Shown: piece by piece, positions 1-64,000 of the stretch
How positions within the stretch are numbered: the stretch's first letter is position 1
Layout of the letters: every line of letters begins with the position of its first letter
Source: an uncultured Eubacteriales bacterium
GTDB taxonomy: Bacteria; Acidobacteriota; Aminicenantia; Aminicenantales; Aminicenantaceae
Reading direction: 5' to 3'
Assembly: GCA_964514305.1 (NCBI GenBank)
Contig: CAZEQD010000001.1
Coordinates: forward strand, 27,181-91,180
Length of the DNA stretch: 64,000 nucleotides
Notes under the pieces: generated by a model
What the model was told of the DNA's origin: nothing
What the model saw: the letters and a program-made list of their open reading frames with translations, nothing else
Database searches by the model: none
Position numbers and translations under genes: made by a program

Positions 1-1282
1 CATCACTAAAGTCGAGCTTAATGCCATCTATGGTCTCTACATTGATGACCTTTCTTCCGGCAAATTTAAGTGGAGGGTTCTTTATCAGCTTTTTTAGTTT
101 TGTTTCATTAGTGGGAGTCAAGCGTATGGTCTTTTGTTTGCCAACCCTTTTTCCATATTTTTGGAATAATTCTTTGATTTGCTGAGATAGGCTTTTTCCT
201 GTAGCTGCTATCATTTCAGCCACTAACAAACCAGCATAAATACCGTCTTTTTCGGGAAGATGATCTTTGATAGCTAAACAGGCACTTTCTTCTCCTCCAA
301 AAATTATCTTTTTCTTTAAAAAGAGATCAGCTAAATATTTAAATCCTACGGGAGTTTTATAAAGGGGGAGATCAAAGCGGCGGGCGATCCGATCGACTAG
401 GTGAGTGGTAGCCACTGAGCGGGCTATTCCTCCTCGCCATTTTTTATGGGTCATAATATAATCTAATAATAAAGAAAGAATTAAGTTTTGAATAATAAAA
501 TTTCCTTTTTCGTCAACCACTCCAAACCGATCTCCATCAGCGTCAGTAGCGATTCCCAGCTGACATTTTTTCTCCTGAATAATAGCTTTTAATTCTCTCA
601 GATTTTCCTCAGAACAAGAGGGGGTAATACCTCCGAAATAAGGGTCGATATAACCATGGATTTCTTCTACTGGCACTTGGTTTTCTTCAAGAATTTCGTC
701 CAGATATTCACGGCTCGTGCCGTAAAGCAAATCCACGGCAATCTTAATTTTTGATTTTCTTATTAAGCTAAAGTTGATTTTATTTTGAATGTAATTCAGA
801 TAGTCTAATTGAAGATCTATTTTTTCAATAAATTCTCCCTTTGGATAGTAAGGGCAAAAAGAACCTCCTTTGGCTAAAAGTTTTACTTCTTTTTCTATTT
901 TGTCAGTTATTTGGGGTAGAGCGGGAGCTCCTGTGGCTGTATTAAATTTGAGACCATTATATTCAGGCGGGTTAAAAGAGGCCGTAAAATTTATTCCGCC
1001 ATGAGTTTTTCTTTTTATTATTTGGTAAGCTTGTGCTTGGGAAGGGGCGTCTCTATCAGTCAGGTAGACATGAATTTGGTTATGAGATAATACTTTAGCT
1101 GCTTCATTTGCATATCTTTCTGATAAAAACCTGGTATCGTAATTGACAATGAGGGATAGTTTTTGCTCTGGATATTTTTTTTTAAGATAATTGGCGATTG
1201 CCTGAACTACCAATCTTACGTTCTGGAAAGTAAATTCTTCTCCCATCACCGCTCGCCAGCCAGAAGTACCAAATCTTATCAT
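1..1282 (-). CDS. Phosphoglucomutase/phosphomannomutase family protein (alpha-D-phosphohexomutase), 3' end beyond window start
   Basis: Reverse-strand translation from ATG at 1282 gives MIRFGTSGWRAVMGEEF..., then a TASFNP Ser-loop variant and a GGEESAC domain-III motif. No track ORF because it runs off the window edge. Confidence 0.8.
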   Translation of the reverse strand, partial: MIRFGTSGWRAVMGEEFTFQNVRLVVQAIANYLKKKYPEQKLSLIVNYDTRFLSERYANEAAKVLSHNQIHVYLTDRDAPSQAQAYQIIKRKTHGGINFTASFNPPEYNGLKFNTATGAPALPQITDKIEKEVKLLAKGGSFCPYYPKGEFIEKIDLQLDYLNYIQNKINFSLIRKSKIKIAVDLLYGTSREYLDEILEENQVPVEEIHGYIDPYFGGITPSCSEENLRELKAIIQEKKCQLGIATDADGDRFGVVDEKGNFIIQNLILSLLLDYIMTHKKWRGGIARSVATTHLVDRIARRFDLPLYKTPVGFKYLADLFLKKKIIFGGEESACLAIKDHLPEKDGIYAGLLVAEMIAATGKSLSQQIKELFQKYGKRVGKQKTIRLTPTNETKLKKLIKNPPLKFAGRKVINVETIDGIKLDFSD

Positions 1283-1339
1283 TTCTTTTTTCAAAATTAA
1301 CACAAGAAAAGTTGAAAAGCAACCTGTGGTTTTAACTAG

Positions 1340-1408
1340 GTGAAGAGTTAACGTTGAGAAGTAAAGGATTTAAAGTATAAAGTTTAAAGTTGAAAGTAAA
1401 GAAATGAA
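1340..1408. repeat. Phased 7-nt periodic repeat array (gtgaaga gttaacg ... gtttaaa gttgaaa gtaaaga), about 10 heptads
   Basis: Constant 7-nt phase of GT-initiated, A-rich heptamers. Same motif family as the array at 10166-10280. Confidence 0.6.
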
Positions 1409-1425
1409 ACGAATACAACGTGTAG

Positions 1426-1466
1426 GGCCCGCTGTCCTCAGCGGGCCGCTTTAATTATTTTTTATG
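1426..1466 (+). terminator. Rho-independent terminator-like hairpin (9-bp GC stem ggcccgctg/cagcgggcc, 4-nt loop) followed by a T-rich tract
   Basis: Perfect 9-bp GC-rich stem at 1426-1434/1439-1447, then gctttaattattttttatgtttattttttt. There is no upstream + strand CDS, so it may terminate a small transcript coming from the heptad region. Confidence 0.5.
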
Positions 1467-1575
1467 TTTATTTTTTTGCCGTTTCATTTTTACTTTTTTT
1501 TGGTTATTATTATTTTTTAAAAGGTTAATAAGAAATTAAATAATGAGATTTTGACTAAAATCAGGGAAAAAAAGG

Positions 1576-2505
1576 GTGGAAGAAATGAGAGCTCTTGAAG
1601 TAGAGAATGTTTCTAAGAAATTTGGCGACTTTTATGCTGTTAAAAATCTGACTTTCAACATTCAGCAAGGAGTTATCTACGGCTTACTGGGTCCCAATGG
1701 GGCAGGTAAAACTACGACCATCCGCATGGTCATGAATATTATTCTTCCTGATGAAGGCAGGATAAATGTTCTGGGCCACAAGATGGATGAGGCCATGAAG
1801 TCCAGAGTTGGATATCTTCCTGAAGATAGAGGGCTTTATCCTAAAATGAAGGTAGGAGAACTTCTCCTTTTCCTTGCCGAATTGAAAGGAATGAAAAGGA
1901 ATGAATCTCTAAAGAGGATTGATTATTGGCTAGAAAGATTTGATCTGGCTCCCTGGCATTCTAAAAAAGTAGAAGAACTTTCCAGGGGAATGCAGCAGAA
2001 ATTACAGTTTATTGTGACCGTTATTCATCAGCCTCAATTGATAATTTTAGATGAGCCTTTTGCTGGGTTAGACCCGGTTAATACCAAATTGTTGAAAGAT
2101 ATAATGCTGGAAATGAAAAAAGAAGGAAGAACAGTTATCTTTTCCACCCATCGGATGGAGCAGGTAGAGATGATCTGTGACAATATTTGTCTTATTAACA
2201 AGGCTGAAAAGATCTTGGAAGGTAGTCTAAATAGCATCAAAAAGCAGTACGGTAAAAATACTGTTATCGTTGATTATGAAGGAGAGATAAGCTTCATCAG
2301 GAACTACTCTTATATTGATAGGCTGGATGATTATGGGAAGTCAGTCGAAATCAGGCTGCAGGAAGAAGCTGATACTCAGCTTCTTCTTCAGGATTTAGCC
2401 AGCAAAGTTAGGATTAATAAATTTGAAGTAAGAGAACCAAGCCTGAATGCTATTTTTATCCAAATAGTTGGAGAGAAAGGTGAAAAAAGTCCTATCAGTC
2501 ATTAA
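1576..2505 (+). CDS. ABC transporter ATP-binding protein (ABC-2 type exporter ATPase)
   Basis: Walker A GPNGAGKTT, ABC signature LSRGMQQKL, Walker B LIILDEPFAGLD. GTG start; ATG at 1585 is an alternative. Confidence 0.9.
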   Translation: MEEMRALEVENVSKKFGDFYAVKNLTFNIQQGVIYGLLGPNGAGKTTTIRMVMNIILPDEGRINVLGHKMDEAMKSRVGYLPEDRGLYPKMKVGELLLFLAELKGMKRNESLKRIDYWLERFDLAPWHSKKVEELSRGMQQKLQFIVTVIHQPQLIILDEPFAGLDPVNTKLLKDIMLEMKKEGRTVIFSTHRMEQVEMICDNICLINKAEKILEGSLNSIKKQYGKNTVIVDYEGEISFIRNYSYIDRLDDYGKSVEIRLQEEADTQLLLQDLASKVRINKFEVREPSLNAIFIQIVGEKGEKSPISH

Positions 2506-3754
2506 AAGAGAATATTTGCAGATAGTAAGAACTAAAGGTTTCATCATTGCTACTATTCTTGGCCCTATCCTGATTGCTTCCTTTATTTTTATTCCTATTC
2601 TGGTCTCAGTAGTTTCTGTTGGCCAGCAGGAGCGAATTGGCATAGTTGATATGAGTCAAACTGTTTTTGAAGCTTTGGATAAAAAACTTGATTATAAATT
2701 GAAAGACGGCCGTCGCCGCTATCTTCTTCAAAAATTTCAGATTTCTCAGAATCCTCAATACTGGCGGTCAGAACTAAACCAGAAAGTTCTGGAAAAGGAA
2801 TTATCTGCTTATGTTTATATCCCTTTTGATATTCTGGAAGTAGGCGAAGCTGAGTATGTTTCCCAGCATGTTTCTGATTTTGATAAATTAAAAGACATTC
2901 ATCAGGCTTTGACCAATGTTGTGGTCGAGAAAAGACTGCTAAAGGAAGGCCTGGATCCAGCCAAAATAGCTCGCTATATTAAAGGGGTTAAATTAAAAAC
3001 TATTAAGATAACCAAAAGGGGGGAAGAGGAAGAGACTGGAGGCACATTTATTATTTCATATTTGCTGGTTATCATTCTTTACATGACTCTTTTCTTCTAT
3101 GGAGCAGCCATTATGCGAGGAGTTATTGAAGAAAAGAATTCTAGAGTAGTAGAGATTGTCCTCTCCTCTTTAAAACCTTTCCAACTCATGGTCGGAAAAA
3201 TTTTAGGGATTGGAGCTGTGGGCTTTACCCAATATGCCATCTGGGCTCTTTTCGGTTTCTTGGCTTCCCGTTACAGCCAATCCCTGATAGCTTCTTTTGT
3301 TCCGGCTGCTTCGAGTTTTAAACTGCCGAGTATTCCTGCTTACATTTTTATTTATTTTGTTATTTTCTTCATCCTGGGCTATTTCCTTTATGGCACTTTT
3401 TACGCTGCGATTGGTTCTATGGTTAATTCCGAAAAAGAGGCTCAGCAACTTCTTTTCCCAGTGACTATGTTTTTAGTTGTTCCTGTCCTTCTTATGATGT
3501 ATGTCATAAGAAGCCCTAACAGTCCGCTGGCTATAAGTTTATCTTTAGTTCCTTTTTTTGCTCCCATTTTAATGTTGCTCCGCATTTGTATATTGCTTCC
3601 TCCTTTCCTTCAGGTAGGCAGTTCTGTTTTAATCCTTGTTTTAACCATCTTTTTTATGGTTTGGCTTACTGCCAAAATTTACAGGGTAGGAATTCTTATG
3701 TATGGCAAGCGCCCCGGTTTTAGAGAGATTGTTAAATGGATTCGTTATAAATGA
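2468..3754 (+). CDS. ABC-2 family transporter permease
   Basis: Overlaps and is coupled to the upstream ATPase. N-terminal TM segment, a large extracytoplasmic loop, then a multi-span hydrophobic C-terminal half. TTG/GTG start is uncertain. Confidence 0.75.
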   Translation: MERKVKKVLSVIKREYLQIVRTKGFIIATILGPILIASFIFIPILVSVVSVGQQERIGIVDMSQTVFEALDKKLDYKLKDGRRRYLLQKFQISQNPQYWRSELNQKVLEKELSAYVYIPFDILEVGEAEYVSQHVSDFDKLKDIHQALTNVVVEKRLLKEGLDPAKIARYIKGVKLKTIKITKRGEEEETGGTFIISYLLVIILYMTLFFYGAAIMRGVIEEKNSRVVEIVLSSLKPFQLMVGKILGIGAVGFTQYAIWALFGFLASRYSQSLIASFVPAASSFKLPSIPAYIFIYFVIFFILGYFLYGTFYAAIGSMVNSEKEAQQLLFPVTMFLVVPVLLMMYVIRSPNSPLAISLSLVPFFAPILMLLRICILLPPFLQVGSSVLILVLTIFFMVWLTAKIYRVGILMYGKRPGFREIVKWIRYK

Positions 3755-3924
3755 AGGGCAGCTTCTTTCAAGGAGTGATTGATAGCTTTAGCAGATTTTA
3801 TTCATAGATTTTTAAACTTGAAAGCCAAGGAATGTAATTTGATTTGAAGACTTCTCTTAATATTTTTTTCATGGCCTGCTCGTAACCTAGAACAAGAAGG
3901 CTTTTTAAAAGAAAGGAGAGGGAA

Positions 3925-5583
3925 ATGAAAGCTACTCTGGCTCAACTCAATCCAACTATTGGTGACATTGAAGGTAACTTGGCCAAGATTGAAAAAGCCT
4001 TATCTTTGGCTCAAGCTGATTCACCGGACCTGGTAATTTTCCCGGAACTTTTTCTGGTTGGCTATCCTCCGCGAGACCTTCTGGAGAGAAGCTTTTTCAT
4101 TGAAAGAAGTCAACAAGCTGTTAGAAAGCTGACCAGAATTTCAACTAAGTATCCTCGGATAGGGATTTTAATGGGTGCTCCTTGGCCTACTGGCCAGAGG
4201 ACAGGCAAGGGTCTTTTTAATTCTGCCCTCCTAATTTATCAAGGCCAAATAATTGGGCATCAGTATAAATCTTTGCTGCCCAACTATGATGTTTTTGATG
4301 AAGAAAGATACTTTGATCCTGCTCCAGAGATTAATATTATCTCTTTCAAAGGTGAAAAACTGGGCCTTTCTATCTGCGAGGATGCCTGGAATGACCCTGA
4401 ATTGTGGCTTCACCGTTATTATCCTTTTAATCCAATGGAAATTTTAGCCAAGAAGGGGGCTACCGTTTTTATTAATATTTCAGCTTCTCCTTTTTGTATA
4501 GGAAAAGAAGAAATTCGATATCGTATTATCAAAACTCATGCCAGCAAACATAAAATTCCTTTTCTTTTTGTTAATCAAATAGGCGGCAACGATGAGTTAA
4601 TTTTTGATGGTCGGAGCATGAGTTGTGATAAGGCAGGAAATTTCATCAAGGTCTTTCCCTCATTCAGAGAGTACGTAGAAACAGTTGATTTGAGCCAAGA
4701 GGGCAGAACTGGGCATTATCATCCCCAAGAAAAAATTGAAAGTGTTTGTCAAGCTTTGATTCTGGGTGTTCGAGATTATATGAAAAAATGTGGATTTTCA
4801 AAGGCAGTTTTAGGCCTGTCAGGAGGGATTGATTCGGCCTTAACTTGCTGTTTGGTTACGGAAGCTATAGGCAGAGAAAATGTCCTGGGCGTTTCTATGC
4901 CCGGTCCTTATTCTTCTCCAGGGAGTATTGAAGATTCTAAGCAACTTGCTAAAAATCTGGGCATAAAGTTTAGGGTAATCCCCATTTCTGAAATATTTTA
5001 CTCTTATCTTGAAACTTTACGGAATCATTTCCGAGGACGGAAGGAAGACATTACTGAAGAAAATATCCAGGCCAGGATAAGAGGCAATATTTTAATGGCT
5101 CTTTCTAATAAATTTGGTTATCTGGTTCTCTCCAGCGGCAATAAAAGCGAACTGGCTGTTGGCTATTGTACTTTATATGGCGATATGAGCGGAGGCTTGG
5201 CTGTGATTTCTGATGTACCTAAAACAATGGTCTATGAGTTGGCTGCTTATATCAACAGAAAAAAGAAAATAATTCCTGAAATAATAATAAAGAAGCCGCC
5301 ATCAGCGGAGCTTAAGCCTGACCAAAAAGACCAAGATACTCTGCCTCCTTATGAAATCCTCGACCAGATCCTTTATTATTATGTCGACAAAGGCTATTCT
5401 CTTCAAGATTTACTCGATCTAAAATATGACCCGGAAACAGTTAAATGGGTTATCCAGTCTGTTGATAGAAACGAGTATAAAAGAAGGCAAGCTCCTCCTG
5501 GATTAAAAGTAACCAGTAAAGCTTTTGGTATGGGGAGGAGAATGGTTATTGCGGCCAAATACAATGCTGAGGCTAATTTATAA
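3925..5583 (+). CDS. nadE: Glutamine-dependent NAD+ synthetase (N-terminal CN-hydrolase domain + C-terminal NAD synthetase domain)
   Basis: 552 aa. Nitrilase-like N-terminus (KATLAQLNPTIGD..., catalytic LSICED). C-terminal PP-loop SGGIDS and a GYxxLSSGNKSE motif. RBS aggagagggaaATG. Confidence 0.9.
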   Translation: MKATLAQLNPTIGDIEGNLAKIEKALSLAQADSPDLVIFPELFLVGYPPRDLLERSFFIERSQQAVRKLTRISTKYPRIGILMGAPWPTGQRTGKGLFNSALLIYQGQIIGHQYKSLLPNYDVFDEERYFDPAPEINIISFKGEKLGLSICEDAWNDPELWLHRYYPFNPMEILAKKGATVFINISASPFCIGKEEIRYRIIKTHASKHKIPFLFVNQIGGNDELIFDGRSMSCDKAGNFIKVFPSFREYVETVDLSQEGRTGHYHPQEKIESVCQALILGVRDYMKKCGFSKAVLGLSGGIDSALTCCLVTEAIGRENVLGVSMPGPYSSPGSIEDSKQLAKNLGIKFRVIPISEIFYSYLETLRNHFRGRKEDITEENIQARIRGNILMALSNKFGYLVLSSGNKSELAVGYCTLYGDMSGGLAVISDVPKTMVYELAAYINRKKKIIPEIIIKKPPSAELKPDQKDQDTLPPYEILDQILYYYVDKGYSLQDLLDLKYDPETVKWVIQSVDRNEYKRRQAPPGLKVTSKAFGMGRRMVIAAKYNAEANL

Positions 5584-5720
5584 ATATCTTTGCCTAAAAT
5601 TAATTATTTGTCTAAAGTGAACCTTTTCTATGATTCTGCCGTAGAAAACTTTGAAGTTTAAATAGCAGGTAGAATCATGAAGAATATCATCTCTTTCTCA
5701 TTTGGCTTGGAAGAACGGAG

Positions 5721-6332
5721 TTGTTAAGCCAATTTGCAGGAAAGGAACTTCAAGAACTGAGAATGGGAAAAAAGACACCAGGCGAAAAAGTGGATACCTA
5801 TGTGCTTTTGGAAAAAATAAAACAAGGAGATAGAGAAGCTTTTATGACACTTACGGCTCTATATCAGAGGAAGGTCTTTTTATTAGCCTTTTCTTTTTTT
5901 CATAACAGAGAAGATGCCTTGGATGTTGTTCAAGAAACATTCCTTCGTTTATATCAGAAACTGGATATGTTTAAGCTAGGAAAAAATTTTCAAAATTGGC
6001 TGCTCCAGATCACTAAAAATATATGTATTGATTATTACAGGAGAAATTATGGAAAAAAGAACATATATGAGAAAAACAAGGAGTTAGAAGTATTGCCTTT
6101 GGTGAACAATGATAATGCTTTTACTTCTTTAGATTTGAAATCTATCTTTTCCCGCTGTTTGCAGAAGTTAACAGCCAAACAGCGGATGATTTTTGTCATG
6201 AAACATTACAATCAATTTAAATATAGGGAGATTGCCCAAATTTTAAATATTTCCTTAGGGACTGTAAAATCACTTCATTTCAAAGCTGTGCAAAACATGA
6301 AAAAGCAGATCAGTCCTTATTTGGAGAGATGA
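5721..6332 (+). CDS. RNA polymerase sigma-70 factor, ECF subfamily
   Basis: Region-2-like segment ETFLRLYQKL, region-4 HTH IAQILNISLGTVKSLHFKA. The real start may be the internal Met at 5763. Confidence 0.85.
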   Translation: MLSQFAGKELQELRMGKKTPGEKVDTYVLLEKIKQGDREAFMTLTALYQRKVFLLAFSFFHNREDALDVVQETFLRLYQKLDMFKLGKNFQNWLLQITKNICIDYYRRNYGKKNIYEKNKELEVLPLVNNDNAFTSLDLKSIFSRCLQKLTAKQRMIFVMKHYNQFKYREIAQILNISLGTVKSLHFKAVQNMKKQISPYLER

Positions 6333-7141
6333 AAATGAAGGGATGTAAAAAATATAAGAAAGAAATGGTGGATTTCCTCAGCCAAGAGCTTCCAGAGGAA
6401 AAGAGAAGGATGTTAGCTGCTCACCTTAATCAGTGCTCCCTTTGCCGGCAAGAATTTAATAGGTTAAAACAGTTTATGGAGGCAGCCAATTCCTTTCAGT
6501 CTGACATTGATCGGGTTATGGCTACGGTGGATTGGGAAAATCTGGCGCCAGAGATAACAGAGTTTGTTTATCAGAAAAAGGCATCCCTAGATAAAAAGAA
6601 AAGGGAGAAAAGGTGGTTTTCTTATCTTTTTCAGCCTGGATTGAGGCCAGTTTATGCTGGGGTGTTGATTGGTATCTTAATCGGCGCCTTGGCTACTTTG
6701 TTCATCTTCAGGCTTTCTTTGGTCAAGACTACAGGAAGAGGGGAAGTTTTAGTTTCTCCCAGGTTTTTGGAGAAAGCAGAATTGGAAATTGCTAGAAGGG
6801 AAACTCTTGATTATCTGGACAGAAGCCAATATCTGTTGTTAGATTTTGTCCAAACGCCGCCTGAAAAAGGACAGAAATTCTGGAAAAGTGAATATGTCTA
6901 TCAAAAAGCTAAAGACCTTCTTTCCCAGAAAAAATATATCAATCCTCAGTTGCGAAAGTTCAGGATGGCTAAAGCTAAAGAGATTTGTGACCAGATTGAA
7001 CTTCTTTTTTATGAACTGATGCAAATGAATGACCACCTCTCAGCCGAAGAGCTGCAAAGAATCCAGGGATTGATTGAAAAAAAACAGCTCCTGCTCAAAA
7101 TAAAATTATTGCAGAAAGAACTTAAAGAAAGTGAGGTTTAA
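6329..7141 (+). CDS. Putative anti-sigma factor (zf-HC2 zinc finger, single TM)
   Basis: ATGA overlap with the sigma factor gene. HLNQCSLCRQEF matches the H-x3-C-x2-C anti-sigma zinc-finger pattern. One TM segment (VYAGVLIGILIGALATLFIF). Confidence 0.6.
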   Translation: MKMKGCKKYKKEMVDFLSQELPEEKRRMLAAHLNQCSLCRQEFNRLKQFMEAANSFQSDIDRVMATVDWENLAPEITEFVYQKKASLDKKKREKRWFSYLFQPGLRPVYAGVLIGILIGALATLFIFRLSLVKTTGRGEVLVSPRFLEKAELEIARRETLDYLDRSQYLLLDFVQTPPEKGQKFWKSEYVYQKAKDLLSQKKYINPQLRKFRMAKAKEICDQIELLFYELMQMNDHLSAEELQRIQGLIEKKQLLLKIKLLQKELKESEV

Positions 7142-7988
7142 AGTGAAAAAAATAATAATTATCAATTTTATAATTTTGTTCCTAGCCTCATTCTCTCTTC
7201 AGGTTCATAGCCAGATCCGGCCAGATGAAAAGATTTTCCAGGATGCTAAGATTCTTATTTTTGATGAAAAATGGGAAAGTGCCCAGAAAAAGCTGGAAGA
7301 GTTAATTAGTAAATATCCTCAGAGTCCCTGGAGGGCTCAAGCCGTCTTTTATAAAGCTAAATGCTTGGAAGAGCAGGAAGGAAAAGAGGAGGGGGCTTTA
7401 GCCGCATATAAGGAGTTTCTTAAGCTTGAGTCTGATCAGCAGAGCCTGAGAGAAGATGCAGAAGTTTCTATTATTGACTTGGCCTCCGAGCTTTATCAAA
7501 AAGGGAAAAAGTCTTATCTAGGAGAAATCGAAAAGAGGTTAGCCAGCTCCAATAAAGTAGTAAGATATTATGCTGCTTTTGAATTAAGTTATGCAAAAGA
7601 CAAGAAAGTAGCGGTTGAGGGGATTCCGGTTCTAAAGGAGATTTTAGCTCAGGAGAAGGATCCTAGACTCAGAGATAGAGCCAAGATCGCTTTGCTCCGC
7701 ATTAATCCCGACACTCTTCAAGACATTGAAGAGGAAAGCTATCGAAATCAGGCTAGGATATTAAAAATCAGAGTTTACGAAAAGCCGCAAAAAAAACTGA
7801 AGCTTTCTTTAAATATCCCCTGGGCACTGGCTGATCTAGCTCTGGGAGCAATTCCTGCAGAAGAAAAGGCTTTGATGTGCCAAAAAGGCTATGATTTGGA
7901 TAAGATTATCCACGAATTAACCAGAATAAAAGGAAATATTATCGAAATTGAAGGTGAAGAGATAATTATTAAAATGTGGATAGATTAA
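7131..7988 (+). CDS. Secreted hypothetical protein with TPR-like/HEAT-like repeats
   Basis: Signal peptide (IIIINFIILFLASFSLQVHSQ), helical repeat composition, PRLRDRAKIAL HEAT-like motif. Coupled to the anti-sigma gene. Confidence 0.5.
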   Translation: MRFKVKKIIIINFIILFLASFSLQVHSQIRPDEKIFQDAKILIFDEKWESAQKKLEELISKYPQSPWRAQAVFYKAKCLEEQEGKEEGALAAYKEFLKLESDQQSLREDAEVSIIDLASELYQKGKKSYLGEIEKRLASSNKVVRYYAAFELSYAKDKKVAVEGIPVLKEILAQEKDPRLRDRAKIALLRINPDTLQDIEEESYRNQARILKIRVYEKPQKKLKLSLNIPWALADLALGAIPAEEKALMCQKGYDLDKIIHELTRIKGNIIEIEGEEIIIKMWID

Positions 7989-8000
7989 AGGAGGTAATAA

Positions 8001-8387
8001 ATGAAAAAAGCCGCATTTTTGATTGTCATCATTTTATCAGTAACTCTTATTTTAGCTGCTGTCCTTTTAGCTGAGAGAAATGTCGATCTTCAAACCATTA
8101 AAAAGGCTGTCAAGTCCAATCCTGCTTATGAAAAGGGCCGCGAAGTGAAGTGGATTAAGCTTTTGATTACTGATAATAAAACAAAAAAAGATAAAGTTAG
8201 AATTACTTTGCCTCTTTCTTTAGTAGAAACTTTTCTAAAATGTGCTAAAGATAAACCCCTGAGAATTCATAACGAGGAATGTGATCTTGATCTCAAAGCC
8301 CTTTTGGCTGAACTCAAGAAACTGGGGCCGACAGCCCTGATTGAAGTCTATGAAGAGGATGAGACAGTAAAAATCTGGTTGGAATAG
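8001..8387 (+). CDS. Hypothetical membrane-anchored/secreted small protein
   Basis: RBS aaaggaggtaataaATG. N-terminal hydrophobic segment. No recognisable domain. Confidence 0.4.
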   Translation: MKKAAFLIVIILSVTLILAAVLLAERNVDLQTIKKAVKSNPAYEKGREVKWIKLLITDNKTKKDKVRITLPLSLVETFLKCAKDKPLRIHNEECDLDLKALLAELKKLGPTALIEVYEEDETVKIWLE

Positions 8388-8411
8388 GGAAAAAAATTTA
8401 GCTGGAAATAA

Positions 8412-8446
8412 GGGGAAATGGAGGAATTTTCCATTTCCCCTTTTTA
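8412..8446 (+). terminator. Rho-independent terminator (11-bp stem ggggaaatgga/tccatttcccc + TTTTT)
   Basis: Perfect 11-bp stem, 7-nt loop, immediately followed by tttttat. Ends the ECF-sigma operon. Confidence 0.75.
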
Positions 8447-8548
8447 TATTGTCTTTATTTCCACGAAAGAGGCCATAACCTTACCTTGTTTGCCTGGATC
8501 AGCTCTCCTTTCCAGTCATTAAAATAAAGATACTTTATACTTTTGTAA

Positions 8549-8577
8549 TTGACAAATTATGTTGTTGCTTGAATAAT
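8549..8577 (+). promoter_or_regulatory. Sigma-70-like promoter (TTGACA-17 bp-AATAAT) upstream of the citrate-module operon
   Basis: TTGACA at 8549-8554, 17-nt spacer, AATAAT at 8572-8577. RBS aagga about 7 nt before ATG 8601. Confidence 0.4.
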
Positions 8578-8600
8578 ATTAGGGCTTAAGGAAACTTTAA

Positions 8601-10160
8601 ATGGCTAGGCTTTATGAGTACCAAGGCAAAAAACTTCTCAGGGAAGCTGGCTTGCCCGTACCCAAGGGAGAGGTAGTTTCTTCTGCGTCTGAAGGCCGTA
8701 AAATCGCTGAACAACTTGATAGGCCAGTGGCCTTGAAGATGCAGGTCTGGCTGACTGGTAGAGCTGGTTTTGGGGGCATTCAATTTGCCGAGAAACCTCA
8801 ACAGGCTGAGAAACTGGCTGATAAAATGCTGGACACGAAGATTAAAAATTTTGTGGTTGAAAAGCTTCTGGTGGAAGAAAAGCTGGCTATCAAGGCTGAA
8901 TATTTTGTTGGTTTAATAATTGATGATGCCCAAAAAAAACCTGTTCTTATATTCAGCACGGTAGGAGGCACCGGTCTTGAAGAGGTAATTCGTTCCCAGC
9001 CAGAGAGAGTTGCTTATCTATATGTTGATGTCCGGCGTGGTTTGCAGGAATATGAAGTTCGCAATTTTCTGCTTCAATTAGGAATATCCGCTCGGCTCCT
9101 CCATAAATTGTCTGATTTCATAACGAAATTTTATAAGATGGCCCGCAGATACGATGCCCGCTCAGCTGAGATAAATCCTTTGGTCTTAACTGAAGACGAT
9201 AAAATTTATGCTGCCGACTGCCATATAGTAGTGGATGATTATGCAGTCTATCGCCATCCTGAACTGCAAATAGAAGTGGCCAGAGAATTTGACCGTCCGC
9301 CTACTCTTCTGGAAAAAATTGCTTATTGGGTTGAGGAAAAAGATCATCGAGGCACTTTTTATTTTTTTCAGATGGTTGAGGATGTTTCTGGTAAAGAAAA
9401 TTATATAGGTTTTCATGGAGCTGGCGGCGGTGGTTCGATGATGTCTATGGATGCTGTCCTCAGCCGAGGCTTTAAACTGGCTAATTATTGTGATACGAGC
9501 GGTAATCCAGCTGCCAGTAAGGTCTATCGAGCCGCTAAAATTATCCTTTCCCAACCTAATATCAAAGGCTATTTTGCCTCTGGTTCTGGCGTTGCCAGCC
9601 AGGAACAATTTCATTCAGCCCGGGGATTGGTGAAAGCTTTCCATGAGGAAAAGATTGAAATTCCGGCTGTTATCCGCTTGGGTGGTAACTATGAAGAAAA
9701 GGCCATCGAAATTTTAGGTAATTACCTGCGTCATCTGGCGGCTAAAGTAGAAGGCTACGGCCGAGATGACTCGCCTGAGTTTTGCGCTCAAAGGTTAGAA
9801 GAGTTAATTGAGGAGAATAAGGCTAAAAAGCATAAAGTAAGACCTATAAAGGAGCCAGAGATTTCACCTGCGGCTTACTCTTTTGAGACTTTAACAGGGA
9901 AAGTTTATATCGACCACCAGAAGTGTGCTAGTTGCCAAAGCAAAGGCTGTATTCAAGCATGCAGTGCTCAGATATTAAGACTTAAGGAGGGAAAACCTAT
10001 CCTCTCCATTACTCAAGAAGAAGCCAAAAAAGGCAAATGTACAGAATGTTTAGCCTGTGAAATTTATTGCACTTTTCATGAGAAAGCAGCTCTTTACATC
10101 CATCTTCCTATTTTGGGCCTTAAGGAATACCGTAGTAGAATTATCAAGGATAAGAAATGA
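8601..10160 (+). CDS. Succinyl-CoA synthetase beta-like / ATP-citrate lyase beta-like ATP-grasp subunit (candidate citryl-CoA synthetase large subunit) with C-terminal ferredoxin-like Cys cluster
   Basis: MARLYEYQGKKLLREAGLPVP matches the SucC/AclB N-terminus. ATP-grasp and CoA-ligase domains (GGGSMMSMD, NYCDTSGNPA). Extra C-terminal ~110 aa with C-x2-C-x4-C-x3-C ... C-x2-C-x2-C-x3-C. Confidence 0.8.
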   Translation: MARLYEYQGKKLLREAGLPVPKGEVVSSASEGRKIAEQLDRPVALKMQVWLTGRAGFGGIQFAEKPQQAEKLADKMLDTKIKNFVVEKLLVEEKLAIKAEYFVGLIIDDAQKKPVLIFSTVGGTGLEEVIRSQPERVAYLYVDVRRGLQEYEVRNFLLQLGISARLLHKLSDFITKFYKMARRYDARSAEINPLVLTEDDKIYAADCHIVVDDYAVYRHPELQIEVAREFDRPPTLLEKIAYWVEEKDHRGTFYFFQMVEDVSGKENYIGFHGAGGGGSMMSMDAVLSRGFKLANYCDTSGNPAASKVYRAAKIILSQPNIKGYFASGSGVASQEQFHSARGLVKAFHEEKIEIPAVIRLGGNYEEKAIEILGNYLRHLAAKVEGYGRDDSPEFCAQRLEELIEENKAKKHKVRPIKEPEISPAAYSFETLTGKVYIDHQKCASCQSKGCIQACSAQILRLKEGKPILSITQEEAKKGKCTECLACEIYCTFHEKAALYIHLPILGLKEYRSRIIKDKK

Positions 10161-10165
10161 TTGAA

Positions 10166-10280
10166 GTTTAAGGTTTAAAGTGAAAAGTGAAAAGTAAGAA
10201 GTGAGAAGTGAAGAGTGGGAAGTTAGGAGTTGAAGGTTTAAGGTTAATTTCTTTAAACTTTCAACTTTAAACTTTAAACC
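10166..10280. repeat. Intergenic array of phased 7-nt repeats (12 heptads: gtttaag gtttaaa gtgaaaa gtgaaaa gtaagaa gtgagaa gtgaaga gtgggaa gttagga gttgaag gtttaag gttaatt) followed by inverted GTTTAAA heptads
   Basis: Strict 7-nt periodicity over about 84 nt on the + strand. Then tttaaactttcaactttaaactttaaacc, which is the same heptad on the opposite strand. Sits between the beta-like and alpha-like subunit genes. Confidence 0.7.
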
Positions 10281-10294
10281 AATAAGAGGTTTTA

Positions 10295-11191
10295 ATGTCC
10301 ATTCTGGTTAACAAAAAATCAAGAGTTTGTGTGCAGGGAATTACCGGAAGAGAAGGCATGGTCCGAACTAAATTGATGCTTGATTATGGTACTCAAGTAG
10401 TAGCTGGGGTGACTCCAGGGAAGGGAGGAAAAGAAGTTTATGGAGTTCCTGTTTTCGATTCTGTCCAGCAAGCTATGACTAAAGTTGGTCAGCTCGACAT
10501 CAGTGTTATTTTTGTTCCCGCTCCCTTAGTCAAAAACGCAGCCTTAGAGGCAATAGATGCCGGCATTAAACTTCTTGTTCTTATTCCCGACCGAGTGCCT
10601 ATTTATGATGTTCTGGAAATTATAAGTTTTGCCCAAGAGAGAGGAGCTCGATTTGTGGGACCTAATACTCTGGGTCTGATCAGTCCGGGGAAAGCAGTCT
10701 TAGGTATGATAGGAGGTCGAGCCGAAAGAGCCAGAGAATGGTTTCAACCTGGAACGATCGGGGTCAGTTCCCGAAGTGGAGGCATGACTTCAGCAATTTC
10801 CTATTATCTAACTCAGGTAGGCCTCGGTCAGAGTACCATCGTTCATGTGGGCGGGGATGCTGTTTTAGGCCTTTCTCATCCAGAAATTATGGAGCTTTTT
10901 GAAAAAGATGAGCAAACAGAAATGGTCGTTATGTTTGGGGAAATAGGGACAACACAAGAGGAAAGAGTAGCTGATTTAATTAAGGAAGGGAAATTTACTA
11001 AGCCTCTTATTGCCTTTATAGGTGGCAAAGCCGCTAAATCCGGGACAAGATTTTCCCATGCGGGGGCTATTGTTGAAGGTTCTAAAGGCTCCTATGAAAC
11101 TAAAGTCAAGAAATTGAGGGAGGTTGGAGTTCATATTGCTCATTCGATCTCTGATATTCCCAATTTAGCTCTGCGCTTAAAAATATCCTAA
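10295..11191 (+). CDS. Succinyl-CoA synthetase alpha-like / ATP-citrate lyase alpha N-terminal-like CoA-binding subunit (candidate citryl-CoA synthetase small subunit)
   Basis: Collinear match to SucD: ...VQGITGREG..., GVTPGKGG, SRSGGMTS, phosphohistidine loop SHAGAI. RBS aagaggttttaATG. Confidence 0.85.
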   Translation: MSILVNKKSRVCVQGITGREGMVRTKLMLDYGTQVVAGVTPGKGGKEVYGVPVFDSVQQAMTKVGQLDISVIFVPAPLVKNAALEAIDAGIKLLVLIPDRVPIYDVLEIISFAQERGARFVGPNTLGLISPGKAVLGMIGGRAERAREWFQPGTIGVSSRSGGMTSAISYYLTQVGLGQSTIVHVGGDAVLGLSHPEIMELFEKDEQTEMVVMFGEIGTTQEERVADLIKEGKFTKPLIAFIGGKAAKSGTRFSHAGAIVEGSKGSYETKVKKLREVGVHIAHSISDIPNLALRLKIS

Positions 11192-11202
11192 GGAGACAAA
11201 CC

Positions 11203-11979
11203 ATGAGTGAACTTCATTGGAAAACCTCAATAACCGATATTAAGCCCAATAAAATTTGTGTAAGGGGTTATGCTGTAGACAAGTTGATGGGCAAAGTGTC
11301 TTTTGCTCAAGCTATTTATCTGATTTTAAAGGGGGAACTTCCTCCAGTGGAAGTAGGTAAATTAATTGAGGCTATTCTCGTTTCTTCAATTGATCATGGA
11401 GCTAGTCCTCCTTCGGTTTTAACAGCTCGAACTGTAGCTTCAACCGGAGCCGAGCTAAATGCGGCCATTGCCGCCGGCATTCTGGCTATTTCCCATTACC
11501 ACGGAGGAGCAGTGGAAGAAGGGATGCAACTTTTTTTAGAGGTTGACAGGAGGGCAACCAGCAAGAATATTTCCATCAGGAAAGCAGTTGCTGAAATATT
11601 AAAGGAAATGAAAGATAAGAAAAAAAGGGCTTCCGGTTTTGGCCATCGATTTCATTCTCAGGATCCGAGAACTAAAAAGCTTTTTTCCCTGGCTGAGGAG
11701 CTTGGCCTGGCCGGCAAGTTTGTAAAAATTGCTTTAACTATAGAAGAAGAATTAGCTGATCTTGTGGGCCACCCTCTGCCCCTAAATGTCGATGGGGCCA
11801 TAGCTGCTCTTCTTTGCGAGCTAGACATACCTCCAGAAATAGGCAATGCTTTCTTTATTATGGCGCGAGTTCCTGGACTGGTAGCCCATATCCATGAAGA
11901 AAAGAGCAGAATGAAACCAATGAGGAAGATCCATCCCCAGGATTATGAATATGACGGTCCCCCGGAGAGAGATTTATGA
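11203..11979 (+). CDS. Citrate synthase-like small protein (candidate citryl-CoA lyase)
   Basis: 258 aa with the citrate-synthase catalytic-domain motifs HYHGGA, GFGHRFHSQDPR, NVDG, ARVPGLVAHIHEE, but no CS N-terminal domain. That size and content fit the citryl-CoA lyase / AclA C-terminal family. Confidence 0.7.
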   Translation: MSELHWKTSITDIKPNKICVRGYAVDKLMGKVSFAQAIYLILKGELPPVEVGKLIEAILVSSIDHGASPPSVLTARTVASTGAELNAAIAAGILAISHYHGGAVEEGMQLFLEVDRRATSKNISIRKAVAEILKEMKDKKKRASGFGHRFHSQDPRTKKLFSLAEELGLAGKFVKIALTIEEELADLVGHPLPLNVDGAIAALLCELDIPPEIGNAFFIMARVPGLVAHIHEEKSRMKPMRKIHPQDYEYDGPPERDL

Positions 11980-12512
11980 TGGCCAGTCGAATTACATCTT
12001 TAATTCCTGAGTTTAATCTTATTGAAGATAGCCAGCTTCGTCAGCAAACAATTAAGGTCTGGCAGGAGGCAATAAAAAGTAGAAGCTGGACCTTGGAGGA
12101 TCTGAAAGCCATGCCTTTCACATTGTTGATTGAGGAAGCTCAGGTTAACATAATCCAGCATACCCGAGCTGTTACTATCTGTGCGTATAAAATTGGCCAA
12201 GTTTTAAAGAAGGAATACAGGGATAAAATCAGTCTTAACCAAGATTATCTGGTAGCAGGTGCCCTCCTTCATGATGTGGGTAAGCTTTTTGAGTTTAAGA
12301 GAGAGGCTAAAAAATTTGTCAAAAGTGAGGAAGGCAAGTTAATCCGTCATCCCATATCTGGGGCTGCATTTGCTTCTAAATATGGGCTTCCCTCCGAAAT
12401 CATTCATATTATCGCTGCGCATTCTAAAGAAGGAGACGGGGCCAGAAGGACGTTGGAAGCGGTCATCGTCCATCATGCTGATTTTATTAACTTTGAAATT
12501 TTCTTAGAATAA
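11976..12512 (+). CDS. HD domain phosphohydrolase
   Basis: HDVGK motif plus a downstream HHADF-type metal ligand. 178 aa. Overlaps and is coupled to the upstream gene. Confidence 0.65.
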   Translation: MMASRITSLIPEFNLIEDSQLRQQTIKVWQEAIKSRSWTLEDLKAMPFTLLIEEAQVNIIQHTRAVTICAYKIGQVLKKEYRDKISLNQDYLVAGALLHDVGKLFEFKREAKKFVKSEEGKLIRHPISGAAFASKYGLPSEIIHIIAAHSKEGDGARRTLEAVIVHHADFINFEIFLE

Positions 12513-12533
12513 AAGTAAAAGAGGAGAAATTAT

Positions 12534-13787
12534 TTGGGTAAGACATTTACCGAAAAAATTCTAAGCCTTAAGGCGGGTCGAGATGTTAAAGCTGGTGATA
12601 TTGTTACCGTCTCTCCAGATTACATTCTTTCTCACGATAATTCAGCAGCTATTATCCAAGAGTTTAAGAAGCTGGGTCTGGCCAAGATGAGGTGGCCCCA
12701 AAAGGTGGTTATCGTTTTGGATCATGTGGTTCCCGCTTCCTCGGAAAAATACGCTCTCAATCATAAGATAATCAGGCAGTTTGTAGCAGCCCAGAAAATA
12801 AAAAATTTTTTTGACATTTCGCGGGGAATATGCCACCAGGTTTTTTTTGAAGAAGGATTTGCCTTGCCAGGGAAGTTGATCTTAGGAGCCGATTCCCATA
12901 CTACCTTGGCTGGAGCTTTGGGCGCTTTTGCCGCTGGCATCGGCCGTTCAGAAGTAGCCGCTCTATGGGCGACAGATGAGATCTGGCTAAAGGTTCCTCC
13001 TACTATAAAAATTGAAATAGAAGGCAAAATCCCTGATGGAGTTTATGCCAAAGATATTATTCTCCATATAATTGGTCAGGAAGGAGCTGATAGAGCTAAT
13101 TACAGATCAGTTGAATTTTGGGGGAAAACAGCAAAAGAAATGAGCCTTTCTTCTCGACTGGTTCTGGCCAATATGGCGGCAGAAATGGGGGCCAAAAATG
13201 CTTTCTTTGCACCTGACAATAAAACAGAACAATGGCTATCTGGAAGGGCGAGGAGCGATTTCCAGCCCATTATTCCCGATCCAGAGGCTGATTATGAAGA
13301 TATTCTTCGATATGATATTTCTCAACTGGACCCTCAAGTTGCCTGTCCCCACAGGGTAGATAATGTCTGCCCCATCTCAGAAGTGGAAGGGCTGAAGTTC
13401 GATCAGGCAGTGATAGGTACCTGCACCAATGGTCGGGCTGAAGACCTGGAAGTAGCTGCTAAACTTTTGAAAGGAAAAAACATCCATCCTGGAGTGAGAG
13501 TTATAATTATTCCCGCTTCCTGCCTGGTCTACCTCCAGGCACTGCAAGCAGGTTGGTTGGAAGATTTATCCAAGGCAGGCTGCTTAATTTTAAATCCAGG
13601 TTGTGGGCCTTGCCTTGGAGCCCATGAGGGAGTTTTGGCCCCAGGAGAAGTGGCTTTGTCTACAGCCAACCGTAATTTTCGGGGAAGGATGGGAAGCAGA
13701 GAGGCTGAAATTTACCTGGCTTCGCCGGCCACTGTGGCCGCTTCTTCTTTGGAAGGAAAAATCACAGACCCTAGGAAATATCTATGA
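12534..13787 (+). CDS. Aconitase-family dehydratase large subunit, archaeal-type (3-isopropylmalate/homoaconitate/aconitate hydratase LeuC/HacA-like)
   Basis: 417 aa, MGKTFTEKIL... N-terminus typical of archaeal-type LeuC. GICHQV and Fe-S Cys motifs (GTCTNGR, PGCGPCLG). Confidence 0.85.
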   Translation: MGKTFTEKILSLKAGRDVKAGDIVTVSPDYILSHDNSAAIIQEFKKLGLAKMRWPQKVVIVLDHVVPASSEKYALNHKIIRQFVAAQKIKNFFDISRGICHQVFFEEGFALPGKLILGADSHTTLAGALGAFAAGIGRSEVAALWATDEIWLKVPPTIKIEIEGKIPDGVYAKDIILHIIGQEGADRANYRSVEFWGKTAKEMSLSSRLVLANMAAEMGAKNAFFAPDNKTEQWLSGRARSDFQPIIPDPEADYEDILRYDISQLDPQVACPHRVDNVCPISEVEGLKFDQAVIGTCTNGRAEDLEVAAKLLKGKNIHPGVRVIIIPASCLVYLQALQAGWLEDLSKAGCLILNPGCGPCLGAHEGVLAPGEVALSTANRNFRGRMGSREAEIYLASPATVAASSLEGKITDPRKYL

Positions 13788-14293
13788 AAAAAGGAAGAGT
13801 CTGGAGATATGGAGATAGCGTCAATACAGATGTTATCTTTCCCGGAAAATATACTTATTCTATTCAAGAGCCTAAGGAAATGGCTGCTCATGCTCTGGAG
13901 GATCTTGACCCTCAGTTTTCAAAGAAAGTAAGGCCAGGTGATGTTATTGTAGCCGGCTCGAATTTTGGCTGTGGCAGTTCAAGGGAGCAGGCGGCCACCT
14001 GTCTTAAATATGCTGGTCTGCAGGCGGTTATTGCTAAATCTTTTGCCCGGATTTTCTTTCGGAATGCCATTAATCAGGGACTACCTGTTATTCAGTCCCC
14101 TCAAGCTGTGGAGAATATTGCCAATGGCGAAGAAATTGCCATCGATTTTACTCGGGGTAAAATCAAAACCAAAACTAAATCCTTTAACTTTGAGCCTCTG
14201 CCTGATTATATCTTAAAGATTCTTGAGGCTGGAGGTCTTATTGCCTACGTTAAGAAAAAGCTGAAAAATACAAACAGGAGTAGAACAAAATGA
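13784..14293 (+). CDS. Aconitase-family dehydratase small subunit (LeuD/HacB-like)
   Basis: 169 aa, [14 protein letters not shown] and [13 protein letters not shown] swivel-domain motifs. Coupled to the large subunit. Confidence 0.8.
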
Positions 14294-15405
14294 GTAAATA
14301 TAAAATTGCTCTTTTGCCTGGCGATGGAGTAGGTCAGGACATCATGGAGGCAGCCATGATAGTTCTGGAGAGGATTGGTCTTGAAGCGGACTATGTTTAT
14401 GGTGATATTGGCTGGAGATTCTGGTGTCAGGAAGGAAATCCGCTGCCCGAACGGACTATCAGCCTCCTTAAGGAAACAGATGTCTGTCTTTTCGGAGCTA
14501 TAACTTCCAAGCCCAAGGAGGATGCTCTAAAAGAACTTAACCCTGATTTAAGAGGAAGGGGTTATGTCTATTTCAGCCCTATAGTACGTCTCCGCCAGGA
14601 ATTTGATCTTTATACTAATTTAAGGCCCTGCAAAGCTTATGCGGGCAATCCCCTTAATTACAGAGATAATATAGATTTGGTTATCTTCAGAGAGAATACT
14701 GAAGGTATGTATGCTGGCGTTGAATTTTACCCTCTGCCTGATCAGGTAAGAGAAGCTTTGCTCATTCACCCTAAAATGAAAAAGTTCCAGGATGTTCCTG
14801 TCGAAGAAATTGCTCTTTCCACCCGGATAATGACCAAGAAAGCCTGTAGCAGAATCCTGCGAAGAGCTTTTAATTATGCCCGGAGATATAAGCGGAGATC
14901 CGTGACTCTTGTCGAAAAACCGAATGTGCTCAGAGAAACAGGAGGATTTATCCTGGAAATAGCCCGGCAAATGGCTAAAGAGTATCCTGAAATTGAGTTC
15001 AGAGAAGCTAATATCGATGCCATGGCCATGTGGTTGGTCAAAAATCCTCAAGATTATGATGTCTTAGTGGCTGAGAATTTGTTTGGAGATATTATCTCTG
15101 ATCTTTCAGCTCAATTGGTAGGTGGTTTAGGTTTTGCCTGCAGCGGGAATATAGGTGATGATTATGCTCTTTTTGAACCCACCCATGGTTCTGCTCCTAA
15201 ATATAGCGGCCTCTACAAGGTGAATCCCATAGCCATGCTCCTGGCCACAAAAATGATGCTTGATTGGTTAGGTGAGGAGGATTTAGCTAAAAACTTGGAA
15301 AGGGCAGTAGCCCAAGTTATTAAAGAAGGTAAAGTAAGGACCTATGATTTAGGGGGTAACTCTTCGACACTGGATGTTGCCCGAGAAGTTGCTTCAAAAC
15401 TTTAG
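14290..15405 (+). CDS. Isocitrate/isopropylmalate/homoisocitrate dehydrogenase family protein
   Basis: 371 aa. IALLPGDGVGQDI, LRQEFDLYTNLRP, NLFGDIISDL and FEPTHGSAPK motifs of the beta-decarboxylating dehydrogenase family. Substrate cannot be assigned from sequence. Confidence 0.85.
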   Translation: MSKYKIALLPGDGVGQDIMEAAMIVLERIGLEADYVYGDIGWRFWCQEGNPLPERTISLLKETDVCLFGAITSKPKEDALKELNPDLRGRGYVYFSPIVRLRQEFDLYTNLRPCKAYAGNPLNYRDNIDLVIFRENTEGMYAGVEFYPLPDQVREALLIHPKMKKFQDVPVEEIALSTRIMTKKACSRILRRAFNYARRYKRRSVTLVEKPNVLRETGGFILEIARQMAKEYPEIEFREANIDAMAMWLVKNPQDYDVLVAENLFGDIISDLSAQLVGGLGFACSGNIGDDYALFEPTHGSAPKYSGLYKVNPIAMLLATKMMLDWLGEEDLAKNLERAVAQVIKEGKVRTYDLGGNSSTLDVAREVASKL

Positions 15406-15419
15406 GAATATATAAAAAA

Positions 15420-16670
15420 ATGGGTCAGACTATTATCGAAAAAATCATTCAAAGCCATACCCAGGAAGAAGTCAGACCTGGTAAAATTGTCTGGCTGGAT
15501 CTGGATATCAGGTCGGCCAGGGATTTCGGCGGCCCCAATGTTGTCCGCAACTACGAGAGGGAATATGGGGATAAACCAGTGGCTGATAGCCGTAAAACCT
15601 TTTTCACTTTTGATCTTTGTGCTCCGGCCTGTTCTTTAAAATATGCCGATAACCAGCAGCTTTGTCGTTTATTTGCTCGCCGTCAGAATATAAAAGTTTT
15701 TGATGTTGATCAAGGTATAGGTTCCCATGTTATGATAGAAGAGGGCTTGGCTAAAGCCAGGACTACCGTTGTCGGTACTGACAGTCATTTCAACATTCTG
15801 GGAGCAGTAGGCAGCTTTGGTCAGGGCATGGGCGATGTCGATATTGCCTTTGCCTTTAGAACAGGCCGAACCTGGTTTGAGGTACCGGAAACAGTAAAAA
15901 TTATTCTTAAGGGCAAGTTTTCTTTTCCGACCACAGCTAAGGATGTGACTCTTTTTATCCTAAAAAACCTGGGGACTTCTAAAGCAGCCTTAAAGGCAAT
16001 TGAATTTTATGGGGAAGCGTTGAGGCAGTTTTCTTTAGCTGAACGGATCACTCTCTGTTCGATGGTTACTGAGATGGCCGGCATTATTGGTTTTATCCCT
16101 GAATTTAAGGCTCAGACAAAAGCTGAAATAGAAAAAGTTTCAGGAGTGGAATTTAATCCCTTTCAAGCTGATGAGGATGCTTACTATACTGAGACAATTG
16201 GGATTGACATTGATGGTCTCCAGCCTCAGGTAGCTGCTCCTTTTTCCCCAACCAACGTTAGACCGGTCTCTGACTTAAAAGGAGTGAGGATCGACTCTGG
16301 CTTTATTGGTTCCTGTACAAATGGACGAGTGGAAGATTTTGCTTTGGCCAGTCGTATTTTAGCCGGCAGAAAAATAAAGCCTGGGATAATGCTTAAAATA
16401 GCCCCGGCCACCAGGCTGGTCTATCAACAGATGCTGGAAAAGGGGCTGATTAAAGAACTTTTTCAGAGTGGAGCCATTATTGATAGTCCTGGCTGTGGAG
16501 GATGTGCTGAAGGGCATATCGGTCTTACCGGAGAAGGCGAAATTCAAATAAGCAGTGCCAACAGAAATTTCGCCGGTAAACAAGGTAAGGGTCAAACCTA
16601 CCTGGCCAGCCCTGCTGTGGTTGCTGCCTCTTGTGTTTTAGGTCATATTGCCAGCCCGGAGGATTTATAA
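15420..16670 (+). CDS. Second aconitase-family dehydratase large subunit (archaeal-type LeuC/HacA-like paralog)
   Basis: 416 aa, MGQTIIEKII..., GTDSHF, GSCTNGR, PGCGGCAEG. Paralogous to 12534-13787. Confidence 0.8.
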   Translation: MGQTIIEKIIQSHTQEEVRPGKIVWLDLDIRSARDFGGPNVVRNYEREYGDKPVADSRKTFFTFDLCAPACSLKYADNQQLCRLFARRQNIKVFDVDQGIGSHVMIEEGLAKARTTVVGTDSHFNILGAVGSFGQGMGDVDIAFAFRTGRTWFEVPETVKIILKGKFSFPTTAKDVTLFILKNLGTSKAALKAIEFYGEALRQFSLAERITLCSMVTEMAGIIGFIPEFKAQTKAEIEKVSGVEFNPFQADEDAYYTETIGIDIDGLQPQVAAPFSPTNVRPVSDLKGVRIDSGFIGSCTNGRVEDFALASRILAGRKIKPGIMLKIAPATRLVYQQMLEKGLIKELFQSGAIIDSPGCGGCAEGHIGLTGEGEIQISSANRNFAGKQGKGQTYLASPAVVAASCVLGHIASPEDL

Positions 16671-17211
16671 AGTGAAAAAAAGCAGATTAAAAGGAAGGCT
16701 GTGGGTCCTTTGTGATAGCCAAGGTCAGTTGCTGGAAGATATTGATACCGATCAAATTTATCATAATGCATACCTCTACATTACTGATGTAGCCCAAATG
16801 GGTCAATATGCTCTGGGAAGTCTGAAAGGCTGGAAAGATTTTTCCCGAAAAGCTTCGGCCGGGGATATTATTGTGGCCGGCCGCAATTTTGGAGCCGGAT
16901 CTTCCAGACAGCAGGCAGTGGATTGTTTTATTTCTCTGGGAATATCGATGATTATGGCTCCTTCTTTTGGGGCCATTTATTTTAGAAATGCTGTTAATTC
17001 TGGCTTTCCTGTGCTCAGGAGTGCTGAAATTGAGTCATTAGTCAGGAATAAAGAATTGGAAAGTGGAGATATAGTCAAGGTTGATTTCAGACAGGGCCAG
17101 GCTATAAACATAACTAAAAAGATCTCTTTTACTTTAGAGTCCATGAGTGATGTCCAATACCAAATATACTTGGCCGGGGGATTATTCAGATATGGACGGA
17201 AGTTAAGATAA
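16648..17211 (+). CDS. Second aconitase-family small subunit (divergent LeuD-like)
   Basis: 187 aa, DIDTDQIYH and GRNFGAGSSRQQA motifs. Overlaps and is coupled to the large subunit. Confidence 0.7.
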   Translation: MPARRIYKVKKSRLKGRLWVLCDSQGQLLEDIDTDQIYHNAYLYITDVAQMGQYALGSLKGWKDFSRKASAGDIIVAGRNFGAGSSRQQAVDCFISLGISMIMAPSFGAIYFRNAVNSGFPVLRSAEIESLVRNKELESGDIVKVDFRQGQAINITKKISFTLESMSDVQYQIYLAGGLFRYGRKLR

Positions 17212-17224
17212 AGTTCCATCAAAT

Positions 17225-17905
17225 ATGCTAATTCTTGCTGTTGATACTACTACCTGGTCAGGATCAGTGGCTCTGCTTAAAGGTGCTAAGCTGCTGGCTG
17301 AAGTTAATCTTGAATCTCCCTTAACTCATTCTGAAAAACTGCTTCCGGCCATAGATTTTGTCCTGAAAGCCCACGCTCTGGACATTAAACATGTGGAAGG
17401 CTTTGCTCTGGCTGTAGGACCGGGGTCTTTTACCGGCATCAGGATTGGCCTGAGCACTGTCAAATCTTTTGCTTTTGCTTCGGGAAAGCCAGTGGCTCCC
17501 ATTTCTTCTTTGCAGGCCCTAGCTTTTAAGATGCGCTCTTCTGCAGCCCGCCTTGTTTCACCTGTTGTTGACGCCAAGAAAGGGGAAATTTACGCTGCTC
17601 TTTTTGAACTGAAGGCTCAGCATCTGGAGGAAATAGTTGTCCAAGGAGCTTATAAACCTGATTTATTCTTTTCTCTTCTTCCTGCCCACCGGATTATTCA
17701 TTTTATCGGCAATGGACTGGAAAGCTACAAACAGAAGATTTTTCAATATCTTAAGGATAAAGCCCGCTTCTCACCCCGGACTTATTTTATAGCTTATGAA
17801 GTCGGACTTTTAGGTTATGAATTGTTTATTCATAATAGGGGATTGAGTTTTGAAGAAGTGGAGCCTCTCTATTTTAGAAAGTCTCAAGCGGAGGAGAAAG
17901 ATTAA
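17225..17905 (+). CDS. tsaB: tRNA threonylcarbamoyladenosine biosynthesis protein TsaB (YeaZ)
   Basis: MLILAVDTTTWSGSVALL... and the GPGSFTGIRIG motif. The classic tsaB-rimI pairing. Confidence 0.8.
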   Translation: MLILAVDTTTWSGSVALLKGAKLLAEVNLESPLTHSEKLLPAIDFVLKAHALDIKHVEGFALAVGPGSFTGIRIGLSTVKSFAFASGKPVAPISSLQALAFKMRSSAARLVSPVVDAKKGEIYAALFELKAQHLEEIVVQGAYKPDLFFSLLPAHRIIHFIGNGLESYKQKIFQYLKDKARFSPRTYFIAYEVGLLGYELFIHNRGLSFEEVEPLYFRKSQAEEKD

Positions 17906-17945
17906 AAAAGACAAACTCCTAACTCCTTTTTTTTACCTAAAAAAA

Positions 17946-18377
17946 ATGGAAGAAAAAGATGTAGCTTCAGTCTTAGCTATTGAGAAAGTGTCATTTACCA
18001 ATCCCTGGCAGGAAGCAACTTTTTTGGGAGAAATAAGTAACCGCTCCATTTCTTTTCCTTATGTGATTGTTCATAAAGATTTAGATAAAGTCATAGGTTA
18101 TATAATTTATTGGAAGATAAAAGGAGAGGTTCAAATCAGTAATATTGCCGTTCATCCAGATTTTAGGCAGAGAGGAATAGCTGAGGCTGTCCTCCGCCAG
18201 GTAATGAATGAATTAAAAAGAGAAGGAGCTGAATTTATTACTTTAGAAGTCAGGCCTTCCAATACAGCCGCTTTGCATCTTTACAGGAAATTAGGGTTTG
18301 AAATCTTAGGCATAAGAAAAAATTATTATACCCATCCTCAAGAACACGCTTTAGTCATGGGCAAATATCTCAGCTAA
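17946..18377 (+). CDS. rimI: Ribosomal-protein-alanine N-acetyltransferase (GNAT) RimI
   Basis: GNAT motifs (IAVHPDFRQRGIAEAVL, LEVRPSNTAALHLYRKLGF). Start moved to the internal Met at 17946 to avoid overlap with tsaB. Confidence 0.75.
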   Translation: MEEKDVASVLAIEKVSFTNPWQEATFLGEISNRSISFPYVIVHKDLDKVIGYIIYWKIKGEVQISNIAVHPDFRQRGIAEAVLRQVMNELKREGAEFITLEVRPSNTAALHLYRKLGFEILGIRKNYYTHPQEHALVMGKYLS

Positions 18378-19105
18378 TAATTTACTTTTATCAAACACAG
18401 CCCTTTGGCCGGAGCTGTGGGGCCGGCCAGAGAGCGGGATTTTGTATGGAAAATTTTATCTATTTCCAGGGGAGACATTTTCCCCTTGCCGATTTCCAAG
18501 AGAGTGCCGACAATAGTCCTGACCATGTATCTTAAGAATCCATTGGCTTCAATAGTATAAATGATTTCGGACTCTTTCTTGTTTATAATTGAAGCTGTCA
18601 CTTTACGGATTGGCCTGAGAAATCGATTGGAGGAGAATCCAGAAAAGTCGGCTTCTCTTACAAAAAGAGGAGCAGCTTCAGCCATTGATTGCCAGTCAAG
18701 CGGAGCTGGCCAGTGAAAGGCATATCTAAAAAGAAAGGGGGTTATCAAGGGAGAGTTGATAATTCGATATTGATAAATTTTAGATTTGGCCAAACGGCGG
18801 GCGTGAAAGTCTTTGTCAGCTTTTTCCAGCTCAATTACCCGTATGTCTCCAGGCAGAATGGCGTTAAAGGCCCGCCATAGTTCCTTTTCTTGAAGATGAG
18901 TGGACGCCTGGAAATGAGCCGCCTGGGCTAGAGCATGAACTCCAGCGTCAGTTCTTCCAGCTCCTATGACCGCCACCTTCTGGCCGATTATTTTAGCCAA
19001 GGCCTCTTCAAGCATGCCTTGAATTGTTTTTTTGTCAGGCTGTCGCTGCCAGCCGCAATAATCAGTACCATCGTAACTTAAGACAAGCTTATATTTTTCT
19101 TTCAT
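18374..19105 (-). CDS. truA: tRNA pseudouridine(38-40) synthase TruA
   Basis: MKEKYKLVLSYDGTDYCGWQRQ and GAGRTDAGVHA catalytic-Asp motif. The track ORF's N-terminal extension was trimmed. Confidence 0.85.
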   Translation of the reverse strand: MKEKYKLVLSYDGTDYCGWQRQPDKKTIQGMLEEALAKIIGQKVAVIGAGRTDAGVHALAQAAHFQASTHLQEKELWRAFNAILPGDIRVIELEKADKDFHARRLAKSKIYQYRIINSPLITPFLFRYAFHWPAPLDWQSMAEAAPLFVREADFSGFSSNRFLRPIRKVTASIINKKESEIIYTIEANGFLRYMVRTIVGTLLEIGKGKMSPLEIDKIFHTKSRSLAGPTAPAKGLCLIKVNY

Positions 19106-19175
19106 CTTTCCTTTTAGGAGTAAACTTTTATTATCCTCAATTGAGAAAGATTTAGAGATACCGATAGATTTATTT

Positions 19176-19646
19176 TCATTTACGACTGGCAAACTTAAAA
19201 GCCAACTCCACCGCATCTTGGGCCGAACCAGCCTTAAGGATGCCTTCTATAGGCCAAGTACCCAGGCCAATAACTTTTTTGCCGTAAATGTTCCCATAGG
19301 CAATTTCGCTTAGTGTCCCATAGCGGCCATTAATTGCAATCAGGACATCGGCATTCATAGCCACTAAGGAATTACGGGCATAGCCGAGGCCAGTAACTAC
19401 TGGGAAATCAATATAAGGATTAGCATCTGAAACTTGCATTCCTGGGAGGATGCCTACGGTTAAACCGCCTGCCTCTTTAGCCCCTCGAGCCGAAGCTTCC
19501 ATAATACCACCAAGCCCTCCGCAGACAAGAATTCCCCCTTTTTTGCCTATTAACTTACCTACTTGGAAGGCCAGCTGGTAAGAGGTCTTATCTGGTTTTG
19601 ATCCGCCGATTATGCCTATTCTCGTCTTTTTTTTCAAATCTTCCAT
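19176..19646 (-). CDS. LOG/TIGR00725-family Rossmann-fold protein (lysine-decarboxylase-like)
   Basis: IGIIGGSKPD...LVCGGLGGIMEASARGAKEAGGLTVGILP, typical of the TIGR00725/LOG family. Confidence 0.65.
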   Translation of the reverse strand: MEDLKKKTRIGIIGGSKPDKTSYQLAFQVGKLIGKKGGILVCGGLGGIMEASARGAKEAGGLTVGILPGMQVSDANPYIDFPVVTGLGYARNSLVAMNADVLIAINGRYGTLSEIAYGNIYGKKVIGLGTWPIEGILKAGSAQDAVELAFKFASRK

Positions 19647-19897
19647 TTTTTATCCTTTTGTCTGAGAACAGTCAATTAGCCTTCTAATTTAATCATATAG
19701 CCGCCTTCATTTCAATTGTGGATTTGAAGGGTATTTTTTCCATAATAAAGTAATTGATTATGGATTACGTTGGATGTTGAACAATGTGCTATTTATTAAA
19801 AAAAGGAGGCTTTTTCTTTCCTTTTTAATGTTGAACCTCTTGTTTAAATAGATTAAAATGCCAGACTGGAAGTAAAAAATTAAGTAAGAGGGAAAAA

Positions 19898-20116
19898 ATG
19901 GAAGACTTTCTGGAGATAAGGTGTTTGACTAAAGAGGAACAAACAAGACTCATGGAAGAAATCAAAAAAAGGATTGAAGAGAAAAAGAAAGAAGGCCTTT
20001 TAACTGAGAAAGAAATTAAAGAAATTGAGGTCATGAAGCTTCGTCCTTTGCCTGATATCCAAGATGTTCAGAGTGTTTATGAAGATTTTATGTTTAAAAG
20101 AGGAAAAAAACAATAG
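19898..20116 (+). CDS. Hypothetical small charged protein
   Basis: 72-aa K/E-rich ORF with a preceding RBS (aagagggaaaaaATG). No homology recognised. Confidence 0.3.
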   Translation: MEDFLEIRCLTKEEQTRLMEEIKKRIEEKKKEGLLTEKEIKEIEVMKLRPLPDIQDVQSVYEDFMFKRGKKQ

Positions 20117-20138
20117 TCTTCTTATGGAGGAATAATTT

Positions 20139-20678
20139 ATGGAAAAGGAAAAGAAAGAATTTGGAGAAAATAATCAGGAGATAAAGATAGATTATGATAA
20201 TATTGATGTAGCTCGAATTATGGATCAAATTAAACAAAAAATTGCTAAGGAAGGCCGCTCAGGAGAAGAAAGCAGGAAAAATTCAGGGGCAAGACTAATG
20301 TACCCTTCGTTTAGTCCGGAATTAGAAGAAACAGGAGGTCTCAAGAATAAATTAAAGAAAATACTGTTGACAGTAATGAAACCATTCTCTCCTCTAATAA
20401 AACTTCTAATTTTGCCTGTTTACGATGAATTTAGGCATACTGTTCGCATCCTGGACCAAACTAACAGGAAAATAGATGATCTTTATGAGCGTGAGAGAAA
20501 AATGGAAGGCTGGGAATATATTAAACTCCTCCATAATTTATCTCATAATATGGTAGTTGAATTAACTAAACTGAAAATAGAAGAAGAAGATTTAAAGCTT
20601 AAGCTGAGAATACTGGAAAAAGACTTTGAGTTTTTAAGAAAAAGAGAGAAAGCTTTAGAGAAGCACCTCTTCAGATGA
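20139..20678 (+). CDS. Hypothetical coiled-coil protein
   Basis: 179 aa, highly charged, heptad-rich C-terminus. Overlaps and is coupled to the first glycosyltransferase. Confidence 0.4.
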   Translation: MEKEKKEFGENNQEIKIDYDNIDVARIMDQIKQKIAKEGRSGEESRKNSGARLMYPSFSPELEETGGLKNKLKKILLTVMKPFSPLIKLLILPVYDEFRHTVRILDQTNRKIDDLYERERKMEGWEYIKLLHNLSHNMVVELTKLKIEEEDLKLKLRILEKDFEFLRKREKALEKHLFR

Positions 20679-21853
20679 AAATAGCTTTTGTCGTCCAGAG
20701 ATATGGCTTGGAGATTAGCGGTGGAGCTGAACTCCACTGCCGCTGGGTAGCTGAGCATATGAGTAAGCACTGGCAGGTGGAAGTTTTAACCACCCGAGCT
20801 TATGATTACATTACCTGGAAGAATCATTATCATCAAGGTCAGGAAGTAATAAATGGTCTTTCCATTAGAAGGTTTTCTGTAGCCAAAAAAAGAGAGCCGC
20901 GAAGATTCGGCCGTATCCAATCTTATATTTTAAATAACAGGCACAGCCGCCAAGAAGAGCTAAGATGGCTGGAAGAAGAAGGGCCTTATTCTCCTCAACT
21001 TATTCAATATATAGAAGATAACCGCCATAATTATGATTATTTTATTTTCTTCAGCTACCGTTATTATCATTCTTTTTGGGGGATAAAGGCTGTGCCTGAC
21101 AAAAGCATTCTGGTGCCTACAGCCGAACATGATCCTGTTATTTATCTCGACATTTTTAGAGAGTTATTCAACAAACCTCAGGCTATTATATATAACTCTG
21201 AAGAAGAGAGAAAAATAATAAATTCAGTGGCTGACAACAGTCATATATTGGGGGAAGTGGTTGGAGTAGGTACGGAAATCCCGCCTTCCTATTCTGCTCA
21301 AAAATTCCGTCAGGATTACCTGATAGATGGAGATTATATCCTTTATTTAGGTCGAATCGATGAGAACAAGGGCTGTGGTCAACTGTTTGATTATTTTTTA
21401 AGGTTTAAAAGGCAGACAGGTTCGGAGATTAAATTAGTCTTAATTGGCAGTACTGTCCTTAGAATCCCTTCTCATCCTGATATTCTCTTTTTTGGGTTTG
21501 TCTCGGATGAAGATAAATTTTCAGCTTTAGCTGGAGCCCTGCTTTTGGTTATGCCTTCATTTTATGAAAGCTTGTCTATGGTTACCTTGGAAGCCTGGGC
21601 AGCTGGCAAACCGGTTTTGGCTAACGGAAGATGTGAGGTTTTAAAAGGACAATGTTTAAGAAGCAATGCTGGTCTTTTTTATGAAAATTACGATGAATTC
21701 AGTCAAGCTCTCCAGCTTCTTTTGTCTTCTGATCAGCTACGGCAAGCCCTCGGCTCCAACGGCCGCAATTATTATCTTAAGCGTTATACCTGGGATATTA
21801 TAGAAAAGAAATATCTAACTGTAATAGCTCAGCTTGAAGAAAGGAAAAAGTGA
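20675..21853 (+). CDS. Glycosyltransferase family 4 (type A of a duplicated pair)
   Basis: 392 aa, N-terminal VQRYGLEISGGAELH and GRIDENKGCGQL (GT4 GRxxxEKG-like) motifs, C-terminal GT1-fold domain. Confidence 0.7.
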   Translation: MKIAFVVQRYGLEISGGAELHCRWVAEHMSKHWQVEVLTTRAYDYITWKNHYHQGQEVINGLSIRRFSVAKKREPRRFGRIQSYILNNRHSRQEELRWLEEEGPYSPQLIQYIEDNRHNYDYFIFFSYRYYHSFWGIKAVPDKSILVPTAEHDPVIYLDIFRELFNKPQAIIYNSEEERKIINSVADNSHILGEVVGVGTEIPPSYSAQKFRQDYLIDGDYILYLGRIDENKGCGQLFDYFLRFKRQTGSEIKLVLIGSTVLRIPSHPDILFFGFVSDEDKFSALAGALLLVMPSFYESLSMVTLEAWAAGKPVLANGRCEVLKGQCLRSNAGLFYENYDEFSQALQLLLSSDQLRQALGSNGRNYYLKRYTWDIIEKKYLTVIAQLEERKK

Positions 21854-22920
21854 TGGAGGTCCATCAATTAGCTACTTCTCTGAGCTATGGAGACGCCATT
21901 TCCGATGAAATGCTGGAAATTCAAAAGGTCCTAAGAGAGAAAGGCTACAAGTCTGAGATTTTTGTTAAATTCTTTGATCCCAGGATGGCTTCCTCCGTCA
22001 AAGATTACAGAGAATATCATCGATTCAGTTCACCCCAAAATGTGGTCATTTTTCATTTCTCTATTGGCTCCCCTGTTTCTAAATTATTCTTCCGTCTCCC
22101 AGATAAAAAAATAATGATCTACCATAATATAACTCCCTCTGATTATTTTATAGATTATCATCGCATCCTGGCCCGAGAATGCTACAAAGGCCGCCTGGAA
22201 ATAAAACTTTTTGTCGATAAAGTTGATCTAGCTCTGGGAGATTCAGAATTCAACCGCCAGGAATTGGAAAGGGTAGGTTATACTCAGACAGGAGTCCTGC
22301 CGCTGGTCTTGAATTTTTCCAAATTTGAGGGGAAAGAGGATTTAGTGACCAAGGAGATTTTCGCCAATAGTAAAACAACTATCCTTTATGTGGGCCGCTT
22401 AATACCTAATAAAAAGTTTGAAGATATTATAAAGACTTTTTATTTTTATCAGCGTTATTTCAATCCTCAATCTCAGCTCATCCTGGTAGGCGATTACAGA
22501 GGAATGGAGCGCTACTACGGCTGCCTTCGGCACCTGGTCAACAAATTGGGCCTAAATGATGTTCACTTTAGCGGCCATGTCGAATTTCCAGAATTGTTAT
22601 CCTTTTACCGGCTGGCTCATCTCTACTTAAGCTTGAGCGAACATGAAGGATTTGGCGTTCCTCTTGTTGAAGCCTTTTACCTAAAGCTGCCTGTTATTGC
22701 TTTTGCAGCCGGAGCTGTGGAAGAAACAATGAATGGAGGGGGAATCTTGCTCCGCCATAAGGATTTTCTTATGACAGCAGCTTTAATTGACACCATTTTG
22801 ACCGAAGAAAATATAAAAAAAAGAATAATTGAAGCCCAGCTTCAAGCTTTAAAAAGATATGATAGAGGAAAAATATCAGGAATTTTATTCAATTATATTG
22901 AAAATATAGGCCAAAAATGA
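21850..22920 (+). CDS. Glycosyltransferase family 4-like (type B)
   Basis: 356 aa. EHEGFGVPLVEA E-x7-E motif characteristic of retaining GT4 enzymes. ATGA overlap with the upstream gene. Confidence 0.7.
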   Translation: MMEVHQLATSLSYGDAISDEMLEIQKVLREKGYKSEIFVKFFDPRMASSVKDYREYHRFSSPQNVVIFHFSIGSPVSKLFFRLPDKKIMIYHNITPSDYFIDYHRILARECYKGRLEIKLFVDKVDLALGDSEFNRQELERVGYTQTGVLPLVLNFSKFEGKEDLVTKEIFANSKTTILYVGRLIPNKKFEDIIKTFYFYQRYFNPQSQLILVGDYRGMERYYGCLRHLVNKLGLNDVHFSGHVEFPELLSFYRLAHLYLSLSEHEGFGVPLVEAFYLKLPVIAFAAGAVEETMNGGGILLRHKDFLMTAALIDTILTEENIKKRIIEAQLQALKRYDRGKISGILFNYIENIGQK

Positions 22921-23984
22921 GAGTTGATCAATTTATTCCAGCTTATCACCGCGGAGATGCCATTGGTGATACAGCTACTCATCTCAAGAAGTTTTTTCTT
23001 TCTCAGGGTTTTCAATCGCAGATATACTGTTTGTCTCGAGATTCTGGACTGGAACTTGAATCCAGCCTGTTCAGTTCATTTCCTCAGCCAGCAGCCTCTG
23101 ATATTACTATTCTTCATTTTGCCCTGCCTTCTCCTCTTACCAAGCCTTTCATAAATTTGCCCACTAGGAAACTAATTATCTATCACAATATTACTCCTCC
23201 CCAATTTTTTATAGAGTTCGATCAGGAACTGGCCAGATTGGCCCATCTTGGCCGCCAGGAACTAAAATCATTAATTTCCAATGTTTCACTAGCTCTGGCC
23301 GATTCAGATTATAACCGCCAGGAGCTTCTTGACCTTGGCTTTAAAAGGGCTGAAGTTTTTCCTCTCTTTGTTGATTTTGAAAAATATAAAAAGCCCCCTA
23401 GCCCTTTAATGTATGAGCTTATACGGGATGAGCGACTTAATATTCTTTTTGTCGGCAGAATTGCTCCCAATAAAAAAATAGAGGATTTGATTAAAGTCAC
23501 ATTTTACTATAAAAAATACATTTCCCCCCTGGTAAGGTTAATAGTAATCGGGAAAACCTCGAGTGTTCCTAAATATTATGAGAGCCTTATTCGTCTGGCA
23601 GATGAGTTTTATCTCCAGCCAGAAGAAATTTCTTTTACTGGCCACATTGCCGATGAAGAAATGTTTGCTCTTTACCAAGCTTCGGATGTTTTTTTATCCT
23701 TGAGTGAACATGAAGGCTTTTGTTTGCCTTTGGTGGAGAGTATGATTTTCGATCTGCCTATTGTTGCCTATGACTCGACAGCTGTTCCTTTTACTCTGGC
23801 GGGAGCAGGCATCCTGATTAAAAAGAAGAGAGTAGATTATGTGGCCGAACTTTTGGCGGAACTGTTTCATAATCAATCCTTAAGGAAAAAGGTCATCACC
23901 AGCCAGCGCCAGAGGTTAAGCCAGTTCAAGCAGATGGAGCAGGGAAAATTTCTTCTACAAACATTAAAAAGCTTGATGAAATGA
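22917..23984 (+). CDS. Glycosyltransferase family 4-like (type B', paralog of 21850-22920)
   Basis: 355 aa, [12 protein letters not shown]. Collinear similarity to the preceding protein (shared YHRGDAIGD / YHNITP... blocks). Confidence 0.7.
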
Positions 23985-23991
23985 GACAAAT

Positions 23992-25170
23992 ATGAGGCTG
24001 GCCTTTATTGTTCAGAGATACGGTTCGGAAGTGATGGGTGGCTCAGAACTTCATTGTCGGCAGGTAGCCGAGCGGCTGGCTGCTTCGGGTTTTGGCTGCA
24101 CAGTTTATACGACTACGGCTAAAGATTATATTTCTTGGAAAAATGAGTATACCCCTGGCACTGTTACCTCCCAGGGAGTAATTATCAAACGTTACCCGGT
24201 GGAAAAAGAAAGAGATATCGATTCTTTTAATCGATTTTCTGATTGGCTATTCCATAACAAGCATACTTACCAGGATGAAGTAAAGTGGCTGGAAGATCAG
24301 GGGCCCTATTCGCCTCCTTTAATTGAAGCTTTAAGGAAGGAGTCAGCTGATCACGATTTTTTTATTTTTTTTACTTATCTCTATTACAATACTTTTTGGG
24401 GACTAAAGAAAGTAAAAGGCAAGAAAGTTCTGGTGCCCACTGCCCATGATGAACCAGCTTTAGATTTGGAGATTATGAAAGATGTTTTTACCCTTCCTCA
24501 GGCTATCCTTTTTAACACTGAATCAGAGAAGAAAATGCTTGCCCGAAAATTTTCTTTCCAGGATAAATATCTAGATACGGTAGGAGTGGGCGTAGACATT
24601 CCCAGTGGCCTTGAAGAACATACTTTTTTAAAAAAACATAAAATAAAGAAGCCATTTATTCTCTATGCTGGTCGCATAGAAGCGGGCAAAGGTTGTCAGG
24701 AGCTGATTGATTATTTCCTTAGGTTTAGCCCTCAATATCCTGATCTTATCCTGATTTTAATAGGAAAGCTGTTAATGGAACTTCCTTCCCATCCAAAGAT
24801 AAGATATCTTGGTTTTCTTCCCTCTAAGGAAAAAAATGCAGCTATGTCTGCAGCCTTAGTTACCCTCCATCCTTCACCCTTCGAAAGCCTATGCATGGCT
24901 GCTTTGGAGTCGATGGCCGTTAAAACCCCTATCCTCGTTCAAGGTAAAACTGAACCCCTTAAAGATCACTGCCTTCAGGGGCGAAGCGGTCTTTTTTATA
25001 CCAATTATGAAGAATTTAAAGAAAGCTTAAATCTTCTTATTAGAGATTCAAAATTAAGAAAGTCTTTGGGGGAGAATGGACTTAAATATGTGATTAGCCG
25101 CTATTCCTGGCCACAGATAATTGCCAAATATAGAAAGTTGTTTTCTTATATGTCAGATGTAAAATTATGA
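23992..25170 (+). CDS. Glycosyltransferase family 4 (type A', paralog of 20675-21853)
   Basis: 392 aa, [27 protein letters not shown]... Collinear with 20675-21853 at roughly 40-45% identity by eye. Confidence 0.7.
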
Positions 25171-25303
25171 AGCAGTAGGTAGCCCTATTAATGAATTATT
25201 TCTCCATGCCCGAGAGCCATTTGTGTTCTTATTGTCACTCAAATTTGACTCGATCACTTTATTGTGTTAAGAGATAGCTAAAGGAAGCGGTAATAGGAAG
25301 GAA

Positions 25304-26110
25304 ATGGCATTTGTAAATTTTGTTACCAAGAATTTAGCCATCAAGATTGTCTATTATGGACCTGGGTTGAGCGGCAAAACCACCAATCTCCGCTATATTT
25401 ATTCCAAATTAGATCCTGACTCTCGCGCCGATTTAATTTGTTTGGAAACTGATACCGAAAGGACAATTTTTTTTGATTTACTACCTGTTAAGGCAGGGCT
25501 TATTGGCGATTTTAAAGTTCATTTTCAGTTAATGACCGTACCTGGACAGGTATTTTATGAGGCTTCCAGGAAGAGTGTTCTTAAAGGAGCCGATGGAATT
25601 GTTTTTGTAGCTGATTCCCAAGTGCCTCTCCTCGATGCCAATCTTGAGAACTTTGATAGTCTCAGGAGAAACTTGCTGGAACACAATATTGATTTGAATT
25701 TTATTCCTCTTGTTTTCCAGTATAATAAAAGAGATTTAGATAATTTAATTCCGGTAGAAACATTTAACAATCTTCTTAATCCTCGGAATTTTCCCTATGT
25801 TGAATCTGCGGCAATTTATGGGCAGGGAGTTATTGAGACCTTAAAAGAGATTTCTAAACTAACTGTGCCTGCAGTTAGAGAGAAAATATTTGGCAAGAAA
25901 AAGGAAGAAGTAAAGCCCAAAGAAAAAGTAAAGATGGAAGAAGAAAAAATCGAAGTTATGGAGCCAGCCTCTAAGAAAGAAGTTGAATTGGCCGCAGCCC
26001 AGAAGACTGCGCCTCTGCGGATGACGAAGATAAAATTTAAATCTCAGAAGGATATTGAGGAAGAATTAGAAAAACTGGCCAAAGAATTTATAGCTAAGGA
26101 TAAAAATTAA
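25304..26110 (+). CDS. mglA: MglA-family Ras-like small GTPase with ~70-aa Lys/Glu-rich C-terminal extension
   Basis: KIVYYGPGLSGKTTNLRYIY...TERTIFFDLLP...QLMTVPGQVFYEASRK..GADGIVFVADSQ...QYNKRDL is a near collinear match to Myxococcus MglA (P-loop, switch regions, NKxD). A C-terminal KEEVKPKEKVKMEEEKIEV... tail is appended. Confidence 0.85.
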   Translation: MAFVNFVTKNLAIKIVYYGPGLSGKTTNLRYIYSKLDPDSRADLICLETDTERTIFFDLLPVKAGLIGDFKVHFQLMTVPGQVFYEASRKSVLKGADGIVFVADSQVPLLDANLENFDSLRRNLLEHNIDLNFIPLVFQYNKRDLDNLIPVETFNNLLNPRNFPYVESAAIYGQGVIETLKEISKLTVPAVREKIFGKKKEEVKPKEKVKMEEEKIEVMEPASKKEVELAAAQKTAPLRMTKIKFKSQKDIEEELEKLAKEFIAKDKN

Positions 26111-26157
26111 AGCTTAAATTTTTCTCTAAGCTAAGAAGGAGGCTCTGTTACTGAATT

Positions 26158-26324
26158 GCCGGTGGGGTCAGACCTTCATAAGTTTCATAACTTTAATTTT
26201 TACAATAACTGTAATAATTTTTGTCCCCTACAAACCGACGAGATATATCAATAGAGAAGCATAATTTATGAAACTTATGAAGGTCTGACCCCGTGTATAT
26301 TACCCCACTTTTCGTTATAGAGCC
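26158..26324. repeat. Dispersed repeat element, copy 1 (perfect 27-bp inverted repeats 26164-26190 / 26266-26292 flanking a ~75-bp core, plus ~35-bp conserved tail)
   Basis: Roughly 90% identical (by eye) to 52115-52307 in the same orientation. Arms ggggtcagaccttcataagtttcataa / ttatgaaacttatgaaggtctgacccc. Confidence 0.85.
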
Positions 26325-26376
26325 AAGAAGGGGTTGACATAATTCAGCCAGATGTTCGTCTTTAAAGTAGACGAAC

Positions 26377-27897
26377 ATGCTCTTTAAAATCGCCAGTGCT
26401 TCTTTAATGGGCATCGAGGCTTATATTGTAGAGGTTGAAGTAGATATATCTTTTGGGTTGCCCAATTACATTACAGTCGGACTGCCTGATCCCTCAGTCC
26501 GGGAAGGCAGAGAAAGGGTTAAAGCGGCCTTAAAAAATTGTGGCTATGAGCTTCCCTCACGCAAAATACTCATCAATTTAGCTCCAGCTGATAGAAGGAA
26601 AGAAGGCCCGGCTTTTGATCTGCCAATTTCCCTGGGCTTTCTGGCAGGCCTTGATCTTTTTCCCTCGGCTAGATTAGGCGACTTTTTATTTCTGGGAGAA
26701 TTGGCCCTGGATGGCAGTTTGAAGCCAGTCAAAGGGGTTTTGGCGGCTACTGTTCTGGCCAAAAAAAAGGGATTTAAGGGGGTGGTCATTCCCAAAGCCA
26801 ACGAAAAGGAAGCAGCCCTGGTTGGTGGTCTTGAAATTTATGGATTAGAAAATCTAGTCCAGGTGGTTAAACTTCTTCAGCATCCAGAAGAGATGACTCC
26901 AGCCAAATATTCTCTCCGAGAACTTCTGCCAGCACCTCATTATGAAGTTGATTTTCAGGAAATAAAAGGTCAACAGCATGTAAAGCGGGCTCTGGAAGTG
27001 GCTGCGGCTGGAGCCCATAATGTCCTTCTAATTGGTCCACCTGGGGCAGGCAAGACTATGTTGGCCCGCCGCCTGCCCACTATTTTACCGCCGATGACTT
27101 TCGAGGAAATAATAGAAGTGACTCAAATTTATAGTGCTGCTGGTTTTCTGAAAGACAAATGGGCCTGGGGTGAAAGACCATTTCGGGCACCCCATCACAC
27201 CATATCTGATGCTGGCCTTATTGGTGGAGGGTTGGTTCCAAAACCAGGAGAAGTAAGTCTGGCTCATCACGGAGTTTTGTTTTTAGATGAGTTACCTGAA
27301 TTTAAAAGGCAGGTGCTTGAAGATTTACGTCAGCCGCTGGAAGATGGCCAAGTGACTGTTTCCCGGGCTCTGCTGTCAGTTACATTTCCCTGTGCATTTA
27401 TGATGATAGCCGCTATGAATCCTTATCAGGATGTTTTTGGAGGCTTTCCCTCTTCTGCAACGGATTTTCCGGAAAGCCAAAAAAGGCGTTATTATTCAAA
27501 GATTTCAGCTCCGCTCCTGGATAGAATAGATATCCAAATAGAAGTACCCAGGGTGGAATTTAGAGACATTATGGCCAGAGATGAAGGGGAGCCATCAGCT
27601 ATCATAAGAGAAAGAGTGGTTAAGGCAAGAAAAAAGCAGCTGGAAAGATTCAGAGGAAGGAAAATTTACTGTAATTCTAAAATGAGCAATCGGGATATTA
27701 AAAAATTTTGCAGGGTCGAAGAGAAAGCTAAGGACCTTTTAGCCATGGCTATTGATCGGTTGGGCTTCAGCGCTCGGGCTTACACCCGGGTACTAAAAGT
27801 GGCCAGGACTATTGCTGATTTAGAAGGCCAAGACCAGATAAGTGTGGTCCATCTTTCTGAAGCCATTCAGTATCGGATGATGGATAAGTATTTTTGA
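26377..27897 (+). CDS. yifB: YifB/ComM-family Mg-chelatase-like AAA+ ATPase
   Basis: MLFKIASASLMGIEAYIVEVEVDIS N-terminus, Lon-like domain, Walker A GPPGAGKT, MIAAMNP, C-terminal ChlI-like domain. Confidence 0.9.
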   Translation: MLFKIASASLMGIEAYIVEVEVDISFGLPNYITVGLPDPSVREGRERVKAALKNCGYELPSRKILINLAPADRRKEGPAFDLPISLGFLAGLDLFPSARLGDFLFLGELALDGSLKPVKGVLAATVLAKKKGFKGVVIPKANEKEAALVGGLEIYGLENLVQVVKLLQHPEEMTPAKYSLRELLPAPHYEVDFQEIKGQQHVKRALEVAAAGAHNVLLIGPPGAGKTMLARRLPTILPPMTFEEIIEVTQIYSAAGFLKDKWAWGERPFRAPHHTISDAGLIGGGLVPKPGEVSLAHHGVLFLDELPEFKRQVLEDLRQPLEDGQVTVSRALLSVTFPCAFMMIAAMNPYQDVFGGFPSSATDFPESQKRRYYSKISAPLLDRIDIQIEVPRVEFRDIMARDEGEPSAIIRERVVKARKKQLERFRGRKIYCNSKMSNRDIKKFCRVEEKAKDLLAMAIDRLGFSARAYTRVLKVARTIADLEGQDQISVVHLSEAIQYRMMDKYF

Positions 27898-28007
27898 GAT
27901 TCCAACCTTTTTCTTGACTTTATCCTTGGTTTGTCATTTTAATAATTATTCAGGTAGATCTAAAAAATATGGATTCTATTTGAAAAAAAGTAAAAAAGGA
28001 GGGAGCA

Positions 28008-29492
28008 ATGAAAAAGCATCTAAAGGTGTTTTTGATTTTCTTTTTGCTTGTGGCTTGTCTTAGCTGGTCTAAAACAGACAAGAAGGATCCTTTTTTGATT
28101 GAGGTTAAACCGGCTAAGATTACACCTTTAAAAAGTGAAGCCTTTAACTGGCTTGAAACTAACAAAGCGGAACTTTCTGATATCTGCCATAAGATATGGA
28201 GCTATGCTGAACTGGCCATGGAGGAATATAAATCTTCGGAGCTTTTAGCCTCCTATCTGGAAAAGATGGGATTTACAGTCGCCAGAGGTGTGGCCGGAAT
28301 GCCAACTGCTTTTGTGGCTGTTTATGGTTCGGGCCAGCCGGTGATTGGTATCCTGGCCGAATATGATGCTCTTCCCGGTCTCTCTCAGGATACTGTTCCC
28401 TATAAAAAACCTTTAAAAGAAGGAGCTCCAGGTCATGGTTGTGGTCATAATGTTTTTGGCACTGCCAGTACAGCTGCGGCTGTAGCCCTTAAGGAAGTCA
28501 TGGCCAAGCATAAAATTCCAGGCACTATTAAACTCTTTGGCTGTCCGGCCGAAGAGACTGTGGTCGGCAAGGTGTTCATGGCTCGAGATGGAGTTTTTAA
28601 TGGCCTCTCCTGCTGCATCCAGTGGCATCCCAGTACTGAAAATGCTGTTTCTTTAGGGTCAAGTAATGCCATGAATCAGTTTGAGGTGGAATTTTTTGGT
28701 AAGGCAGCTCATGCAGCTGGAGATCCCTGGCATGGGCGCAGTGCTCTTGATGCTGTAGAGCTCACAGATGTTGGCTTGAATTATCTTCGTGAACACCTCA
28801 AGCCCACAGCCCGAATTCATTATGTTATTGTTGATGGAGGTGGGGCTCCAAATGTTGTCCCTGACTATGCTAAGGCCTGGTACTATGTGCGGGATGTTGA
28901 TCGGAAAAGTGTTGAAGAGGATTATAAGAGAGTACTAAAGATAATCGAGGGAGCCGCTCAAATGACAGAAACAACTTATAAGATACATTTTATCAGTGGC
29001 GTTCATGCTACCCTTCCCAACAGGGCTGGTGATGAAGTTGTCTATAGCAACCTGCTCTTGGTAGGGCCACCTCGGTTTGATGAGGAAGAACAGCAGTATG
29101 CCAAAACTATTCAAAAAAATCTGGGAATTGAAGAAAGGGGATTGAGGAACAAGATAGAACCTTTCAAACTCCCCCAGAGGAGCTGGGGAGGAGGCTCTAC
29201 TGACGTAGCTGAAGTAAGCTGGCTTACTCCCACCACTGCTTTGGGGGTGGCTATGGCTCCTGACGGTGCGCCCTGGCATCATTGGGCAGAAGTAGCCTGT
29301 GGGGGAATGTCCATTGGTTATAAAGCCATGTTAACTGCAGCTAAAGTGATGGCGGCTACCGGCCTTGATTTTTTTACTCACCCCGAAATAATAAAAAAAA
29401 TGAGAGAGGAGTGGGTGAAAAAGAAAGGAGGAAAAGAATATAAATCACCTTTACCTCCGGATCTAAAACCTCCAGTTAAGCCTAAAAAATAA
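28008..29492 (+). CDS. M20D-family amidohydrolase (AbgB/hippurate-hydrolase-like), lipoprotein
   Basis: Signal peptide with lipobox LVAC. HGCGHN metal-binding motif. 494 aa. RBS aaaggagggagcaATG. Confidence 0.8.
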   Translation: MKKHLKVFLIFFLLVACLSWSKTDKKDPFLIEVKPAKITPLKSEAFNWLETNKAELSDICHKIWSYAELAMEEYKSSELLASYLEKMGFTVARGVAGMPTAFVAVYGSGQPVIGILAEYDALPGLSQDTVPYKKPLKEGAPGHGCGHNVFGTASTAAAVALKEVMAKHKIPGTIKLFGCPAEETVVGKVFMARDGVFNGLSCCIQWHPSTENAVSLGSSNAMNQFEVEFFGKAAHAAGDPWHGRSALDAVELTDVGLNYLREHLKPTARIHYVIVDGGGAPNVVPDYAKAWYYVRDVDRKSVEEDYKRVLKIIEGAAQMTETTYKIHFISGVHATLPNRAGDEVVYSNLLLVGPPRFDEEEQQYAKTIQKNLGIEERGLRNKIEPFKLPQRSWGGGSTDVAEVSWLTPTTALGVAMAPDGAPWHHWAEVACGGMSIGYKAMLTAAKVMAATGLDFFTHPEIIKKMREEWVKKKGGKEYKSPLPPDLKPPVKPKK

Positions 29493-29605
29493 AATTTTGT
29501 ACGGATAATACTTCTTACGTAAGTTCAATTAAAGGATGTAGATAGGAATTTTCCTCTAAGCAAAGAATTCTTCACAAAGGCTATTGATTCTGTTGAAAGT
29601 TATCT

Positions 29606-29989
29606 TTACCCTTGTTCATTTACCTTGTTACCTGCCAAAAGAAGCACCTTGATCGTTCTTGAAAGATCATCATCTTTTACCAGCAGGTAGTCTGTATCAT
29701 AGGTAGATAGAGCGAAAATGCTTACACCTGCCTTGGCTAGAGGTTCGGCAAGTGATGAAAGTACTCCTGTCTGGTCAAAAGGGAGAGGACCATGTACTTT
29801 TAAACATCGCCATTCTCTTTCAAAGGTTGTTCCCTGTGGAATCAAGGCTGAGGGACATACTATGGATAATTCCTCCGTCGTCTTGGTGATAGAGAAGAAA
29901 GGGCCAACCGTTGCCCAGGCCGGGATTCCGGCTGAACTCTCAAGACGGCAAATGCCAAATTCTTCAGGAAGAATCGATAATGTCAGCAT
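29606..29989 (-). CDS. ACT-domain-containing small protein
   Basis: 127 aa, beta-alpha-beta-beta-alpha-beta-like pattern. Convergent with the amidohydrolase. Weak call. Confidence 0.45.
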   Translation of the reverse strand: MLTLSILPEEFGICRLESSAGIPAWATVGPFFSITKTTEELSIVCPSALIPQGTTFEREWRCLKVHGPLPFDQTGVLSSLAEPLAKAGVSIFALSTYDTDYLLVKDDDLSRTIKVLLLAGNKVNEQG

Positions 29990-30278
29990 TGGTTTATCCT
30001 CCTCATGGCTAGGCTTTTTCTTAACCTTAAGTCTAAAATATATTGCTTGTCACCAAGGGGAGCTATGAGTTTCTATCTTAGAATTATTTATATATAGGTT
30101 GCAACTCTTTTATTTGACGAAGTAACTTCAAATTCAAAAAGAAATGGAATCCTGACAGTATTTTTGCTAATATTTACGAGGTTTATCCTTTATTGCTGTG
30201 GTTTTTAAGTAGTTAAAGGATTTCAACCCCAGCAAAAAATTTGTCATGTATAAAAAAAATATTAAGGAGAAACACAGT

Positions 30279-32432
30279 ATGAAATCTTTGAAGATTTTAT
30301 TTATTACAATCTTTATTGTCAGTCTGAGTATTTTTGGCCTGGCTGATGAGGGCATGTGGCTTCCTCATCAAATGAAAAATCTGAACCTGAAGACCTTAGG
30401 CTTGAAGATGAATCCAGCCGACCTTTACCGAAAAGATGGCACTGGTTTGATGAGTGCGGTAGTTCATCTGGGGGGCGGAACGGGTGAATTTGTGAGTTCT
30501 GAGGGACTGATTCTGACCAATCACCATGTAGCTTTTGGCGCTCTGCAGCGAGCTTCGACTAAGGAGAAAGATTACATTGAAAAAGGTTTTATTGCCTGGA
30601 CAAGAAAGGACGAAATTCCAGCCAAAGGTTATATAGCTGATGTCCTCCTTGGCTATGAAGAGGTTACTGAGCAGGTTTTGGCTGCAGTCAAGCCTCGAAT
30701 GAGTTATAAACAAAAGTATTATGCCTTGGATAAAATAAAAAAAGAATTAATAGCCCAGGCTGAGAAAAAAGGAAAAGATATCCGGGCTTCAGTAGCTTCT
30801 ATTTACAATGGCAACAAATACTATCTTTTCCGCTTCAAAAGAATAAAGGATATCCGTCTTGTCTATGCACCTCCTCGCGACCTGGGGAATTTTGGAGGAG
30901 ATATCGATAACTGGATGTGGCCACGCCATACCTGTGACTTTTCTTTCCTGCGAGCTTATGTTTCCAAAGACAATGTTGGAGTAGAATATAGCCCAGATAA
31001 CATTCCTTACAGGCCTAAATCCATGCTCAAGATTTCTCTGGAAGGGTTTAAAGACAAGGATTTTACTTTTATTATGGGCTATCCAGGCAGGACTTACCGC
31101 AATTATACTCTGGCTGAAGTTGAGTTTGACCTGGAAGTCATGTCCGGAAGAATGAAAAACTTCAAGGATATTATATCTTTTTATGAAGAAGCCGGGAAAA
31201 GTTCGAAGGAAATTCAGATAAAATACGCCAGCAAAATAAAAGGCCTCAACAATTCTTTAAAAAATTACCAGGGAAAGCTGGAAGGAATGAGAAAGATATC
31301 CCTGCTGGAGAGGAAAGAAGCCAGGGAGAAAGAGTTTTTAAAGTGGGTTAATAGTCTTAGCCCCAGGAATTCAGCTTATGAGAAAATTTTAAGTGAGATA
31401 AAAGATTACATGGCTAAATATTCGCAATTCTACTGGAAAAATTCACTTCTTTCCGAACTTGTCAGCTCCTATTTTGGCTCTAGCCTTCTGGCTCAGGGAT
31501 ATTTAGTTTACAGAATTGCAGAAGAAAGACAGAAGCCGGATTTAGAGAGAGAACCTGGCTATCAGAAAAGGGATTGGCCTTATCTAAAGATGAGCATTAA
31601 GCTGGCTGAAAGAGGCTATGATTTAGAGACAGACAAAGCTTTTTTTAAACACCAGCTTAAGAAACTTTTGAAGGTTCCTTCTGATAGAATACCGATGGCT
31701 TTAAAAGAGCTCATGGCTAAACAATCTCATCAAGCTATAGACAGCTTTGTTGACAATCTTTATGCTAAGACTACTCTGGCTGATCCTAAGAAGCGTTTAG
31801 AATATATAGAATTTAAGCCTGAAGAACTTTTAAAGCTCAATGATCCGATCATAAATCTGGCTTCGGAGCTGGAAAAAGAGATGAAAATCCTGCGGGAAGA
31901 GGCCAAAGTGCTGGCTCAGGAAAGACAGGATTCAAAAAAGATTTATTTGGAAGCCTTACTTAAGTGGAAGAAAGGGAGGTTAGCACCTGATGCCAATTCC
32001 ACCATTCGTTTTACTTATGGCTTGGTTGAAGGCTATTCTCCTCGAGATGCAGTCTATTACCTGCCTCAGACGACTCTTAAAGGTGTTATCGAGAAAGATA
32101 CCGGTCACTTTCCTTTTCATGTGCCTGAGAAAATGAAAGAGCTTTATAAGAAAAGAGACTTTGGGCCCTATGTAGATAAGAAGCTGGGCGATATTCCCGT
32201 TTGCTTATTGACTACAGCTAGTGTTACCGGCGGTAATTCTGGCTCACCCACCCTCAATGCTAAAGGAGAGCAGATTGGCATTGTTTTTGATATGACTTAT
32301 GAGAGCGTAACAGGCGATTATTATGTCATTCCTGAATTGCAGAGGACGATAAGTGTTGATATTCGCTATGTGCTTTTTGTAACTGATAAATTTTCAGGTG
32401 CCACCCATATTCTTAATGAACTGGGCTTTTAA
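30279..32432 (+). CDS. Family S46 serine peptidase (dipeptidyl-peptidase DPP7/DPP11-like), secreted
   Basis: Signal peptide. Catalytic His in LTNHHV. Ser motif TGGNSGSP near the C-terminus with a large helical insert between them, the S46 hallmark. Start set at the ATG 30279 that has an aaggag RBS. Confidence 0.8.
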   Translation: MKSLKILFITIFIVSLSIFGLADEGMWLPHQMKNLNLKTLGLKMNPADLYRKDGTGLMSAVVHLGGGTGEFVSSEGLILTNHHVAFGALQRASTKEKDYIEKGFIAWTRKDEIPAKGYIADVLLGYEEVTEQVLAAVKPRMSYKQKYYALDKIKKELIAQAEKKGKDIRASVASIYNGNKYYLFRFKRIKDIRLVYAPPRDLGNFGGDIDNWMWPRHTCDFSFLRAYVSKDNVGVEYSPDNIPYRPKSMLKISLEGFKDKDFTFIMGYPGRTYRNYTLAEVEFDLEVMSGRMKNFKDIISFYEEAGKSSKEIQIKYASKIKGLNNSLKNYQGKLEGMRKISLLERKEAREKEFLKWVNSLSPRNSAYEKILSEIKDYMAKYSQFYWKNSLLSELVSSYFGSSLLAQGYLVYRIAEERQKPDLEREPGYQKRDWPYLKMSIKLAERGYDLETDKAFFKHQLKKLLKVPSDRIPMALKELMAKQSHQAIDSFVDNLYAKTTLADPKKRLEYIEFKPEELLKLNDPIINLASELEKEMKILREEAKVLAQERQDSKKIYLEALLKWKKGRLAPDANSTIRFTYGLVEGYSPRDAVYYLPQTTLKGVIEKDTGHFPFHVPEKMKELYKKRDFGPYVDKKLGDIPVCLLTTASVTGGNSGSPTLNAKGEQIGIVFDMTYESVTGDYYVIPELQRTISVDIRYVLFVTDKFSGATHILNELGF

Positions 32433-32514
32433 TTTTTTCTTAATTAAGGGGGCAGGTAACCTATCGGATTTGCCCATATTTGTCAAGAAGAGCTTGACTG
32501 AAATTAATTGATGG

Positions 32515-33795
32515 TTAAGAGGGTCTAACTATCTTCCCTTCTTTAACTACCACCTTACCGTTTTTGATGACGTATTTGATGGGGTTGACTCCCAGGTGGT
32601 AAAAAAGGAAGGCATAATTGGGTATTTCAGCCAGGATGAGATCCATCTTTTTGCCGACTTCCAGGCTGCCAACTTCTTTGTCGCGGCCCAGAGCATAAGA
32701 GGCATTGGCTGTGGCCGCATTGAGGGCCTCTTCAACGCTCATTTTCATGGTAAAGACAGCTAGCTGGAGGACAAAAAGCATGGATTCAGTCATTGAACTT
32801 CCTGGATTAAAATCGGTAGCCAGAGCCACAATTGCTCCCTCATCAATAAGTTGGCGGGCTGGAGCTTGCTTCTTCTGCCTCAGAAAAAAAGGTACGGCTG
32901 GCAGTAGGGTGGCTGCTGTTTTACTAGCAGCTAATTTTTTAATACCTGTCTCAGTCACGGCCAGTAGATGGTCAGCTGAAAAAGCTCCCTCCTCTACGGC
33001 CAATTCGGCTCCACCCAGGGCTGAGAATTCATCCGCGTGAATTCTGATTTTAAAGCTTTCCTTTTTAGCTGCCCGGATGAGCTTTCTGCTTTCGGCTACT
33101 GAGTAGACGCTTTCCTCACAGAAAACATCAAAAAATTCGGCCAGATTTCTTTTCCTTACTTCAGGCATAATTTCATGAATAAGAAGCTCAATATAACCAT
33201 TTTTATGCTTTTTATACTCAGGCGGAACTTCATGAGCTCCCATGAAGGTAGCGACCACATCCACTGGATGAATTTGGTTTGCTTCTTTTATAGCCTGGAG
33301 CTGTTTAATTTCGTCCTGGAGGTTAAGGCCATAGCCGCTTTTAGCTTCAACCATGGTCGTACCCATACGAAGCATACTGTCCAGCCTTTCCAGGCAAAGA
33401 AAGACAAGTTCTTCTCTGGATGCTTTCCTGGTAGCTTTGACTGTGGTTTGAATGCCCAGACCTTTTTCGGCAAGTTGCTGGTAGCTATAGCCTTTAAGGC
33501 GCAAGAGAAATTCTTCTTCTCTAGTGCCGGCAAAGGGGAGATGAGTGTGGCTGTCAACAAAGCCAGGTAGAGCTACTAATTTGCGGCCATCAATAATCTC
33601 AGCATTCTGTTCTACTTTGACTCCTTTTTCGAATTCTTGTTGGCTACCGATAAAAACTATTTTTCCCCGGTGAGAAGCGATCCAGACCTGTTTTCGAAGG
33701 CCAACATCCTGGAGGGCCTCCTTCCTCTTGGGCAGAGGCCCTTCACAGGTCAGGAGCTGATGACAGTTGCTAACAATAAGATCAGCTGATCTCAT
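32515..33795 (-). CDS. hutI: Imidazolonepropionase-like amidohydrolase (HutI family)
   Basis: [38 protein letters not shown] and HADEFS..GGAELA are a collinear match to HutI motifs. Start trimmed to Met80 of the track ORF; it overlaps the ftsZ 3' end by 14 nt. Confidence 0.8.
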
Positions 33796-35035
33796 GAGTG
33801 TTTTTTCGCAGCGGAGTATGTTTGTTTTTGCGGATAAAGGACGGTGTCTCATAAGGTTCCCAGCGCTTTTCCCAGGCAGGCTTATTCCAGAGAACTTCAC
33901 TTCCTTTGGGTTCAAAAACATAAGGAGGCGTTTCTTTTTGGACTTCGAAGGGAGGAGGAGTTTCTGAATGTGAAGAAGCATACTCTTCGCTACCCATGAC
34001 TTCTCGGGCCGAGGTCTCAAACCCGGTAGCAATTACAGTCACTTTGACCATTTCTTTCATGTTTTCATCAATGACTGTTCCGAAAATGATATTAGCTTCA
34101 GGATGGGCCAGGCTATGGATTAGCTCAGAAGCTTTGGATACTTCATGAAGGGTTATGTCTTTGCCACCAGTGATGTTAATCAGCACTCCTTGAGCCCCTT
34201 CAATGGAGGTGTCGACCAGAAGGGGACTTGAGATAGCTTTTTGGGCAGCATCAACGGCTCTGTTGTCTCCTGAAGCTATGCCTGTTCCCATAAAGGCCAT
34301 GCCCATGCCCTTCATAATAGACTTGACATCAGCAAAATCAAGATTAATCAGTCCCGGTCTTGTTATAAGATCAGAAATACCCTGGACTGCCTGGCGTAAA
34401 ATATCATCAGCCATTTTGAAAGCATCCTGAATGGAGGTATCCAGGTTGACTGTCTGGAGAAGCCTTTCATTGGGTATTGAGATGACCGTATCTACCACAG
34501 ATTTTAGTTCAGTTAAGCCGTCTTCGGCCTGTTTGGCTCTTATTTTGCCTTCGAATTCAAAAGGAAGGGTAACAATAGCAATAGCTAAAATATCCATTTC
34601 TGAGGCCAATTTGGCCAAAACAGGTGTTGTTCCGGTGCCTGTTCCTCCACCTAAGCCAGCGGTCAGAAAAACCATATCAGCACCTTGGATGAGTTCGCTG
34701 AGTTTTTCGGTATCTTCCATGGCTGCTTGTTTGCCGATGTCAGGCCTACCTCCTGAGCCCAGCCCCTTAGTAAGTTCAGCTCCAATTTGAACCTTAGTGC
34801 CTGCTCTATTGGTGCTCAGCGCTTGAAGATCAGTATTGACAGCTATAAATTCTACTCCTTCAATCCTGGTTTCGATCATCCTGTTTACGGCGTTGCCTCC
34901 TCCTCCTCCGATGCCTATTACTTTGATTTTAGCTCCAAAACGCTCCTCAACTAGATGAAATTTTAATTTCCCTTTTATTGATTCATTCATTTTTCCTCCT
35001 ATGCTTCTTTGAGCCAGTCTTTGACTTTGGCCCAA
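33782..35035 (-). CDS. ftsZ: Cell division GTPase FtsZ
   Basis: [18 protein letters not shown], tubulin signature GGGTGTG. The true start is probably Met16 (34990). Confidence 0.95.
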
Positions 35036-36222
35036 AAACCTTTTTTTCTATCTTTAGAGAAACCTTTCTCTTTCAATTGATTATATCCATAAAGGACGAG
35101 CCCGACCGCTGTGGCATAGTCAGGTGTGCTTACTCTATCGACCAGACCGCCGACGCCACTGGGGTCGCCTCGTCTTACCGGTAAATCAAAGATTTCCTCA
35201 GCAATCTCTTCCAGACCATCAAGAAGAGCTGTACCCCCAGTGAGAACAATCCCTGAATTAAGAGATTTTTCATACCCCATGCGCTTGACGTCGTTATCGA
35301 CCAGACGAAAAATTTCTTCAGCTCGCGGTTGGATGATGTCAGCCAAGAGCTGGCGGGAAACAATCCGCGGCTTTTTGCCCCGTCCAACTGAAGGCACATC
35401 TATTGTTTCCTGTTCATCTTCAAGAGGCGAAGTCACACAGCCAAATTTCTTTTTGATTTTTTCAGCTTCAGGGATGGGAGTCCTGAGACCGACAGCAATG
35501 TCGTTGGTGAAGTTATCACCGCCAATAGGAATAATGGAGGTATACCAGAGACTTCCACGTTCAAAAATAGCGATTTCAGTGGTGCCGCCGCCGATATCAA
35601 TCAGACCTACCCCCAATTCCATTTCATCATGGGTTAGAGTAGAATTACTGGTGGCGATCTGATTGAGGACGACCTGTTTGATTTCAATCCCGGCCCGGGC
35701 CACACAGGTTCTTAAGTTCTGGACAGAAGTAATAGCTCCGGTGACAATGTGGACATTAACTTCCAGCTTGATGCCGCTCATACCCAGAGGGTCTTTAATT
35801 CCATCCTGCTCATCAACCACAAATTCCTGAGGAATAATATGAATAATTTCTCTATCAGGAGGAATAGAGACAGCTTTTGACTGGTCGATTACTCGCCTGA
35901 TATCTTCACGGCTGATTTCTTTATTCTTGCCGGAGACAGCAATCACTCCCCGAGAATTAAAACTTTTTATGTGAGCCCCTGAAATGCCGATAAAAGCTGA
36001 ATCAATTTCCACTCCAGCCATCAACTCCGCTTCTTCTTGAGCTTTTTTGATGGCCTCTACTGTAGCTTCCAAGTTAACAACCACTCCTTTTCTCAGGCCT
36101 TTGGAATCGGCTGAGCCAATACCTATAATTTCTATTTTTTTCTCTTCGGTAATTTCGCCAATAATAGCTGCTACTTTTTTGGTCCCGATGTCAAAGCCGA
36201 CAATATAAGAATTTTTTGGCAT
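34999..36222 (-). CDS. ftsA: Cell division protein FtsA
   Basis: Actin-fold, [24 protein letters not shown]. Confidence 0.9.
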
Positions 36223-37091
36223 TATTTTTCCTCCTTTTCTGAATTGGAATTAAGACTGGCCAGCTGGGGCAGTAGTGGTTTAAGGTAGAGACGGTCCTCA
36301 AAACGAAGATCTACATATTCGAGCGGTCTAAATTTCTCCAGCTTGGAAAGATAATCTTGAAAAAAACTCAGCTTTTCAGAGAAATGGTCACAGCCCAGCT
36401 TGAGCTTCATTTCTAATCCCTTAAGCCTAACCGATACATTTTCATAATCTGAGAGGTCTAAAGCTTCAACTCTATTTCTTTGAGAGGGTAGCAAACTGTC
36501 CAGACAAACCCAGGCCAAACAGAGCTTATCTTTGAAATCTTGCTGAAAATTATTAGAGTCGACCAGAAGAGGCAGGTCACTATAATCTTGTCTGTTGATT
36601 TTTTCCAGGAAAACCCCATCTCTATCTATGAGATAAAAATTATCTTGCTTAATGACGGCCAGCGGCTTTCTGGTTTCAATATTTATCTTCAACGAAGCCG
36701 GAAATATTTTTCTGATATAAACACTTTTTACCCAACTGTTTCTTTCCAGTTGATTTTGGAGCCGTTCTATGTTGAGAAGAAAGATATTTCCCATCTCTTT
36801 TCCCTGTAAAGATTCCTTTATTTGTTGTTGGAGTTCAGTCTTTTGGCAGACAACTTCGATGTTTTTGACCTCGAAGTAGTTCCAGGAAATGAGAAAGAGA
36901 TATATTTGCTGGATAAGGACGAATATTCCAACCAGGAAGAAGAAGGCCAATACGAGGTGTCCAAATTTCACTTTGATTTTTCTCTGAATCTTTTTAGTTT
37001 TTATTTTTCCCTGCTGGCGCCTGAAGCTGAAAGAGTTAGAAAGCAAAGATTGAGGGCGGTATTTAACAGTTGAGTTAAGATTAACAGCCAT
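36222..37091 (-). CDS. ftsQ: Cell division protein FtsQ/DivIB-like (POTRA)
   Basis: Position between murC and ftsA. Single N-terminal TM. POTRA-like region. Confidence 0.6.
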   Translation of the reverse strand: MAVNLNSTVKYRPQSLLSNSFSFRRQQGKIKTKKIQRKIKVKFGHLVLAFFFLVGIFVLIQQIYLFLISWNYFEVKNIEVVCQKTELQQQIKESLQGKEMGNIFLLNIERLQNQLERNSWVKSVYIRKIFPASLKINIETRKPLAVIKQDNFYLIDRDGVFLEKINRQDYSDLPLLVDSNNFQQDFKDKLCLAWVCLDSLLPSQRNRVEALDLSDYENVSVRLKGLEMKLKLGCDHFSEKLSFFQDYLSKLEKFRPLEYVDLRFEDRLYLKPLLPQLASLNSNSEKEEK

Positions 37092-38491
37092 TATTTTTTT
37101 ATTCCTTTCTCAGTTTCCAGGGCTTTAATAATTTCAGGAATAATACGATAAATACTTCCTGCCCCCATGACAATCACCATATCCTGGGGTTTGACGATTT
37201 TTTTAACTAAAGCCGGAATTTTGACCATGTCTGGCTCAAAAAAGATATCTCTATGGCCAAAATTTTTTATTTCTTGATAAAGAGCTTCACCTGTTACCCC
37301 TGGAATAGGGTTTTCTCCAGCCGGGTAGATTTCAGTTACAAGCAGGATGTCTGCCTGGTTAAAGGAAGTGGCAAAGTTTTTCATAAGCAAAGAGAGACGG
37401 CTGTAGCGATGGGGTTGAAAAATGCCGACAATTCTGCGTCCCCAACCGTTTTTGGCTGCTTCCAGAGTCGCTTTTATTTCAGTTGGATGATGAGCATAAT
37501 CTTCGATAATCATTATATCATCCACTATCTTCTTTAACTCAAAGCGGCGGCCTATGCCTTTATAATTTTCCAGTCCTTTAAATATTTTGGGAACCGGTAT
37601 TTCCAGATCCAGACCAACCCCTACCGCAGCCATGGCGTTAAAAACGCTGTGTTTTCCGGGAACATTAAGTCTTAGTTCTCCCAGCTCTTTTCCTTTCCAA
37701 AAGAGGATAGAAGAACTTGAGAAATTTTTAAATTTTAACTGGCTGATAAAAATATCTGCTTGAGATGATGAGCCATAAGTGATTAGCCTGCGGTCAAGGG
37801 AAGGGATTAGACTTTGGAGATTGGGGTCATCCAGGCAGAGAATCACAGGGCAGTAGAAGGGGACTTTGTTAGCGAAATGAACAAATGTCCGCTTCAACTC
37901 CTCAACGTTTTGGTACTGATCCAGATGTTCCTCATCCAGGTTGGTCAGGACTGCTATAAAGGGAGAGAGGTAAAGGAAGGAGCGGTCACTTTCATCTGCT
38001 TCGGCCACAATAAAATCTCCGGCGCCCAGCTTGGCGTGGGCACCGACAGTATTCAGGCGGCCGCCGACGATGATGGTGGGATCAAAACCGCCAGCTTCTA
38101 AGACGTGAGCAATCATCGACGTAGTAGAAGTTTTACCATGGGAGCCGGCCACAGCTACTCCATATTTCATTCTCATCAGCTCAGCCAGCATCTCTGCTCT
38201 GGGAATGACAGGTATTTTCCGCCTCCTGGCTTCTTCAACTTCCACATTGCCATCTTTGATAGCTGAGGAAATAACCACCACATCAGCTCCTTCTACTCTT
38301 TCAGCTTTATGGCCGATATATACTTTGGCCCCTAAGATAGACAATCTTTGAGTGGCCTGGTTGGCAGTGATATCCGAGCCGGAAACTTGGTAGCCGAGGT
38401 TAAGGAGGACTTCAGCGATGCCGCTCATTCCTGTCCCGCCGATTCCGATCATGTGAATGTGTTTCAGCTTATTGTAAATTTTCTTTACCAA
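37091..38491 (-). CDS. murC: UDP-N-acetylmuramate--L-alanine ligase MurC
   Basis: IHMIGIGGTGMSGIAEVL, GSHGKTST. Confidence 0.9.
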   Translation of the reverse strand: MVKKIYNKLKHIHMIGIGGTGMSGIAEVLLNLGYQVSGSDITANQATQRLSILGAKVYIGHKAERVEGADVVVISSAIKDGNVEVEEARRRKIPVIPRAEMLAELMRMKYGVAVAGSHGKTSTTSMIAHVLEAGGFDPTIIVGGRLNTVGAHAKLGAGDFIVAEADESDRSFLYLSPFIAVLTNLDEEHLDQYQNVEELKRTFVHFANKVPFYCPVILCLDDPNLQSLIPSLDRRLITYGSSSQADIFISQLKFKNFSSSSILFWKGKELGELRLNVPGKHSVFNAMAAVGVGLDLEIPVPKIFKGLENYKGIGRRFELKKIVDDIMIIEDYAHHPTEIKATLEAAKNGWGRRIVGIFQPHRYSRLSLLMKNFATSFNQADILLVTEIYPAGENPIPGVTGEALYQEIKNFGHRDIFFEPDMVKIPALVKKIVKPQDMVIVMGAGSIYRIIPEIIKALETEKGIKK

Positions 38492-38504
38492 TTGTCACTC
38501 CTTG

Positions 38505-39590
38505 TCATCCAGCCTCCATCATTTCCAGACAGAGGCAAGCAATTTTTTCGGTTACATTTTCTGTGCTTAAAGCCTCCAGGTTTTTCTCCATTTGATTTAT
38601 CTTGGCTCTATTCTTTAGAAAATCTATTATTTTCTCGGCCAGAAGGGGTGGTCTTAATTCCTCTTCGACCATAATTTCAGCCGCTTTCATTCTTTCTAAA
38701 TATCTGGCATTGAGAAGCTGATGGTTATCAGTCGCTTTTGAAAAGGGGATAAGAAGCGAGGCCTTGCGTGCGGCTATTAATTCAGCGATGGTGGTGGCTC
38801 CGGCACGGCTTATAATTAAATCAGATTTTTGAAAATATTGATCTATGTTATAAAAATAAGGAGCTACGACAACATCTTTAAATCCGTGTTGTTGATAGCT
38901 TTGTTTAACCCATTCTAAATCATTTTTTCCTGTTTGGTGGAGGATTATTAAGTTTTTTTTGACTTGGCTTAAATAGGGAAGAGCCTCGACCACTGCCTTA
39001 TTTAAAAAATTGCTGCCCTGGCTGCCTCCAAAAATAAGGACAGTCAGTTTATGGCTATCTTTTTCTTTGGGTTGAAGATTATAAAACTCTTCTCTAACAG
39101 GATTGCCTATGAAAATGCCTTTTCCTTTGAAGGCCGGTAAACTTTCCTTAAAGGCCACTACTGCTTTTCTGATCCAGGGGATAAGAAGACGGTTGGTAAA
39201 ACCTGGCTTTAGGTTTTGCTCAAGGATCAGGGTTGGGATTTTCAGCCAAGAGGCCAGGAGGACAATTGGGCCTGAACTGTAACCTCCTACACCAATCACC
39301 AAATCAGGTTTAAAACGCTTCAACAAAATCCAGGATTTTAAAAGAGAAAAAGGAATGAGGAAGAGAGATTTAATGATTTTCAGTCCTTTTCCTTTTAAGC
39401 CTTCAATTTTCATGGGAATAAAATCAACTTGATAATGGTTCATTATCTTTTTCTCAAGCCCTCGACTGCTGCCTACATATACAAGATCTAAGTTGGGATT
39501 TTTTTCCTTTAGCTTCTGGCCTACAGCCAGTCCTGGGTAGAGATGGCCAGCCGTACCACCGCCGCTTATGATAATTCTCTTTTTATTCAT
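38505..39590 (-). CDS. murG: UDP-GlcNAc:lipid I GlcNAc transferase MurG
   Basis: IIISGGGTAGHLYPGLAV. Start trimmed to Met18 to remove the overlap with ftsW. Confidence 0.9.
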   Translation of the reverse strand: MNKKRIIISGGGTAGHLYPGLAVGQKLKEKNPNLDLVYVGSSRGLEKKIMNHYQVDFIPMKIEGLKGKGLKIIKSLFLIPFSLLKSWILLKRFKPDLVIGVGGYSSGPIVLLASWLKIPTLILEQNLKPGFTNRLLIPWIRKAVVAFKESLPAFKGKGIFIGNPVREEFYNLQPKEKDSHKLTVLIFGGSQGSNFLNKAVVEALPYLSQVKKNLIILHQTGKNDLEWVKQSYQQHGFKDVVVAPYFYNIDQYFQKSDLIISRAGATTIAELIAARKASLLIPFSKATDNHQLLNARYLERMKAAEIMVEEELRPPLLAEKIIDFLKNRAKINQMEKNLEALSTENVTEKIACLCLEMMEAG

Positions 39591-40698
39591 TTTTACTTCG
39601 TCGGTAGCTCCTTCTCTGGGAAATATGAAGGAGAATGCCAATACTTAGCAAGGTGCAGAGAAGAGAAGAACGACCAAAGCTGATTAAAGGCAGGGGAAGA
39701 CCGGTGGGTGGACCTAATCCTAGGACAACGCTTATATTTAATAAGGCCTGAGTAAAGATAGCCAGAGTGAGTCCAGCTGCAATTAGCTGGCTGACGAGGG
39801 TTGGTGCTCGCAGGGAAATAACTATTCCTCTCCATAAAAAAATGATAAATAAAGTCAGAATAGCCAGAGTGCCAATAAGCCCAAATTCTTCGCCAACAAT
39901 GGCAAAAATATAGTCAGTATGAGCGCAGGGTAAAAAGAATAACTTTTGCGTGCTTTTCCCTAGGCTTACCCCGAATAGTCCTCCCGCGCCGACCGCCAGC
40001 TTGGATTGGATGACCTGAAAGCCAGTACCTTGAGGATCTTTAGTCGGAGAAAGGAAGGCGAAAATTCTGTTTAATCTGTAGCTTGCATGAAAGAGGTAAA
40101 AGGTAAAAAGTAAGAGTGAGCTCGTTCCCAAAATAAGAAAGTGTTTAAGTCTAACTCCCCCTATAAAAAGGAGTACTGAACAGATAACACAGATTAAAAG
40201 GGCTGTTCCATAATCCGGCTCCTTGATTATCAATAAGATAAAAAGGAAAAGAATAGTCAAAGGAAAAATAAGAGCACGAAATTCTTGCAGCTTATCTTTT
40301 TTTTGCCCTAGATAACAGCTTAGAAAGAGAATCAAGCTTAGCTTGGCCAGTTCCGAGGGCTGAAATCTAAGGCCAAAAAATTGAATCCAGCGGTTGGTAT
40401 TGCCTACGGCAGGCATAAAAAAACAGAGAGCTAAGAGGAAGATGGAAAGAAATAAAAGCCCATAGATAACATAAGAGTTTTGATATAGAGGTTTTCTTAC
40501 AGAAATTATAAAGGCAATTAGAATAATACCTAGGCCAGCCACTATGATTTGGTTTATAAAGAAATAAAACGGCTGATGATATTTTTCGCTGGCCAGAATT
40601 CCGGAGGAACTGAAAACCATCAGCAGGCCAATTGCAATCATACTGAGGATGGTCAGTAAAAGAATCTTGTCAAAACCGTAGGGTCGAAAAATTTCCAT
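39583..40698 (-). CDS. ftsW: Peptidoglycan glycosyltransferase FtsW (SEDS family)
   Basis: Polytopic SEDS protein in the conserved dcw position. Confidence 0.85.
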   Translation of the reverse strand: MEIFRPYGFDKILLLTILSMIAIGLLMVFSSSGILASEKYHQPFYFFINQIIVAGLGIILIAFIISVRKPLYQNSYVIYGLLFLSIFLLALCFFMPAVGNTNRWIQFFGLRFQPSELAKLSLILFLSCYLGQKKDKLQEFRALIFPLTILFLFILLIIKEPDYGTALLICVICSVLLFIGGVRLKHFLILGTSSLLLFTFYLFHASYRLNRIFAFLSPTKDPQGTGFQVIQSKLAVGAGGLFGVSLGKSTQKLFFLPCAHTDYIFAIVGEEFGLIGTLAILTLFIIFLWRGIVISLRAPTLVSQLIAAGLTLAIFTQALLNISVVLGLGPPTGLPLPLISFGRSSLLCTLLSIGILLHISQRRSYRRSKNE

Positions 40699-40700
40699 TT

Positions 40701-42068
40701 TTAAGTTTCCCCTTTTTTGGCTGTTCTTTTGAGAGATAATACTTCTTGCTTAAAGACTCGGCCTCTTTCTTCGAAATTGTTAAACATGTCAAAACTAGTG
40801 CAAGCTGGAGCCAGGAGGACAACTTCTCCTGAACGGGCAGTTTCAAAACCAGCCTTAACCGCTTCTTTTAAAGATGAGACCTCTTTCATGGGGACTATGT
40901 TTTTTAAAGACATTTTTATTTTTTGGGCAGCTTCCCCCAACAAGATGATGTTTTTTACTCGTTCCTGGATGGATTTAGCCAGTTTTGTAAAATCACCTCC
41001 TTTGTCTCTTCCTCCTAAAATAAGAATAATATTTGCCTTAAAACTCTGAATTGATTTTAGTGCAGCCTCGACATTGGTTGCCTTAGAATCATTATAAAAA
41101 TCCACTCCTCTTATTGAGGTTACCCATTCTAAACGATGTTCGAGCCCCTTGAAACTTTTAATTGAGTTGCTTATTGTCTGGGGCGAGATGGAAAGAAGGT
41201 GGCCGACTAAGGCCGAGGCCATGACATTTTCTAAGTTATGACTTCCTAAGAGAGGAATTTGATAAGTTTCTAAAAGTGGCTGCTGGCCGCCGTTGCTAAT
41301 TATTAGCTGTTGGCCCTGGAGAAAGCAGCCAGGATTTACCTTTTTCTTTTGGCTGAACGCATAAATTTTTGATTTTAGCTGTGAATGTAAATTCCAGACA
41401 AGAGGATCGTCTCGATTGAGAATAGCTCTTTCTTCTCCGTTCTGAAAAGTTAAAAGTTTTGTTTTGGCTTGATAATAGTCAGAAAAACTGGGGTGCCAAT
41501 CAAGATGGTCAGGCGAAACATTAAGGAAAACGGCTATATCTGCTTTGAATTGCTCAATATATTGAAGCTGAAAGCTAGAGACTTCTGTGACGTATATATC
41601 CTCTTGCTTACTATTTTGGACAAAGCTGATAAGAGGGGTGCCGATATTTCCCGCTAAATAGGCTGGCAGCCCTCCCTCTTTAAGGATTTTAAAAGTAAGG
41701 GCGGCCGTGGTTGATTTTCCATTAGAGCCGGTTATACCGACTATTTTTCCTTTTAAAAATCTGGAAGCAAGCTCTATTTCAGATATGATTTTTACACCAT
41801 TACTGGCTGCCCTTTGGAGGGGAGCGATCGGAGGCACTCCAGGACTGGGTACAATTAAATCTGCTTTTAGAAAAGATTGGAGTCTGTGCTCTCCTGTTTC
41901 AATGGTAATTCCTTTCTCTTCCCAGAAAGAAATTTTAGCCCCTAATTCTTGGGCACTTTTTTTATCACTTACTTTAACAATGGCTTCCTTTGAAAGCAGA
42001 AAACGGCAGAGCGCCTCGCCTGTTTTTCCCAAGCCGACAACCAATACTTTTTTACCTTTGAGGTTCAT
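40701..42068 (-). CDS. murD: UDP-N-acetylmuramoylalanine--D-glutamate ligase MurD
   Basis: GSNGKSTT, GGRDKGGDF. dcw position. Confidence 0.9.
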   Translation of the reverse strand: MNLKGKKVLVVGLGKTGEALCRFLLSKEAIVKVSDKKSAQELGAKISFWEEKGITIETGEHRLQSFLKADLIVPSPGVPPIAPLQRAASNGVKIISEIELASRFLKGKIVGITGSNGKSTTAALTFKILKEGGLPAYLAGNIGTPLISFVQNSKQEDIYVTEVSSFQLQYIEQFKADIAVFLNVSPDHLDWHPSFSDYYQAKTKLLTFQNGEERAILNRDDPLVWNLHSQLKSKIYAFSQKKKVNPGCFLQGQQLIISNGGQQPLLETYQIPLLGSHNLENVMASALVGHLLSISPQTISNSIKSFKGLEHRLEWVTSIRGVDFYNDSKATNVEAALKSIQSFKANIILILGGRDKGGDFTKLAKSIQERVKNIILLGEAAQKIKMSLKNIVPMKEVSSLKEAVKAGFETARSGEVVLLAPACTSFDMFNNFEERGRVFKQEVLSLKRTAKKGET

Positions 42069-42069
42069 T

Positions 42070-43155
42070 TTATCTCAACTTTAAAGTGGTCAGACTAAAA
42101 AGAGCGAAGATGACAGCCGCAATCCAGAAACGAACCACGATCTTTTCTTCTGACCAGCCTAAAAGCTCAAAGTGATGATGGAGAGGAGCCATTTTAAATA
42201 TCCTTTTGCCTCCTGTTATCTTAAAATAAGCTATTTGAAGAAGAACTGACAGCGCTTCCAGGATGAAAACACCAGCTACCATAAAAAGCAAGAATTCCTG
42301 TTTGATTAAAATAGAAACAATGCCGATAGTGGCTCCAAGGGACAGAGCTCCAACATCACCCATAAAGAGCTGGGCGGGATGACAGTTATACCAAAGAAAA
42401 CCAAGACAGGCTCCTGACATAGCGCCTACAAAAATAGTTAATTCGGCTGCCCGGGGGACCCGGGCAATATTTAAATACTGAGACCAGAGCGCATGGCCTG
42501 CAATATAGGAAAGAGCAGTGAAGGCACTGGCGCTGATAAGAGTCAAGCCAATGGCCAGGCCGTCCAGACCGTCAGCCAGGTTAACAGAATTGGAGGAGCC
42601 AACAACTATGAACATAATCCAGGGAAGGTAAAACCAGCCTAGATAAGGGGCCCATTTTTTGAAAAAGGGAAGCTGCCAGCGCAGGCTGAATTCTCCTTGA
42701 AATCCTAAATAAACAAGGACAGCGGCCACGAGGGTTGCTAATATTATTTGGAAAATTAATTTACGGCGGATGATAAGGCCTGAGTTCTTTTTCTTTATTT
42801 TAAGATAATCATCCCAAAAGCCTAAAAGGCCGAAGCAGATCATAGTGCCCATGGCTATCCAGAGATAGACATCGCTTAAATTAGCCCAAAGGAGAGTGGG
42901 GATAATGGTTGAGCCTATGATGAGCAATCCTCCCATAGAAGGAGTGCCTTTTTTTTGCAAATGAGATTGAGGGCCCTCGGCTCTTATTTCTTCACCAAGA
43001 TGATATTTTTTGAGGAACTTAATAGCCAGGGGTCCAAGGATAAAGCTCATCAATAGAGCAGTGATGCCGGCCAGAGCAGTTCTGACGGTTATGTAGCGGA
43101 AGACATTAAAGAAAATGTAGTATTGTTTGAGCGGTACCAGGAGGTAATATAACAT
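42070..43155 (-). CDS. mraY: Phospho-N-acetylmuramoyl-pentapeptide transferase MraY
   Basis: Polytopic, PSMGGLLI, NSVNLADGLDGLA. Confidence 0.9.
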   Translation of the reverse strand: MLYYLLVPLKQYYIFFNVFRYITVRTALAGITALLMSFILGPLAIKFLKKYHLGEEIRAEGPQSHLQKKGTPSMGGLLIIGSTIIPTLLWANLSDVYLWIAMGTMICFGLLGFWDDYLKIKKKNSGLIIRRKLIFQIILATLVAAVLVYLGFQGEFSLRWQLPFFKKWAPYLGWFYLPWIMFIVVGSSNSVNLADGLDGLAIGLTLISASAFTALSYIAGHALWSQYLNIARVPRAAELTIFVGAMSGACLGFLWYNCHPAQLFMGDVGALSLGATIGIVSILIKQEFLLFMVAGVFILEALSVLLQIAYFKITGGKRIFKMAPLHHHFELLGWSEEKIVVRFWIAAVIFALFSLTTLKLR

Positions 43156-43156
43156 T

Positions 43157-44539
43157 CTAATTCTCTCCTGATTTCAATTTCTCGATGATCTTTTCTGTCT
43201 CCATTTTTCTTGAACCTTTAACTAGGATAAAATCTCCCTCCTCAACCAGAGACCATATTTGAGCGGCCACCTCCTCTGAATTTTGGAAAATATGGATCTG
43301 ATTTTTTCTCAAACCGGCGGCCATAGCTCCTTCGGCCAAGTGAATACTTAAAGGGCCTATAGCTATCAACCTATCCCATCCCCATTTGCTCACCTGTTTT
43401 CCAGCCTGGCGATGAAATTCAACCTCTTTTGCTCCCAACTCCAACATATCTGCTAAGACAGCTACTTTTCTGCGGCCGGGCAAACTGGATAGCCCCCTTA
43501 GGGCTGCCTCCAGAGCCTTAGGATTGGAATTATAAGATTCATCAAAGATTTTAATGTTTTTTTTAAGGCGAATAAGAACACCTCTACCTGGAAGAGGCTT
43601 TAATTTTTTTATTTGACTAAGGAGAGCCTCAAAAGGCACCTTCAGCTTAAATGCAATAGCCGCGGCCGCTAGGAAGTTGTAAAGGAAGCTTTCATAAAAA
43701 AATGGAAAATCAACTTGTTTATGAAAGTGGCCGTAAACAAAATCAAATTTCATTCCTTTAAAGCCACATTTCTTTACTTGTTCTGCTCTTATCTGGCATT
43801 GAGATGAGAGGCCGAAAAATATTTTTTCTCCCTTCCAATCTTTGGAGATATTTTTTACCCGAGAGTCGTCTCCATTGAGAACGGCTGCTCCTTCTGGCTT
43901 TGTTCCTTCCAGTATTTCTTTTTTAGTTGCTCCAATTTCCTCAATATTTTTAAAAAATTGGAGATGGACAGGGTTGATATTGGTAATGACAGCTATATCT
44001 GGTGGGGCAATTTTAGTCAGATCCATGATCTCCCCGGGAGCACTCATGGCCATTTCCAGCACAGCCACTTCATGCTTGTCGTTCAGGCTAAGCAGAGATA
44101 GAGGAAGGCCGATTTGGTTGTTGAAATTTCCCTTGGATTTAAGAACATTAAAAACTGGTTTCAACAACTGGGCTGCAAATTCTTTGGTGGTTGTTTTGCC
44201 AGAACTACCAGTTATGCCTACTACCTTCACTCGATGCTCGGAAAGAACATGAGCAGCCAACTGTTGGAGAGCCGAAAGAGTATCTTTGACTTTGATCAGA
44301 CCCACCTGGCTGGGTAGGGAATCGATTTTTCTTGAAATTACGGCGGCTGCGGCTCCCTTGCGGATAGCCTCTACTACAAAATCATGTCCATCTCGGTTGG
44401 CTATTAAAGCAAAGAAAAGTTCCCCTGGTTCTGTCTTCCGGGAATCTATGTTGAATCTGGTGAAAATAAGGGAAGGAGAACCTTGAAGGATAACTCCCCC
44501 AGTTTTAACAGCAATTTGCTCTAAACTTAGATTAACCAA
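43157..44539 (-). CDS. murF: UDP-MurNAc-tripeptide--D-Ala-D-Ala ligase MurF
   Basis: GITGSSGKTTTKE Mur ligase fold. dcw position. Confidence 0.85.
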   Translation of the reverse strand: MVNLSLEQIAVKTGGVILQGSPSLIFTRFNIDSRKTEPGELFFALIANRDGHDFVVEAIRKGAAAAVISRKIDSLPSQVGLIKVKDTLSALQQLAAHVLSEHRVKVVGITGSSGKTTTKEFAAQLLKPVFNVLKSKGNFNNQIGLPLSLLSLNDKHEVAVLEMAMSAPGEIMDLTKIAPPDIAVITNINPVHLQFFKNIEEIGATKKEILEGTKPEGAAVLNGDDSRVKNISKDWKGEKIFFGLSSQCQIRAEQVKKCGFKGMKFDFVYGHFHKQVDFPFFYESFLYNFLAAAAIAFKLKVPFEALLSQIKKLKPLPGRGVLIRLKKNIKIFDESYNSNPKALEAALRGLSSLPGRRKVAVLADMLELGAKEVEFHRQAGKQVSKWGWDRLIAIGPLSIHLAEGAMAAGLRKNQIHIFQNSEEVAAQIWSLVEEGDFILVKGSRKMETEKIIEKLKSGEN

Positions 44540-46007
44540 TGTCTTTGGACTCCATCTCTTTGAGAATTTCTTTTATGACGCAGCCATCATCAAAGGGAAT
44601 AACTCTGCGGCCGATTATTTGATAATCTTCATGGCCCTTGCCGGCCACTAAGATATAATCTCCTTTTTTCCCCATAAGAAGAGCTTTGTGGATAGCAGCT
44701 CTTCGATCAGGTTCGATTTCATATTTCTTTGAACCCTCTGTCATGAAACCCTGTTCGATCTCGGCAATAATGGCCAGAGGATCTTCTGAGCGGGGATTGT
44801 CTGTGGTGATGATCGTCCAATCTGCCAACTGGCTGGCTACTTTTCCCATTCTCTTTCTTTTGCTTTTATCGCGGTCGCCTCCAGCCCCGAAAACTAAGAT
44901 AATACGGGGAGGATTAAATTTGCGGACTGTTTCCAGCAAATTTCGGAGGGCATCATCGGTATGGGCGTAATCGACAAAGATATTTAAACCTTGAGAATTT
45001 TTTATTTTTTCGAATCGTCCTGGTACACCCTGAAGAGAAGATATACCTTGTTGAATAGCTGGCAAGGGGAGGCTGAGGGTTAAAGCGGTGGCCACTGCTG
45101 CTAAGATGTTGTAAATATTTGGAAGCCCGAGCAGGGGAGAGGAGAGGTTTACTATTCCCCCAGGGTATTTAACTTGGAGTTTGAGGCCACGATCATTAAG
45201 GCTGTATTTTTGAGCTTGGATGATGGCTTTCTTTTCCAACCCATAAGATATGACACTTGTTGGTACTTCTTCTATTAGCTTTTTCCCCCACCAGTCATCT
45301 ATATTGATGACAGCCATTCGCTTTTTCTTATTAAGAAAGAAAAGTTTTTTTTTGGCTGCAAAGTAGTTGTCCATAGAGTGATGATAATCAAGGTGTTCGC
45401 CGCTTAAATTAGTAAAAACAGCTACATCAAAACCGATGCACGCCACTCGTTTTAACTCTAGGGCATGGGAGGAAACTTCTATCAGGCAATGAGTGGCTCC
45501 TCCGGTTGCCATTTGGCTTAGAATCTTCTGGAGATCAGGAGCTTCTGGAGTGGTTCTTTGGGCTTTTATTTTTATCCCCGGCCCTCGATAGGATATGGTG
45601 CCAATAACGCCAGGGGCGTAGCCAGCTTTGTTTAAGATAGCTTCCAGCAAATAAGTCACCGTAGTCTTTCCCTTGGTTCCAGTTATACCCACAACTTTCA
45701 TTTTTTGGGAAGGATGAGCGTAGAAATTAGCCGAGCAAAGAGCCAGTGCTAGACGAGCATCAGCAGTTTGGATCCAGCTTTTATTAAAGTTTTGGGGGCT
45801 TTCTCTTTCGCTTAAAAAAGCCACAGCTCCTTTCTGATTGGCTTCATGGATAAAGAGGTAGCCATCTGTTTTCTCTCCCTTTAAAGCAGCAAACAGGAAT
45901 CCAGGTTTTATTTCTTTGGAAGAGTAGGCTAGTCCTTTAATTTCTTGGTCTTGGTTGCCGGCAAAATCCAAAATGGAGACTCCGGCTAACAAATCTTTAA
46001 GTTTCAT
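44532..46007 (-). CDS. murE: UDP-MurNAc-L-Ala-D-Glu--2,6-diaminopimelate (or L-Lys) ligase MurE
   Basis: GITGTKGKTTV. Start trimmed to MKLKDLL. The track ORF's N-terminal extension overlaps ftsI. Confidence 0.85.
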   Translation of the reverse strand: MKLKDLLAGVSILDFAGNQDQEIKGLAYSSKEIKPGFLFAALKGEKTDGYLFIHEANQKGAVAFLSERESPQNFNKSWIQTADARLALALCSANFYAHPSQKMKVVGITGTKGKTTVTYLLEAILNKAGYAPGVIGTISYRGPGIKIKAQRTTPEAPDLQKILSQMATGGATHCLIEVSSHALELKRVACIGFDVAVFTNLSGEHLDYHHSMDNYFAAKKKLFFLNKKKRMAVINIDDWWGKKLIEEVPTSVISYGLEKKAIIQAQKYSLNDRGLKLQVKYPGGIVNLSSPLLGLPNIYNILAAVATALTLSLPLPAIQQGISSLQGVPGRFEKIKNSQGLNIFVDYAHTDDALRNLLETVRKFNPPRIILVFGAGGDRDKSKRKRMGKVASQLADWTIITTDNPRSEDPLAIIAEIEQGFMTEGSKKYEIEPDRRAAIHKALLMGKKGDYILVAGKGHEDYQIIGRRVIPFDDGCVIKEILKEMESKDIG

Positions 46008-47755
46008 CAGTTTTCTAATCTCCAGGGATTGGCGGCGATTATTGTCTTTGTTCCTTCGAGTTGAGGTGGTATTCCCAGGTAGCGGAGAATCTGGCTGGCA
46101 ATGCGCCGCCAAATTGGGGCTGAGACCTGACCTCCGTAGTACTGTCCCTGAGGATCATCAATGACCACAATCATCGAGAAAATGGGCTTTTTATCCCAGA
46201 CAAAACCTACAAAAGAAGCTGTATGAGAAGATGAAGAATAGCGACCTGTGACGGGATTAAATTTTTGGGCAGTTCCTGTCTTGCCAGCAATGTTGTAGCC
46301 TTTAATTTGGGCGGCCTGACCTGTGCCTCCCTCTACTGCTTTTTTTAAGATTGAGATCAAGGTATTGGCCGTTGATTCAGAGATAACCCTTCGGTAATAG
46401 GCTGGTTCACCCGTCGTCTGCTTATTGGAGGAGAGCATAGCTTTGACAATTTTAGGCTTGGCTACTACTCCTTTATTAGCAACAGTGTTGATGGCTTGGA
46501 GAACTTGAAGGGCAGTTACAGAAATTTCATAGCCAATAGAAAGGGAAGCCTTTGATATTTTTGACCATTGGTTGGGAGGCCTAAGAAGTCCTTTTTCTTC
46601 GGCCGGCAGGTCAATTCCAGTTTTTTGGCCAAATCCGAAAGATTTTATTGTCTGATAAAGAACTTTGGAGTCTATCTGCTGACCAATTTGAATGGTGCCT
46701 ACGTTGGAAGAATGAATAATGACTTCAGGAAAGGAAAGCAAGCCAAATTTATGGTAATCTCTGAAAGTCTTGCCAGCTAGGGAAATAACCTGGCTGCTGC
46801 AATCAAAAACCTGATCTAAAGCTACCGATTTAGATTCCATGGCTGCGGCTGCTGTAACTATCTTGAAAGTTGAGCCAGGATCAAAAATGTTATGGATAGC
46901 CTGGATCCTGTCTATAAGTAATGGATTGGAAGGGAGATGGTTGAGGTCATAAGTGGGATAATTGGCCATAGCCAGGATTTCTCCAGAGACAGGATTGCTA
47001 ATGATAACAGTTCCCCACTTAGCTTTTTTTTCTCTTACAGTTTTGGCTAATTCAGTCTCGGCAATGTATTCAATGGTGCTGTTAATGGTTAAAACGAGAT
47101 CATTTCCTGGAACAGGCTCCTCGAGGGTTTCAAAGTGGTATTTTCTTTGCTTGGCGTCTCTTAAGATAAGCCTTTTACCCTTCTTGCCTGCTAGCTGAGA
47201 ATTATATTTAAGTTCTACTCCTGATGCTCCCGAGTCGTCGATATCCACTCTTCCCAAGATTTGAGCAGCCAGTCTTCCTTGGGGATAAAATCTTTTTGTT
47301 TCTTCAGTAAAGTGAATCCCTTTTAAATGAAGTTTTTTTACCTTTTGGGCTTGGGCTGGGGTAATTTTCCTTTTTACCCAGATGAAAGGGACGTCAGCTT
47401 TTATTCTTTTTTTGATTTTTTGTAAATCTTGATTGGAGAGGCTGATGACTGTTTTTAATTTCTTAATCTTTAATATTTGCTTTTCTGGCGATTCATCTTT
47501 TAAAGGTGTGTAATAGATAGAAGGGGTGGGGATACTTCGGGCCAAAATTTCTCCTTGGCAGTCATAGATGGTTCCCCTCTTGGGCTGAATGGTATGAATA
47601 CTTCTGTTCTGGACATTAACTTCAGCTTTTAGCTGATTATGTTTCAAAACTTGAAGTTGAACAAGACGGAAAATGATAACAGTAACCCATAGTAAAGAAA
47701 AGACAGTAAAAATAATTGTCCTTTTTTTTATCTTTTTTTGATAGAGACTACTCAT
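46007..47755 (-). CDS. ftsI: Peptidoglycan D,D-transpeptidase FtsI (class B PBP)
   Basis: N-terminal TM. STFK, SSN and KTGT motifs. Confidence 0.85.
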   Translation of the reverse strand: MSSLYQKKIKKRTIIFTVFSLLWVTVIIFRLVQLQVLKHNQLKAEVNVQNRSIHTIQPKRGTIYDCQGEILARSIPTPSIYYTPLKDESPEKQILKIKKLKTVISLSNQDLQKIKKRIKADVPFIWVKRKITPAQAQKVKKLHLKGIHFTEETKRFYPQGRLAAQILGRVDIDDSGASGVELKYNSQLAGKKGKRLILRDAKQRKYHFETLEEPVPGNDLVLTINSTIEYIAETELAKTVREKKAKWGTVIISNPVSGEILAMANYPTYDLNHLPSNPLLIDRIQAIHNIFDPGSTFKIVTAAAAMESKSVALDQVFDCSSQVISLAGKTFRDYHKFGLLSFPEVIIHSSNVGTIQIGQQIDSKVLYQTIKSFGFGQKTGIDLPAEEKGLLRPPNQWSKISKASLSIGYEISVTALQVLQAINTVANKGVVAKPKIVKAMLSSNKQTTGEPAYYRRVISESTANTLISILKKAVEGGTGQAAQIKGYNIAGKTGTAQKFNPVTGRYSSSSHTASFVGFVWDKKPIFSMIVVIDDPQGQYYGGQVSAPIWRRIASQILRYLGIPPQLEGTKTIIAANPWRLEN

Positions 47756-47822
47756 TAGATATTATTTGTTTCTTATTGTCATGTAATCATTTCCAAATTC
47801 GCAATGATTACTATTGAACAAA

Positions 47823-48122
47823 TCATGGGCAAGGTTTAAATTCATCATAAATAATTTGTTCTTTTTTGACCTTGTCCATTTTTAATTTCTGTTTAGCAAT
47901 TTTTTCTATTTTTTCTAAAGCCAAGAGTGAGGATTTTTCAGCCTCTAACTTTTCTACTTCTTTCCTAAGGGTAAGAAGTCTTTCTTCAAGCTGGCCTATC
48001 TTGTAACCCAATCTGACCGATTCAATTTGGTTCCAGACGTAAAAAATAAGAACAAGCATGGCCAGAACAGTCAAAACCAGGCCCATCAATATTTCTTTTT
48101 TGTTAAGTTTTTTCCTAACCAT
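47823..48122 (-). CDS. ftsL: Cell division protein FtsL-like
   Basis: 99 aa: single TM plus coiled coil, between rsmH and ftsI. Confidence 0.5.
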   Translation of the reverse strand: MVRKKLNKKEILMGLVLTVLAMLVLIFYVWNQIESVRLGYKIGQLEERLLTLRKEVEKLEAEKSSLLALEKIEKIAKQKLKMDKVKKEQIIYDEFKPCP

Positions 48123-49018
48123 TAGATTCTTTCGGCTGCCCTTAGTTTGGCTGACCTGGCTCTAAAATTGAGAGAAATTTCTTCCGTTGTAGGGACTACC
48201 GGCTTTTTGGTTAAAATTTTGAGCAAAGGCTGAGTATTTACTCCAGAGGCTAGCTCGGCCAGGGTATGTTTAATTATTCTGTCTTCTAAGGAGTGAAAAG
48301 AAATAGCTACTAATCGTGCTGAGGGAGGTAGCTTGTTGATTATTTTTATCAAAAAGTTATCAAGACCCTTCAACTCATGATTAACCTCGATACGCAAGGC
48401 TTGAAAGACTTTAGCGGCCGGATGGATTTTACCTTTTTGGGGTCTTGAAGGACATATTTTTTCCACAAGGCGACGTAGCTCGGTGGTTGTTTCTATTTTT
48501 TTGATTTTTCGCTGGCGGACGATTTCTTTAGCCAGTTTTTTTGCCTGTCTGAATTCGCCATATTCTAAAAAAAGCTGGGCAAGCTTATGTTCTGGATATT
48601 TATTTATTAATTTTGAAGCGGTGACTTTGTGACGTAAATCCATTCTCATATCGAGTGGTCCTTCTTGATTGAAGCTGAATCCCCTTTGGGGAGAATCAAG
48701 TTGGAAAGAAGAAAGCCCCAGATCAAGGAGTACTCCTCTAATATGGGAGAAATCAATATTAAGATCAGGCAGATACCTGAAATCTGAATGATAGAGTTCA
48801 ACTCTATTGGCATAAGGCTTGAGTTTTTTTTTAGCTAAGAGAAGGGAACTTTTATCGATATCAAAACCAATAAGGAATGCTTTTGGATTCCTTTTTACGA
48901 TTTGTAAGGCATGGCCAGCAAGCCCCAGAGTACAATCGACATAAATTCCCTCTCTGGCTACAGCCAAATAGTCCATTACTTCTTCTAAAAGGACAGGAGT
49001 ATGAACGCCTGTAGTCAT
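48122..49018 (-). CDS. rsmH: 16S rRNA (cytosine1402-N4)-methyltransferase RsmH (MraW)
   Basis: MTTGVHTPVLLEEV..., GVYVDCTLGLAGH, LLDLGLSSFQLD. Confidence 0.9.
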   Translation of the reverse strand: MTTGVHTPVLLEEVMDYLAVAREGIYVDCTLGLAGHALQIVKRNPKAFLIGFDIDKSSLLLAKKKLKPYANRVELYHSDFRYLPDLNIDFSHIRGVLLDLGLSSFQLDSPQRGFSFNQEGPLDMRMDLRHKVTASKLINKYPEHKLAQLFLEYGEFRQAKKLAKEIVRQRKIKKIETTTELRRLVEKICPSRPQKGKIHPAAKVFQALRIEVNHELKGLDNFLIKIINKLPPSARLVAISFHSLEDRIIKHTLAELASGVNTQPLLKILTKKPVVPTTEEISLNFRARSAKLRAAERI

Positions 49019-49482
49019 TTATTTTTTTCCTGAGGGAGGAGCTCGGCCATATTTTCAAAATCTTCATTGGTCAGAGGCTTTTCTTCTAGGGCTTCATCAA
49101 GAATGTCTTTGTTCCAGATTTCCAGATGATTGGAAAGACCAATAACTTCGACTTCGTCCTCCAATTTAGCTTTTTCTCTCAGTGATTGATTAATTAAGAT
49201 CCGGCCTTTAGAATCTATATTGTATTTCATTCCCTTTCTGTTGACTCTAAGCATGAATTTCCTGACCGTGGGCTTAAGATGAAGGGCTCCTTCATTGGCA
49301 ATGCCCGTTAACTCTTCCCAGACAGAAAGGGGATAAACTTGGACTGCTTCATCAGTTAGAGAAGTTATAAAAAGTTCTTTTCCGTATTCCTCTTCAATGG
49401 CTGCTCGAAATTTTTCCGGAATTTTAATGCGGCCGCTCTTATCAAACCTGGCTGAATAACTTCCAATTAACGAATTTCCCAC
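49015..49482 (-). CDS. mraZ: Transcriptional regulator MraZ
   Basis: Two DxxGR repeats (FDKSGRIKIP / IDSKGRILIN). First gene of the dcw operon. Confidence 0.85.
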   Translation of the reverse strand: MGNSLIGSYSARFDKSGRIKIPEKFRAAIEEEYGKELFITSLTDEAVQVYPLSVWEELTGIANEGALHLKPTVRKFMLRVNRKGMKYNIDSKGRILINQSLREKAKLEDEVEVIGLSNHLEIWNKDILDEALEEKPLTNEDFENMAELLPQEKNK

Positions 49483-49680
49483 TTTGTCCCGTTTCGTCCC
49501 GTTTTTTCCTAAAATATATGGAAGAAATAAACCAATGTCAAGAAAAAAATATAAAAAAAATCCATTTATTTTTTTTATTTTCTATATTTTTCCATATATA
49601 GTAGAGACCTAGGCTTAAGCACTATATTTGGCACGAGAAAAAGCGGGAAGATTAATAAGGGAAGGGAAAAAGATTTTTAT

Positions 49681-49941
49681 TCAGAGCTTTTCTTTTTGGG
49701 TCAGGAGTTTTTTGGCTAAGGAATAGTTTTTTTCAGTAACCAATATCTTTATTTCCCCTAGTCCATCAGCTGAAAAAGGATGTACAGATTGGACCACCTG
49801 TCCCCGGAAAAGGCAGGAAATACCATGACTTTCCAAAAAACTTTTTATGACCTCAGCCTCTGCTGGTCCCCAAACCTTGCAAATTTCTCTCAGCTGGGTC
49901 TCCGGTTCTGACTTTTGCTTTTGTTCTTTTTTTCTCTTCAT
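49681..49941 (-). CDS. DUF2007-like small protein (putative signal-transducing protein)
   Basis: 86 aa. ...AEAEVIKSFLESHGI..FRGQ..SVHP pattern resembles DUF2007. Confidence 0.45.
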   Translation of the reverse strand: MKRKKEQKQKSEPETQLREICKVWGPAEAEVIKSFLESHGISCLFRGQVVQSVHPFSADGLGEIKILVTEKNYSLAKKLLTQKEKL

Positions 49942-50038
49942 CCCTATCTATCTAATTTATGGCCAGTAATAATATAATTTCTGCTCTTATAATTCAACCT
50001 TAATCTGCTTGGAGAAAAGCCCTTTTTATGCTCTTTCC

Positions 50039-50344
50039 TCAGTCATTTTCCTCTTCTTCTAAGTCAGTAATGTTTCCTGACTGAAAAAGATAAGTTTTTA
50101 ATTCTTTAGCCATAGCTTGATCATTTCGTCTAATCCATTCCAGAATCATGGCCGCATGTTCTTTTTCTTCATCTCTGTTATGGGCTAATATTTCTTTTAA
50201 CTCTTTATTGTCTGTAGCATCTACTCGCTGTTGATACCAGTTGATGGCTTCTAATTCTTCAATCAGAGAATTTAAAGCTCGATGGAGATCTACTGTTTCC
50301 GGGCTGAGTTTATCAATTGATTCGTGATAGATACCTCCTCCCAT
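50039..50344 (-). CDS. Encapsulated-ferritin-like (EncFtn/Flp family) mini-ferritin, without recognisable encapsulin targeting peptide
   Basis: 101 aa. ELEAINWYQQRVDAT...ILAHNRDEEKEHAAMILEWIRRND matches the EncFtn E..Y / E..H di-iron motifs as I recall the family. Acidic C-terminus LEEEEND. Confidence 0.55.
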   Translation of the reverse strand: MGGGIYHESIDKLSPETVDLHRALNSLIEELEAINWYQQRVDATDNKELKEILAHNRDEEKEHAAMILEWIRRNDQAMAKELKTYLFQSGNITDLEEEEND

Positions 50345-50785
50345 TTATTCCTCCTTATTTTTTATATTTTTGTTTCTTTTTTGTTGGAAATAGTCTTTTA
50401 AAATTTGCTGGTGGTCAAAGGCAAGGGGAAAGTTGATTTCTTCAGGGGCAAAAATACCAATTTGTTGAGCATCGTCTGCAGCTTTGGGTTGGCCTTGAGC
50501 TTTGGCTACATAAACGGTCGAGATTGTATGCTGGCGAGGATCCCGCTGCGGATCAGAGTAAGTATGGAGCTGGTATAAAAGCTTCACATCAAGAGATGTT
50601 TCTTCTTTTGCTTCCCTTACCGCAGCTTGTTCTAAGGATTCTCCATAGTCAACAAATCCTCCCGGGAGGGCCCACCCGTAAGGAGGGTTTTTCCTTTTAA
50701 TGAGAACAATTCCCTCCTTTCCCTCTTCTCTTTCCATCTCAATTATAATATCCACTGTGGGGATTGGATTTTTATATTTTTTCAT
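50345..50785 (-). CDS. Nudix hydrolase
   Basis: Nudix box [24 protein letters not shown]. Confidence 0.8.
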
Positions 50786-50922
50786 TTTTGATGGCTTATA
50801 ATCAACTTAGAAAAAGACTTCGATTAAGGCCTTTATATTTGAGGTTCGAGTTTAAAATTTTATTTAAAAGTCTTAGTTCAAAGCCAGCCTATAATTTCCA
50901 ATTTATTTTGTGATAGCTGGTT

Positions 50923-52029
50923 TTAATCTCTTAGTTTAAATTTTTTATCCAGTTTTTCGAGTGTTTGGACAATACCGCCATACTCCAGCTCACTATAAGG
51001 AAGCATAGCTGCTCCTGAAAATCCTTGTCTCCTGATGGCCGTGGCCTTTTCAGAAATTTTAGTACGGACATAATCCCAGTAGGGGTGGTCGAAAACATCA
51101 GCCGGTTCAGTTAATTTACCATCTTTGACACAAAAGGCAGCTCCAGTAACTACAGGCGGACCATCGAAGAAGGAAATGGTAGTGTTCAGCTTACAAGGCA
51201 TCAGAGGTCCATTATGGCTTCCTCTCATAAACCCGGCCACAAAATGTCCGATATGAAAAGGAGCCAGAACTTCTCCTGTAGCGGGAAATTCACCCTGGAC
51301 CCGGACTAAAGCCACCGGATCGTCTTTGCCTGTATATTTACCAGCAATATTGTGTAAACGAGTGGTCGAAATAGCTACCGCTTTATTGCCAGTCCGGCGG
51401 GAATAAATGCTTTCAATGACGTATCTTTCATTGTCCCGGAGAAGGGCAGCAATGTCATACAGATCTTCAGGCGCATTAAGTTCGATTATTTTATCTTTTT
51501 CTGTGTAGGCCACATCTATGATGTGAAAGCTGAAGCCATCACTCATTTTTGGGCTTAAAATTAAGCCGGCACAGTACATAGGATCAGCAAAAGCCAGGTA
51601 GAAGGGTAAATTATAAGCACCTGGATCAGTTTTATCAGCCGCAAAAAAGACAAAGGGCTCATTGGGACGCTCTTCAAATTCCATTTCAGCTACAGCAGGG
51701 CCCATGCCTTTTATGTTGCCGCTGAAGGCGTCTTTCAATAGATCCTGGCCAGCTCCATAAAGGCCTTGTTTTTTGGCCATAGCTGTCCCAGCCAGGAAAG
51801 CATCCCAGGCCAATTTATGAATCTTTTCGTCCAGTCGACCTCTTTCATGAGTGCATAAAATAGCGATGTCGTCACCAGTATGACTGAGATAGAAATCGAT
51901 TAATAAATTTTTGCCATTTTCCTGGATGAAATTCCTAACTTCATTGATCAATGCTTGGCTGGGAGTTATATGACCTCCAATGCTTCCAACATCAGCTTTT
52001 AAGACACTAAGTGTTATTTTCATAAACAC
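50923..52029 (-). CDS. fbp: Bifunctional fructose-1,6-bisphosphate aldolase/phosphatase (class V FBPase)
   Basis: KITLSVLKADVGSIGGH and AFLAGTAMAKKQGLYGAGQDLLKDAFSGNIKGMGPAVAEME closely parallel the archaeal FBP aldolase/phosphatase family. About 368 aa, as expected. Confidence 0.85.
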   Translation of the reverse strand: MFMKITLSVLKADVGSIGGHITPSQALINEVRNFIQENGKNLLIDFYLSHTGDDIAILCTHERGRLDEKIHKLAWDAFLAGTAMAKKQGLYGAGQDLLKDAFSGNIKGMGPAVAEMEFEERPNEPFVFFAADKTDPGAYNLPFYLAFADPMYCAGLILSPKMSDGFSFHIIDVAYTEKDKIIELNAPEDLYDIAALLRDNERYVIESIYSRRTGNKAVAISTTRLHNIAGKYTGKDDPVALVRVQGEFPATGEVLAPFHIGHFVAGFMRGSHNGPLMPCKLNTTISFFDGPPVVTGAAFCVKDGKLTEPADVFDHPYWDYVRTKISEKATAIRRQGFSGAAMLPYSELEYGGIVQTLEKLDKKFKLRD

Positions 52030-52114
52030 CTCCCCTTAAATTATTAAATTTTTTTTTAAGATATCTTATTCTAATTTGTTTTTCGTCTGAAAGTCAACCT
52101 TTGTCTGTGAATTC

Positions 52115-52307
52115 CAGGTGGGGTCAGACCTTCATAAGTTTCATAACTTTAATTTTTACAATAATTGTAATAACTTTTGTCCCCTACAGACCGACGAAAT
52201 ATATCAATAGAGAAGCATAATTTATGAAACTTATGAAGGTCTGACCCCGTCTGCTGACTATTATATGTGTATATTACCCACTTTTCGTCAAAGAGCCCCT
52301 TTGTCTT
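52115..52307. repeat. Dispersed repeat element, copy 2 (27-bp perfect inverted repeats 52120-52146 / 52222-52248)
   Basis: Same element as 26158-26324, with an ~18-bp insertion in the tail. Same orientation. Confidence 0.85.
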
Positions 52308-52378
52308 CTTTAGGATACAATTGCTAAAAAAGAGAGGACAAAAATTGAGATAAAACCGCAATTTTTACTATAGAAATT

Positions 52379-52395
52379 TGGCATATATATTGCAT
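52379..52395 (+). promoter_or_regulatory. Candidate sigma-54 (-24/-12) promoter TGGCAT-N5-TTGCAT
   Basis: tTGGCATatataTTGCAt has GG and GC separated by exactly 10 nt and matches the TGGCAC-N5-TTGCW consensus. It lies 48 nt upstream of ATG 52443. Confidence 0.45.
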
Positions 52396-52442
52396 ATATA
52401 TTTGTATATTTTGAAAGAATAATATAAAATAATTATCAAGAA

Positions 52443-54518
52443 ATGCAGATGAACTTAAAAAGGACAAGCTTCATAGTTTTGTTGGCTGTTTTTTCTTTGC
52501 TGCCAGCTCTCCTTTTGGCTAATTCCAATTATGACTATGTTTATTCTCCCAAGACTGAAATATATTTTGGCCACATAAGCTACAGCGAAGTTATGAATGA
52601 TGGTCAAGACCCCGTCGTTTTAAGAGAAGGGAAAAAAATACCTGAAGTAGCGGTTTTAAACCTCCCCTTAACAACAGGAGATGTCATTATAACTCCGGCC
52701 AAGCGGAGATGTGAAATTCAGTTTGATACAGGGACTATAATCAGGCTTGATCACAATACTGAATTAAAGATTGAAACTATTCTGGCTCAGAGCCTTAGTT
52801 CACGAAAGAAGTTAACTAACCTTATTCTTAAGAAAGGACAAATTTATGTTATGTACAAGAAGTACAATTCTCGAGAGCTATTCCAGGTGATAACAACTAA
52901 GGCAGCAGTCAAAATGGACCATAAAACAGTAGCGATTGTCCAGGCCGGTTTGGATGGTCAAACAGATATCCAGGTTAAGCTGGGAAAAGCTGAAGTCTTA
53001 TATGGAGCTGACGAAGAGCATCTTCATAAAAAAAAGATTAAAAAACTGCAGAGACTGACTGTTTCCCCCAGTGACCAGATTACTTTGGGTAAGTATGAAC
53101 CTGAGATTGATTTTGAACTCTGGAATAAGGTTATAAATGAAAAATTTAAGACACTTCATCAAGGACAAAGTTTTCTACCCCAACCTATCCAGAAATTGCC
53201 CCCAGCAGTTTTTTATTTTGCTCAGAAATACTCTAATGTTTATGGTGAATGGGTCTGGAACAGTCTCTACGGTTATGTCTGGCGTCCTAACTATAATGAT
53301 TATTATCCTTGGGGGAGATGGCAGCCTTATTTTTATGGTCAGTGGAGAGAGATTCAAGGGCAGCTCTTCTGGGTGCCTGAGGAAAGCTGGGGTTGGGTTC
53401 CCTATCATTTGGGCCTCTGGCTCTGGGACAAAAAATACGGCTGGATATGGCTGCCGGGCTCTGCTTTTGCTCCAGCTTGGGTAGCTTGGAATTTTTACAT
53501 GGGCTACTATACCTGGAGACCTTGGACGCTCTGGGATTGGTGTGGCTATTATTACCCAGATTATTATTTAAGCAGTGCTTATGATTATTACTATTATGCT
53601 TATCCTTATGATTACTGGCAGTCAGCATATTACAGGCAACCTGAAAATCAGAAAGGCCAGAAAATTCTTCATGTAATCCGCAAAGATCAATTGCAAAGAA
53701 AAGAAAACCCTCCCTATCCTCTTCCCAAAAGTTTTAAAAAGGCCTACCAGAATTTTGCTAATGCTTTAAAGAAAAATGATGAAAGGGCAATTTCCCTATT
53801 GAAAAAGATACCTGAAGGCATAATTGTGGTCAAAACTAAAGACCTAAATACTCCTCACCTTCAGAAGGTATCTCTGGGATTAGAGCAAATTTCAGGAGAT
53901 GTAAAAAACCTGAAGATTTCTACCAGGCCCAAGTTAAAAGGTTGTGATTTGACTCCTTATAGAAAAGCAGTTGGTGACTTCAAAAGGAATGCCATTATCT
54001 CAAAATTAAGGAAATATGTGTTTTCCTCCTTTTCAAATAAGAAAAAAACTGCATTCTCTAAAACAAAAATTTCTTCAGCTAAGCCTGAAGCAAGCTTTGA
54101 ATGGAGGACAATTCCTTTTAGCAGCAGTAAATTCATGCCTCAAACTGCAGGAAAAGAATTTCCAGCCAAAGTTGGTTCTTTATCTCAGAGACCCATTCAT
54201 AGAGCTCCATCGATTCGCCTCAGGGATTGGAATCCTGATGTGAAAGTAGCCCAGAAGATAGGGGTAACCATAAATTATGACAGTCCCTCTAACGAAATAA
54301 GATGCCCTTCCTTGGGCCTTTCTTCCAAAAATGTAGCTGTATCCAGATCTGGCGTCAGCCTGAGAAGTGGATTTTATTCTGCTGGAGGAGGTTTTTATTC
54401 ATCTTCTGGGGGTGCAGGAGGAAGTCAAGCTTTACCTGGTTCTCATAGAGGTTCTTCGGGTTCGCATTTCAGCTCCGGTAGCAGTGCCAAAAGTGGGAGC
54501 AGACCCAAGAAAAATTAA
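52443..54518 (+). CDS. Secreted FecR-like protein with Trp/Tyr-rich low-complexity region and Ser/Gly-rich C-terminal tail
   Basis: Signal peptide. FecR-like beta region (VIITPAKRRCEIQFDTGTIIRLDHNTELKIE). Residues ~270-400 are 35-40% W+Y. C-terminus GGFYSSSGGAGGSQ...SGSS. Confidence 0.6.
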   Translation: MQMNLKRTSFIVLLAVFSLLPALLLANSNYDYVYSPKTEIYFGHISYSEVMNDGQDPVVLREGKKIPEVAVLNLPLTTGDVIITPAKRRCEIQFDTGTIIRLDHNTELKIETILAQSLSSRKKLTNLILKKGQIYVMYKKYNSRELFQVITTKAAVKMDHKTVAIVQAGLDGQTDIQVKLGKAEVLYGADEEHLHKKKIKKLQRLTVSPSDQITLGKYEPEIDFELWNKVINEKFKTLHQGQSFLPQPIQKLPPAVFYFAQKYSNVYGEWVWNSLYGYVWRPNYNDYYPWGRWQPYFYGQWREIQGQLFWVPEESWGWVPYHLGLWLWDKKYGWIWLPGSAFAPAWVAWNFYMGYYTWRPWTLWDWCGYYYPDYYLSSAYDYYYYAYPYDYWQSAYYRQPENQKGQKILHVIRKDQLQRKENPPYPLPKSFKKAYQNFANALKKNDERAISLLKKIPEGIIVVKTKDLNTPHLQKVSLGLEQISGDVKNLKISTRPKLKGCDLTPYRKAVGDFKRNAIISKLRKYVFSSFSNKKKTAFSKTKISSAKPEASFEWRTIPFSSSKFMPQTAGKEFPAKVGSLSQRPIHRAPSIRLRDWNPDVKVAQKIGVTINYDSPSNEIRCPSLGLSSKNVAVSRSGVSLRSGFYSAGGGFYSSSGGAGGSQALPGSHRGSSGSHFSSGSSAKSGSRPKKN

Positions 54519-54667
54519 AAACGTAAATTCCAAAAAGCTAAATTTCTCAGCTTGGCTCGAACCGTCTAAAATTTTCATAGAAAGGAAAAATTTTCAGCTA
54601 TAAATAACAGTATTTCCAAAATTCCTGTAGTTAATATTTAGCAGTGAGTTTTATAAGCTTTTGCTTC

Positions 54668-55969
54668 TCACGGTTTTGGAAATGATTCCATTCTGAATAA
54701 GGCTAAAGGTGTTTGGAGAAAAAAGCGGTAGAGATTAGCTTTGGCCTTAAACTCTTGAAAATATTCTCGTCTTAAAGGATTAACTGGTTTGAATCTCCAA
54801 GCTAAAGGATTGATATATTTCCCTCTGTATCTAATCCGATAATCAAGATGAGGACCAGTCGATTCTCCAGATGAACCGACAAAGCCAATAATTTGCCCAC
54901 CTTTGACTTTGGCTCCTTTTCTTATACCCTTGGCATAATTTCTAAGGTGGAGATAAAGAGTTTCATAAGCCTGGCTATGACGGATTTTAATCATTCGGCC
55001 TGAAGCTCCATTCCAACCGACAAAAGTGACTATTCCATCAGCAGTTGCCTGGACAGGAGTCCCTACTTTAGCTGCATAGTCAACCCCATAATGGGGTCTG
55101 TAAATTTTGAAGATAGGATGGAGCCTTCTGAAGCTGAAACAGGAAGTGATGCGGGCAAATTTTATAGGTGACTTAAGAAATTCTTTCCTTAAAGAATTTC
55201 CTTCTAAGTCAAAATAGTCTGACTCTCCACTGTCAGGATAAGTATAGCGGTAAGCCTCAAATGTTTTTCCTTGATTAGTGAAAGATGCTGCTAAGATGTG
55301 ACCGTAACCGACAGATTCACCCTTTAAATATTTTTTTTCAAAAATAATTTTGAAGGAGTCACCTGAGCGAAGATCTGTGTAAAAGTCGATATCCCAGGCG
55401 AAGATCTCAGCCACAGAAAGAGCCAAATAATCCTTTTCCCATTTTTGATTCACGGCCTCAATTAGATTATCATTAATTGTCCCCCAGATCATTCTTGGTT
55501 TTGTAACCACCGGAAACTTCTTTATGTCCGCCTGATAACCATCTTTTTTGGTTTGAATAAGAAGATAGTGTTCAGGATCAATATCGTATTCTAAGGAGAT
55601 AAATTCTTTCTGGGGAGAAAAATAAAGACGGACTTCATGTCCAGCTTTTATTTTAGCCAGATCGTAAACAGGTTTCGCCTTTTTGCTTAAAATACCAATT
55701 GCTACCGGAGTAAAATTATAAGAGCTGAGGATGTCAGTCAAAGTCATTCCATTTTTTATGATTATTTTTTCTTCTTGGAGAGGATTTGAGGGCACCTCTT
55801 TAGGAATATTTAACTCAGTTGGCTTGGCCTTTATTGTCTGGCAAGAGTGCTTTTTATAAAAAAAGCTCAACCATAAAAAAATAATGAAGAGAGCAATTAT
55901 AAAGAACAATAAAAAAATTAATTGGGCCTCTTTTCTTTTTTTGGCCACTTTTATTTTTATTTTTCTCAT
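54668..55969 (-). CDS. M23-family peptidase (LytM-like), membrane-anchored
   Basis: N-terminal TM. HYGVDYAAKVGTPVQATADG and YLHL motifs of the M23 peptidase family. Confidence 0.8.
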   Translation of the reverse strand: MRKIKIKVAKKRKEAQLIFLLFFIIALFIIFLWLSFFYKKHSCQTIKAKPTELNIPKEVPSNPLQEEKIIIKNGMTLTDILSSYNFTPVAIGILSKKAKPVYDLAKIKAGHEVRLYFSPQKEFISLEYDIDPEHYLLIQTKKDGYQADIKKFPVVTKPRMIWGTINDNLIEAVNQKWEKDYLALSVAEIFAWDIDFYTDLRSGDSFKIIFEKKYLKGESVGYGHILAASFTNQGKTFEAYRYTYPDSGESDYFDLEGNSLRKEFLKSPIKFARITSCFSFRRLHPIFKIYRPHYGVDYAAKVGTPVQATADGIVTFVGWNGASGRMIKIRHSQAYETLYLHLRNYAKGIRKGAKVKGGQIIGFVGSSGESTGPHLDYRIRYRGKYINPLAWRFKPVNPLRREYFQEFKAKANLYRFFLQTPLALFRMESFPKP

Positions 55970-56031
55970 TTTTAATTCGGGTAATTATTGAACCAGAGCC
56001 TATCTTAAAATGCAACCCTGAGATTGTTATT

Positions 56032-57411
56032 TTATGGAGAAGAAAGTTTTTTTCTGTTTTTCAAATTATCTAACTTTTGGAGATAAATGTTAATTGAGGA
56101 AATGGCCAACCCAGCCAGACCAACCAGGCCGATAAGGTTGGTAAAAGCCATCATGCCGTTAAAAACATCGCCAATTGACCAGGCAACTTCAACTTTTAAA
56201 ACAGCCCCGATGAAGATAACCAAGCAGAAGATCCAGCGAAAAGGTTTTTTTATCCAAATACCTAAGAGATAACTGAAGGATATTTCGCCATAATAAGGTA
56301 CAGCAATCAAGCTTGAATAGCCAAAGAGAAAAGAGCTTAAAGCGACAATCAAGCCCCCATATCGAGGCAGAGCAGAGTTGAAGGCGGCTGCGGTCATCTG
56401 GGTACTGGTACCTTCTGTCCAGACTCCAGTAACTAGTACGGTCAGAGCAGTGAGAGTGCAGATAACTAAGGTGTCTATAAAGACATCAAGCGAAGCAATC
56501 AACCCCTGCCGTACTGGTTCACTTGTTTGAGCCGAAGCATGGAAAACGGCGGCTGTTCCAGTTCCGGCCTCATTAGAGTAAGCTCCCCTGGCCAGGCCAT
56601 AGCGAATAGCTCGAGCTACAGTCATGCCCACTACCCCTCCCTTAATAGCAGAAGGTTTAAAGGCACCGGTAATGATTAGAGAGAAAGCGTGAGGGAGCTG
56701 AGAAGCGAAGATAATAATAGCTAGGAATGCCCCGGCTATATAAAGGAAAACCATGACGGGACTTAAAAATTCGGTGACTTTAGCTATCGATTTAATGCCA
56801 CCAATGATTACCAGCCAGGTCAGGACAGCCAGGCCTAAGCCTGACAGCCAGGGTTCAATCCCTAGCTGTGTTTTGAGGGCCAAGGCGATAGAATTAGATT
56901 GAATGGTCGTGGTTGAAAATAGGGGTTTGCAGCCCATAAAAAAGGCAAAAATTCCGGCCAGCCAGGGAAGACCCAAGCCTTCTCTAATATAGTACATTGG
57001 TCCGCCGGCTACAGAGCCATCAGCGGTTATTTTTTTATATTTCTGACCCAAAACAGCCTCCACCAATCTGGTGGCCATTCCCAAAAAAGCAGACACCCAC
57101 ATCCAGAAAACTGACCCCGGACCCCCCATGGCAATGGCCGTGCAAACTCCTGCTATATTTCCATTGCCAATGACTGCAGCTAAAGAAGTGGCCAAGGCTT
57201 GGAAAGGAGTTATATCGCCGCGCCGTTCCTTTTGGCTTTCACCAAAATCTTTGCTTCCCAAAAGAAGGCGGAAAGAAAGCCCTAAGCGCTTAACCTGGAT
57301 AAACCGGAGGCGAAAGGTAAAGAAGAGTCCTAAGCCTAAGAGGAGAACAACCATCTGAGGCCCCCAGACAAGAGAGCCTAAAAAACGGATTGCTCGCTCA
57401 AAAGAGTCCAT
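56032..57411 (-). CDS. Alanine/glycine:cation symporter (AGCS family)
   Basis: MDSFERAIRFLGSLVWGPQMVVLLLGLGLFFTFRL... N-terminus and polytopic topology typical of the AGCS family. Confidence 0.85.
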   Translation of the reverse strand: MDSFERAIRFLGSLVWGPQMVVLLLGLGLFFTFRLRFIQVKRLGLSFRLLLGSKDFGESQKERRGDITPFQALATSLAAVIGNGNIAGVCTAIAMGGPGSVFWMWVSAFLGMATRLVEAVLGQKYKKITADGSVAGGPMYYIREGLGLPWLAGIFAFFMGCKPLFSTTTIQSNSIALALKTQLGIEPWLSGLGLAVLTWLVIIGGIKSIAKVTEFLSPVMVFLYIAGAFLAIIIFASQLPHAFSLIITGAFKPSAIKGGVVGMTVARAIRYGLARGAYSNEAGTGTAAVFHASAQTSEPVRQGLIASLDVFIDTLVICTLTALTVLVTGVWTEGTSTQMTAAAFNSALPRYGGLIVALSSFLFGYSSLIAVPYYGEISFSYLLGIWIKKPFRWIFCLVIFIGAVLKVEVAWSIGDVFNGMMAFTNLIGLVGLAGLAISSINIYLQKLDNLKNRKKLSSP

Positions 57412-57527
57412 ATCTGCTGCTGAATTTCAAATTTTCTATGCTGAATGGCTTAGTATCTATCAAGTCACCAGGAGTAAAACAGCATTATTCCATACTCTTA
57501 TTTTAGATTTATAAAACTAAAAAAGCA

Positions 57528-57722
57528 TTAAGAATGTTTTTTTTGTTTCCTTTTGATTTCTTTTTTGACAGCTTTATGAAGAACAAGAAAGTAATATCCC
57601 ACCAGGCAGATTATGATAAGCGTAAATCTAAGGCTGTTTCCTTGGCTTAGAGAATAGAAAGCATAGCCCAGAACTCCTGCTAACAGGAGGAGATGAAAGA
57701 AAGCGAATATCCAATCGAACAT
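57528..57722 (-). CDS. Hypothetical small two-TM membrane protein
   Basis: 64 aa, two hydrophobic helices, basic C-terminus. Unsupported beyond composition. Confidence 0.3.
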   Translation of the reverse strand: MFDWIFAFFHLLLLAGVLGYAFYSLSQGNSLRFTLIIICLVGYYFLVLHKAVKKEIKRKQKKHS

Positions 57723-57772
57723 AAGCTTCTAGAACGAATTAATCTATTAACAGATAAGTTGAAGGAAAAAGT

Positions 57773-58357
57773 TCATTCTTCAAGGCGGCGAATGGAAATA
57801 ATGGTTATTGTTTCTCGAGGGACATCTCTGCGGCCATGCTTTGTCATAGTTTTGACATTAGCGATAGCATCAACCACATCCATGCCTTCGATTACCTTAC
57901 CGAAGACAGCATAGCCGTAGCCTTCTGGGGTATTATTCCTGTGATCCAGGAAGGGATTGTCGGCGTGGTTGATAAAGAACTGGCAGGTAGCGCTATTAAT
58001 AGCCGGCATACGGGCCATGGCTATAGTTCCTCTTTTGTTTTTAAGACCGTTGTTTGCTTCGTTTTTTATGGAAGATTTGGTCGGCTTGGAGTGAAAATCA
58101 GCTGTTAAGCCGCCCCCCTGAATCATAAAACCTTTGATTACCCGATGGAAAATAGTACCATCATAAAACTGCTCATCCACATAAGAGAGAAAATTCTTGA
58201 CAGTGATAGGGGCTTTGTCAGCATAAAGCTCTAAGGTTATGTTGCCCATGCTCGTTTTCATAATAATCTTAGGATTTGCCGCCAGAGCTGGGGAAACAAG
58301 CCAGAAAGAAATAAAAGAAATAAACGCTATTAGAAAAAAGCCAGATTTTTTCTTCAT
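57773..58357 (-). CDS. Peptidyl-prolyl cis-trans isomerase, cyclophilin type, secreted
   Basis: Signal peptide. FHRVIKGFMIQGGG and MARMPAINSATCQFFI cyclophilin motifs. Confidence 0.85.
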   Translation of the reverse strand: MKKKSGFFLIAFISFISFWLVSPALAANPKIIMKTSMGNITLELYADKAPITVKNFLSYVDEQFYDGTIFHRVIKGFMIQGGGLTADFHSKPTKSSIKNEANNGLKNKRGTIAMARMPAINSATCQFFINHADNPFLDHRNNTPEGYGYAVFGKVIEGMDVVDAIANVKTMTKHGRRDVPRETITIISIRRLEE

Positions 58358-58527
58358 AAAAGCCTCCTTTTCTGGTTTATTTTAATAAGCCAAGAAAACA
58401 AAATAACAGAAACAAAGGTTCAAATCAATTTAAAATCACCCCTTAATTCACCGTCATAGGCTATATAAAAGCTTGCAATTTTTGTTATAAAAATATAAAT
58501 AGAGAGGAGTTCTTTTAGGAGAAAAGA

Positions 58528-59361
58528 ATGAAAAGTCTAAAAATTTTAAAAATTATTCCAGGATTTCTATTACTCCTTGCTTTATTTACCCCTCCAGCTA
58601 CAGCTCAGGGACATTTTGAATTCAGCTTTCATTATTCCCGCTGGAGTATTGACCTTCTTCGAGGGATGATTGAAGAAGGTATAAGCGATGCTCTTAAAAC
58701 AGACTTGAAGGATAAATTCTTAGAAGATATCAGAGAAGATCACAACGTAGAGGAGACAAGCTACAGTCAGAATGTTTCCTTTGATTCCAGTGGTGATAAC
58801 TATGGAGTTGAGGTCCGCTGGTATCCAGGGGGAGCGAACGGTTCTTTCAGTCTTGGTTTGGCTGTGGAGAAGACAACCATGAAGATTTCTCTGCCCGATG
58901 TCTCAGGTGACTTGGCCCTGACCGATCTTGATACCCAGGAGACAGCCAGTTTTAAAGCCAAAGCTAACGGCGAGTTTTTAATCAAACCCCTCTCTTTTCA
59001 TTTAAGCTTCCGTTGGGATATTGTTCCTTCATCGCCTATCCATCCTTATATAACCTTCGGAGTGGGAATGGCTGGGGGGACAGCCCTTGAGGAGGCGACA
59101 GTGACTTACTCTTATACAGGTGACCTGACCATTGGAGAAGAAGAGCCTGAACATTATGAAGGCGGAGAAACTAAATCTATTAAACAGCTTAAGGACGATC
59201 TTGAAGCTGAGGGAGAAGACTTCTTTATACCTGGATTTTTTCCGTTTATTCAATTAAATCTGGGGATAAAGGGAGAGATAACCAATAATCTTCATCTTTT
59301 AGTTGACGCTGGCATTTGGGATGGATTTCTGATCAGAGGAGCGGTTGCTTTTCGTTTTTAA
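58528..59361 (+). CDS. Putative outer-membrane beta-barrel protein
   Basis: Signal peptide ending ATAQG. Alternating hydrophobic pattern. C-terminal ...GAVAFRF with terminal Phe (OMP beta-signal). Confidence 0.5.
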   Translation: MKSLKILKIIPGFLLLLALFTPPATAQGHFEFSFHYSRWSIDLLRGMIEEGISDALKTDLKDKFLEDIREDHNVEETSYSQNVSFDSSGDNYGVEVRWYPGGANGSFSLGLAVEKTTMKISLPDVSGDLALTDLDTQETASFKAKANGEFLIKPLSFHLSFRWDIVPSSPIHPYITFGVGMAGGTALEEATVTYSYTGDLTIGEEEPEHYEGGETKSIKQLKDDLEAEGEDFFIPGFFPFIQLNLGIKGEITNNLHLLVDAGIWDGFLIRGAVAFRF

Positions 59362-59788
59362 CATAAGATTAAAATAGCCTGGAAGTTTCTTCTTATTATT
59401 TAAAAATAACGGCCATCCAGAAGATGCCAGAGCAAAAATCTGCCCTTTTTCTGAAATGAATTCCTATGCCGACTTTTTTATGTCTGGCCAGATCGCCATT
59501 TACCAATTGAAATAGATTTTCTTCAATAATAGCTGGAGCTGGCCTTTGGAGCTTGTCTTTTTTCAGGAAAGAAGGACTGCTCTTAGGGTGCAGAATTAAT
59601 GGCCAAAATAAAAGTACCCCCTAAAATAGTCATCTAGACAAGGATATTTTTTTTCATTCGACTGTAAATTTTTCTTTACTTTTTACTTTTATATCCTAAC
59701 ATAAAAAGAAGAAAAGTGATGTTTGGGCAAGCTTATTTTTGATAGCCTTTGGAGTCCATATGATTTTAATTTTTAAAAGGAGGTCATA

Positions 59789-61312
59789 ATGAAAAATAGA
59801 AAGGTTTGGGTTATATCCGCAGTTTTTCTTTTATTGTTTTTATATGTATCCTCTTTCCTCCCAGCCCAGGCACCAGCGGTCAAACCCACTGCCCAAGAAA
59901 AATTCCTCCAGAGCTTCCACTCCATTTCCAGTCATAAGCTTTTGGCTTATGTCCAGCAACTGTCTTCGGAAAAGTATGGTGGCCGGCTGACTGGAACCGA
60001 GCAGTTTAATGCTTGTGCCCGCTGGGTAGCTTCTCTTTTAAAAGAGTGGGGGATAGCTCCGGCCGGAGATGATGATTCATATCTTCAATCTTTTCCCAAT
60101 CCATATACCCTAGTTTTTAAAGGCTGCCAAGTTTGTCTTAATCTTCCCTACAAAGGTGAGGTCGTCAAGAAATATTATCATTATTTTGATGAATTTATTC
60201 CCGGCTCTACTTCTGGCTCTGGGGAAGTGACGGCTGAGGTCATTTATGTTGGTTATGGAATCACCGCTTCTAAGCTCGGTTACGATGACTATAAAGGGGT
60301 AGATGTTGAGGGAAAAATCGTGCTGATGGAAAGAGAAGTTCCTGTTTCTCCCGATAAAAATCCTGAGCTTTTCAAAAAATGGCGGCCCTATTCGTTCCAT
60401 CAGTATAAATTGAAGAATGCTGTGGCTCATGGAGCCAGAGGTATGCTTTACAACTATGGGCCAATTGGCAACCCGAATAATGCTTATGATAAAAATTTCA
60501 TCTACTCTCATGTGGGTCAGGTGATAGTTAATGATGTTTTTGCGGGCACCGGGAAGAAGCACAGCCAGGTAGTGGAGAAAATTAAGCAGACTTTAAAGCC
60601 TCAGTCTTTTGACACCGGCAAAATTTTTACCATAAAAAATATAACCGAACATCATCCTGAGGGGATCGGTTACAATGTTGTCGGCCTTCTTGAAGGATCT
60701 GATCCCCAGCTTAAAAAGGAAGTGATTATTCTGGGTGCCCATCTCGATCATCTTGGCCACTGTTACGATATGATGCCTGGAGCCAATGATAATGCTTCTG
60801 GAGTGGCTGTTGTCCTGGGTGTAGCTGAAGCTCTGGCTAAGTATCCATTCCGACCAAAGCGCTCTGTCATATTTTTACTTTTTGGAGCAGAGGAGCAGGG
60901 AGTGAGGGGATCTGAATATTATCTTGAGCATCCTCCAATTCCTTTGGAGAAGACCAAGGCTTTTATCAATCTGGATGGCGTCGGCTGTGGAGATAAGGTT
61001 AGTGTTTTGGCTGCTAAAAATTATCCTTCCTTCTGGAAATTTATTGACGAGGCCAATAAAAAATATACACACCGCCTTGTACATCCCAGCTATTTTGCCA
61101 ATATCGCCCGTCCGCGGTTAGATGCAGCTCGCTTCCTCTGGAAAGGAGTTCCTTCTCTATCTTTTAGTGTCTACGGGGCTCCTTCCTTTTATCATGTTCC
61201 TAAGGACAATGTGGAGACCATTACACCTGAGATAATGGAAGATCTGGCCCAAATGCTTTTGGCAGCTATTGTGGATATGGCCAACCAGGAAGAGATTGAG
61301 TTTGGCAAGTAA
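59789..61312 (+). CDS. M28-family zinc aminopeptidase with PA domain, secreted
   Basis: Signal peptide. GAHLDHLGH, NDNASGVAVVLG, GAEEQG, NLDGVG metal-ligand motifs. Confidence 0.8.
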   Translation: MKNRKVWVISAVFLLLFLYVSSFLPAQAPAVKPTAQEKFLQSFHSISSHKLLAYVQQLSSEKYGGRLTGTEQFNACARWVASLLKEWGIAPAGDDDSYLQSFPNPYTLVFKGCQVCLNLPYKGEVVKKYYHYFDEFIPGSTSGSGEVTAEVIYVGYGITASKLGYDDYKGVDVEGKIVLMEREVPVSPDKNPELFKKWRPYSFHQYKLKNAVAHGARGMLYNYGPIGNPNNAYDKNFIYSHVGQVIVNDVFAGTGKKHSQVVEKIKQTLKPQSFDTGKIFTIKNITEHHPEGIGYNVVGLLEGSDPQLKKEVIILGAHLDHLGHCYDMMPGANDNASGVAVVLGVAEALAKYPFRPKRSVIFLLFGAEEQGVRGSEYYLEHPPIPLEKTKAFINLDGVGCGDKVSVLAAKNYPSFWKFIDEANKKYTHRLVHPSYFANIARPRLDAARFLWKGVPSLSFSVYGAPSFYHVPKDNVETITPEIMEDLAQMLLAAIVDMANQEEIEFGK

Positions 61313-61886
61313 TGAGCCTTGCTTTTACCGATTTTCGATGAGAATTTGAAGTATTTCCAGTTCATCGGTATCGAACCATATTTTACGGCAGGCAAGACAT
61401 TTGTCTGCTGGCACTGGATATGAATAACTGTAAGGGCGGGGTAGCATTTTAGAGCCGCAATTGGGACAGAAAATAGAAAGTGATTTAGTTGAGTTGATTT
61501 TTTAGTCCGAAGAGGATAAAGCATAAATTTTTGTTTGAATTCAGCCAGGCAAATCAAACAGCGGGGACAGCGGTTGGAGCGAGTAGGGTTAATGATTTGG
61601 CTGTGGCCCATACGGTGCAGGGCTTGACGGATCTGGGGGAATTCTCTGGCCTGGGCTTCTACTTCTTCCTGGAGGTTTTTGACTCTGATTAAGGGAGAAA
61701 AAAAGCGAATACTGAAGAGTTATTCCAAAGGATAAGGTCCTTGCCATTTGCCTTGGGTATCTCTAATAAGCCATATTCTGGCATCAGGGTTAAATGGTTC
61801 TGGGGATGAAGCTGAGGTGATTTCTGAAGCTCAGCGTCAGCCAGAATTTCCCTTTGCCGGCTGATGAGAGTGCTCAAGAGATGCAT
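61192..61886 (-). pseudogene. Possible frameshifted gene (two adjacent minus-strand ORFs in different frames joined at an A7/T7 homopolymer), unknown function with C-terminal CxxC
   Basis: ORF 61886-61689 (MHLLST...FAFFLP*) and ORF 61611-61192 are in different frames. The downstream frame is open back to ~61672, overlapping frame A across the A7 run at 61690-61696. The 3' portion overlaps the M28 gene by about 120 nt. Confidence 0.25.
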
Positions 61887-62230
61887 GACTACTGCTTATA
61901 GTTTCTTTGCTGGCGCGCCTGGATTTCATAAGAGTCAGGGATAAGATTTTTTCTCATAACTTCTTGGACTTAAGTTTTATCTTGTATGTGGCCTATATTA
62001 AAAAAGTCATGAATATCAGCAAGTATGAATTTATCTTTAGAAGCTATTTGTTTGACTCCGATTTAACTATGAGAAATAATATCTTTTTTAATTGAATTTT
62101 GGTTGCTAGTGAGAATGGAGGATGTTTTTTAAAAAGATAAACGTTGGGAAAAAGTGAAATTATAATCGTGCTACTTTTTATAAAAAGTGTTACTTTCTGA
62201 TTAATAAAAAATTATTCAGGGGAGGAATAG

Positions 62231-64000
62231 ATGAAGACAACAAAAGCTTTAAGGCTGGGATTGGCCGTCATATTTTTAGTCAGTTCCCTTCTGGCTAAAG
62301 TTCCTCAGCCAGAGGAATTTTTAGGTTTTAAAGTCGGAGCTGACCGGAAATTAGCTGACATGCACCAAATAATTGAATATTACCGTCTTCTTGATGGCAC
62401 CAAAGGCAGAGTGAAAGTTGAAGAGGTGGGCCTGACCACTATGGGCAATCCTTTCTTAGTAGCTGTCATTTCTTCGCCTGAAAATCAAAAGAACCTCGAA
62501 AAATACCAGCACTATCAACAGCTTTTGGCTGACCCCAGGAGAATCACGGACAAAGAGGCGGCTAAGATAATAAAAGAGGGCAAGACAGTGGTCATGATTA
62601 ACTGTTCAATTCATGCCTCAGAGATTGGAGCCTCCCAGATGTCAATGAAGCTGGCCTATGAGCTGGCTACCTCTGAGGATAGAAAAATAAGAGAAATTCT
62701 GAATAATGTTATTTTGCTGCTGGTGCCCATGCACAATCCTGATGGTATCCAGATGGTAGTTGATTGGTATAAAAAGAATCTGGGTACCAAATATGAAGGA
62801 GGACGGATGCCCTGGCTTTACAATAAATATGTAGGTCATGATAACAATCGTGATTGGTACATGTTGACTCAGGTCGAATCGCGACTGACCATAAAAGTCC
62901 ATAATGCCTGGCATCCTCAGATTGTACTTGATATGCATCAGATGGGAAGCCGCGGGCCTAGAATGTTTGTCCCTCCTTATGTTGATCCCTTTGAGTCTAA
63001 CATCGATCACATTCTTGAGCAGGAAGTAGCCATGATGGGAACTTTTATAGCAGCTGAGCTAACAGCTGAAGGAAAAGCAGGCGTTATTCACAGTACTATT
63101 TTTGATGCCTGGACTCCGGCTCGAGCCTATCATCATTATCATGGTGGGATCAGGATTTTAACTGAGGTGGCCAGCGTTAAAATAGCCACTCCCATCGAGG
63201 TTAAATTTGAAGAATTACCGGAGGCTTTGAGGAAGTCATCGGTGAAAATGCCGCTTCCCTGGAAAGGAGGAAAATGGAGGCTTAAAGATATAATTGATTA
63301 TGATTATACAGCGGCTATGGCCGTTCTCACCAACGCAGCCAGACTCAGGGAATGCTGGCTTCAAAATTTTTACCGTATTCACCAAAAAGCAGTTTCCCGA
63401 AAGAAGCCTCCTTATGCTTTTTTAATCCCGTCTGAGCAGGATAATATAGTTGGGGTTTTTAAAATGATGAAAGTCCTGAGGCTGGGTGGAGTGGAGATTC
63501 AGAGAGCTGAGGAACCATTTATGGCTGATGGCTGCCAGTATCCAGCCGGGACTTTTATTATTTATTTAGCCCAGCCTTATGGAGGTTACGCCAAAGTCCT
63601 GCTGGAAAGACAACGCTATCCTGAGATCAGGGAATATCCTGGAGGGCCGCTCAAAAGACCCTATGATGTGGTTGCTCATAATATTGCCCTTTTGATGGGA
63701 GTTAAAGTCCGTAAAATTGAGAGACCGTTTAAAGTTAATTCCGAATTATTAACAAAAATCGAGAAGCCGTTAGGTAGAGTAGAGGAGGTTAATCATCCCT
63801 TCGGTTATTTATGGAGATACGATAGTAATGATGATATGGTCGCCTTAAATAGATTAGTTAAAAAAGGATATAGAGTTTTTTGGGCAGCCGAAGAGCTTGA
63901 GATAGCTGGCCAGCAGTATCCTGCGGGGACAATGATCGTAGTCAATAAAGAAGGCTTAAAGGATGAGCTTAAATCTTTAAGTCACAATTTAGCTGTTGTT
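62231..64000 (+). CDS. M14-family zinc carboxypeptidase, secreted; 3' end beyond window
   Basis: RBS ggaggaatagATG. Signal peptide. Zn ligands in IHASEIGASQ (HxxE), HNPDG, later H. Open to the window end; not in the track because it is truncated. Confidence 0.75.
   Translation, partial: MKTTKALRLGLAVIFLVSSLLAKVPQPEEFLGFKVGADRKLADMHQIIEYYRLLDGTKGRVKVEEVGLTTMGNPFLVAVISSPENQKNLEKYQHYQQLLADPRRITDKEAAKIIKEGKTVVMINCSIHASEIGASQMSMKLAYELATSEDRKIREILNNVILLLVPMHNPDGIQMVVDWYKKNLGTKYEGGRMPWLYNKYVGHDNNRDWYMLTQVESRLTIKVHNAWHPQIVLDMHQMGSRGPRMFVPPYVDPFESNIDHILEQEVAMMGTFIAAELTAEGKAGVIHSTIFDAWTPARAYHHYHGGIRILTEVASVKIATPIEVKFEELPEALRKSSVKMPLPWKGGKWRLKDIIDYDYTAAMAVLTNAARLRECWLQNFYRIHQKAVSRKKPPYAFLIPSEQDNIVGVFKMMKVLRLGGVEIQRAEEPFMADGCQYPAGTFIIYLAQPYGGYAKVLLERQRYPEIREYPGGPLKRPYDVVAHNIALLMGVKVRKIERPFKVNSELLTKIEKPLGRVEEVNHPFGYLWRYDSNDDMVALNRLVKKGYRVFWAAEELEIAGQQYPAGTMIVVNKEGLKDELKSLSHNLAVV

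Follow-up and report, generated by a model that had tools for sequence, protein, structure and literature searches.

A nine-gene operon, conserved in related loci, was detected in the window (the whole 64-kb stretch of DNA analysed) of an uncultured sediment bacterium (Aminicenantes), and it most likely links citrate and 2-oxoglutarate. Every gene that an earlier note on this DNA had described was found at its expected coordinates and, as the note said, on the plus strand (Table 1); the genes are nine and not eight, to which the note's own list also sums. The two LeuC/LeuD pairs bracket the IDH-family gene, as had been described.

Table 1. Genes and sequence features of the operon in the window (positions are those of the whole stretch)
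Feature	Position	Strand	Remarks
Terminator-like hairpin	8410..8442	+	15-bp stem plus T run; ends upstream gene
Sigma-70-like promoter match	8549..8577	+	TTGACA-17-AATAAT, 11/12; 24 nt upstream of beta start codon
beta, large subunit of CCS-like acyl-CoA synthetase, 519 aa	8601..10160	+	Pfam ATP-grasp_2, Citrate_bind
2x[4Fe-4S]-type ferredoxin domain of beta, residues ~436-503	9906..10109	+	Cys 442, 445, 450, 454, 480, 483, 486, 490
beta-alpha spacer, 134 nt	10161..10294	+	Purine-rich GTGARAA-like repeats, then 18-bp A/U-rich hairpin
alpha, small subunit, SucD-like	10295..11191	+	CoA-binding domain, phosphohistidine loop (FSHAGA)
Citryl-CoA lyase (CCL), predicted, 258 aa	11203..11979	+	NCBIfam citryl-CoA lyase models passed
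HD-domain protein, 178 aa	11976..12512	+	Pfam HD
LeuC1, large subunit, aconitase-family hydro-lyase 1	12534..13787	+	TTG start; IPMI_arch subfamily 535.6 > 410
LeuD1, small subunit	13784..14293	+	Specificity loop matches fused-hydratase loop TDGIYPGKYTY
IDH-family beta-decarboxylating dehydrogenase (Iso_dh), 371 aa	14290..15405	+	NADP signature K304, Y305, V311, Y352
LeuC2, large subunit, divergent aconitase-family hydro-lyase 2	15420..16670	+	NF001614 415.4 > 385
LeuD2, small subunit	16672..17211	+	ATG start; mechanical ORF begins at TTG 16648

Operon boundaries and module swapping in related loci

The terminator-like and promoter-like sites appear to mark the left boundary and start of the operon; the promoter-like site is a consensus match only, and such sites are as many in the region as shuffling leads one to expect. 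The proposed translational coupling holds for most junctions, where the genes overlap by 4 nt (CCL/HD, LeuC1/LeuD1, LeuD1/IDH) or lie 1-21 nt apart (the others), but not for beta and alpha, which are split by the hairpin-forming spacer (minimum free energy -29.3 kcal/mol, z = -3.4). The identical nine-gene order is kept in 31 of the 46 related loci with enough downstream sequence, which excludes a chance juxtaposition of the nine genes.

About 110 related loci carry the same module with non-homologous parts exchanged. In other phyla the CCS-like pair is exchanged for CitF (citrate CoA-transferase) or for CitDEF citrate lyase, and the two LeuCD pairs for a PrpD-like dehydratase and a fused 'homoaconitase-like' hydratase. 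In Calditrichia the order is TrmB-CCL-HD-IDH-PrpD, accompanied by a divergent CitF that scores above the citF equivalog cutoff (537.8 > 501); at locus L118 beta(Fer4)-alpha-CCL-HD-IDH-PrpD adjoins a fused 658-aa hydratase; and Ignavibacteriales have IDH (58% identity)-HD (41%)-fused hydratase-PrpD-CitD/E-CitF. Where LeuCD is missing, the IDH-family gene is still found together with CCL, CitF or CitDEF. The exchange of the CCS-like pair for the citrate-specific CitF/CitDEF ties the module to citrate, and their shared place in sister operons suggests that CitF/CitDEF is interchangeable in function with the CCS-like enzyme plus CCL.

The CCS-like subunits, the lyase and the HD protein

The beta subunit is 519 aa long, not about 390-430 aa, and is composed of an ATP-grasp domain, an ACL/CCS-type carboxylate-binding domain and a C-terminal ferredoxin domain. 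The earlier note had recognized the SCS-beta-like ATP-grasp part and missed the ferredoxin domain; the Pfam Citrate_bind match scores 32 bits (cutoff 26.8). Beta forms its own clade, apart from both SucC and CcsA, and reaches 244.7 against the SucC equivalog cutoff of 370. Its sequence has GGGGS, GNP and the RPPT..DHRG insertion, while NIFGGI[TV]R is absent; the loops that differ between the beta and SucC clades are those which bind the acid substrate in the SCS and ACLY structures. These features predict that beta is CCS-like and not a SucC. The alpha subunit, in which the phosphohistidine loop is intact as had been noted (FSHAGA is visible in the translation), scores 309.8 bits against the SucD equivalog, below the cutoff of 336, and matches the archaeal SCS alpha 2yv2 with 308 bits and CcsB (6hxq_A) with 172 bits.

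The ferredoxin domain occupies the final ~90 residues of beta (CxxCxxxxCxxxC ... CxxCxxCxxxC). Its eight Cys are kept across beta orthologues, the AF2 pLDDT is ~90, and the Pfam Fer4_9 score is 22.8, below the cutoff of 27. In Bathyarchaeia the domain is a separate 92-aa ORF, and none of the solved SCS-family structures covers it. One may speculate about a role in redox sensing or docking.

It is very improbable that beta and alpha are a true succinyl-CoA synthetase in a cluster of TCA genes (SCS, a citrate-synthase-like protein, aconitases and IDH), with the ferredoxin domain perhaps docking to 2-oxoglutarate:ferredoxin oxidoreductase. The top sequence and fold matches of both full-length subunits are indeed SCS and not characterised CCS, public annotations label beta 'succinyl-CoA synthetase beta subunit', and the ferredoxin domain is weakly similar to OorD (E = 4.6e-4). 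However, both subunits stay under the SCS equivalog cutoffs, two clade-distinguishing loops are of ACL/CCS type and not of SucC type, and the CCS-type insertion is present. In 61 of 67 loci beta and alpha have CCL as their downstream neighbour, and within the same type of operon CitF can take the place of this pair; a Bathyarchaeia member of the clade has a CitE/HpcH-type acyl-CoA lyase as its partner. Since the full-length subunits are nearer to SCS, the assignment of citrate as the acid substrate of the CCS-like enzyme rests on the loops and the gene context.

The 258-aa citrate-synthase-domain protein, described earlier as citryl-CoA-lyase-sized, passes both curated NCBIfam citryl-CoA lyase models (268.3 > 212 and 263.6 > 245). 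It groups with characterised citryl-CoA lyase and not with citrate or methylcitrate synthases: the Hydrogenobacter thermophilus CCL (6hxp) is matched with 214.7 bits, the best citrate synthase with 77 bits. Residues H100, H148/R149, R156, D197 and R222 are invariant and the oxaloacetate-binding residues are the same as in characterised CCL, so that the protein is predicted to be of the bona fide citryl-CoA lyase type.

The HD gene, also listed in the earlier note, is a conserved member of the module, located directly 3' of CCL in 84 of 93 loci and adjoining the IDH-family gene in Ignavibacteriales, whose module has no CCL. The HD protein is modelled by AF2 with pLDDT 88.7, has the YhaM HD domain as top fold match (TM 0.64) and no match among PDB sequences. 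It could, as a guess, be a phosphohydrolase whose target is the dehydrogenase or some by-product of the pathway.

Hydro-lyases and the IDH-family dehydrogenase

LeuC1 passed no NCBIfam equivalog cutoff, and LeuC2 scores below the IPMI_arch cutoff (392.9 < 410) with its Cys ligands (GSCTNG, GCGGC) present in the translation. The specificity loop of LeuD1 matches TDGIYPGKYTY, a loop that is invariant in the fused 'homoaconitase-like' hydratase of FCB-group modules; the LeuD2 loop reads Y-L-Y-I-T in the window and, for the most part, F/H/Y-L-H-I-T in its orthologues. We suggest a split aconitase, in which LeuC2D2 would convert citrate to cis-aconitate and LeuC1D1 cis-aconitate to isocitrate, because the LeuD1 loop equals the fused-hydratase loop and the LeuCD pairs are swapped for PrpD plus this hydratase; the assignment of the pairs to the half-reactions is what we infer from this. 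Isomerisations of this kind that are shared between two enzymes have been documented (PMC3556520).

The closest solved structures of the dehydrogenase are isocitrate dehydrogenases, and its substrate loop YFSPIVRLRQ is invariant. In 52 of 53 orthologues the residues that correspond to K344/Y345/V351/Y391 of E. coli IDH are K-Y/V/Y, as against D-I and T-P-D-L in the structures of NAD-dependent IDH and HICDH; the enzyme thus carries the NADP signature of isocitrate dehydrogenases. To our knowledge, all characterised IPMDH and HICDH use NAD. No curated IDH equivalog model was passed.

The LeuCD pairs and the dehydrogenase could instead serve to elongate 2-oxoacid chains (for leucine/isoleucine, or for lysine via homocitrate) and merely adjoin the CCS/CCL genes or use a homocitryl-CoA version of them, which we regard as highly doubtful. 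The best match of LeuC1 (402 bits) and of LeuD1 (166 bits) is the isopropylmalate/citramalate isomerase of M. jannaschii, both large subunits score methanogen isopropylmalate isomerase above homoaconitase, and the Arg with which methanogen homoaconitase recognises the distal carboxylate is missing from both LeuD loops. The top NCBIfam match of the dehydrogenase is methanogen homoisocitrate dehydrogenase (below cutoff), and the homocitrate version keeps a small probability because the fused hydratase of sister modules passes the NCBIfam 'homoaconitase' equivalog model. Against chain elongation, leuA, cimA, homocitrate synthase, ilv and lysW genes are absent from all ~110 loci, the NADP signature is opposed to the NAD-type residues of the matched HICDH and NAD-IDH structures, the dehydrogenase stays with CCL, CitF or CitDEF where LeuCD is missing, and the oxaloacetate-binding residues of CCL are unaltered.

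Proposed route, its direction and comparison with known systems

With roughly even confidence, we propose that the enzymes of the operon form a route of five steps that connects 2-oxoglutarate with acetyl-CoA and oxaloacetate, with net flow from 2-oxoglutarate, in a heterotrophic anaerobe. The IDH-family enzyme would interconvert 2-oxoglutarate + CO2 + NADPH and isocitrate, LeuC1D1 isocitrate and cis-aconitate, and LeuC2D2 cis-aconitate and citrate; beta(Fer4)/alpha would then convert citrate + ATP + CoA to citryl-CoA via a phosphohistidine intermediate on alpha, and CCL would cleave it to acetyl-CoA and oxaloacetate. Glutamate or peptides may supply 2-oxoglutarate, oxaloacetate may enter gluconeogenesis, and acetyl-CoA may yield ATP. 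The citrate-to-2-oxoglutarate module with two-step citrate cleavage, small aconitase heterodimers and IDH had been proposed from the window alone, and the comparative genomics strengthens it.

The standard free energy of citrate lyase is near zero. Cleavage is favoured because the acetate-releasing CitF/CitDEF variants run only in this direction at low oxaloacetate; the reaction of ATP-citrate lyase is reversible, and in Desulfobacter it proceeds in the direction of citrate, and therefore this thermodynamic argument is not strictly applicable to the ATP-dependent variant in the window. Flow from 2-oxoglutarate is also favoured because the lineage is described as a fermenter of peptides and sugars (PMC6469976, PMC4897734). 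The FBP aldolase/phosphatase, peptidases and Na:alanine symporter encoded in the window count for the same direction.

The opposite flow is rather unlikely: CCL would condense acetyl-CoA and oxaloacetate and the CCS-like enzyme would make citrate and ATP, an energy-conserving substitute for citrate synthase in an energy-limited fermenter, with the hydro-lyases and NADP-IDH giving 2-oxoglutarate for glutamate. The usual biosynthetic IDH is of the NADP type, Desulfobacter ATP-citrate lyase gains ATP in this direction, and the annotated parts of the window have no full-length citrate synthase gene (nor, as the earlier note had claimed, leuA-like or AcnA/B-like genes). Earlier Aminicenantes reconstructions counted such genes as oxidative-branch cs/acn/idh, and 'citrate synthase' transcripts from Baltic sediment were assigned to Aminicenantes (PMC4897734, PMC6469976). 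On the other side, CitF/CitDEF takes over the ATP-dependent step in sister modules and, at physiological oxaloacetate, is unable to push acetate into citrate; a canonical 371-aa citrate synthase lies next to CCL-HD at one related locus, and glutamate is ample in a peptide degrader.

We also give little credence to a complete autotrophic reductive TCA cycle, like that of Aquificae and Leptospirillum, in which the operon would be the arm that cleaves citrate. CCS/CCL-type enzymes are mainly known from such autotrophs, and a preprint lists Acidobacteria and Caldithrix CCS homologues as possible candidates (10.1101/2022.10.25.513756). The archaeal-type FBP aldolase/phosphatase (50923-52029; Pfam FBPase_3, 542 bits) was confirmed, and of the autotrophic or gluconeogenic lifestyle that had been read from it, the gluconeogenic one fits better; autotrophy is unlikely because genome studies describe the lineage as anaerobic fermentative degraders of peptides and sugars (PMC6469976, PMC4897734, PMC5459899). 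The 64-kb window and ~110 inspected flanks contain no 2-oxoglutarate or pyruvate:ferredoxin oxidoreductase and no fumarate reductase genes, and organotrophic lineages have the same module with an acetate-releasing citrate lyase.

Among the closest known systems are the H. thermophilus CCS and CCL (PDB 6HXQ, 6HXP), with two-step ATP-dependent citrate cleavage by SCS-like alpha/beta subunits and a ~260-aa citrate-synthase-domain lyase. The CCL of the window is 47% identical to the H. thermophilus enzyme with the same catalytic residues, and the GGGGS and GNP loops of CCS, together with its RPPT..D[HY]RG insertion, recur in beta. Unlike CcsA, beta belongs to a separate clade (about 30% identity) and bears the 2x[4Fe-4S]-type domain, its ATP-grasp half and alpha are nearer to SCS, the HD protein is a fixed partner, and published descriptions of the host lineage are of a heterotrophic fermenter and not an autotroph. 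The comparison with Aquificae in the earlier note thus holds for the chemistry and not for descent, alpha being SucD-like and alpha/beta non-orthologous to Aquificae CCS. SucCD is the overall best sequence and fold match for both subunits and presumably shares the phosphohistidine mechanism; beta has other sequences in place of the SucC loop motifs NGAGL and NIFGGI[TV]R, and SucCD has neither the insertion and ferredoxin domain nor the CCL neighbour. CitDEF/CitF, absent from the window, shares the operon place with HD, the IDH-family gene and PrpD in Calditrichia and Ignavibacteriales, but is non-homologous to the CCS-like enzyme plus CCL, ATP-independent and releases acetate rather than acetyl-CoA.

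Two hydro-lyases for the usual single aconitase step are also known from fungal/Thermus aconitase plus homoaconitase and from PrpD plus aconitase of the methylcitrate cycle; here both are LeuCD-type Fe-S heterodimers, LeuD1 has the loop of the PrpD-accompanying hydratase, and the substrate would be citrate/isocitrate and not homocitrate or methylcitrate. The dehydrogenase shares the Iso_dh fold and the Ser113 equivalent with NADP-IDH (E. coli Icd type) and small NAD-IDH (PDB 6LKY), is between both types in length, and has the NADP determinants of Icd, but Ile in place of Asn115 and an extra Arg two residues on (S-P-I-V-R-L-R).

ATP-citrate lyase (AclAB of Chlorobium, ACLY of eukaryotes) is alike in the overall reaction, the three catalytic modules and the type of acid-binding loop, while its lyase is fused to alpha, it has no Fe-S domain, and the sequence similarity is much lower (87 bits for Chlorobium AclB, 29-39 bits for others). 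The predicted citrate-activating enzyme with an extra iron-sulfur domain, the putative two-enzyme aconitase and the HD protein are the unusual parts of the operon. In mammals, ACL cleaves citrate formed by reductive carboxylation of glutamine-derived 2-oxoglutarate; the proposed flow is analogous and, if true, would give bacteria a counterpart to reductive glutamine metabolism rather than an autotrophic cycle.

Gene order and surroundings of the operon

The operon comprises nine plus-strand genes (see table), and not the eight counted in the earlier note, whose own listing sums to nine. The translational coupling described there is supported by 4-nt overlaps at three junctions and gaps of 1-21 nt at most others, but not between beta and alpha, the subunits of a CCS-like (citryl-CoA synthetase-like) acyl-CoA synthetase, which are 134 nt apart.

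Features of the operon and its surroundings (window positions)
Feature	Position	Strand	Size or content
Strong terminator-like hairpin, 5' of beta	8410-8442	+	
Promoter-like TTGACA-17-AATAAT site, 5' of beta	8549-8577	+	
Beta	8601-10160	+	519 aa
Beta-alpha spacer	10161-10294	+	GTGARAA-like purine-rich repeats and 18-bp A/U-rich hairpin (-29.3 kcal/mol, z = -3.4)
Alpha	10295-11191	+	298 aa
Citrate-synthase-domain protein (CCL)	11203-11979	+	258 aa
HD-domain protein	11976-12512	+	
LeuC1	12534-13787	+	
LeuD1	13784-14293	+	
Iso_dh-family dehydrogenase	14290-15405	+	
LeuC2	15420-16670	+	
LeuD2	16672-17211	+	
TsaB and RimI-like acetyltransferase	17225-18377		
Class V FBP aldolase/phosphatase (542 bits), M23 peptidase, Na:alanine symporter, M28 peptidase	50923-52029, 54668-57411, 59789-61312		

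The beta-alpha spacer differs widely in length between orthologous loci and could affect the processing or stability of the mRNA and thereby set the subunit ratio. Scanning 7900-17600 against Rfam (E <= 1) gave no match, suggesting that neither the 213-nt upstream region nor this spacer contains a riboswitch or leader. The TsaB and RimI-like acetyltransferase genes begin 13 nt after LeuD2, an arrangement shared by nearly every Aminicenantes locus. Since no terminator was detected in this gap, the operon transcript may run on into these tRNA-modification genes.

The remainder of the window is ordinary chromosome, with glycosyltransferases, the dcw cell-division cluster, peptidases, the Na:alanine symporter and the class V FBP aldolase/phosphatase. 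The FBP enzyme, peptidases and alanine symporter would suit an anaerobe that uses peptides and carries out gluconeogenesis. The identical contig is present in several public metagenomes, and homologues carry the name Candidatus Aminicenantes.

About 110 loci were collected with the CCL (citryl-CoA lyase) query by scans of species-representative genomes and of metagenome contigs, and were mapped by tblastn. The full nine-gene order was detected in 31 of the 46 loci with enough sequence, and the genes inserted in broken clusters were unrelated. No leuA, ilv, lysW, OGOR or PFOR genes were found in the inspected loci; screening of the loci with a split cluster or a variant flank (L027, L031, L121, L106) for leuA, ilv, OGOR and PFOR turned up unrelated genes only.

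Citryl-CoA lyase and the synthetase subunits

The 258-aa protein is, by its sequence, of the citryl-CoA lyase type, and is predicted to cleave citryl-CoA. It consists of the C-terminal citrate-synthase domain only, is 47% identical to the Hydrogenobacter thermophilus CCL, and scores above two curated NCBIfam citryl-CoA lyase cutoffs (PRK06224 subfamilies; NF004869, 268.3 > 212; NF004866, 263.6 > 245). The earlier description of a citrate-synthase-domain protein of citryl-CoA lyase size was confirmed, the protein being closer to the characterised H. thermophilus CCL (6hxp_A, 214.7 bits) than to the best citrate synthase (77.1 bits). Residues H100, H148/R149, R156, D197 and R222 do not vary among the eight CCLs compared, which come from four contexts and include the H. 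thermophilus enzyme. They map to pig citrate synthase H274/H320/R329/D375/R401, of which we take His/His/Asp to be catalytic and the Arg residues to bind oxaloacetate; this comparison of eight CCLs gave no sign of an altered keto-acid pocket. At one variant locus (L106 10001-14162) a canonical full-length citrate synthase (371 aa) is encoded 2 kb downstream of CCL-HD, so that both enzyme types occur together in one neighbourhood.

Alpha is SucD-like, with 308.7 bits to an archaeal succinyl-CoA synthetase (SCS) alpha subunit (2yv2_A) vs 172.6 bits to CcsB (6hxq_A), and did not group with CcsB rather than SucD. It scores slightly under the curated SucD equivalog cutoff (309.8 < 336) and retains the phosphohistidine loop, as the earlier note had read.

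Beta is a mosaic. Its ATP-grasp half is nearest to Thermus SucC (40% identity), and its second domain has a full-length alignment with CcsA only; over the whole length, the identity is 30% to CcsA vs 36% to Thermus SucC. Sequence and fold searches with whole beta placed SCS first and CCS second, and the ranking of SCS above CCS in the fold search with the beta model does not decide substrate specificity. From 1.84 billion cluster representatives scanned, 114 were combined with three anchor sequences in a rough neighbour-joining tree, which placed beta in a third clade, apart from the SucC clade and from the H. thermophilus CcsA clade. This placement, the score under the curated SucC equivalog cutoff (244.7 < 370) and the loops of ACL (ATP-citrate lyase)/CCS type indicate that beta is not a SucC.

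Beta matches the Pfam ACL Citrate_bind model (PF16114, 32 bits > 26.8). The beta clade resembles the CcsA clade, unlike SucC, in an RPPT..D[HY]RG insertion, GGGGS for SucC NGAGL, and GNP for SucC GGG, and NIFGGI[TV]R is absent from it; in beta itself the SucC motifs NGAGL and NIFGGI[TV]R are missing, with GAGGGGS and GSGVASQEQ instead. From the SCS and ACLY structures, we take the differing loops to be those holding succinate in SCS and citrate in ACLY. Beta and alpha are encoded beside CCL, on its upstream side, in 61 of the 67 loci with enough upstream sequence. We propose that beta/alpha is a CCS-like enzyme, predicted to form citryl-CoA in a citrate-, ATP- and CoA-dependent manner. At another locus (L041 973-16165), beta with its ferredoxin domain, alpha and CCL are followed by two amidohydrolases, with a divergent cluster of hydantoinase A/B, family III CoA-transferase, HMGL-like lyase, isochorismatase and PrpD; these neighbours suggest that the beta-alpha-CCL unit is used in another catabolic context.

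The C-terminal ferredoxin domain of beta (Fer4, 2x[4Fe-4S]-type) covers residues ~436-503 (CxxCxxxxCxxxC ... CxxCxxCxxxC), with an AF2 pLDDT of about 90, and all eight cysteines are kept in the Aminicenantes orthologues. Fer4-fused forms of ~490-540 aa are found throughout the clade, down to about 43% identity, and the unfused members have 410-425 aa. The fold search with the beta model detected no solved SCS, CCS or ACL structure spanning Fer4. A Bathyarchaeia contig (JAWCKG010000004.1, L042 9694-13361) encodes a ThiS-like protein, beta (424 aa, Citrate_bind), a 92-aa 2x[4Fe-4S] ORF, alpha and an HpcH/CitE-type lyase; in this archaeal relative the ferredoxin module is a subunit of its own, and the lyase has another fold than CCL. 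Fer4 is therefore a third, conserved part of the enzymes in this clade.

The distant ferredoxin-fused ATP-grasp proteins P0153 and P0162 (~30% identity) were set aside as a different family with radical-SAM/RiPP-like contexts. At the loci L043 (3168-9159) and L040, ferredoxin-fused ATP-grasp proteins, ~30% identical, adjoin radical SAM/SPASM, PqqD and peptidase genes, and these sets look like a peptide-modification system, not central metabolism.

Dehydrogenase, hydro-lyases and exchange of parts

The dehydrogenase scores under all curated Iso_dh-family cutoffs (best IDH model NF006529, 299.6 < 510). Among solved structures, NAD-isocitrate dehydrogenases come closest (260 and 238 bits), followed by Thermus homoisocitrate dehydrogenase (234) and isopropylmalate dehydrogenases (205 or less); together with the NADP-IDH determinants this upholds the IDH-family assignment made earlier. 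With residues 234-353 aligned to E. coli IDH (4ajb) 274-392, K304, Y305, V311 and Y352 fall on K344, Y345, V351 and Y391, which with R395 (Gly here) are the classical NADP determinants; in the same alignment output, D-I and T-P-D-L stand at these positions in the NAD-dependent enzymes, HICDH and NAD-IDH structures among them. Of the orthologues, 52 of 53 carry the K-Y pair, including those from other phyla. To our knowledge, the characterised isopropylmalate and homoisocitrate dehydrogenases are all NAD-dependent, and the NADP signature thus points to isocitrate as the predicted substrate. The substrate loop YFSPIVRLRQ is invariant: the equivalent of Ser113 is kept (S96), Asn115 is replaced by Ile98, and there is an extra Arg100. 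We take the Ser113/Asn115 pair to bind the gamma-carboxylate of isocitrate.

The HD-motif residues of the HD protein are all invariant; it has no sequence relative in the PDB, and the Foldseek matches of its confident AF2 model are generic HD phosphohydrolases only. HD lies directly 3' of CCL in 84 of 93 loci.

In Calditrichia, the order TrmB-CCL-HD-IDH-PrpD-like is accompanied by a divergent CitF (above the citF equivalog cutoff, 537.8 > 501) and an aminotransferase, with no SCS-like genes and no LeuCD. Locus L118 has beta(Fer4)-alpha-CCL-HD-IDH-PrpD beside a divergent fused 658-aa aconitase-family hydratase, and an Ignavibacteriales contig (QZKB01000133.1, L124 6023-14859) has IDH-HD-fused 'homoaconitase'-ORF6N-PrpD-CitD/CitE fusion-CitF, its IDH being 58% and its HD 41% identical to the window proteins. 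Three unrelated systems for citrate cleavage thus fill one slot beside the same HD and dehydrogenase. HD stays beside the dehydrogenase where CCL is absent (L124), and so is tied to the whole pathway and not to citryl-CoA chemistry as such. Where the LeuCD pairs are absent, a PrpD-like dehydratase is found instead, in two lineages together with the fused hydratase. The substrate of CitF/CitDEF is citrate, and PrpD accepts both citrate and methylcitrate; the link of the module to citrate is therefore much firmer than the sequences of the window's own proteins alone would make it.

In six Calditrichia-like loci (L032 7419-14241, L034, L100, L105, L109, L112), a stand-alone CitF that passes the citF model faces away from TrmB-CCL-HD-IDH-PrpD in divergent orientation. 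Neither CitE nor CitD was seen near CitF in these loci, which suggests a hybrid citrate lyase, with ATP-independent cleavage by a citrate-synthase-fold lyase. Proteins of 528-620 aa encoded 3' of PrpD in Calditrichia-type loci (L100 6819-8681, L032 14500-16209, L118 14521-16107) had no Pfam/NCBIfam match.

Both LeuCD pairs have the sequence features of catalytically competent members of the aconitase superfamily: the three [4Fe-4S] Cys ligands are kept (GTCTNG and GCGPC in LeuC1, GSCTNG and GCGGC in LeuC2), and the GSSR catalytic motif is present (GCGSSRE in LeuD1, GAGSSRQ in LeuD2). Both pairs pass the archaeal-type IPMI/homoaconitase subfamily models (TIGR02086 / TIGR02087 / NF001614; LeuC1 535.6 > 410, LeuD1 210.1 > 109, LeuC2 415.4 > 385 with NF001614, LeuD2 126.3 > 109), are under the cutoffs of the equivalog models for IPMI (TIGR02083/TIGR02084) and methanogen homoaconitase, and score higher with M. 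jannaschii isopropylmalate isomerase than with M. jannaschii homoaconitase. According to work on the M. jannaschii enzymes, the small-subunit loop reportedly reads YLVY in IPMI and YLRT in homoaconitase; neither LeuD has one of these, LeuD1 having YTY[STA] (YTYS here) and LeuD2 mostly [FHY]LHIT. The LeuCD substrates are not fixed by sequence alone. The LeuD2 loop of the window (residues ~31-36) is YLYIT, with Tyr vs the His of most orthologues, aligned with the Arg of methanogen homoaconitase.

The fused hydratase is strongly conserved (about 70%) in Calditrichia, Ignavibacteriales, Zixibacteria, KSB1 and Bacteroidota. That of L124 is called homoaconitase although it lies within a citrate lyase operon. 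A module working on homocitrate would agree with this label, the hydratase being above the NCBIfam 'homoaconitase' cutoff (861.7 > 529.9), but we consider it improbable, since the dehydrogenase has an NADP signature, the partners in the sister modules (CitF/CitDEF) are specific for citrate, and the CCL pocket is unaltered.

The small-domain loop of the fused hydratase, TDGIYPGKYTY, is invariant in 120 homologues and is matched by a 12-residue loop of LeuD1; LeuC1D1, not LeuC2D2, is the pair closer to the fused hydratase by sequence. Fungal and Thermus homoaconitases perform only the hydration half-reaction, the dehydration being catalysed by another enzyme, and the work is divided likewise between PrpD and aconitase in the methylcitrate cycle (PMC3556520). 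From the shared loop, the closer sequence and these known split isomerisations, we infer that the half-reactions are divided between the two pairs: LeuC1D1, as the counterpart of the fused hydratase, would convert cis-aconitate to isocitrate, and LeuC2D2, as the counterpart of PrpD, would convert citrate to cis-aconitate.

Direction of flow and relation to known systems

The sequence does not fix the direction of flow through the operon. Citrate lyase works at a standard free energy close to zero, and cells contain very little oxaloacetate; since CitF/CitDEF release acetate, the versions with these enzymes would realistically run only in the cleavage direction. The Calditrichia version is headed by a TrmB-family regulator. 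Published work depicts Aminicenantes as anaerobes that ferment peptides and sugars (PMC6469976, PMC4897734, PMC5459899). We favour a flow in which 2-oxoglutarate derived from amino acids is converted to oxaloacetate and acetyl-CoA, based on the CitF/CitDEF thermodynamics, the citrate synthase of L106, the fermenter lineage, and the peptidases, symporter and FBP enzyme of the window. The opposite, ATP-conserving direction is a serious rival for the ATP-dependent version in the window. A full autotrophic reductive TCA cycle, of which the two-step CCS/CCL cleavage is usually taken as a marker, is a weaker rival, as no hallmark genes of the autotrophic cycle were detected in the window or the inspected flanks.

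Assuming the flow towards acetyl-CoA, it is possible, though we hold it only tentatively, that Aminicenantes, Calditrichia, Ignavibacteriales and relatives share a widespread anaerobic pathway that has not been described, and that the operon is one of its forms. Glutamate-derived 2-oxoglutarate would be reductively carboxylated by the NADP-IDH, two specialised hydro-lyases would give citrate, and its cleavage would yield oxaloacetate and acetyl-CoA or acetate. The parts would be interchangeable, with any of three unrelated systems for citrate cleavage and with either the LeuCD pairs or PrpD plus the fused hydratase as hydro-lyases, whereas HD would be fixed. Such a pathway would be a B12-independent route for glutamate fermentation/gluconeogenesis, and its ATP-dependent version would have the first SCS-family enzyme with its own iron-sulfur subunit or domain. 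The part swapping provides a testable hypothesis of how peptide fermenters without a respiratory TCA cycle may convert glutamate carbon to oxaloacetate and acetyl units.

CCS/CCL-type genes form here a fixed, conserved operon in a globally abundant sediment lineage described as a fermentative heterotroph, and genomes are misread when such genes are counted as evidence of carbon fixation or labelled 'succinyl-CoA synthetase'/'citrate synthase'. CCS homologues in Acidobacteria and Caldithrix were listed in a preprint (10.1101/2022.10.25.513756), and earlier Aminicenantes reconstructions called such genes TCA enzymes (PMC4897734, PMC6469976). We found no published description of this operon in the literature on Aminicenantes citryl-CoA/TCA/isopropylmalate or homoaconitase/citrate lyase/PrpD clusters. 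As far as the literature searches showed, a 2x[4Fe-4S]-type domain or subunit conserved in an SCS-family enzyme, an HD partner that accompanies the module with each of the citrate-cleaving systems, two hydro-lyases replacing one aconitase in such an operon, and an exchange of parts across phyla for this module are undescribed.

The chemistry itself is already known from CCS and CCL, aconitase and IDH. The proposed pathway would be the microbial analogue of reductive glutamine metabolism as known from mammals.

Follow-up and report, generated by a model that had tools for sequence, protein, structure and literature searches.

Operon and domain layout of the beta-like gene

The window analyzed here, a stretch of 64,000 nucleotides, carries an operon whose first gene (ORF 8601-10160) encodes a succinyl-CoA-synthetase-beta/ACL-beta-like protein. 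Both ATP-grasp_2 and Citrate_bind exceed the Pfam gathering score in this 519-aa product, and the CoA_binding and Ligase_CoA domains of the following alpha-like subunit complete a heteromeric, SCS-like pair (Table 1). The alpha-like subunit reached 312 bits with TIGR01019, under the cut-off of 353. The next ORF scored above the cut-off with two citryl-CoA lyase (CCL) models, NF004869 (268 bits, cut-off 212) and NF004866 (264 bits, cut-off 245). Since alpha (10295-11191) and CCL (11203-11979) are separate ORFs, an alpha-CCL fusion of the AclAB/ACLY kind was rejected for the window.

Table 1. Positions of genes, domains, motifs and candidate signals at the beta-like locus
Feature	Position	Strand	Evidence or remark
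Terminator-like hairpin of upstream gene	8410-8442
Promoter-like site TTGACA-17-AATAAT before the operon	8549..8577	+	Consensus match only, 11/12 positions
Beta-like subunit with fused Fe-S module	8601..10160	+	519 aa + stop
ATP-grasp (nucleotide-binding) domain, residues 3-195	8607..9185	+	Pfam ATP-grasp_2, E=5e-48, 163.7 bits (cut-off 29.5)
ACL-type citrate-binding / CoA-ligase-like domain, residues 273-389	9417..9767	+	Pfam Citrate_bind, 32.0 bits (cut-off 26.8)
Variable linker, residues 406-425	9816..9875	+	Alignment with split-system betas; conservation profile
Predicted ferredoxin-type Fe-S domain, residues 426-511	9876..10133	+	AF2 pLDDT, Fer4_9, 8ys5_D profile match, Foldseek
Cys motif 1, C442-x2-C445-x4-C450-x3-C454	9924..9962	+	CxxCx4Cx3C
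Cys motif 2, C480-x2-C483-x2-C486-x3-C490	10038..10070	+	CxxCxxCx3C
Perfect hairpin of 18 bp within the beta-alpha spacer (134 nt)	10226..10268	+	Lineage-specific
Alpha-like subunit (CoA-binding + phosphohistidine), 298 aa	10295..11191	+	Pfam CoA_binding, Ligase_CoA; ...FSHAGA...
Citryl-CoA lyase, 258 aa, truncated citrate-synthase fold	11203..11979	+	NCBIfam; Pfam Citrate_synt
HD/HDIG-domain protein	11976..12512	+	Kept in operon, including the distant cluster-less clade
Aconitase / isopropylmalate-isomerase / homoaconitase-family large + small subunits, first pair	12534..14293	+
Isocitrate / homoisocitrate / isopropylmalate dehydrogenase-family enzyme	14290..15405	+
Aconitase-family large + small subunits, second pair	15420..17211	+

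Promoter-like sites are no more frequent in the region as a whole than in shuffled sequence. The 18-bp repeat of the beta-alpha hairpin has no second copy within the window, and the hairpin was rejected as a conserved regulatory element because neither length nor sequence of the spacer is conserved in 77 related loci. A search of the window for a 2-oxoacid:ferredoxin oxidoreductase or another redox partner gave none.

The gene order beta-FeS, alpha, citryl-CoA lyase, HD, aconitase-type and isocitrate-dehydrogenase-type enzyme was found in essentially all of 80 related loci, nearly all from Aminicenantes, and CCL adjoins the ligase genes in essentially all of them. These loci are the best 80 of 458 genome matches, obtained by a profile scan with closer alignment of the domain; the wider taxonomy given below was taken from protein searches and not from this genome scan.

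The full-length AF2 model of the beta-like protein (pTM = 0.65) aligned in Foldseek over about 400 to 420 columns to SCS-beta, CCS and ACLY structures. Only SCS, CCS and ACLY betas were matched, and the C-terminal tail was without any match. No solved SCS, CCS or ACL beta chain covers this tail, the matches to the query stopping at or before residue ~404. The module was likewise not described in the literature on CCS, malate thiokinase, citramalyl-CoA, Aminicenantes and type II ACL, a survey mostly without subscription papers and hence no proof of absence. Within these bounds, the statement of the initial annotation that no Fe-S domain is known from SCS, CCS and ACL betas is borne out.

Conservation and predicted fold of the cysteine-rich tail

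The tail of the protein reads ...KCASCQSKGCIQAC...(25 aa)...KCTECLACEIYC... and a stretch of 49 residues within it holds 8 of the 11 Cys of the whole chain. All eight lie inside 9915-10085 with the Pfam domains upstream, in line with the initial description of a ferredoxin-type extension after complete ATP-grasp and CoA-ligase domains; its reading of the second motif as canonical and of the first as irregular also agrees with the spacings, CxxCxxCx3C and the variant CxxCx4Cx3C, respectively. Random placement would produce such crowding with P ~5e-7 for one given window of residues and ~2e-4 when all windows are considered.

Conservation is a stronger argument for a genuine module than these crowding statistics. 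Cys was found at all eight positions in 118 of 120 homologues (66-88% identity), which answers for these homologues the question, raised beforehand, of whether the spacing is kept. A single uninterrupted tblastn match spans the junction between beta and Fe-S domain in 79 of 80 GTDB species-representative loci of Aminicenantes. The mean frequency of the major residue is 0.79 in the Fe-S domain (426-511) and 0.79 in the ATP-grasp domain, against 0.51 in the linker (406-425). This pattern argues that the eight-Cys domain is real and under selection. Cys395, invariant in Aminicenantes, was rejected as a ninth ligand because split betas carry Ile or Val at this position.

The Fe-S domain comprises, in this order, a beta-hairpin (YxFxTxTGxxxID), the two Cys motifs and LPIxGLxEY. 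AF2 modeled it with a pLDDT of ~90-94 within the full-length protein and of 82.5 alone. No Pfam or NCBIfam model reached its threshold for the domain, and no NCBIfam model came near its cut-off. The proposed Fer4 search did return matches to the Fer4 clan, but these stayed just under the Pfam cut-off, with Fer4_9 at 22.8 bits for the whole protein and at 26.6 bits for the domain alone (cut-off 27). Closest by sequence, though under all family cut-offs, were delta subunits of OorD/KorD type from 2-oxoacid oxidoreductases, with the OGOR delta subunit 8ys5_D as a weak profile match (E=6e-4). When the domain alone was submitted to Foldseek, most of the 50 matches listed were Fe-S proteins of ferredoxin type, all of them weak (E >= 0.03, TM 0.4-0.5); HgcB came first and subunit D of archaeal RNA polymerase (2pa8_D; prob 0.98, TM 0.47) second. 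The domain constitutes a separate family; no more than 129 relatives were found among 1.84 billion representatives.

A ferredoxin-type fold and ligand pattern can be predicted for the tail, which has the 4+4 ligand pattern of a 2x[4Fe-4S] domain. It resembles the 2x[4Fe-4S] ferredoxins (OorD/KorD, HgcB) in the two Cys motifs, the cross-ligation logic, the predicted beta-hairpin/helix core and a size of ~60-90 aa. It departs from them in the spacing of motif 1, in that neither motif has the usual Pro behind its last Cys, and in an additional N-terminal hairpin (YxFxTxTG) as well as a C-terminal LPIxGLxEY followed by a helix.

Fused, split and cysteine-poor forms

In Moorella, in Desulfo- and Syntropho- lineages and in one Nitrososphaerota archaeon, the Fe-S domain is encoded by a separate gene of ~95 aa. 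Seven independent contexts have the order beta (418-423 aa), Fe-S protein (94-102 aa), alpha (298-302 aa) and HpcH/CitE-type lyase, with genes that overlap or stand a few bases apart. The split betas, 44-52% identical to the query beta, end after helix 392-405, just before the linker. Fused and split forms stand in a Rosetta-stone relation. For several fused forms the nearest domain relative is a stand-alone protein, which suggests repeated fusion or fission.

The module occurs with a citrate-synthase-fold CCL in the window, with a TIM-barrel HpcH lyase in the split systems, where the gene is of the malyl/citramalyl-CoA-lyase type, with an alpha-CCL fusion at locus L098, and without any adjacent lyase at locus L092. 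What it accompanies is the ligase rather than the lyase. The idea of an adaptor that docks the lyase was rejected, given two unrelated lyase folds and the occurrence without an adjacent lyase. The neighbors of the split relatives are of malyl-CoA-lyase type, glycolate-oxidase type, malic enzyme or MDH, and OAD; these contexts fit a malyl-CoA route of glycolate/glyoxylate fermentation, which PMC8092247 cites for Syntrophobotulus and Moorella. At least 458 species-level genomes have members of the module-bearing clade, whose contexts are those of citrate, malyl-CoA and citramalate. Cluster-bearing forms carry the names of anaerobes (Aminicenantes, Moorella, Desulfohalobiaceae, Desulfatiglandaceae, Syntrophales). 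As placed by the protein searches, the module belongs to a whole, undescribed branch of ACL-like enzymes, whose bacterial and archaeal hosts are for the most part known or presumed anaerobes.

Several clades have fewer Cys. One of them (P0158, P0160, P0162, P0177, P0183, P0186; 6-7 representatives) is xxxC/CCCx, that is, it has kept Cys4 of motif 1 and Cys1-3 of motif 2 and has lost Cys1-3 of motif 1 and Cys4 of motif 2. This complementary loss matches cross-ligation, in which Cys1-3 of motif 1 pair with Cys4 of motif 2 and the reverse. By position, the four remaining Cys are the exact ligand set expected for a single cluster of a 2x[4Fe-4S] ferredoxin. In the main stand-alone clade, motif 2 has no Cys at its first position (CCCC/GCCC in 103 of 118 proteins). 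Finally, a cluster-less clade of ~118 proteins, of Planctomycetota/Verrucomicrobiota type, has kept the domain with 2-3 of the 8 Cys. Its names (Planctomycetota, Phycisphaerales, Chthoniobacterales, Myxococcales) are those of mostly aerobic groups; one case (L098) lies in a matching operon of beta, alpha(+CCL), HD, aconitase and Iso_dh, and one form adjoins SCO1/SenC. The cluster-less and the one-cluster forms probably each go back to a single evolutionary event and hence provide few independent observations.

Role of the module and relation to known ligases

ADP-forming acid-CoA ligases (SCS, CCS, ACL, malate thiokinase) use no cofactor beyond Mg-nucleotide, and a conserved Fe-S module would change this cofactor-free picture. 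We propose an ATP-citrate-lyase-like system in which the beta-like protein is the beta-type subunit and the downstream alpha and citryl-CoA lyase are its partners; the system would catalyze citrate + ATP + CoA <-> citryl-CoA <-> acetyl-CoA + oxaloacetate. Citrate as the substrate is suggested by the neighboring genes and the Pfam matches; the aconitase-type and isocitrate-dehydrogenase-type enzymes would then share an operon with a citrate-cleaving system. The ~90 C-terminal residues would form a ferredoxin-fold module, whose eight Cys most likely hold two cross-ligated [4Fe-4S] clusters. We regard the module as the third integral part of these ADP-forming hydroxy-acid:CoA ligases, which make up a distinct clade; it is fused to beta in the window, and other lineages encode it as a tightly linked subunit of ~95 aa between beta and alpha.

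For the module itself we favor, by a modest measure, a non-catalytic structural or assembly role in the ligase; in anaerobes the module would have two [4Fe-4S] clusters as its core. A structural core role, the assembly or stabilization of the beta/alpha ligase, is proposed because the ligase reaction is redox-free and because the module outlives the loss of its cluster ligands. In anaerobes the two clusters would nucleate the fold, and the enzyme would then stay intact only with a supply of Fe-S and without O2. A parallel may be seen in subunit D of RNA polymerase (2pa8_D), whose domain is a non-redox structural or assembly Fe-S domain that is kept in some lineages after the loss of its Cys ligands. 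The beta tail likewise keeps its domain after Cys loss; the hosts are unrelated, and the comparison is one of analogy and weak fold similarity. Against a structural role, electron conduits classically have such a chain of two clusters, and the strict conservation of all eight Cys in Aminicenantes is predicted by a functional redox or sensing role as well.

Such a role, in which O2 or an exchange with the cellular ferredoxin/thiol pool changes the state of the clusters and thereby switches the ligase, is conceivable but doubtful. The cluster state would gate ATP-consuming citrate cleavage against ATP-yielding citrate synthesis. All eight Cys are invariant in the anaerobic lineages, and the names on cluster-bearing and cluster-less forms divide into anaerobes and mostly aerobic groups, one of the latter forms lying beside SCO1/SenC. 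Moreover, the ACL reaction, at -8 kJ/mol for 1 mM, is near equilibrium (Table 1 of PMC13147460), and a switch of direction would therefore be meaningful. However, the module survives without clusters, so that sensing cannot be its sole role, and contexts of malyl-CoA, citramalyl-CoA and citrate type, which differ in their redox logic, all have this one module. The coupling to redox state or O2 envisaged in the initial annotation is thereby rejected as the core role, given a cluster-less clade that keeps the domain with 2-3 of 8 Cys; it may yet operate beyond that. A redox-gated or even redox-coupled enzyme of ATP-citrate-lyase type, in which the potential of the ferredoxin pool sets ATP-spending cleavage against ATP-making synthesis by a switch that would extend to the sister malyl-CoA and citramalyl-CoA ligases of anaerobes, is a speculative and rather unlikely proposal. 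If true, redox gating would be a previously unknown tie between thioester/ATP chemistry and the cellular redox state.

A tethered electron carrier, serving as a built-in ferredoxin for a pyruvate- or 2-oxoglutarate:ferredoxin oxidoreductase metabolon or for an unknown redox step, is improbable. The OorD/KorD-type delta subunits are the best sequence relatives, a layout with two clusters is what electron wires typically show, and citrate, malyl-CoA and citramalate contexts all make or use acetyl-CoA or pyruvate. But neither the ligase nor the lyase reaction involves a redox change, delta subunits are only weakly similar, no neighboring oxidoreductase is conserved, as neighbors vary by context and the window has none, and cluster-less orthologues are found in a matching operon. 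Nor is the module an isolated fusion event, or an electron carrier captured by the operon, the alternative first suggested; it is instead a dedicated module of the whole ligase clade, with its own gene between beta and alpha elsewhere.

We regard it as very improbable that an Fe-S cluster is catalytic or binds substrate, be it the hydroxy-acid, as in aconitase, or CoA. The inferred substrates of the clade are 2-hydroxy di- or tricarboxylates, and the CCCC/GCCC stand-alone clade would have one iron without Cys ligand, or a [3Fe-4S] cluster; against this, the window protein and most sampled family members have four Cys per cluster, solved structures of SCS, CCS and ACL run the same chemistry cluster-free, and cluster-less orthologues exist. 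The chance that a frameshift, a misassembly or a fortuitous Cys-rich tail explains the domain is negligible: although the module is truly a small ORF of its own in other phyla, the reading frame is unbroken in the window, many independent assemblies, represented by 120 protein clusters, carry the identical fusion, as do 79 of 80 species genomes, and the Cys pattern is invariant among homologues, which together refute for the Aminicenantes lineage the merged ferredoxin ORF that the initial annotation had kept in reserve.

The two-, one- and zero-cluster forms would provide a natural series for the function of an Fe-S domain in a non-redox enzyme. The module would explain why these genes are annotated as mere 'ATP-grasp protein' and 'hypothetical protein', and could mark ACL-like citrate enzymes for which rTCA/TCA gene surveys at present have no screen. 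In Aminicenantes, the module suggests a route that is sensitive to O2, possibly conserves ATP and connects acetyl-CoA + oxaloacetate with 2-oxoglutarate.

Among known systems, the citryl-CoA synthetase CcsA/CcsB of Hydrogenobacter thermophilus and its citryl-CoA lyase (PDB 6hxq; Aoshima et al. 2004, cited in PMC13147460) are alike in having separate SCS-like beta and alpha subunits and a separate truncated citrate-synthase-like lyase, and they should catalyze the same overall reaction. Unlike the query, CcsA (429 aa) is without an Fe-S domain, its match stopping at residue 404, and the Aminicenantes host is a presumed fermenter, whereas Hydrogenobacter CCS belongs to an rTCA autotroph. The query beta scored 140.8 bits with 6hxq_B and 212.8 bits with Thermus SCS-beta (3ufx_B), with 27% and 32-33% identity in the Foldseek alignments to 6hxq_B and the 3ufx chains, respectively. 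Being nearer to Thermus SCS-beta and to the Fe-S-associated betas, it was rejected as an orthologue of Aquificales CcsA, and this proximity to SCS counts against the citrate-ligase reading.

The query shares the architecture of ATP-grasp beta and CoA-binding/phosphohistidine alpha with SucC/SucD and MtkA/MtkB, which have no third subunit, unlike the Fe-S-module clade. Identity with SucCD was rejected on NF001913 (244.7, cut-off 370), TIGR01016 (244.5, cut-off 375.6) and, for alpha, NF004230 (309.8, cut-off 336), and identity with MtkA of the malate-CoA ligase MtkAB on NF010647 (159.9, cut-off 604).

With ACL (Chlorobium AclB/AclA, 6hxj; human ACLY) the query shares the beta domain of Citrate_bind type, at a low similarity of 87 bits to ACL beta, and the sister clade without clusters has alpha and CCL joined in one protein of 570 aa, exactly as in AclA. 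The position of the Fe-S module corresponds to the beta-to-alpha linker of ACLY; we know of no described ACL with a ferredoxin-type domain. The partner set resembles an ACL-type system with a lineage of its own more than it does Aquificales CCS or true SucCD.

The beta-FeS gene and its cysteine-rich tail

The gene, here called beta-FeS, is one uninterrupted reading frame of 519 codons, in which the ATP-grasp_2 and ATP-citrate lyase (ACL)-type Citrate_bind domains both scored over their Pfam gathering thresholds. A linker of ~20 residues after Citrate_bind leads into the Fe-S domain, or tail (residues 426-511), containing the sequence YSFETLTGKVYIDHQKCASCQSKGCIQACSAQILRLKEGKPILSITQEEAKKGKCTECLACEIYCTFHEKAALYIHLPILGLKEY. 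Its two motifs, CxxCx4Cx3C (motif 1) and CxxCxxCx3C (motif 2), concentrate 8 of the 11 Cys of the protein in 49 residues (P ~2e-4 for random placement, over all windows of the protein). The initial annotation had placed an eight-Cys ferredoxin-like cluster at 9915-10085, and all eight residues fall within this interval with the spacing it gave. Conservation was identical for the Fe-S and ATP-grasp domains (0.79), the linker being free to vary (0.51).

Coordinates of the features
Feature	Position	Strand	Remark
ECF sigma factor gene	5721-6332		directly upstream of operon block
zf-HC2 anti-sigma-like gene	6329-7141		
TPR/HEAT protein gene	7131-7988		
128-aa protein without family	8001-8387		
Terminator-like hairpin	8410-8442		ahead of beta-FeS
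Promoter-like site	8549-8577		TTGACA-17-AATAAT, ahead of beta-FeS
beta-FeS	8601-10160	+	
ATP-grasp_2	residues 3-195		
Citrate_bind	residues 273-389		
Motif 1	9924-9962		C442, C445, C450, C454
Motif 2	10038-10070		C480, C483, C486, C490
SCS-alpha-like gene	10295-11191		
Citryl-CoA lyase (CCL) gene	11203-11979		over NCBIfam cut-offs
HD/HDIG-domain gene	11976-12512		between CCL and aconitase-type genes
First aconitase/IPM-isomerase-family large/small pair	start of 12534-17211		3' of HD gene
Isocitrate/homoisocitrate-dehydrogenase-family gene	within 12534-17211		between the two pairs
Second aconitase/IPM-isomerase/homoaconitase-type large/small pair	end of 12534-17211		paralogous to first
Four tandem GT1 glycosyltransferase genes	20675-25170	+	
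Complete dcw cluster	33782-49482	-	mraZ, rsmH, PBP, murE/F, mraY, murD, ftsW, murG, murC, ftsQ, ftsA, ftsZ
FBPase_3 gene	50923-52029	-	PF01950, E=7.5e-163
One-cluster fused beta, xxxC/CCCx	L092 3719-5338		539 aa

Among the listed homologues from a search of 5.8 billion proteins (n=120, 515-551 aa, 66-88% identity, 99-100% coverage), the named ones were Aminicenantes, and 118 of the 120 had Cys at all eight positions. A genome scan detected relatives in 458 GTDB species representatives. Aminicenantes made up nearly all of the best 80, and in 79 of the 80 one unbroken tblastn match spanned the beta/Fe-S junction. Because of these homologues, the retained Cys, the continuous junctions and the conservation of the domain, a frameshift merging a separate ferredoxin ORF, which the initial annotation had considered, is ruled out as source of the fusion in the Aminicenantes lineage.

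Searched alone, the tail reached 26.6 bits with Fer4_9 (cut-off 27) and matched the OorD, HgcB and FwdF models weakly. The best PDB match of a profile of diverse family members was 8ys5_D (E=6e-4), the ferredoxin-like delta subunit of 2-oxoglutarate oxidoreductase. AlphaFold modelled the domain with confidence, the pLDDT being ~90-94 as part of the full-length protein and 82.5 for the isolated domain. Foldseek matches to the domain model were weak (E at least 0.03, TM 0.4-0.5), ferredoxin-type Fe-S domains making up most of the 50 listed; HgcB ranked first and archaeal RNA polymerase subunit D second, both weakly, and Pyrococcus ferredoxin and the ferredoxin domains of hydrogenase and oxalate oxidoreductase were also among them. 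An exhaustive HMMER search with the last 119 residues against 1.84 billion representatives recovered only 129 relatives, comprising fusions of ~470-541 aa and stand-alone proteins of ~85-110 aa. The hallmarks of the family are an N-terminal YxFxTxTGxIxID hairpin, ECLACE and LPIxGLxEY. From the sub-threshold scores, the weak fold matches and the 129 relatives, we therefore conclude that the tail is a small, distinct family inside the ferredoxin superfamily. Its predicted ligands and weak fold and sequence similarity would make it ferredoxin-type, yet it stays under all curated thresholds. For this enzyme superfamily we found no family model or solved structure with an Fe-S domain or subunit and, in a literature coverage that was incomplete and may have missed an earlier description, no paper on one; a 2026 survey of rTCA genes is silent on any such domain.

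Fused, split and cluster-less forms

A profile of the stand-alone form matched 550 proteins, almost all annotated 'hypothetical protein', with no Pfam domain on record for 118 of the 120 listed. Names among the matches included Moorella, Desulfohalobiaceae, Desulfatiglandaceae, Syntrophales, Thermoleophilia and a Nitrososphaerota archaeon. Each of the seven independent contexts retrieved had a 418-423-aa beta-like gene followed by the small Fe-S gene and a 298-302-aa alpha-like gene, with frames overlapping or few bases apart, and an HpcH/CitE-type (malyl- or citramalyl-CoA-lyase-like) gene 3' of alpha. These split betas share 44-52% identity with the beta part of beta-FeS and end just ahead of its linker. 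Malic enzyme is a neighbour in Moorella; a second neighbourhood holds GlcDEF-type glycolate oxidase, lactate/glycolate permease, malate dehydrogenase and oxaloacetate decarboxylase, and a third glutamate mutase and methylaspartate ammonia-lyase. The contexts suggest malyl-CoA and citramalyl/methylmalyl-CoA routes in anaerobes, with ligase genes now annotated hypothetical.

The nearest domain relatives of several fused forms were stand-alone proteins, which suggests that fusion or fission happened repeatedly. Fused and split forms stand in a classic Rosetta-stone relation, and the Fe-S module belongs, as a dedicated part, to an ACL/CCS-like (CCS, citryl-CoA synthetase) ligase clade for hydroxy-di/tricarboxylic acids. 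Accidental capture by the operon, also raised initially, is rejected, the module lying between beta and alpha in 7/7 split contexts. Loci L081-L090 and L095-L097 carry split beta, a 95-aa Fe-S protein and alpha with an HpcH/CitE-type lyase in two kinds of cluster. Glycolate-oxidase-type genes, glycolate/lactate permease, MDH and oxaloacetate decarboxylase or malic enzyme mark the first kind, glutamate mutase and methylaspartate ammonia-lyase the second.

All eight Cys were present in 58 representatives at 50% identity. In the xxxC/CCCx clade (motif 1/motif 2, x marking a lost Cys), the fourth Cys of motif 1 and the first three of motif 2 were kept and the other four lost together; the retained four are exactly those that ligate a single cluster when a 2x[4Fe-4S] ferredoxin is cross-ligated. 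One such beta (locus L092) has PrpD/MmgE- and aconitase-type genes on one side and, on the other, a DinB-like gene and then alpha; no lyase gene adjoins it at the locus, and this system may use another tricarboxylate substrate. In the main stand-alone clade (P0250-P0366), 103 of 118 proteins had seven Cys (CCCC/GCCC), the first of motif 2 being missing (..RxGTECLACEYEC..), which would fit a predicted [3Fe-4S]+[4Fe-4S] or one cluster with one non-Cys ligand.

A third clade of ~118 proteins, with names from Planctomycetota, Phycisphaerales, Chthoniobacterales and Myxococcales, kept the domain but just 2-3 of its eight Cys, the usual pattern being W-I-A-H / D-L-C-C. Such a cluster-less gene heads a window-type operon in L098 (6157-9459; metagenome contig, 59% GC), the only long contig inspected, with 44% (beta), 60% (alpha) and 49% (CCL) identity to the window. 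There, a single 570-aa AclA-like protein combines alpha with CCL; its gene is followed by those for HD, aconitase-type and Iso_dh proteins, with SCO1/SenC encoded close by. Frameshifts of the kind usual in long-read assembly affect the genes for beta, aconitase and IDH. The one-time cluster-II ligand positions, now H/D/L/C, might form a putative mononuclear metal site. Each ligand-loss pattern is probably a single evolutionary event, hence the independent observations are few. Taken together, the patterns argue that the Cys behave as ferredoxin cluster ligands and that the domain is needed even without clusters.

Operon and surroundings

The order beta-FeS, alpha, CCL, HD, AcnL, AcnS, IDH, AcnL2 recurred in essentially every related locus of sufficient length. 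For the aconitase-type pairs every equivalog score was under its cut-off, and family models do not tell which pair takes citrate. Aminicenantes and the distant cluster-less clade share the HD/HDIG gene at this place in the operon. The beta-FeS/alpha spacer (10161-10294) measures 134 nt vs a median of 42 nt in 77 related loci, and contains an 18-bp perfect hairpin (10226-10268, MFE z = -2.6) just after purine-rich GTGAAAA/GTGAGAA-like repeats; no second copy of the element was found within the window, and other Aminicenantes genomes have different strong palindromes at this spot (e.g. L056, L027). Many Aminicenantes genomes show synteny between the operon and the genes at 5721-8387, directly 5' of it. 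The remainder of the window is ordinary chromosome (dcw cluster, glycosyltransferases, peptidases). We take the PF01950 gene to encode the bifunctional fructose-1,6-bisphosphate aldolase/phosphatase of archaeal type, which acts in gluconeogenesis and is characteristic of archaea and of bacteria that branch deeply. Plausibly, the operon links acetyl-CoA and oxaloacetate with 2-oxoglutarate via citrate in this fermentative lineage; Aminicenantes are listed as an anaerobic fermenter in PMC5459899.

Proposed role and relation to known ligases

The module accompanies the beta/alpha ligase with either lyase fold and also without an adjacent lyase gene, and persists where the ligand Cys are gone; both reactions, that of the ligase and that of the lyase, are redox-neutral. 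We favour, as somewhat probable taken as a whole, a module with a structural or assembly role in the beta/alpha ligase, which in anaerobes would fold around two [4Fe-4S] clusters and would thereby make the enzyme dependent on Fe-S supply and probably O2-labile. The closest analogy, by a weak fold match only, comes from archaeal RNA polymerase subunit D, whose ferredoxin-like domain is non-redox and has lost its Cys in some lineages. A regulatory redox or O2 switch, as proposed in the initial annotation, would agree with the strict Cys conservation in anaerobes and with an ACL reaction near equilibrium (-8 kJ/mol at 1 mM; PMC13147460), and we keep it as a live, though rather improbable, alternative. 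A tethered electron carrier appears less likely still; no oxidoreductase partner for the module was found within the window. A substrate-binding cluster is the least probable, and very much so. An Fe-S module in these ligases would come as a surprise to those who study the enzymology of the TCA cycle or Fe-S proteins; it is directly testable and settles no long-standing question.

In NCBIfam, beta and alpha scored under the SucC/SucD and MtkA equivalog cut-offs, and the system falls outside both SucCD and MtkAB. The beta scored higher with Thermus SCS-beta (212.8 bits) than with Hydrogenobacter CcsA (140.8 bits) or Chlorobium AclB (87 bits), and did not qualify as an orthologue of the Aquificales CcsA. 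No solved chain covers the tail, no match reaching past query residue ~404. Since alpha and CCL are encoded separately, the window system is not an AclAB; it would work like CCS/CCL or ACL.

Follow-up and report, generated by a model that had tools for sequence, protein, structure and literature searches.

Genomic context

Within the 64,000-nt stretch of DNA analysed here (the window), a tandem array of 7-nt units takes up the larger part of a 134-nt spacer (10161-10294). The products of the two genes that flank this spacer resemble the beta and alpha subunits of citryl-CoA synthetase (Table 1). The beta-subunit protein is succinyl-CoA-ligase-beta-like and the alpha-subunit protein succinyl-CoA-ligase-alpha-like. 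The next gene encodes a citryl-CoA lyase, with a score above the NCBIfam cut-off, and 3′ of the lyase follow genes for an HD-domain protein, two aconitase/LeuCD-type subunit pairs and an isocitrate/homoisocitrate-type dehydrogenase. Judged by the domain content of the flanking and downstream genes, the term 'citrate-module operon' that the original prediction applied to the region is a fair description, and the spacer length of 135 nt given there is corrected to 134 nt.

A terminator-like hairpin of 15 bp (8410-8442) precedes the promoter-like site upstream of the beta gene, and the two together mark where the operon begins. A 23-nt tandem duplication (2.1 copies, 8369-8442) overlaps this perfect 15-bp hairpin with its T-run; it lies between the operon promoter and the gene of a 128-aa protein that has no Pfam or NCBIfam match. 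The 4Fe-4S dicluster-like domain of the beta subunit (residues ~441-491) is conserved among relatives belonging to several phyla (L001-L013); to our knowledge, canonical succinyl-CoA and citryl-CoA synthetase beta subunits do not carry such a C-terminal domain.

Table 1. Coordinates of the features discussed in the text (positions in the window)
Feature	Position	Strand	Remarks
Second heptad array	1326-1402	+	~11 units, two without GT
Terminator-like hairpin, GC-rich	1426-1447	+	9 pairs, 8 of them G-C; T-run to ~1470
Promoter-like site TTGACA-17-AATAAT	8549-8577	+	11/12 consensus positions; consensus match only
Upstream gene, citryl-CoA-synthetase-like beta subunit	8601-10160	+	519 aa; ATP-grasp, citrate-binding and C-terminal 4Fe-4S dicluster-like domains
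Heptads 1-2 (GTTTAAG GTTTAAA)	10166-10179	+	Inferred ancestral 5′ arm, outer half; complement of 10266-10279
Expansion block, seven GTGARAA-type heptads	10180-10228	+	49 nt; site of the strain polymorphism
Heptads 10-11 and one G (GTTGAAG GTTTAAG G)	10229-10243	+	5′ arm, inner half; 5′ strand of the main stem
Hairpin loop UUAAUUU	10244-10250	+	Predicted fold
3′ arm, four minus-strand heptads	10251-10279	+	TRF, phase reading and fold
Alpha translation-initiation region	10276-10305	+	SD AAGAGG at 10284-10289; AUG at 10295
Downstream gene, citryl-CoA-synthetase-like alpha subunit	10295-11191	+	298 aa; CoA-binding and CoA-ligase domains

Anatomy of the array

Read in 7-nt phase from 10166, the plus strand carries 12 GT-heptads up to 10249: units 1-6 are GTTTAAG GTTTAAA GTGAAAA GTGAAAA GTAAGAA GTGAGAA, and units 7-12 are GTGAAGA GTGGGAA GTTAGGA GTTGAAG GTTTAAG GTTAATT. 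The units are degenerate, nine different ones among the 12, with the general form GTNRRRR. After the 12th GT-heptad the plus strand continues with ACTTTCA ACTTTAA ACTTTAA; on the minus strand four heptads can be read from 10279 to 10252 (GTTTAAA GTTTAAA GTTGAAA GTTTAAA), and a 2-nt gap separates the 12 direct from the four inverted units. By TRF, there is one period-7 array at 10177-10217 and another at 10251-10279; the phase reading and TRF both confirm the predicted arrangement of about 12 phased 7-nt repeats followed by inverted heptads. A scan of the whole 64 kb for phased GT (at least five of six phased GT; 0.25 clusters in mononucleotide shuffles) returned two clusters only, at 1361-1402 and 10159-10256, both on the plus strand.

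When heptads 1-2 are joined to heptads 10-11 and compared with the reverse complement of the 3′ arm, 25 of the 28 positions agree. All three mismatches have G in the 5′ arm against A and would therefore become G.U pairs in the sense RNA, a hint, from three sites only, of constraint at the RNA level. The simplest reading of this layout would be an ancestral palindrome in which a 9-nt loop separates arms of four heptads each (consensus GTTTAAR GTTTAAA GTTGAAR GTTTAAR, loop GTTAATTTC, then the inverse), the 5′ arm of which appears to have been split by a 49-nt block. Within this expansion block (10180-10228), TRF finds a period-14 and a period-21 substructure of the kind that is typical of stepwise duplication. 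The element is bounded by terminal inverted repeats, GTTTAAGGTTTAAAGT and ACTTTAAACTTTAAAC, with 16-nt ends that differ by one mismatch; the flanks (ATTGAA and CAATAA) show no target-site duplication.

A second, partial copy

The related array that the original prediction located at 1340-1408 is real, and shares an exact 19-mer and a 34-nt core with the element in the spacer. It spans 1326-1402, where a phosphoglucomutase gene on the minus strand (start at 1282) and an ABC-transporter gene (start at 1585) diverge. The exact 19-mer, AAAGTTTAAAGTTGAAAGT, is common to the second array and the minus strand of the 10166-10279 element (0.07 matches expected), and 1375-1408 aligns with the minus strand of 10245-10280 with 32/34 identities and one 2-nt gap. 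The aligned 34-nt core of both arrays takes in non-heptad loop sequence; because the common core includes the loop, it suggests dispersal of the element rather than purely local slippage, a point against the explanation that we favour below. The GC-rich hairpin at 1426-1447 lies 24 nt 3′ of the second array and upstream of the promoter-like site of the ABC-transporter gene. It could mark the end of a small RNA or leader that contains the second array; no convincing promoter for such a transcript was found by eye.

Intergenic DNA makes up ~12% of the window and includes ~20 regions of at least 100 nt; both arrays are intergenic, and arrays occur in just two of these regions. The extra 8.4 kb upstream of the window holds no further array, which gives two in ~72 kb in total, one of them a half-copy.

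A palindromic repeat of another kind, 152 nt long, is present at 26143-26294 and 52099-52250. The two copies are 93% identical, both are intergenic, and each has arms of 30-35 nt (GGGGTCAGACCTTCATAAGTTTCATAACTT and its inverse) with 69 nt between them; in this genome the repeat has the appearance of a family of REP or MITE type.

Strain variation and distribution among relatives

The exact alpha-subunit protein is encoded on eight metagenome contigs. In four of these, and in a fifth contig retrieved via the beta-subunit protein, the spacer is identical to that of the window; in a sixth it is identical until the contig ends inside the 3′ arm. Contig L082 breaks inside the repeat. Contig L083 (= L406) has an extra GTGAAAAGTAAGAA in the block, a 14-nt tandem duplication that amounts to two units, so that the block holds nine instead of seven. 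Over 5 kb, L083 differs from the window by eight SNPs and by this duplication as the sole indel, and is otherwise 99.84% identical; judged from the sequences, a two-unit difference of this kind would be typical of slippage. The second array (1326-1402) is invariant in five other contigs. The polymorphism in the block separates strains differing by 0.16% and could make the array usable as a strain marker for an uncultured lineage; the array is also a likely assembly-break point, one contig ending inside it.

A wider comparison drew on 80 retrieved loci encoding relatives of the alpha subunit (860 kb in total), in 36 of which the upstream gene was identifiable. The spacer in these 36 related operons mostly ranges from -20 (overlap) to +62 nt, and a heptad array like that at 10166-10279 is present in none of them; the closest relative (80% amino-acid identity) has a 24-nt spacer without repeat. 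The 860 kb of related loci likewise contain no array of four RAGTNNN units. Short, repeat-free spacers in the relatives argue for a recent, lineage-specific addition, and the element shows no sign of selection and is not conserved in the relatives examined. The original prediction had named two outcomes that would speak against it: ubiquity of the heptad pattern in intergenic DNA, which is not what the window shows, and lack of conservation in related genomes, which is what was found. In a Phycisphaerae relative (L018, ~5940-6000), a short repeat with a period of ~15 (TGTGAAC TGTGCCA) stands directly before the start codon of the alpha homologue.

Predicted RNA fold

Folding of the spacer transcript, which the original prediction had proposed as a check, yields a stem-loop of 18+6 bp on the sense strand. 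The core hairpin of the sense RNA has a predicted free energy of -27.1 kcal/mol (z -5.8), compared with only -14.3 kcal/mol for the antisense RNA, and the DNA folds are weaker still. In the predicted structure the 3′ arm pairs with heptads 9-12: the main stem joins 10226-10243 with 10251-10268 (18 bp, including five G.U pairs), an extension joins 10219-10224 with 10270-10275, and an outer stem of 7 bp joins 10212-10218 with 10299-10305, that is, alpha codons 2-4. Heptads 1-2 can pair with the end of the 3′ arm in an alternative register. The purine-rich ~60 nt at 10150-10211 are predicted to be unpaired, which includes the first 32 nt of the expansion block (10180-10211), while the remainder of the block, 10212-10228 except 10225, is predicted to contribute to the outer stem, to the extension and to the three base pairs with which the main stem starts.

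The stem-loop ends 4 nt upstream of the alpha SD, half of which is predicted to lie inside a 5-bp hairpin (10276-80/10288-92). Unpaired probabilities in the initiation region of the alpha gene are low at 37 and 55 °C, and the structure is still predicted at 55 °C and, in part, at 70 °C. A search of Rfam returned no match at the gathering threshold; in E-value mode it gave generic hairpins far below threshold.

Heptamer arrays in other genomes

Heptameric simple-sequence repeats (SSRs) are over-represented in bacteria according to Mrazek 2007 as quoted by Rehm et al. 2015 (PMC4692102), who on heptamer repeats also quote Mazel 1990. A TRF census of the 860 kb, an unbiased set of DNA from unrelated bacteria, counted 19 period-7 arrays of at least three copies, versus 7 for period 6, 3 for period 8 and 9 for period 9, and agrees with this reported over-representation. 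The element in the spacer shows four features of such SSRs: head-to-tail 7-nt units, a non-coding location, copy-number steps between strains and absence at orthologous sites. Intergenic heptamer repeats are a generic class with published examples (PMC4692102, PMC4679880), to which the element belongs.

Metagenome contigs were scanned with a three-heptad pattern derived from the family of the 10166 array, which occurred at a minimum of 120 loci. Nearly all of the matches listed consist of 3-21 AAAGTNN units, on contigs of 24-64% GC, and 72 of the listed arrays are intergenic by crude ORF calls. Among these matches, the array most commonly sits between two genes of the same direction, its purine-rich strand being the sense strand (27 of the 37 codirectional cases), and the arrays so placed often begin a few bases past the upstream stop codon and finish shortly before the next start codon. 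At least three inverted units within 120 nt occur downstream of 13 of the 121 arrays listed and upstream of two; a terminator-like hairpin follows the array in nine of 113 and precedes it in two. Some of the contigs listed hold three or four arrays, along with other heptad or octad arrays. The stop-to-start placement and the downstream inverted units could reflect a common function, and we count them against our favoured explanation.

The metagenome pattern itself selects tandem heptads, and for this reason controls were run on a viral collection, using reversed and column-permuted heptads matched in composition. The control matches, too, include cases with a direct array, a loop, an inverted array, an SD and an ATG. 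Because control heptads are equally common, the sequence of the heptad is not special, and the architecture recurs with many units. Two viral matches to a control pattern (L387 and L388) have a TTGAAAA-type array, a loop, inverted TTTCCAG/TTTCAAG, AAGGAGG and ATG; their architecture is that of the window element, and their unit is unrelated.

Two candidate generalizations were rejected. An apparent special enrichment of AAAGTTN in the viral collection (54 raw matches, compared with 12 and 8 for the controls) arose from one conserved phage coding sequence, which accounted for ~42 of the 54; de-duplication left ~10-12 distinct matches against the same 12 and 8. An 'AGT anchor', suggested by the AGT/ACT that many published and observed heptamer repeats seemed to have in common, was present in only three of the 19 period-7 arrays of the unbiased set (background 0.16-0.24). 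An initial scan with seven GTNNRRR units let too much through, mainly perfect microsatellites with a variety of sequences, telomere-like GTTTAGG among them. In the seven elements of the class that were usable, hairpin stability shows no consistent sense-strand bias, and a literature search for the exact heptad strings gave unrelated eukaryotic papers only.

Origin and possible function of the element

The reading that we favour, with a probability of about 55%, is that the element is a lineage-specific palindromic repeat expanded by slippage, and that any effect it has would most likely come from a stem-loop in the intercistronic mRNA. As such it looks like an ordinary strain-variable simple-sequence repeat and not like a conserved regulator. 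It would have begun as a small palindrome with four-heptad arms, the same sequence family leaving the second, partial copy at 1375-1408. Replication slippage would then have enlarged a GTGARAA-type block inside the 5′ arm to seven units, and to nine in one strain, repeats of seven bases being those most prone to expand in the intergenic DNA of bacteria. The seven-unit block is probably a neutral by-product, and the element would be a clean, dated case of heptamer growth, in which the arm of a palindrome is split by a slippage block.

Published heptameric SSRs include the cyanobacterial STRR sequences, GGGGAYT in Nostoc and GGGAATC in Xanthomonas (Rehm et al. 2015, PMC4692102). In Nostoc, a heptamer array lies within the pec operon (pecE-pecF), and in Xanthomonas convergent inverted pairs are able to form stem-loops; length and sequence vary among close relatives, and slippage has been proposed as the origin (PMC4692102). 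The present array resembles these repeats in its tandem 7-nt non-coding units within an operon and in its strain-variable length. It differs from them in that the units are A/G-rich (GTNRRRR), do not form G-quadruplexes and are much more degenerate, in that the array is set in the arm of a palindrome, and in that ~72 kb hold two arrays.

How such a repeat might act can be pictured from the predicted fold. Transcribed within the operon mRNA, the 3′ arm and heptads 9-12 would form a stem-loop before the alpha SD, and this stem-loop may uncouple translation of beta and alpha, hide part of the alpha initiation region and serve as a barrier to exonucleases; the net outcome, conceivably, would be a shifted beta:alpha expression ratio.

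Enterobacterial REP elements are intercistronic stem-loops that alter mRNA stability or expression within operons; they are G+C-rich, exist in hundreds of copies and have arms without heptad periodicity or repeat expansion. REP/BIME-type intercistronic palindromes at malE-malF were reportedly described by Newbury, Smith and Higgins in 1987. Like REP, the window element is an imperfect palindrome inside an operon, would form a stem-loop in the transcript and is absent from the orthologous spacers of other lineages; it has no sequence similarity with REP, and ~72 kb contain one full and one partial copy of it. By this analogy, differential mRNA stability or expression within the operon, as proposed for REP, is our favoured functional model.

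The original prediction had offered two functional readings, which fared differently. That of a structured inter-cistronic RNA element is supported computationally by the predicted stem-loop (-27.1 kcal/mol, z -5.8), in which the SD and the first codons are partly paired. Control of subunit stoichiometry would be a possible role. That of a dedicated protein- or RNA-binding array is not upheld: the array is absent from related operons, its copy number varies between near-identical strains, and it falls in a generic repeat class. If the stem-loop shifts the beta:alpha ratio of the citrate-cleaving enzyme, copy-number changes would be a simple tuning knob, which would be of some interest in carbon-fixation physiology. 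For the biology of the operon the element carries little weight as it stands, being a strain-variable repeat in a spacer where the relatives do without one.

Part of the evidence would also suit a dispersed palindrome or miniature mobile element of REP or MITE type that was inserted in the spacer and in which the heptad block is a secondary expansion. The terminal inverted repeats, the partial copy at 1375-1408 with both arm and loop sequence, the insertion-like appearance beside the relatives' spacers and the existence of another palindromic repeat family in the genome (152 nt, two copies) all point in this direction. We nevertheless regard such an origin as rather unlikely, since only two copies occur in ~72 kb, one of them a half-copy, no target-site duplication is visible, and BLAST against plasmids and phages gave no match bar one chance stretch of 29 nt in a chemotaxis gene; the reading also largely overlaps our favoured one of a slippage-expanded palindrome.

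Heptamers close to start codons have been given a post-transcriptional role elsewhere. In marine (Guaymas) Beggiatoaceae, TAACTGA repeats form 169 sets per genome just 5′ of start codons (MacGregor 2015, PMC4679880); they are near-perfect, comprise 2-6 copies and overlap the ribosome-binding site, and binding of S1, Csp or CsrA has been proposed (PMC4679880). The window array is similar in being made of intergenic direct heptamers near a start codon with the forward unit on the sense strand, and dissimilar in that it lies 45 nt from the start codon, leaves the SD separate and is joined by an inverted partner.

By extension, the 12 RGU-N4 units might constitute an RNA operator, an unpaired purine-rich leader through which ribosomal protein S1, a cold-shock protein, CsrA or an oligomeric protein like TRAP or HutP would control alpha translation and, at the second array, act on the nearby terminator. 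The mechanism would be that of MacGregor for heptamers just 5′ of start codons (PMC4679880), and it is in keeping with the predicted single-strandedness of the 5′ two-thirds of the array, with the purine-rich strand being the sense strand here and in the 27 of 37 codirectional cases among the metagenome matches listed, with the strong terminator hairpin 24 nt past the second array, and with the excess, among the matches listed, of terminator-like hairpins after related arrays (9/113) over those before them (2). What makes an RNA operator improbable is that copy number varies between strains and that the array is absent from all relatives, that heptads differ widely across arrays and taxa and control heptads are equally common, and that the searches found neither a candidate protein nor an Rfam match.

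The better-known RNA targets of oligomeric proteins fit in part. HutP recognizes UAG-N4 with a 7-nt period, and TRAP binds (G/U)AG triplets at fixed spacing in leader RNA. A conserved triplet at fixed spacing is found here as well, and the period of 7 agrees with HutP; the triplet, though, is RGU and not the (G/U)AG or UAG of these systems, the copy number is variable, and the 10166 array has no terminator/antiterminator pair.

A stem-loop of -27 kcal/mol followed by U-rich UUUAAACUUUAAAC would also suit a partial intrinsic terminator or polarity element, by which alpha and the downstream genes would be transcribed less than beta. This seems quite improbable, as the stem is rich in A-U and G-U, the tail has four T in eight, and the lyase, aconitase-like and dehydrogenase genes presumably need co-expression; the terminator scan did not flag the stem-loop because no U-run directly follows the stem. 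Equally doubtful is the broader proposition that AAAGTNN arrays, which often have convergent NNACTTT partners and stand between a stop codon and the following start codon in many unrelated contigs, form an undescribed class of cis-element. A common oligomeric protein would bind them, each subunit taking up one heptad, whether on RNA as HutP does or on DNA as omega does, and the two arrays would here co-regulate the alpha subunit and the ABC transporter.

The omega protein (ParB) of pSM19035 binds as one ribbon-helix-helix (RHH) dimer per 7-bp unit to 7-10 contiguous direct and inverted repeats of consensus WATCACW, which overlap plasmid promoters and go with a cognate RHH gene (PMC9499535). 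A double-stranded DNA operator of this type for a heptad-binding protein is very improbable for the present array, which shares with omega operators contiguous, non-palindromic 7-bp units (12 direct, then four inverted) and has its second copy in a divergent promoter region, but whose degenerate GTNRRRR units are unrelated to WATCACW, are interrupted by the 2-nt gap at the direct/inverted junction and overlap or adjoin no promoter-like site at 10160-10294, while the Pfam scan, which covered 25 window ORFs, none of them short, found no ribbon-helix-helix family and the G.U asymmetry of the sense strand favours RNA over DNA. Each of the omega, TRAP/HutP, MITE and terminator readings is weakened because it fails at least one testable defining feature.

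Heptad-periodic hairpins between genes in metagenomes represent a wider pattern that is worth a proper census. Some genomes appear to be rich in composite heptad/octad hairpins, as suggested by a metagenome contig of 58% GC (L258), where nested arrays of GTAATCA, CACAGAG, AAAGTTG and GTGGCGA units (7376-7417 and its flanks, 2934-2961 and 8377-8411) have outer units that recur inverted. On two rumen metagenome contigs (L225 and L298), AAAGTTN arrays lie directly 5′ of a ribosomal protein L32-like gene (MAHPKRRQS...), and a second array of GTAAAAG/GTGAAGA follows past its stop codon. Arrays that mix GTGAAGA with GTGAAAA, both of them units of the expansion block at 10180-10228, recur in many viral contigs, sometimes two per contig (L101, L107, L119, L131, L132, L159, L163, L165, L166, L183, L198 and L201).

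Follow-up and report, generated by a model that had tools for sequence, protein, structure and literature searches.

Repeats resembling the one described here are known from several kinds of mobile element. TIRYT or TIRtron elements are RAYT-like genes with flanking inverted repeats of consensus GGGGWSAS, and these repeats are also found singly, in dimers, or clustered (PMC3733652; Di Nocera et al. 2013). TIRYT equals TnpA_REP subclass 2.1, in which subgroup 2.1.2 has a Bac_DnaA_C domain (PMC6006769; Quentin et al. 2018). In REPIN–RAYT systems, inverted doublets of short repeats that form long hairpins are extragenic, number tens of copies or more in lineage-specific populations, and accompany a Y1 transposase that is present once, is inherited vertically, and has the same repeat on both sides (PMC3116915, Bertels & Rainey 2011; PMC5581495, Bertels et al. 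2017). Insertion sequences of the ISAlw1/ISAba12 group are ~1,040-bp DDE elements that make 9-bp target-site duplications (TSDs) (PMC6382973), IS903B has the inverted repeat GGCTTTGTTGAATAAATC and a 9-bp direct repeat (PMC10569121), and the IS903 target motif WTTYA-N9-TRAAW has 5-bp determinants that adjoin the TSD (PMC2577343). The element we describe is a chimeric, MITE- and REPIN-like one, an unusual combination of known element types and not a new kind of system. TIRYT-class repeats have been reported in few cultured genomes only, and we know of no characterized member of the DnaA-HTH class of TIRYT/RAYT transposases, nor of biochemistry for any TIRYT. Correia elements of Neisseria are also hairpin MITEs (~100–150 bp, with ~26-bp inverted ends) that occur in many intergenic copies near promoters, but they differ in their unrelated sequence, TA duplication, and own promoter and IHF sites.

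Two copies of the repeat (A and B) were detected in the same orientation in the window, the whole 64-kb stretch of DNA that we analyzed (Table 1). An earlier, sequence-only reading had reported both, each with a perfect 27-bp inverted repeat, and this was confirmed: the arms are 30 nt long, 27 nt of them perfect, and stand on either side of a 69-nt loop. The arm sequence is GGGGTCAGACCTTCATAAGTTTCATAA(CTT), with the inner arms starting GGGGTCAGACC, and its 19-mer tip occurs four times within the window compared with 0.02 expected from shuffles. The copies are ~93% identical (93% over 152 nt ungapped, 97% over the 129-nt core), and they have in common the conserved tail noted in that reading, GTGTATATTACCC(C)ACTTTTCGTyAwAGAGCC, while their flanks outside the repeat are unrelated. 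The extents given earlier, 26158-26324 and 52115-52307, were correct for the right end of copy A, but the true limits are 26141-26324 and 52107-52297, position 52307 having taken in a 9-bp duplication. Also overlooked were an outer inverted repeat, half of it formed by the tail, the 9-bp TSDs, and a TTGAC adjoining each insertion. Relative to the family consensus, the 18-nt length difference between the copies is a deletion in copy A and not an insertion in copy B. Copy A is predicted to fold as one long hairpin (DNA dG -35.5 kcal/mol, z -8.6). Small minus-strand ORFs within the copies (73 and 70 aa) had been thought conserved through the repeat only; they gave no Pfam match and have only repeat-derived sequence in common, in agreement with that view, and are spurious.

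Both copies are intergenic, copy A between the genes for a 268-aa Ras-like GTPase and the Mg-chelatase-like ComM/YifB, and copy B between the divergent genes for a class V fructose-1,6-bisphosphatase (fbp) and a FecR/DUF6600 protein. The earlier placement of both directly upstream of plus-strand genes holds for yifB/comM, but the promoter box beside copy B belongs to minus-strand fbp and not to the FecR-like gene. The closest homologs of ComM, the FBPase, and the transposase described below come from sources named Candidatus Aminicenantes or Aminicenantales, and the host is, to judge from these homologs, an uncultured Candidatus Aminicenantes bacterium. Three repeat-carrying MAGs (L001-L009, L136) are titled "uncultured Eubacteriales bacterium", and their ComM is 76% identical to that of the window; with Aminicenantes as the nearest named homologs, these titles look like placeholder taxonomy. 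Ahead of comM/yifB, we noted a perfect 8-bp inverted repeat (GTTCGTCT-N7-AGACGAAC, 26354-26376) that ends one base before the ATG, where no Shine–Dalgarno sequence is evident. It is kept in element-free relatives, with identical arms in L134 and L135 and a variant in L136, and may be an operator or a 5′-leader hairpin. The likely start codon of fbp is ATG 52023, which gives the 366 aa of all homologs and is preceded by GGGGAGG; the mechanical ORF list gave GTG 52029.

Table 1. Features of the two window copies and their insertion sites. Element limits were fixed by target-site duplications and empty sites.
Feature	Position (nt)	Strand	Remarks
Copy A, left target-site duplication TAAGAAGGA	26132-26140	+	AAGAAGG common to right duplication
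Copy A, left duplication in alternative register AAGAAGGAG	26133-26141		8/9 match
Copy A, whole element, 184 bp, GGCTCT...AGAGCC	26141-26324	+	No counterpart in relatives L134, L135
Copy A, truncated left outer arm GGCTCTGTTAC and linker TGAATTGCCGGT	26141-26163	+	Matches left ends of full-length members (GGCTCTGTTACGAAAAGTGGGG...)
Copy A, left inner arm, TIRYT/RAYT-type TIR, GGGGTCAG... = GGGGWSAS	26164-26193	+	Same sequence flanks RAYT gene (L043, L055)
Copy A, 69-nt AT-rich loop	26194-26262	+	92-98% conserved within 129-nt subfamily
Copy A, right inner arm	26263-26292	+	Arm comparison
Copy A, right outer arm (tail), 18-nt internal deletion relative to consensus	26293-26324	+	
Copy A, right target-site duplication AAGAAGGGG	26325-26333	+	
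TTGACA adjoining copy A duplication, upstream of comM/yifB (ATG 26377)	26334-26339	+	Overlaps TGACATAAT, extended -10-like
fbp promoter, -10 TAGAAT	52068-52073	-	18-bp spacer from TTGACT
fbp promoter, -35 box TTGACT, adjoining copy B duplication	52092-52097	-	Promoter kept in empty allele
Copy B, left target-site duplication CCTTTGTCT	52098-52106	+	9/9 match to 52298-52306
Copy B, whole element, 191 bp, no left outer arm, left terminus GTGAATTCCAGGT	52107-52297	+	Not in L138, L139
Copy B, left inner arm	52120-52149	+	Arm comparison
Copy B, right inner arm	52219-52248	+	Arm comparison
Copy B, complete right outer arm GTCTGCTGACTATTATATGTGTATATTACCCACTTTTCGTCAAAGAGCC	52249-52297	+	
Copy B, right target-site duplication CCTTTGTCT	52298-52306	+	

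The window copies belong to a dispersed family. The arm 18-mer was found at more than 117 metagenome loci and also in three MAGs, and among the loci listed there were 85 inverted pairs, 76 to 217 nt long, and 68 single arms. Just over half of these pairs (44/85) have exactly the window's length of 129 nt and represent ~35 distinct sites (at least 35). Loops are 92-98% identical inside the 129-nt class and unrelated among size classes; the arm pairs of other species are often mismatched. Comparison of the 69-nt loop with the transposase gene described below, for an origin by internal deletion, revealed no similarity. In two loci, L017:9777-9905 (= L119) and L096:10613-10741, the loop is inverted with respect to the flanking outer arm and linker, opposite to all other copies; the sequences are consistent with flipping through recombination or template switching between the 30-bp arms. 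At L002:6156-6197, a full arm is preceded, 6 nt upstream, by a partial one (GGGGTCAGACCTTCATAAC), a tandem or clustered arrangement like that reported for TIR families.

We also found a full-length unit sharing the 27-bp inverted repeat, in line with the mobile-element interpretation of the sequence-only reading. Two long arm pairs (L043:1691-2774 and L055:6003-7061) each enclose an ORF of 332 aa in a unit of 1,059-1,084 bp. The ORF has Y1_Tnp (PF01797, 1e-15) and Bac_DnaA_C (PF08299, 1e-7, residues 242-309) domains and scores 86.4 bits against NCBIfam NF047646 (REP-associated tyrosine transposase; cutoff 80), and HVH (HUH) and YIHLNP motifs are legible in its translation. A PDB sequence search with the transposase matched only DnaA domain IV. 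Homologs number more than 7,650, and most of the best 120 carry both PF08299 and PF01797. The position of the gene between lepA and tatA in L043, L055 (65% amino acid identity), and L133 suggests that it is a single, vertically inherited locus. Its stop and last codons lie inside its own flanking repeat (...KLMKV-stop, encoded by CTTATGAAGGTCTGA), and the opposite repeat is separated by 3-5 nt from a TTGACT box that precedes tatA (repeats at L043:1691-1720 and 2748-2774; L055:6003-7061). No RAYT gene was detected in the 64-kb window; the link to the window genome is co-occurrence in the same samples, a contig identical to the window having come from the sample that gave L043, together with contig L082, which bears both the RAYT and a 129-nt element.

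We assign the transposase, with its DnaA-like HTH, to the TIRYT-type RAYTs (TnpA_REP subclass 2.1). Like TIRtrons, the family combines a Y1/HUH RAYT-like transposase of ~330 aa that has a C-terminal Bac_DnaA_C-type HTH with inverted repeats starting GGGGWSAS on both sides of the gene, a 3′ repeat that overlaps the gene end, dispersal of the repeats as singles and dimers, and an acidobacterial-type host lineage. Unlike TIRtrons, the window dimer is itself enclosed by another, unrelated inverted-repeat pair and has 9-bp TSDs, neither of which has been described for them. Because GGGGTCAG, at the outer tip of both arms, fits the TIR consensus GGGGWSAS, the inner hairpin is a TIR dimer, which would by analogy be functionally equivalent to a REPIN (PMC3116915). 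The likeness to REPIN–RAYT systems extends to the inverted doublets of a short repeat that make a long hairpin, their extragenic location in tens of copies or more, the lineage-specific doublet populations, and a vertically inherited Y1 transposase in single copy, with the repeat on either side of it. In contrast to REPINs, the arm is not itself a palindrome; as read from its sequence, a single arm has neither a usable self-hairpin nor the classical GTAG/CGTC tag. The stem is also much longer (27-30 bp perfect, with a 69-nt loop), and the composite form has TSDs, though simple dimers of other species mostly insert without them. The sequence-only reading had counted a match to a known REP/BIME-type family with established function as evidence against itself. 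This holds in part: the arms do fall in the described RAYT/TIRYT class of REP/REPIN-type repeats, but no cellular function is established.

The tail proved to be half of a second inverted-repeat pair (GGCTCT...AGAGCC) that encloses the 129-nt core in many copies. The left outer repeat reads GGCTCTrTwACrAAAAGTGGGGTwATTGATGCTTAT(GTGCCGGT), and the right one reads GTCTGCTGGCTATTATATGTATATTACCCCACTTTTyGTwAyAGAGCC. In 1.1 Mb of loci, practically every outer arm stood beside a 129-nt core, the only exceptions being two decayed solo ends next to newer insertions. Whole elements range from 161 to 221 bp, and a full-length copy (L040:869-1089, 221 nt) folds as a single two-tier hairpin. The outer TIR matches the ISAlw1/ISAba12-group inverted repeat (GGCTTTGTTGCACAAAG) at 13 of 17 positions and has GGCTyTGTT in common with that of IS903B, though the transposase itself was not seen. 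A search of the window and ~1.2 Mb of related loci for fuzzy TIR pairs 0.4-4 kb apart found no autonomous insertion sequence with the outer ends, and 3,529 GGCTyT/ArAGCC pairs scanned for 9-bp TSDs gave only family members and two A-rich chance matches. Viral contigs scanned with the outer TIR gave one chance match, in a giant-virus coding region, and two single arms when scanned with the inner arm.

Target-site duplications and empty sites identify both window copies as insertions. Copies whose termini can be recognized have 9-bp duplications on both sides, at least nine copies overall: they are perfect (9/9) at window copy B, L025@5380, both L040 copies, L113, and L023, and match at 8/9 positions at L025@444, L115, and L076. 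The duplications of copy A have AAGAAGG in common, with a 1-nt slip. In relatives without copy A (L134, L135; ComM 87% identical), the intergenic region is 75 bp long and reads ...TTTCTTT-GAGAAGGGG-TTGATATAAT..., with the 9-mer present once. The empty site of copy B in L138 and L139 (FBPase 96% identical) reads ...CCATAGA-AGACAAAGG-TTGACT-N18-TAGAAT..., with an intergenic length of 214 bp compared with ~419 bp in the window; megablast breakpoints fall at 52106 and 52298, and the empty-allele segments overlap by 9 nt. Both copies are thus genuine insertions, with TSDs and an empty site with one 9-mer each, and the element has what is expected of a MITE: TIRs, small size, no coding capacity, a fixed 9-bp TSD, and empty sites for both window copies. 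The earlier proposal of a mobile, MITE-like DNA that spreads at the DNA level is upheld.

The duplications follow the outer ends. Most simple arm dimers of related species (27/32) have no abutting direct repeat, nor does the RAYT unit, and compared with these simple dimers TSDs were found only where GGCTCT outer ends occur. As in MITEAba12/ISAba12 and the IS903 group (IS5 family), the element is small and non-coding, with TIRs starting GGCTyTGTT and 9-bp TSDs, and as in IS903, 5-bp target determinants adjoin the duplication (PMC2577343). Unlike that group, no parent insertion sequence was found in the loci searched, and TTGAC stands on one side only, as opposed to a palindromic WTTYA-N9-TRAAW or a mere preference for AT-richness; the interior is a RAYT-type repeat dimer instead of anonymous AT-rich DNA. 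Two other parentages were considered. ISL3, suggested by GGCTCTT ends, makes 8-bp TSDs and was dropped on TSD length, the IS903/ISAba12 group fitting better. The arm tip GGGGTCwGAC resembles what we take to be the start of the Tn3 inverted repeat, but a Tn3-family TIME, which has inverted repeats of ~38 bp (GGGG...TAAG) and a 5-bp duplication, was rejected, as only the first 10 nt are Tn3-IR-like and no 5-bp repeat abuts the inner arms.

Two further observations concern the insertion sites. The independent insertions at L025:5367-5379 and window 52107-52119 have the same left terminus, GTGAATTCCrGGT, without an outer repeat and yet with perfect 9-bp TSDs; one-ended recognition, recurrent precise deletion, or a different enzyme are possible sources of this terminus. 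At L023:3966-4176 and L040:869-1089, targets have been re-used, with a newer copy in the same N9 and an older solo end displaced (AGAGCC-N9-[new element]-N9-TTGAC).

Adjacency to TTGAC is the most regular feature of the target. Of 31 distinct outer ends, 13 have TTGAC at a distance of exactly 9 nt, compared with 0.033 expected (P = 4e-31). At 16-18 bp downstream, -10-like hexamers are enriched (score ≥5/6 in 5/13, compared with 2.5% at random), and a co-directional ORF follows 11 of the 13 TTGAC-adjacent ends. Most of the TTGAC boxes beside insertions are real -35 boxes. Where an element has kept both of its ends, the motif adjoins just one of them, and this may be the left or the right. The TTGAC of comM overlaps a TGnTATAAT-like extended -10 and is not a clean -35 box, which suggests that the sequence itself is read and not promoter function. 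Simple arm dimers of related species, which have other loop sizes and neither outer repeat nor TSD, also lie near such boxes: in roughly half of them a TTGAC faces outward at 3-16 nt, far above chance (L004, L005, L008, L034, L042, L057, L086, L087, L090, L102, L111, L125). The repeat family as a whole is thus found close to -35 boxes, and part of this closeness may be due to selection or to the Y1 system and not to a target motif of a DDE enzyme.

We consider it probable that both loci are insertions of a non-autonomous, two-layer chimera, a TIRYT-type dimer within outer repeats, whose latest moves were made by an IS5-family DDE transposase acting in trans. The inner layer is the 129-nt core, an inverted dimer of a 27-30-nt repeat starting GGGGTCAG, which TIRYT may bind and cleave in single-stranded DNA as in REP/REPIN–RAYT systems; such binding would explain why the arms are near-invariant across species while the loops differ. 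The outer layer is the inverted-repeat pair GGCTCTrTwACrAAAAGTGGGG...AGAGCC around this core, on whose ends an IS903/ISAba12-like enzyme encoded elsewhere would act, staggering its cut by 9 bp right beside a TTGAC half-site. Since the -35 consensus is TTGAC and insertions would survive only between genes, copies would build up exactly upstream of -35 boxes with the core promoter left intact. Membership of the family, the RAYT association, the TSDs, the empty sites, and the adjacency to TTGAC are shown; the identity of the mobilizing enzyme and the dispensability of any host function are what we infer. For the enzyme, trans-mobilization by an IS5/IS903-like enzyme follows from the IS903-group-like ends, the 9-bp TSDs, the IS903 flank determinants, and a Y1 system without TSDs. 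The DDE step is unproven because no such insertion sequence was found in the loci searched, a one-ended variant has perfect TSDs, and simple dimers also lie near TTGAC. Window copy B and L025@5380, lacking the left outer repeat, are awkward for a transposase that needs two matching ends, and the single half-site of the target contrasts with the palindromic motifs of the IS903 type.

These difficulties bear on the alternative that TIRYT alone moves the whole element, 9-bp duplication and TTGAC targeting included, with its HTH reading TTGAC or the outer arm and no DDE enzyme involved. No transposase other than TIRYT is physically linked to any portion of the element, and the DDE partner was missing from the window and ~1.2 Mb of related loci; the variant that lacks one outer end keeps perfect TSDs, simple dimers and the RAYT unit themselves lie 3-16 nt from TTGAC boxes, and the element folds as a single hairpin, a typical HUH substrate. 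We nevertheless regard this alternative as rather unlikely, for its own simple dimers and RAYT unit are those that mostly lack abutting direct repeats, and the duplications are confined to GGCTCT-ended copies whose ends look like the IS5/IS903 group, which gives 9-bp TSDs (PMC6382973, PMC10569121). Moreover, Y1/HUH transposition (IS200/IS605, REP/RAYT) is not known to duplicate its target. It is also unlikely that the transposition machinery aims the element at promoter -35 hexamers, as opposed to selection merely filtering insertions, the strongest version being that TIRYT does so itself. If it did, this would be a bacterial form of "safe-haven" integration in which the DnaA/sigma-like HTH of TIRYT would read TTGAC; on the strongest version, no HUH/Y1 transposase before TIRYT would have been shown to insert a hairpin element while duplicating 9 bp of its target.

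The same position exactly upstream of -35 boxes at many genes, together with a long and stable hairpin, could instead mark a host cis-regulatory or insulating module kept because it benefits the downstream promoter. It might block read-through, be cut by RNase III, bind a nucleoid protein, or serve as an upstream promoter element. Effects of this kind are known for the Correia and ERIC MITEs, which counts in its favor. It seems quite unlikely here, since either end may face the promoter (the AGAGCC end in copy A, the truncated end in copy B) and no constant sequence is delivered, the same promoters run without the element in close relatives, the stem is not followed by the T-run of an intrinsic terminator, and copies decay by deletions.

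A structured RNA gene or riboswitch-like leader, which the sequence-only reading had also proposed, would suit an intergenic position upstream of genes and a strong predicted fold, but is very improbable: an Rfam gathering-threshold scan of the window was empty and a permissive scan of 26000-26500 gave nothing meaningful, generic miRNA-hairpin matches being far below threshold. A tRNA/tmRNA scan of the window found none. Loops are unrelated among subfamilies, arm mismatches in other species are uncompensated, both orientations occur relative to the adjacent promoter, and TSDs and empty sites mark an insertion. The attC-like site of that reading was rejected as an integron site, the arms ending GGGGTCAG/CTGACCCC with no GTTRRRY core and no cassette array, among housekeeping genes. 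Segmental duplication, chance, or an assembly artefact, with only two copies in the window in the same orientation, is scarcely credible given unrelated flanks, an insertion upstream of comM shared by six independent assemblies, and dozens of other sites.

The chimeric reading that we favor goes beyond what is known in two respects, a Y1-type dimer inside a TIR/TSD-type MITE and an N9-TTGAC insertion rule beside promoters; the original observation by itself was of an ordinary mobile repeat. TIRYT/RAYT transposases are very common, and here an uncultured phylum provides a natural dataset in which alleles with and without the element can be compared and dozens of copies have exactly defined limits. 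Two transposition systems may share one passenger, and the N9-TTGAC rule bears on how repeats are tolerated in compact genomes and on promoter annotation in uncultured lineages.
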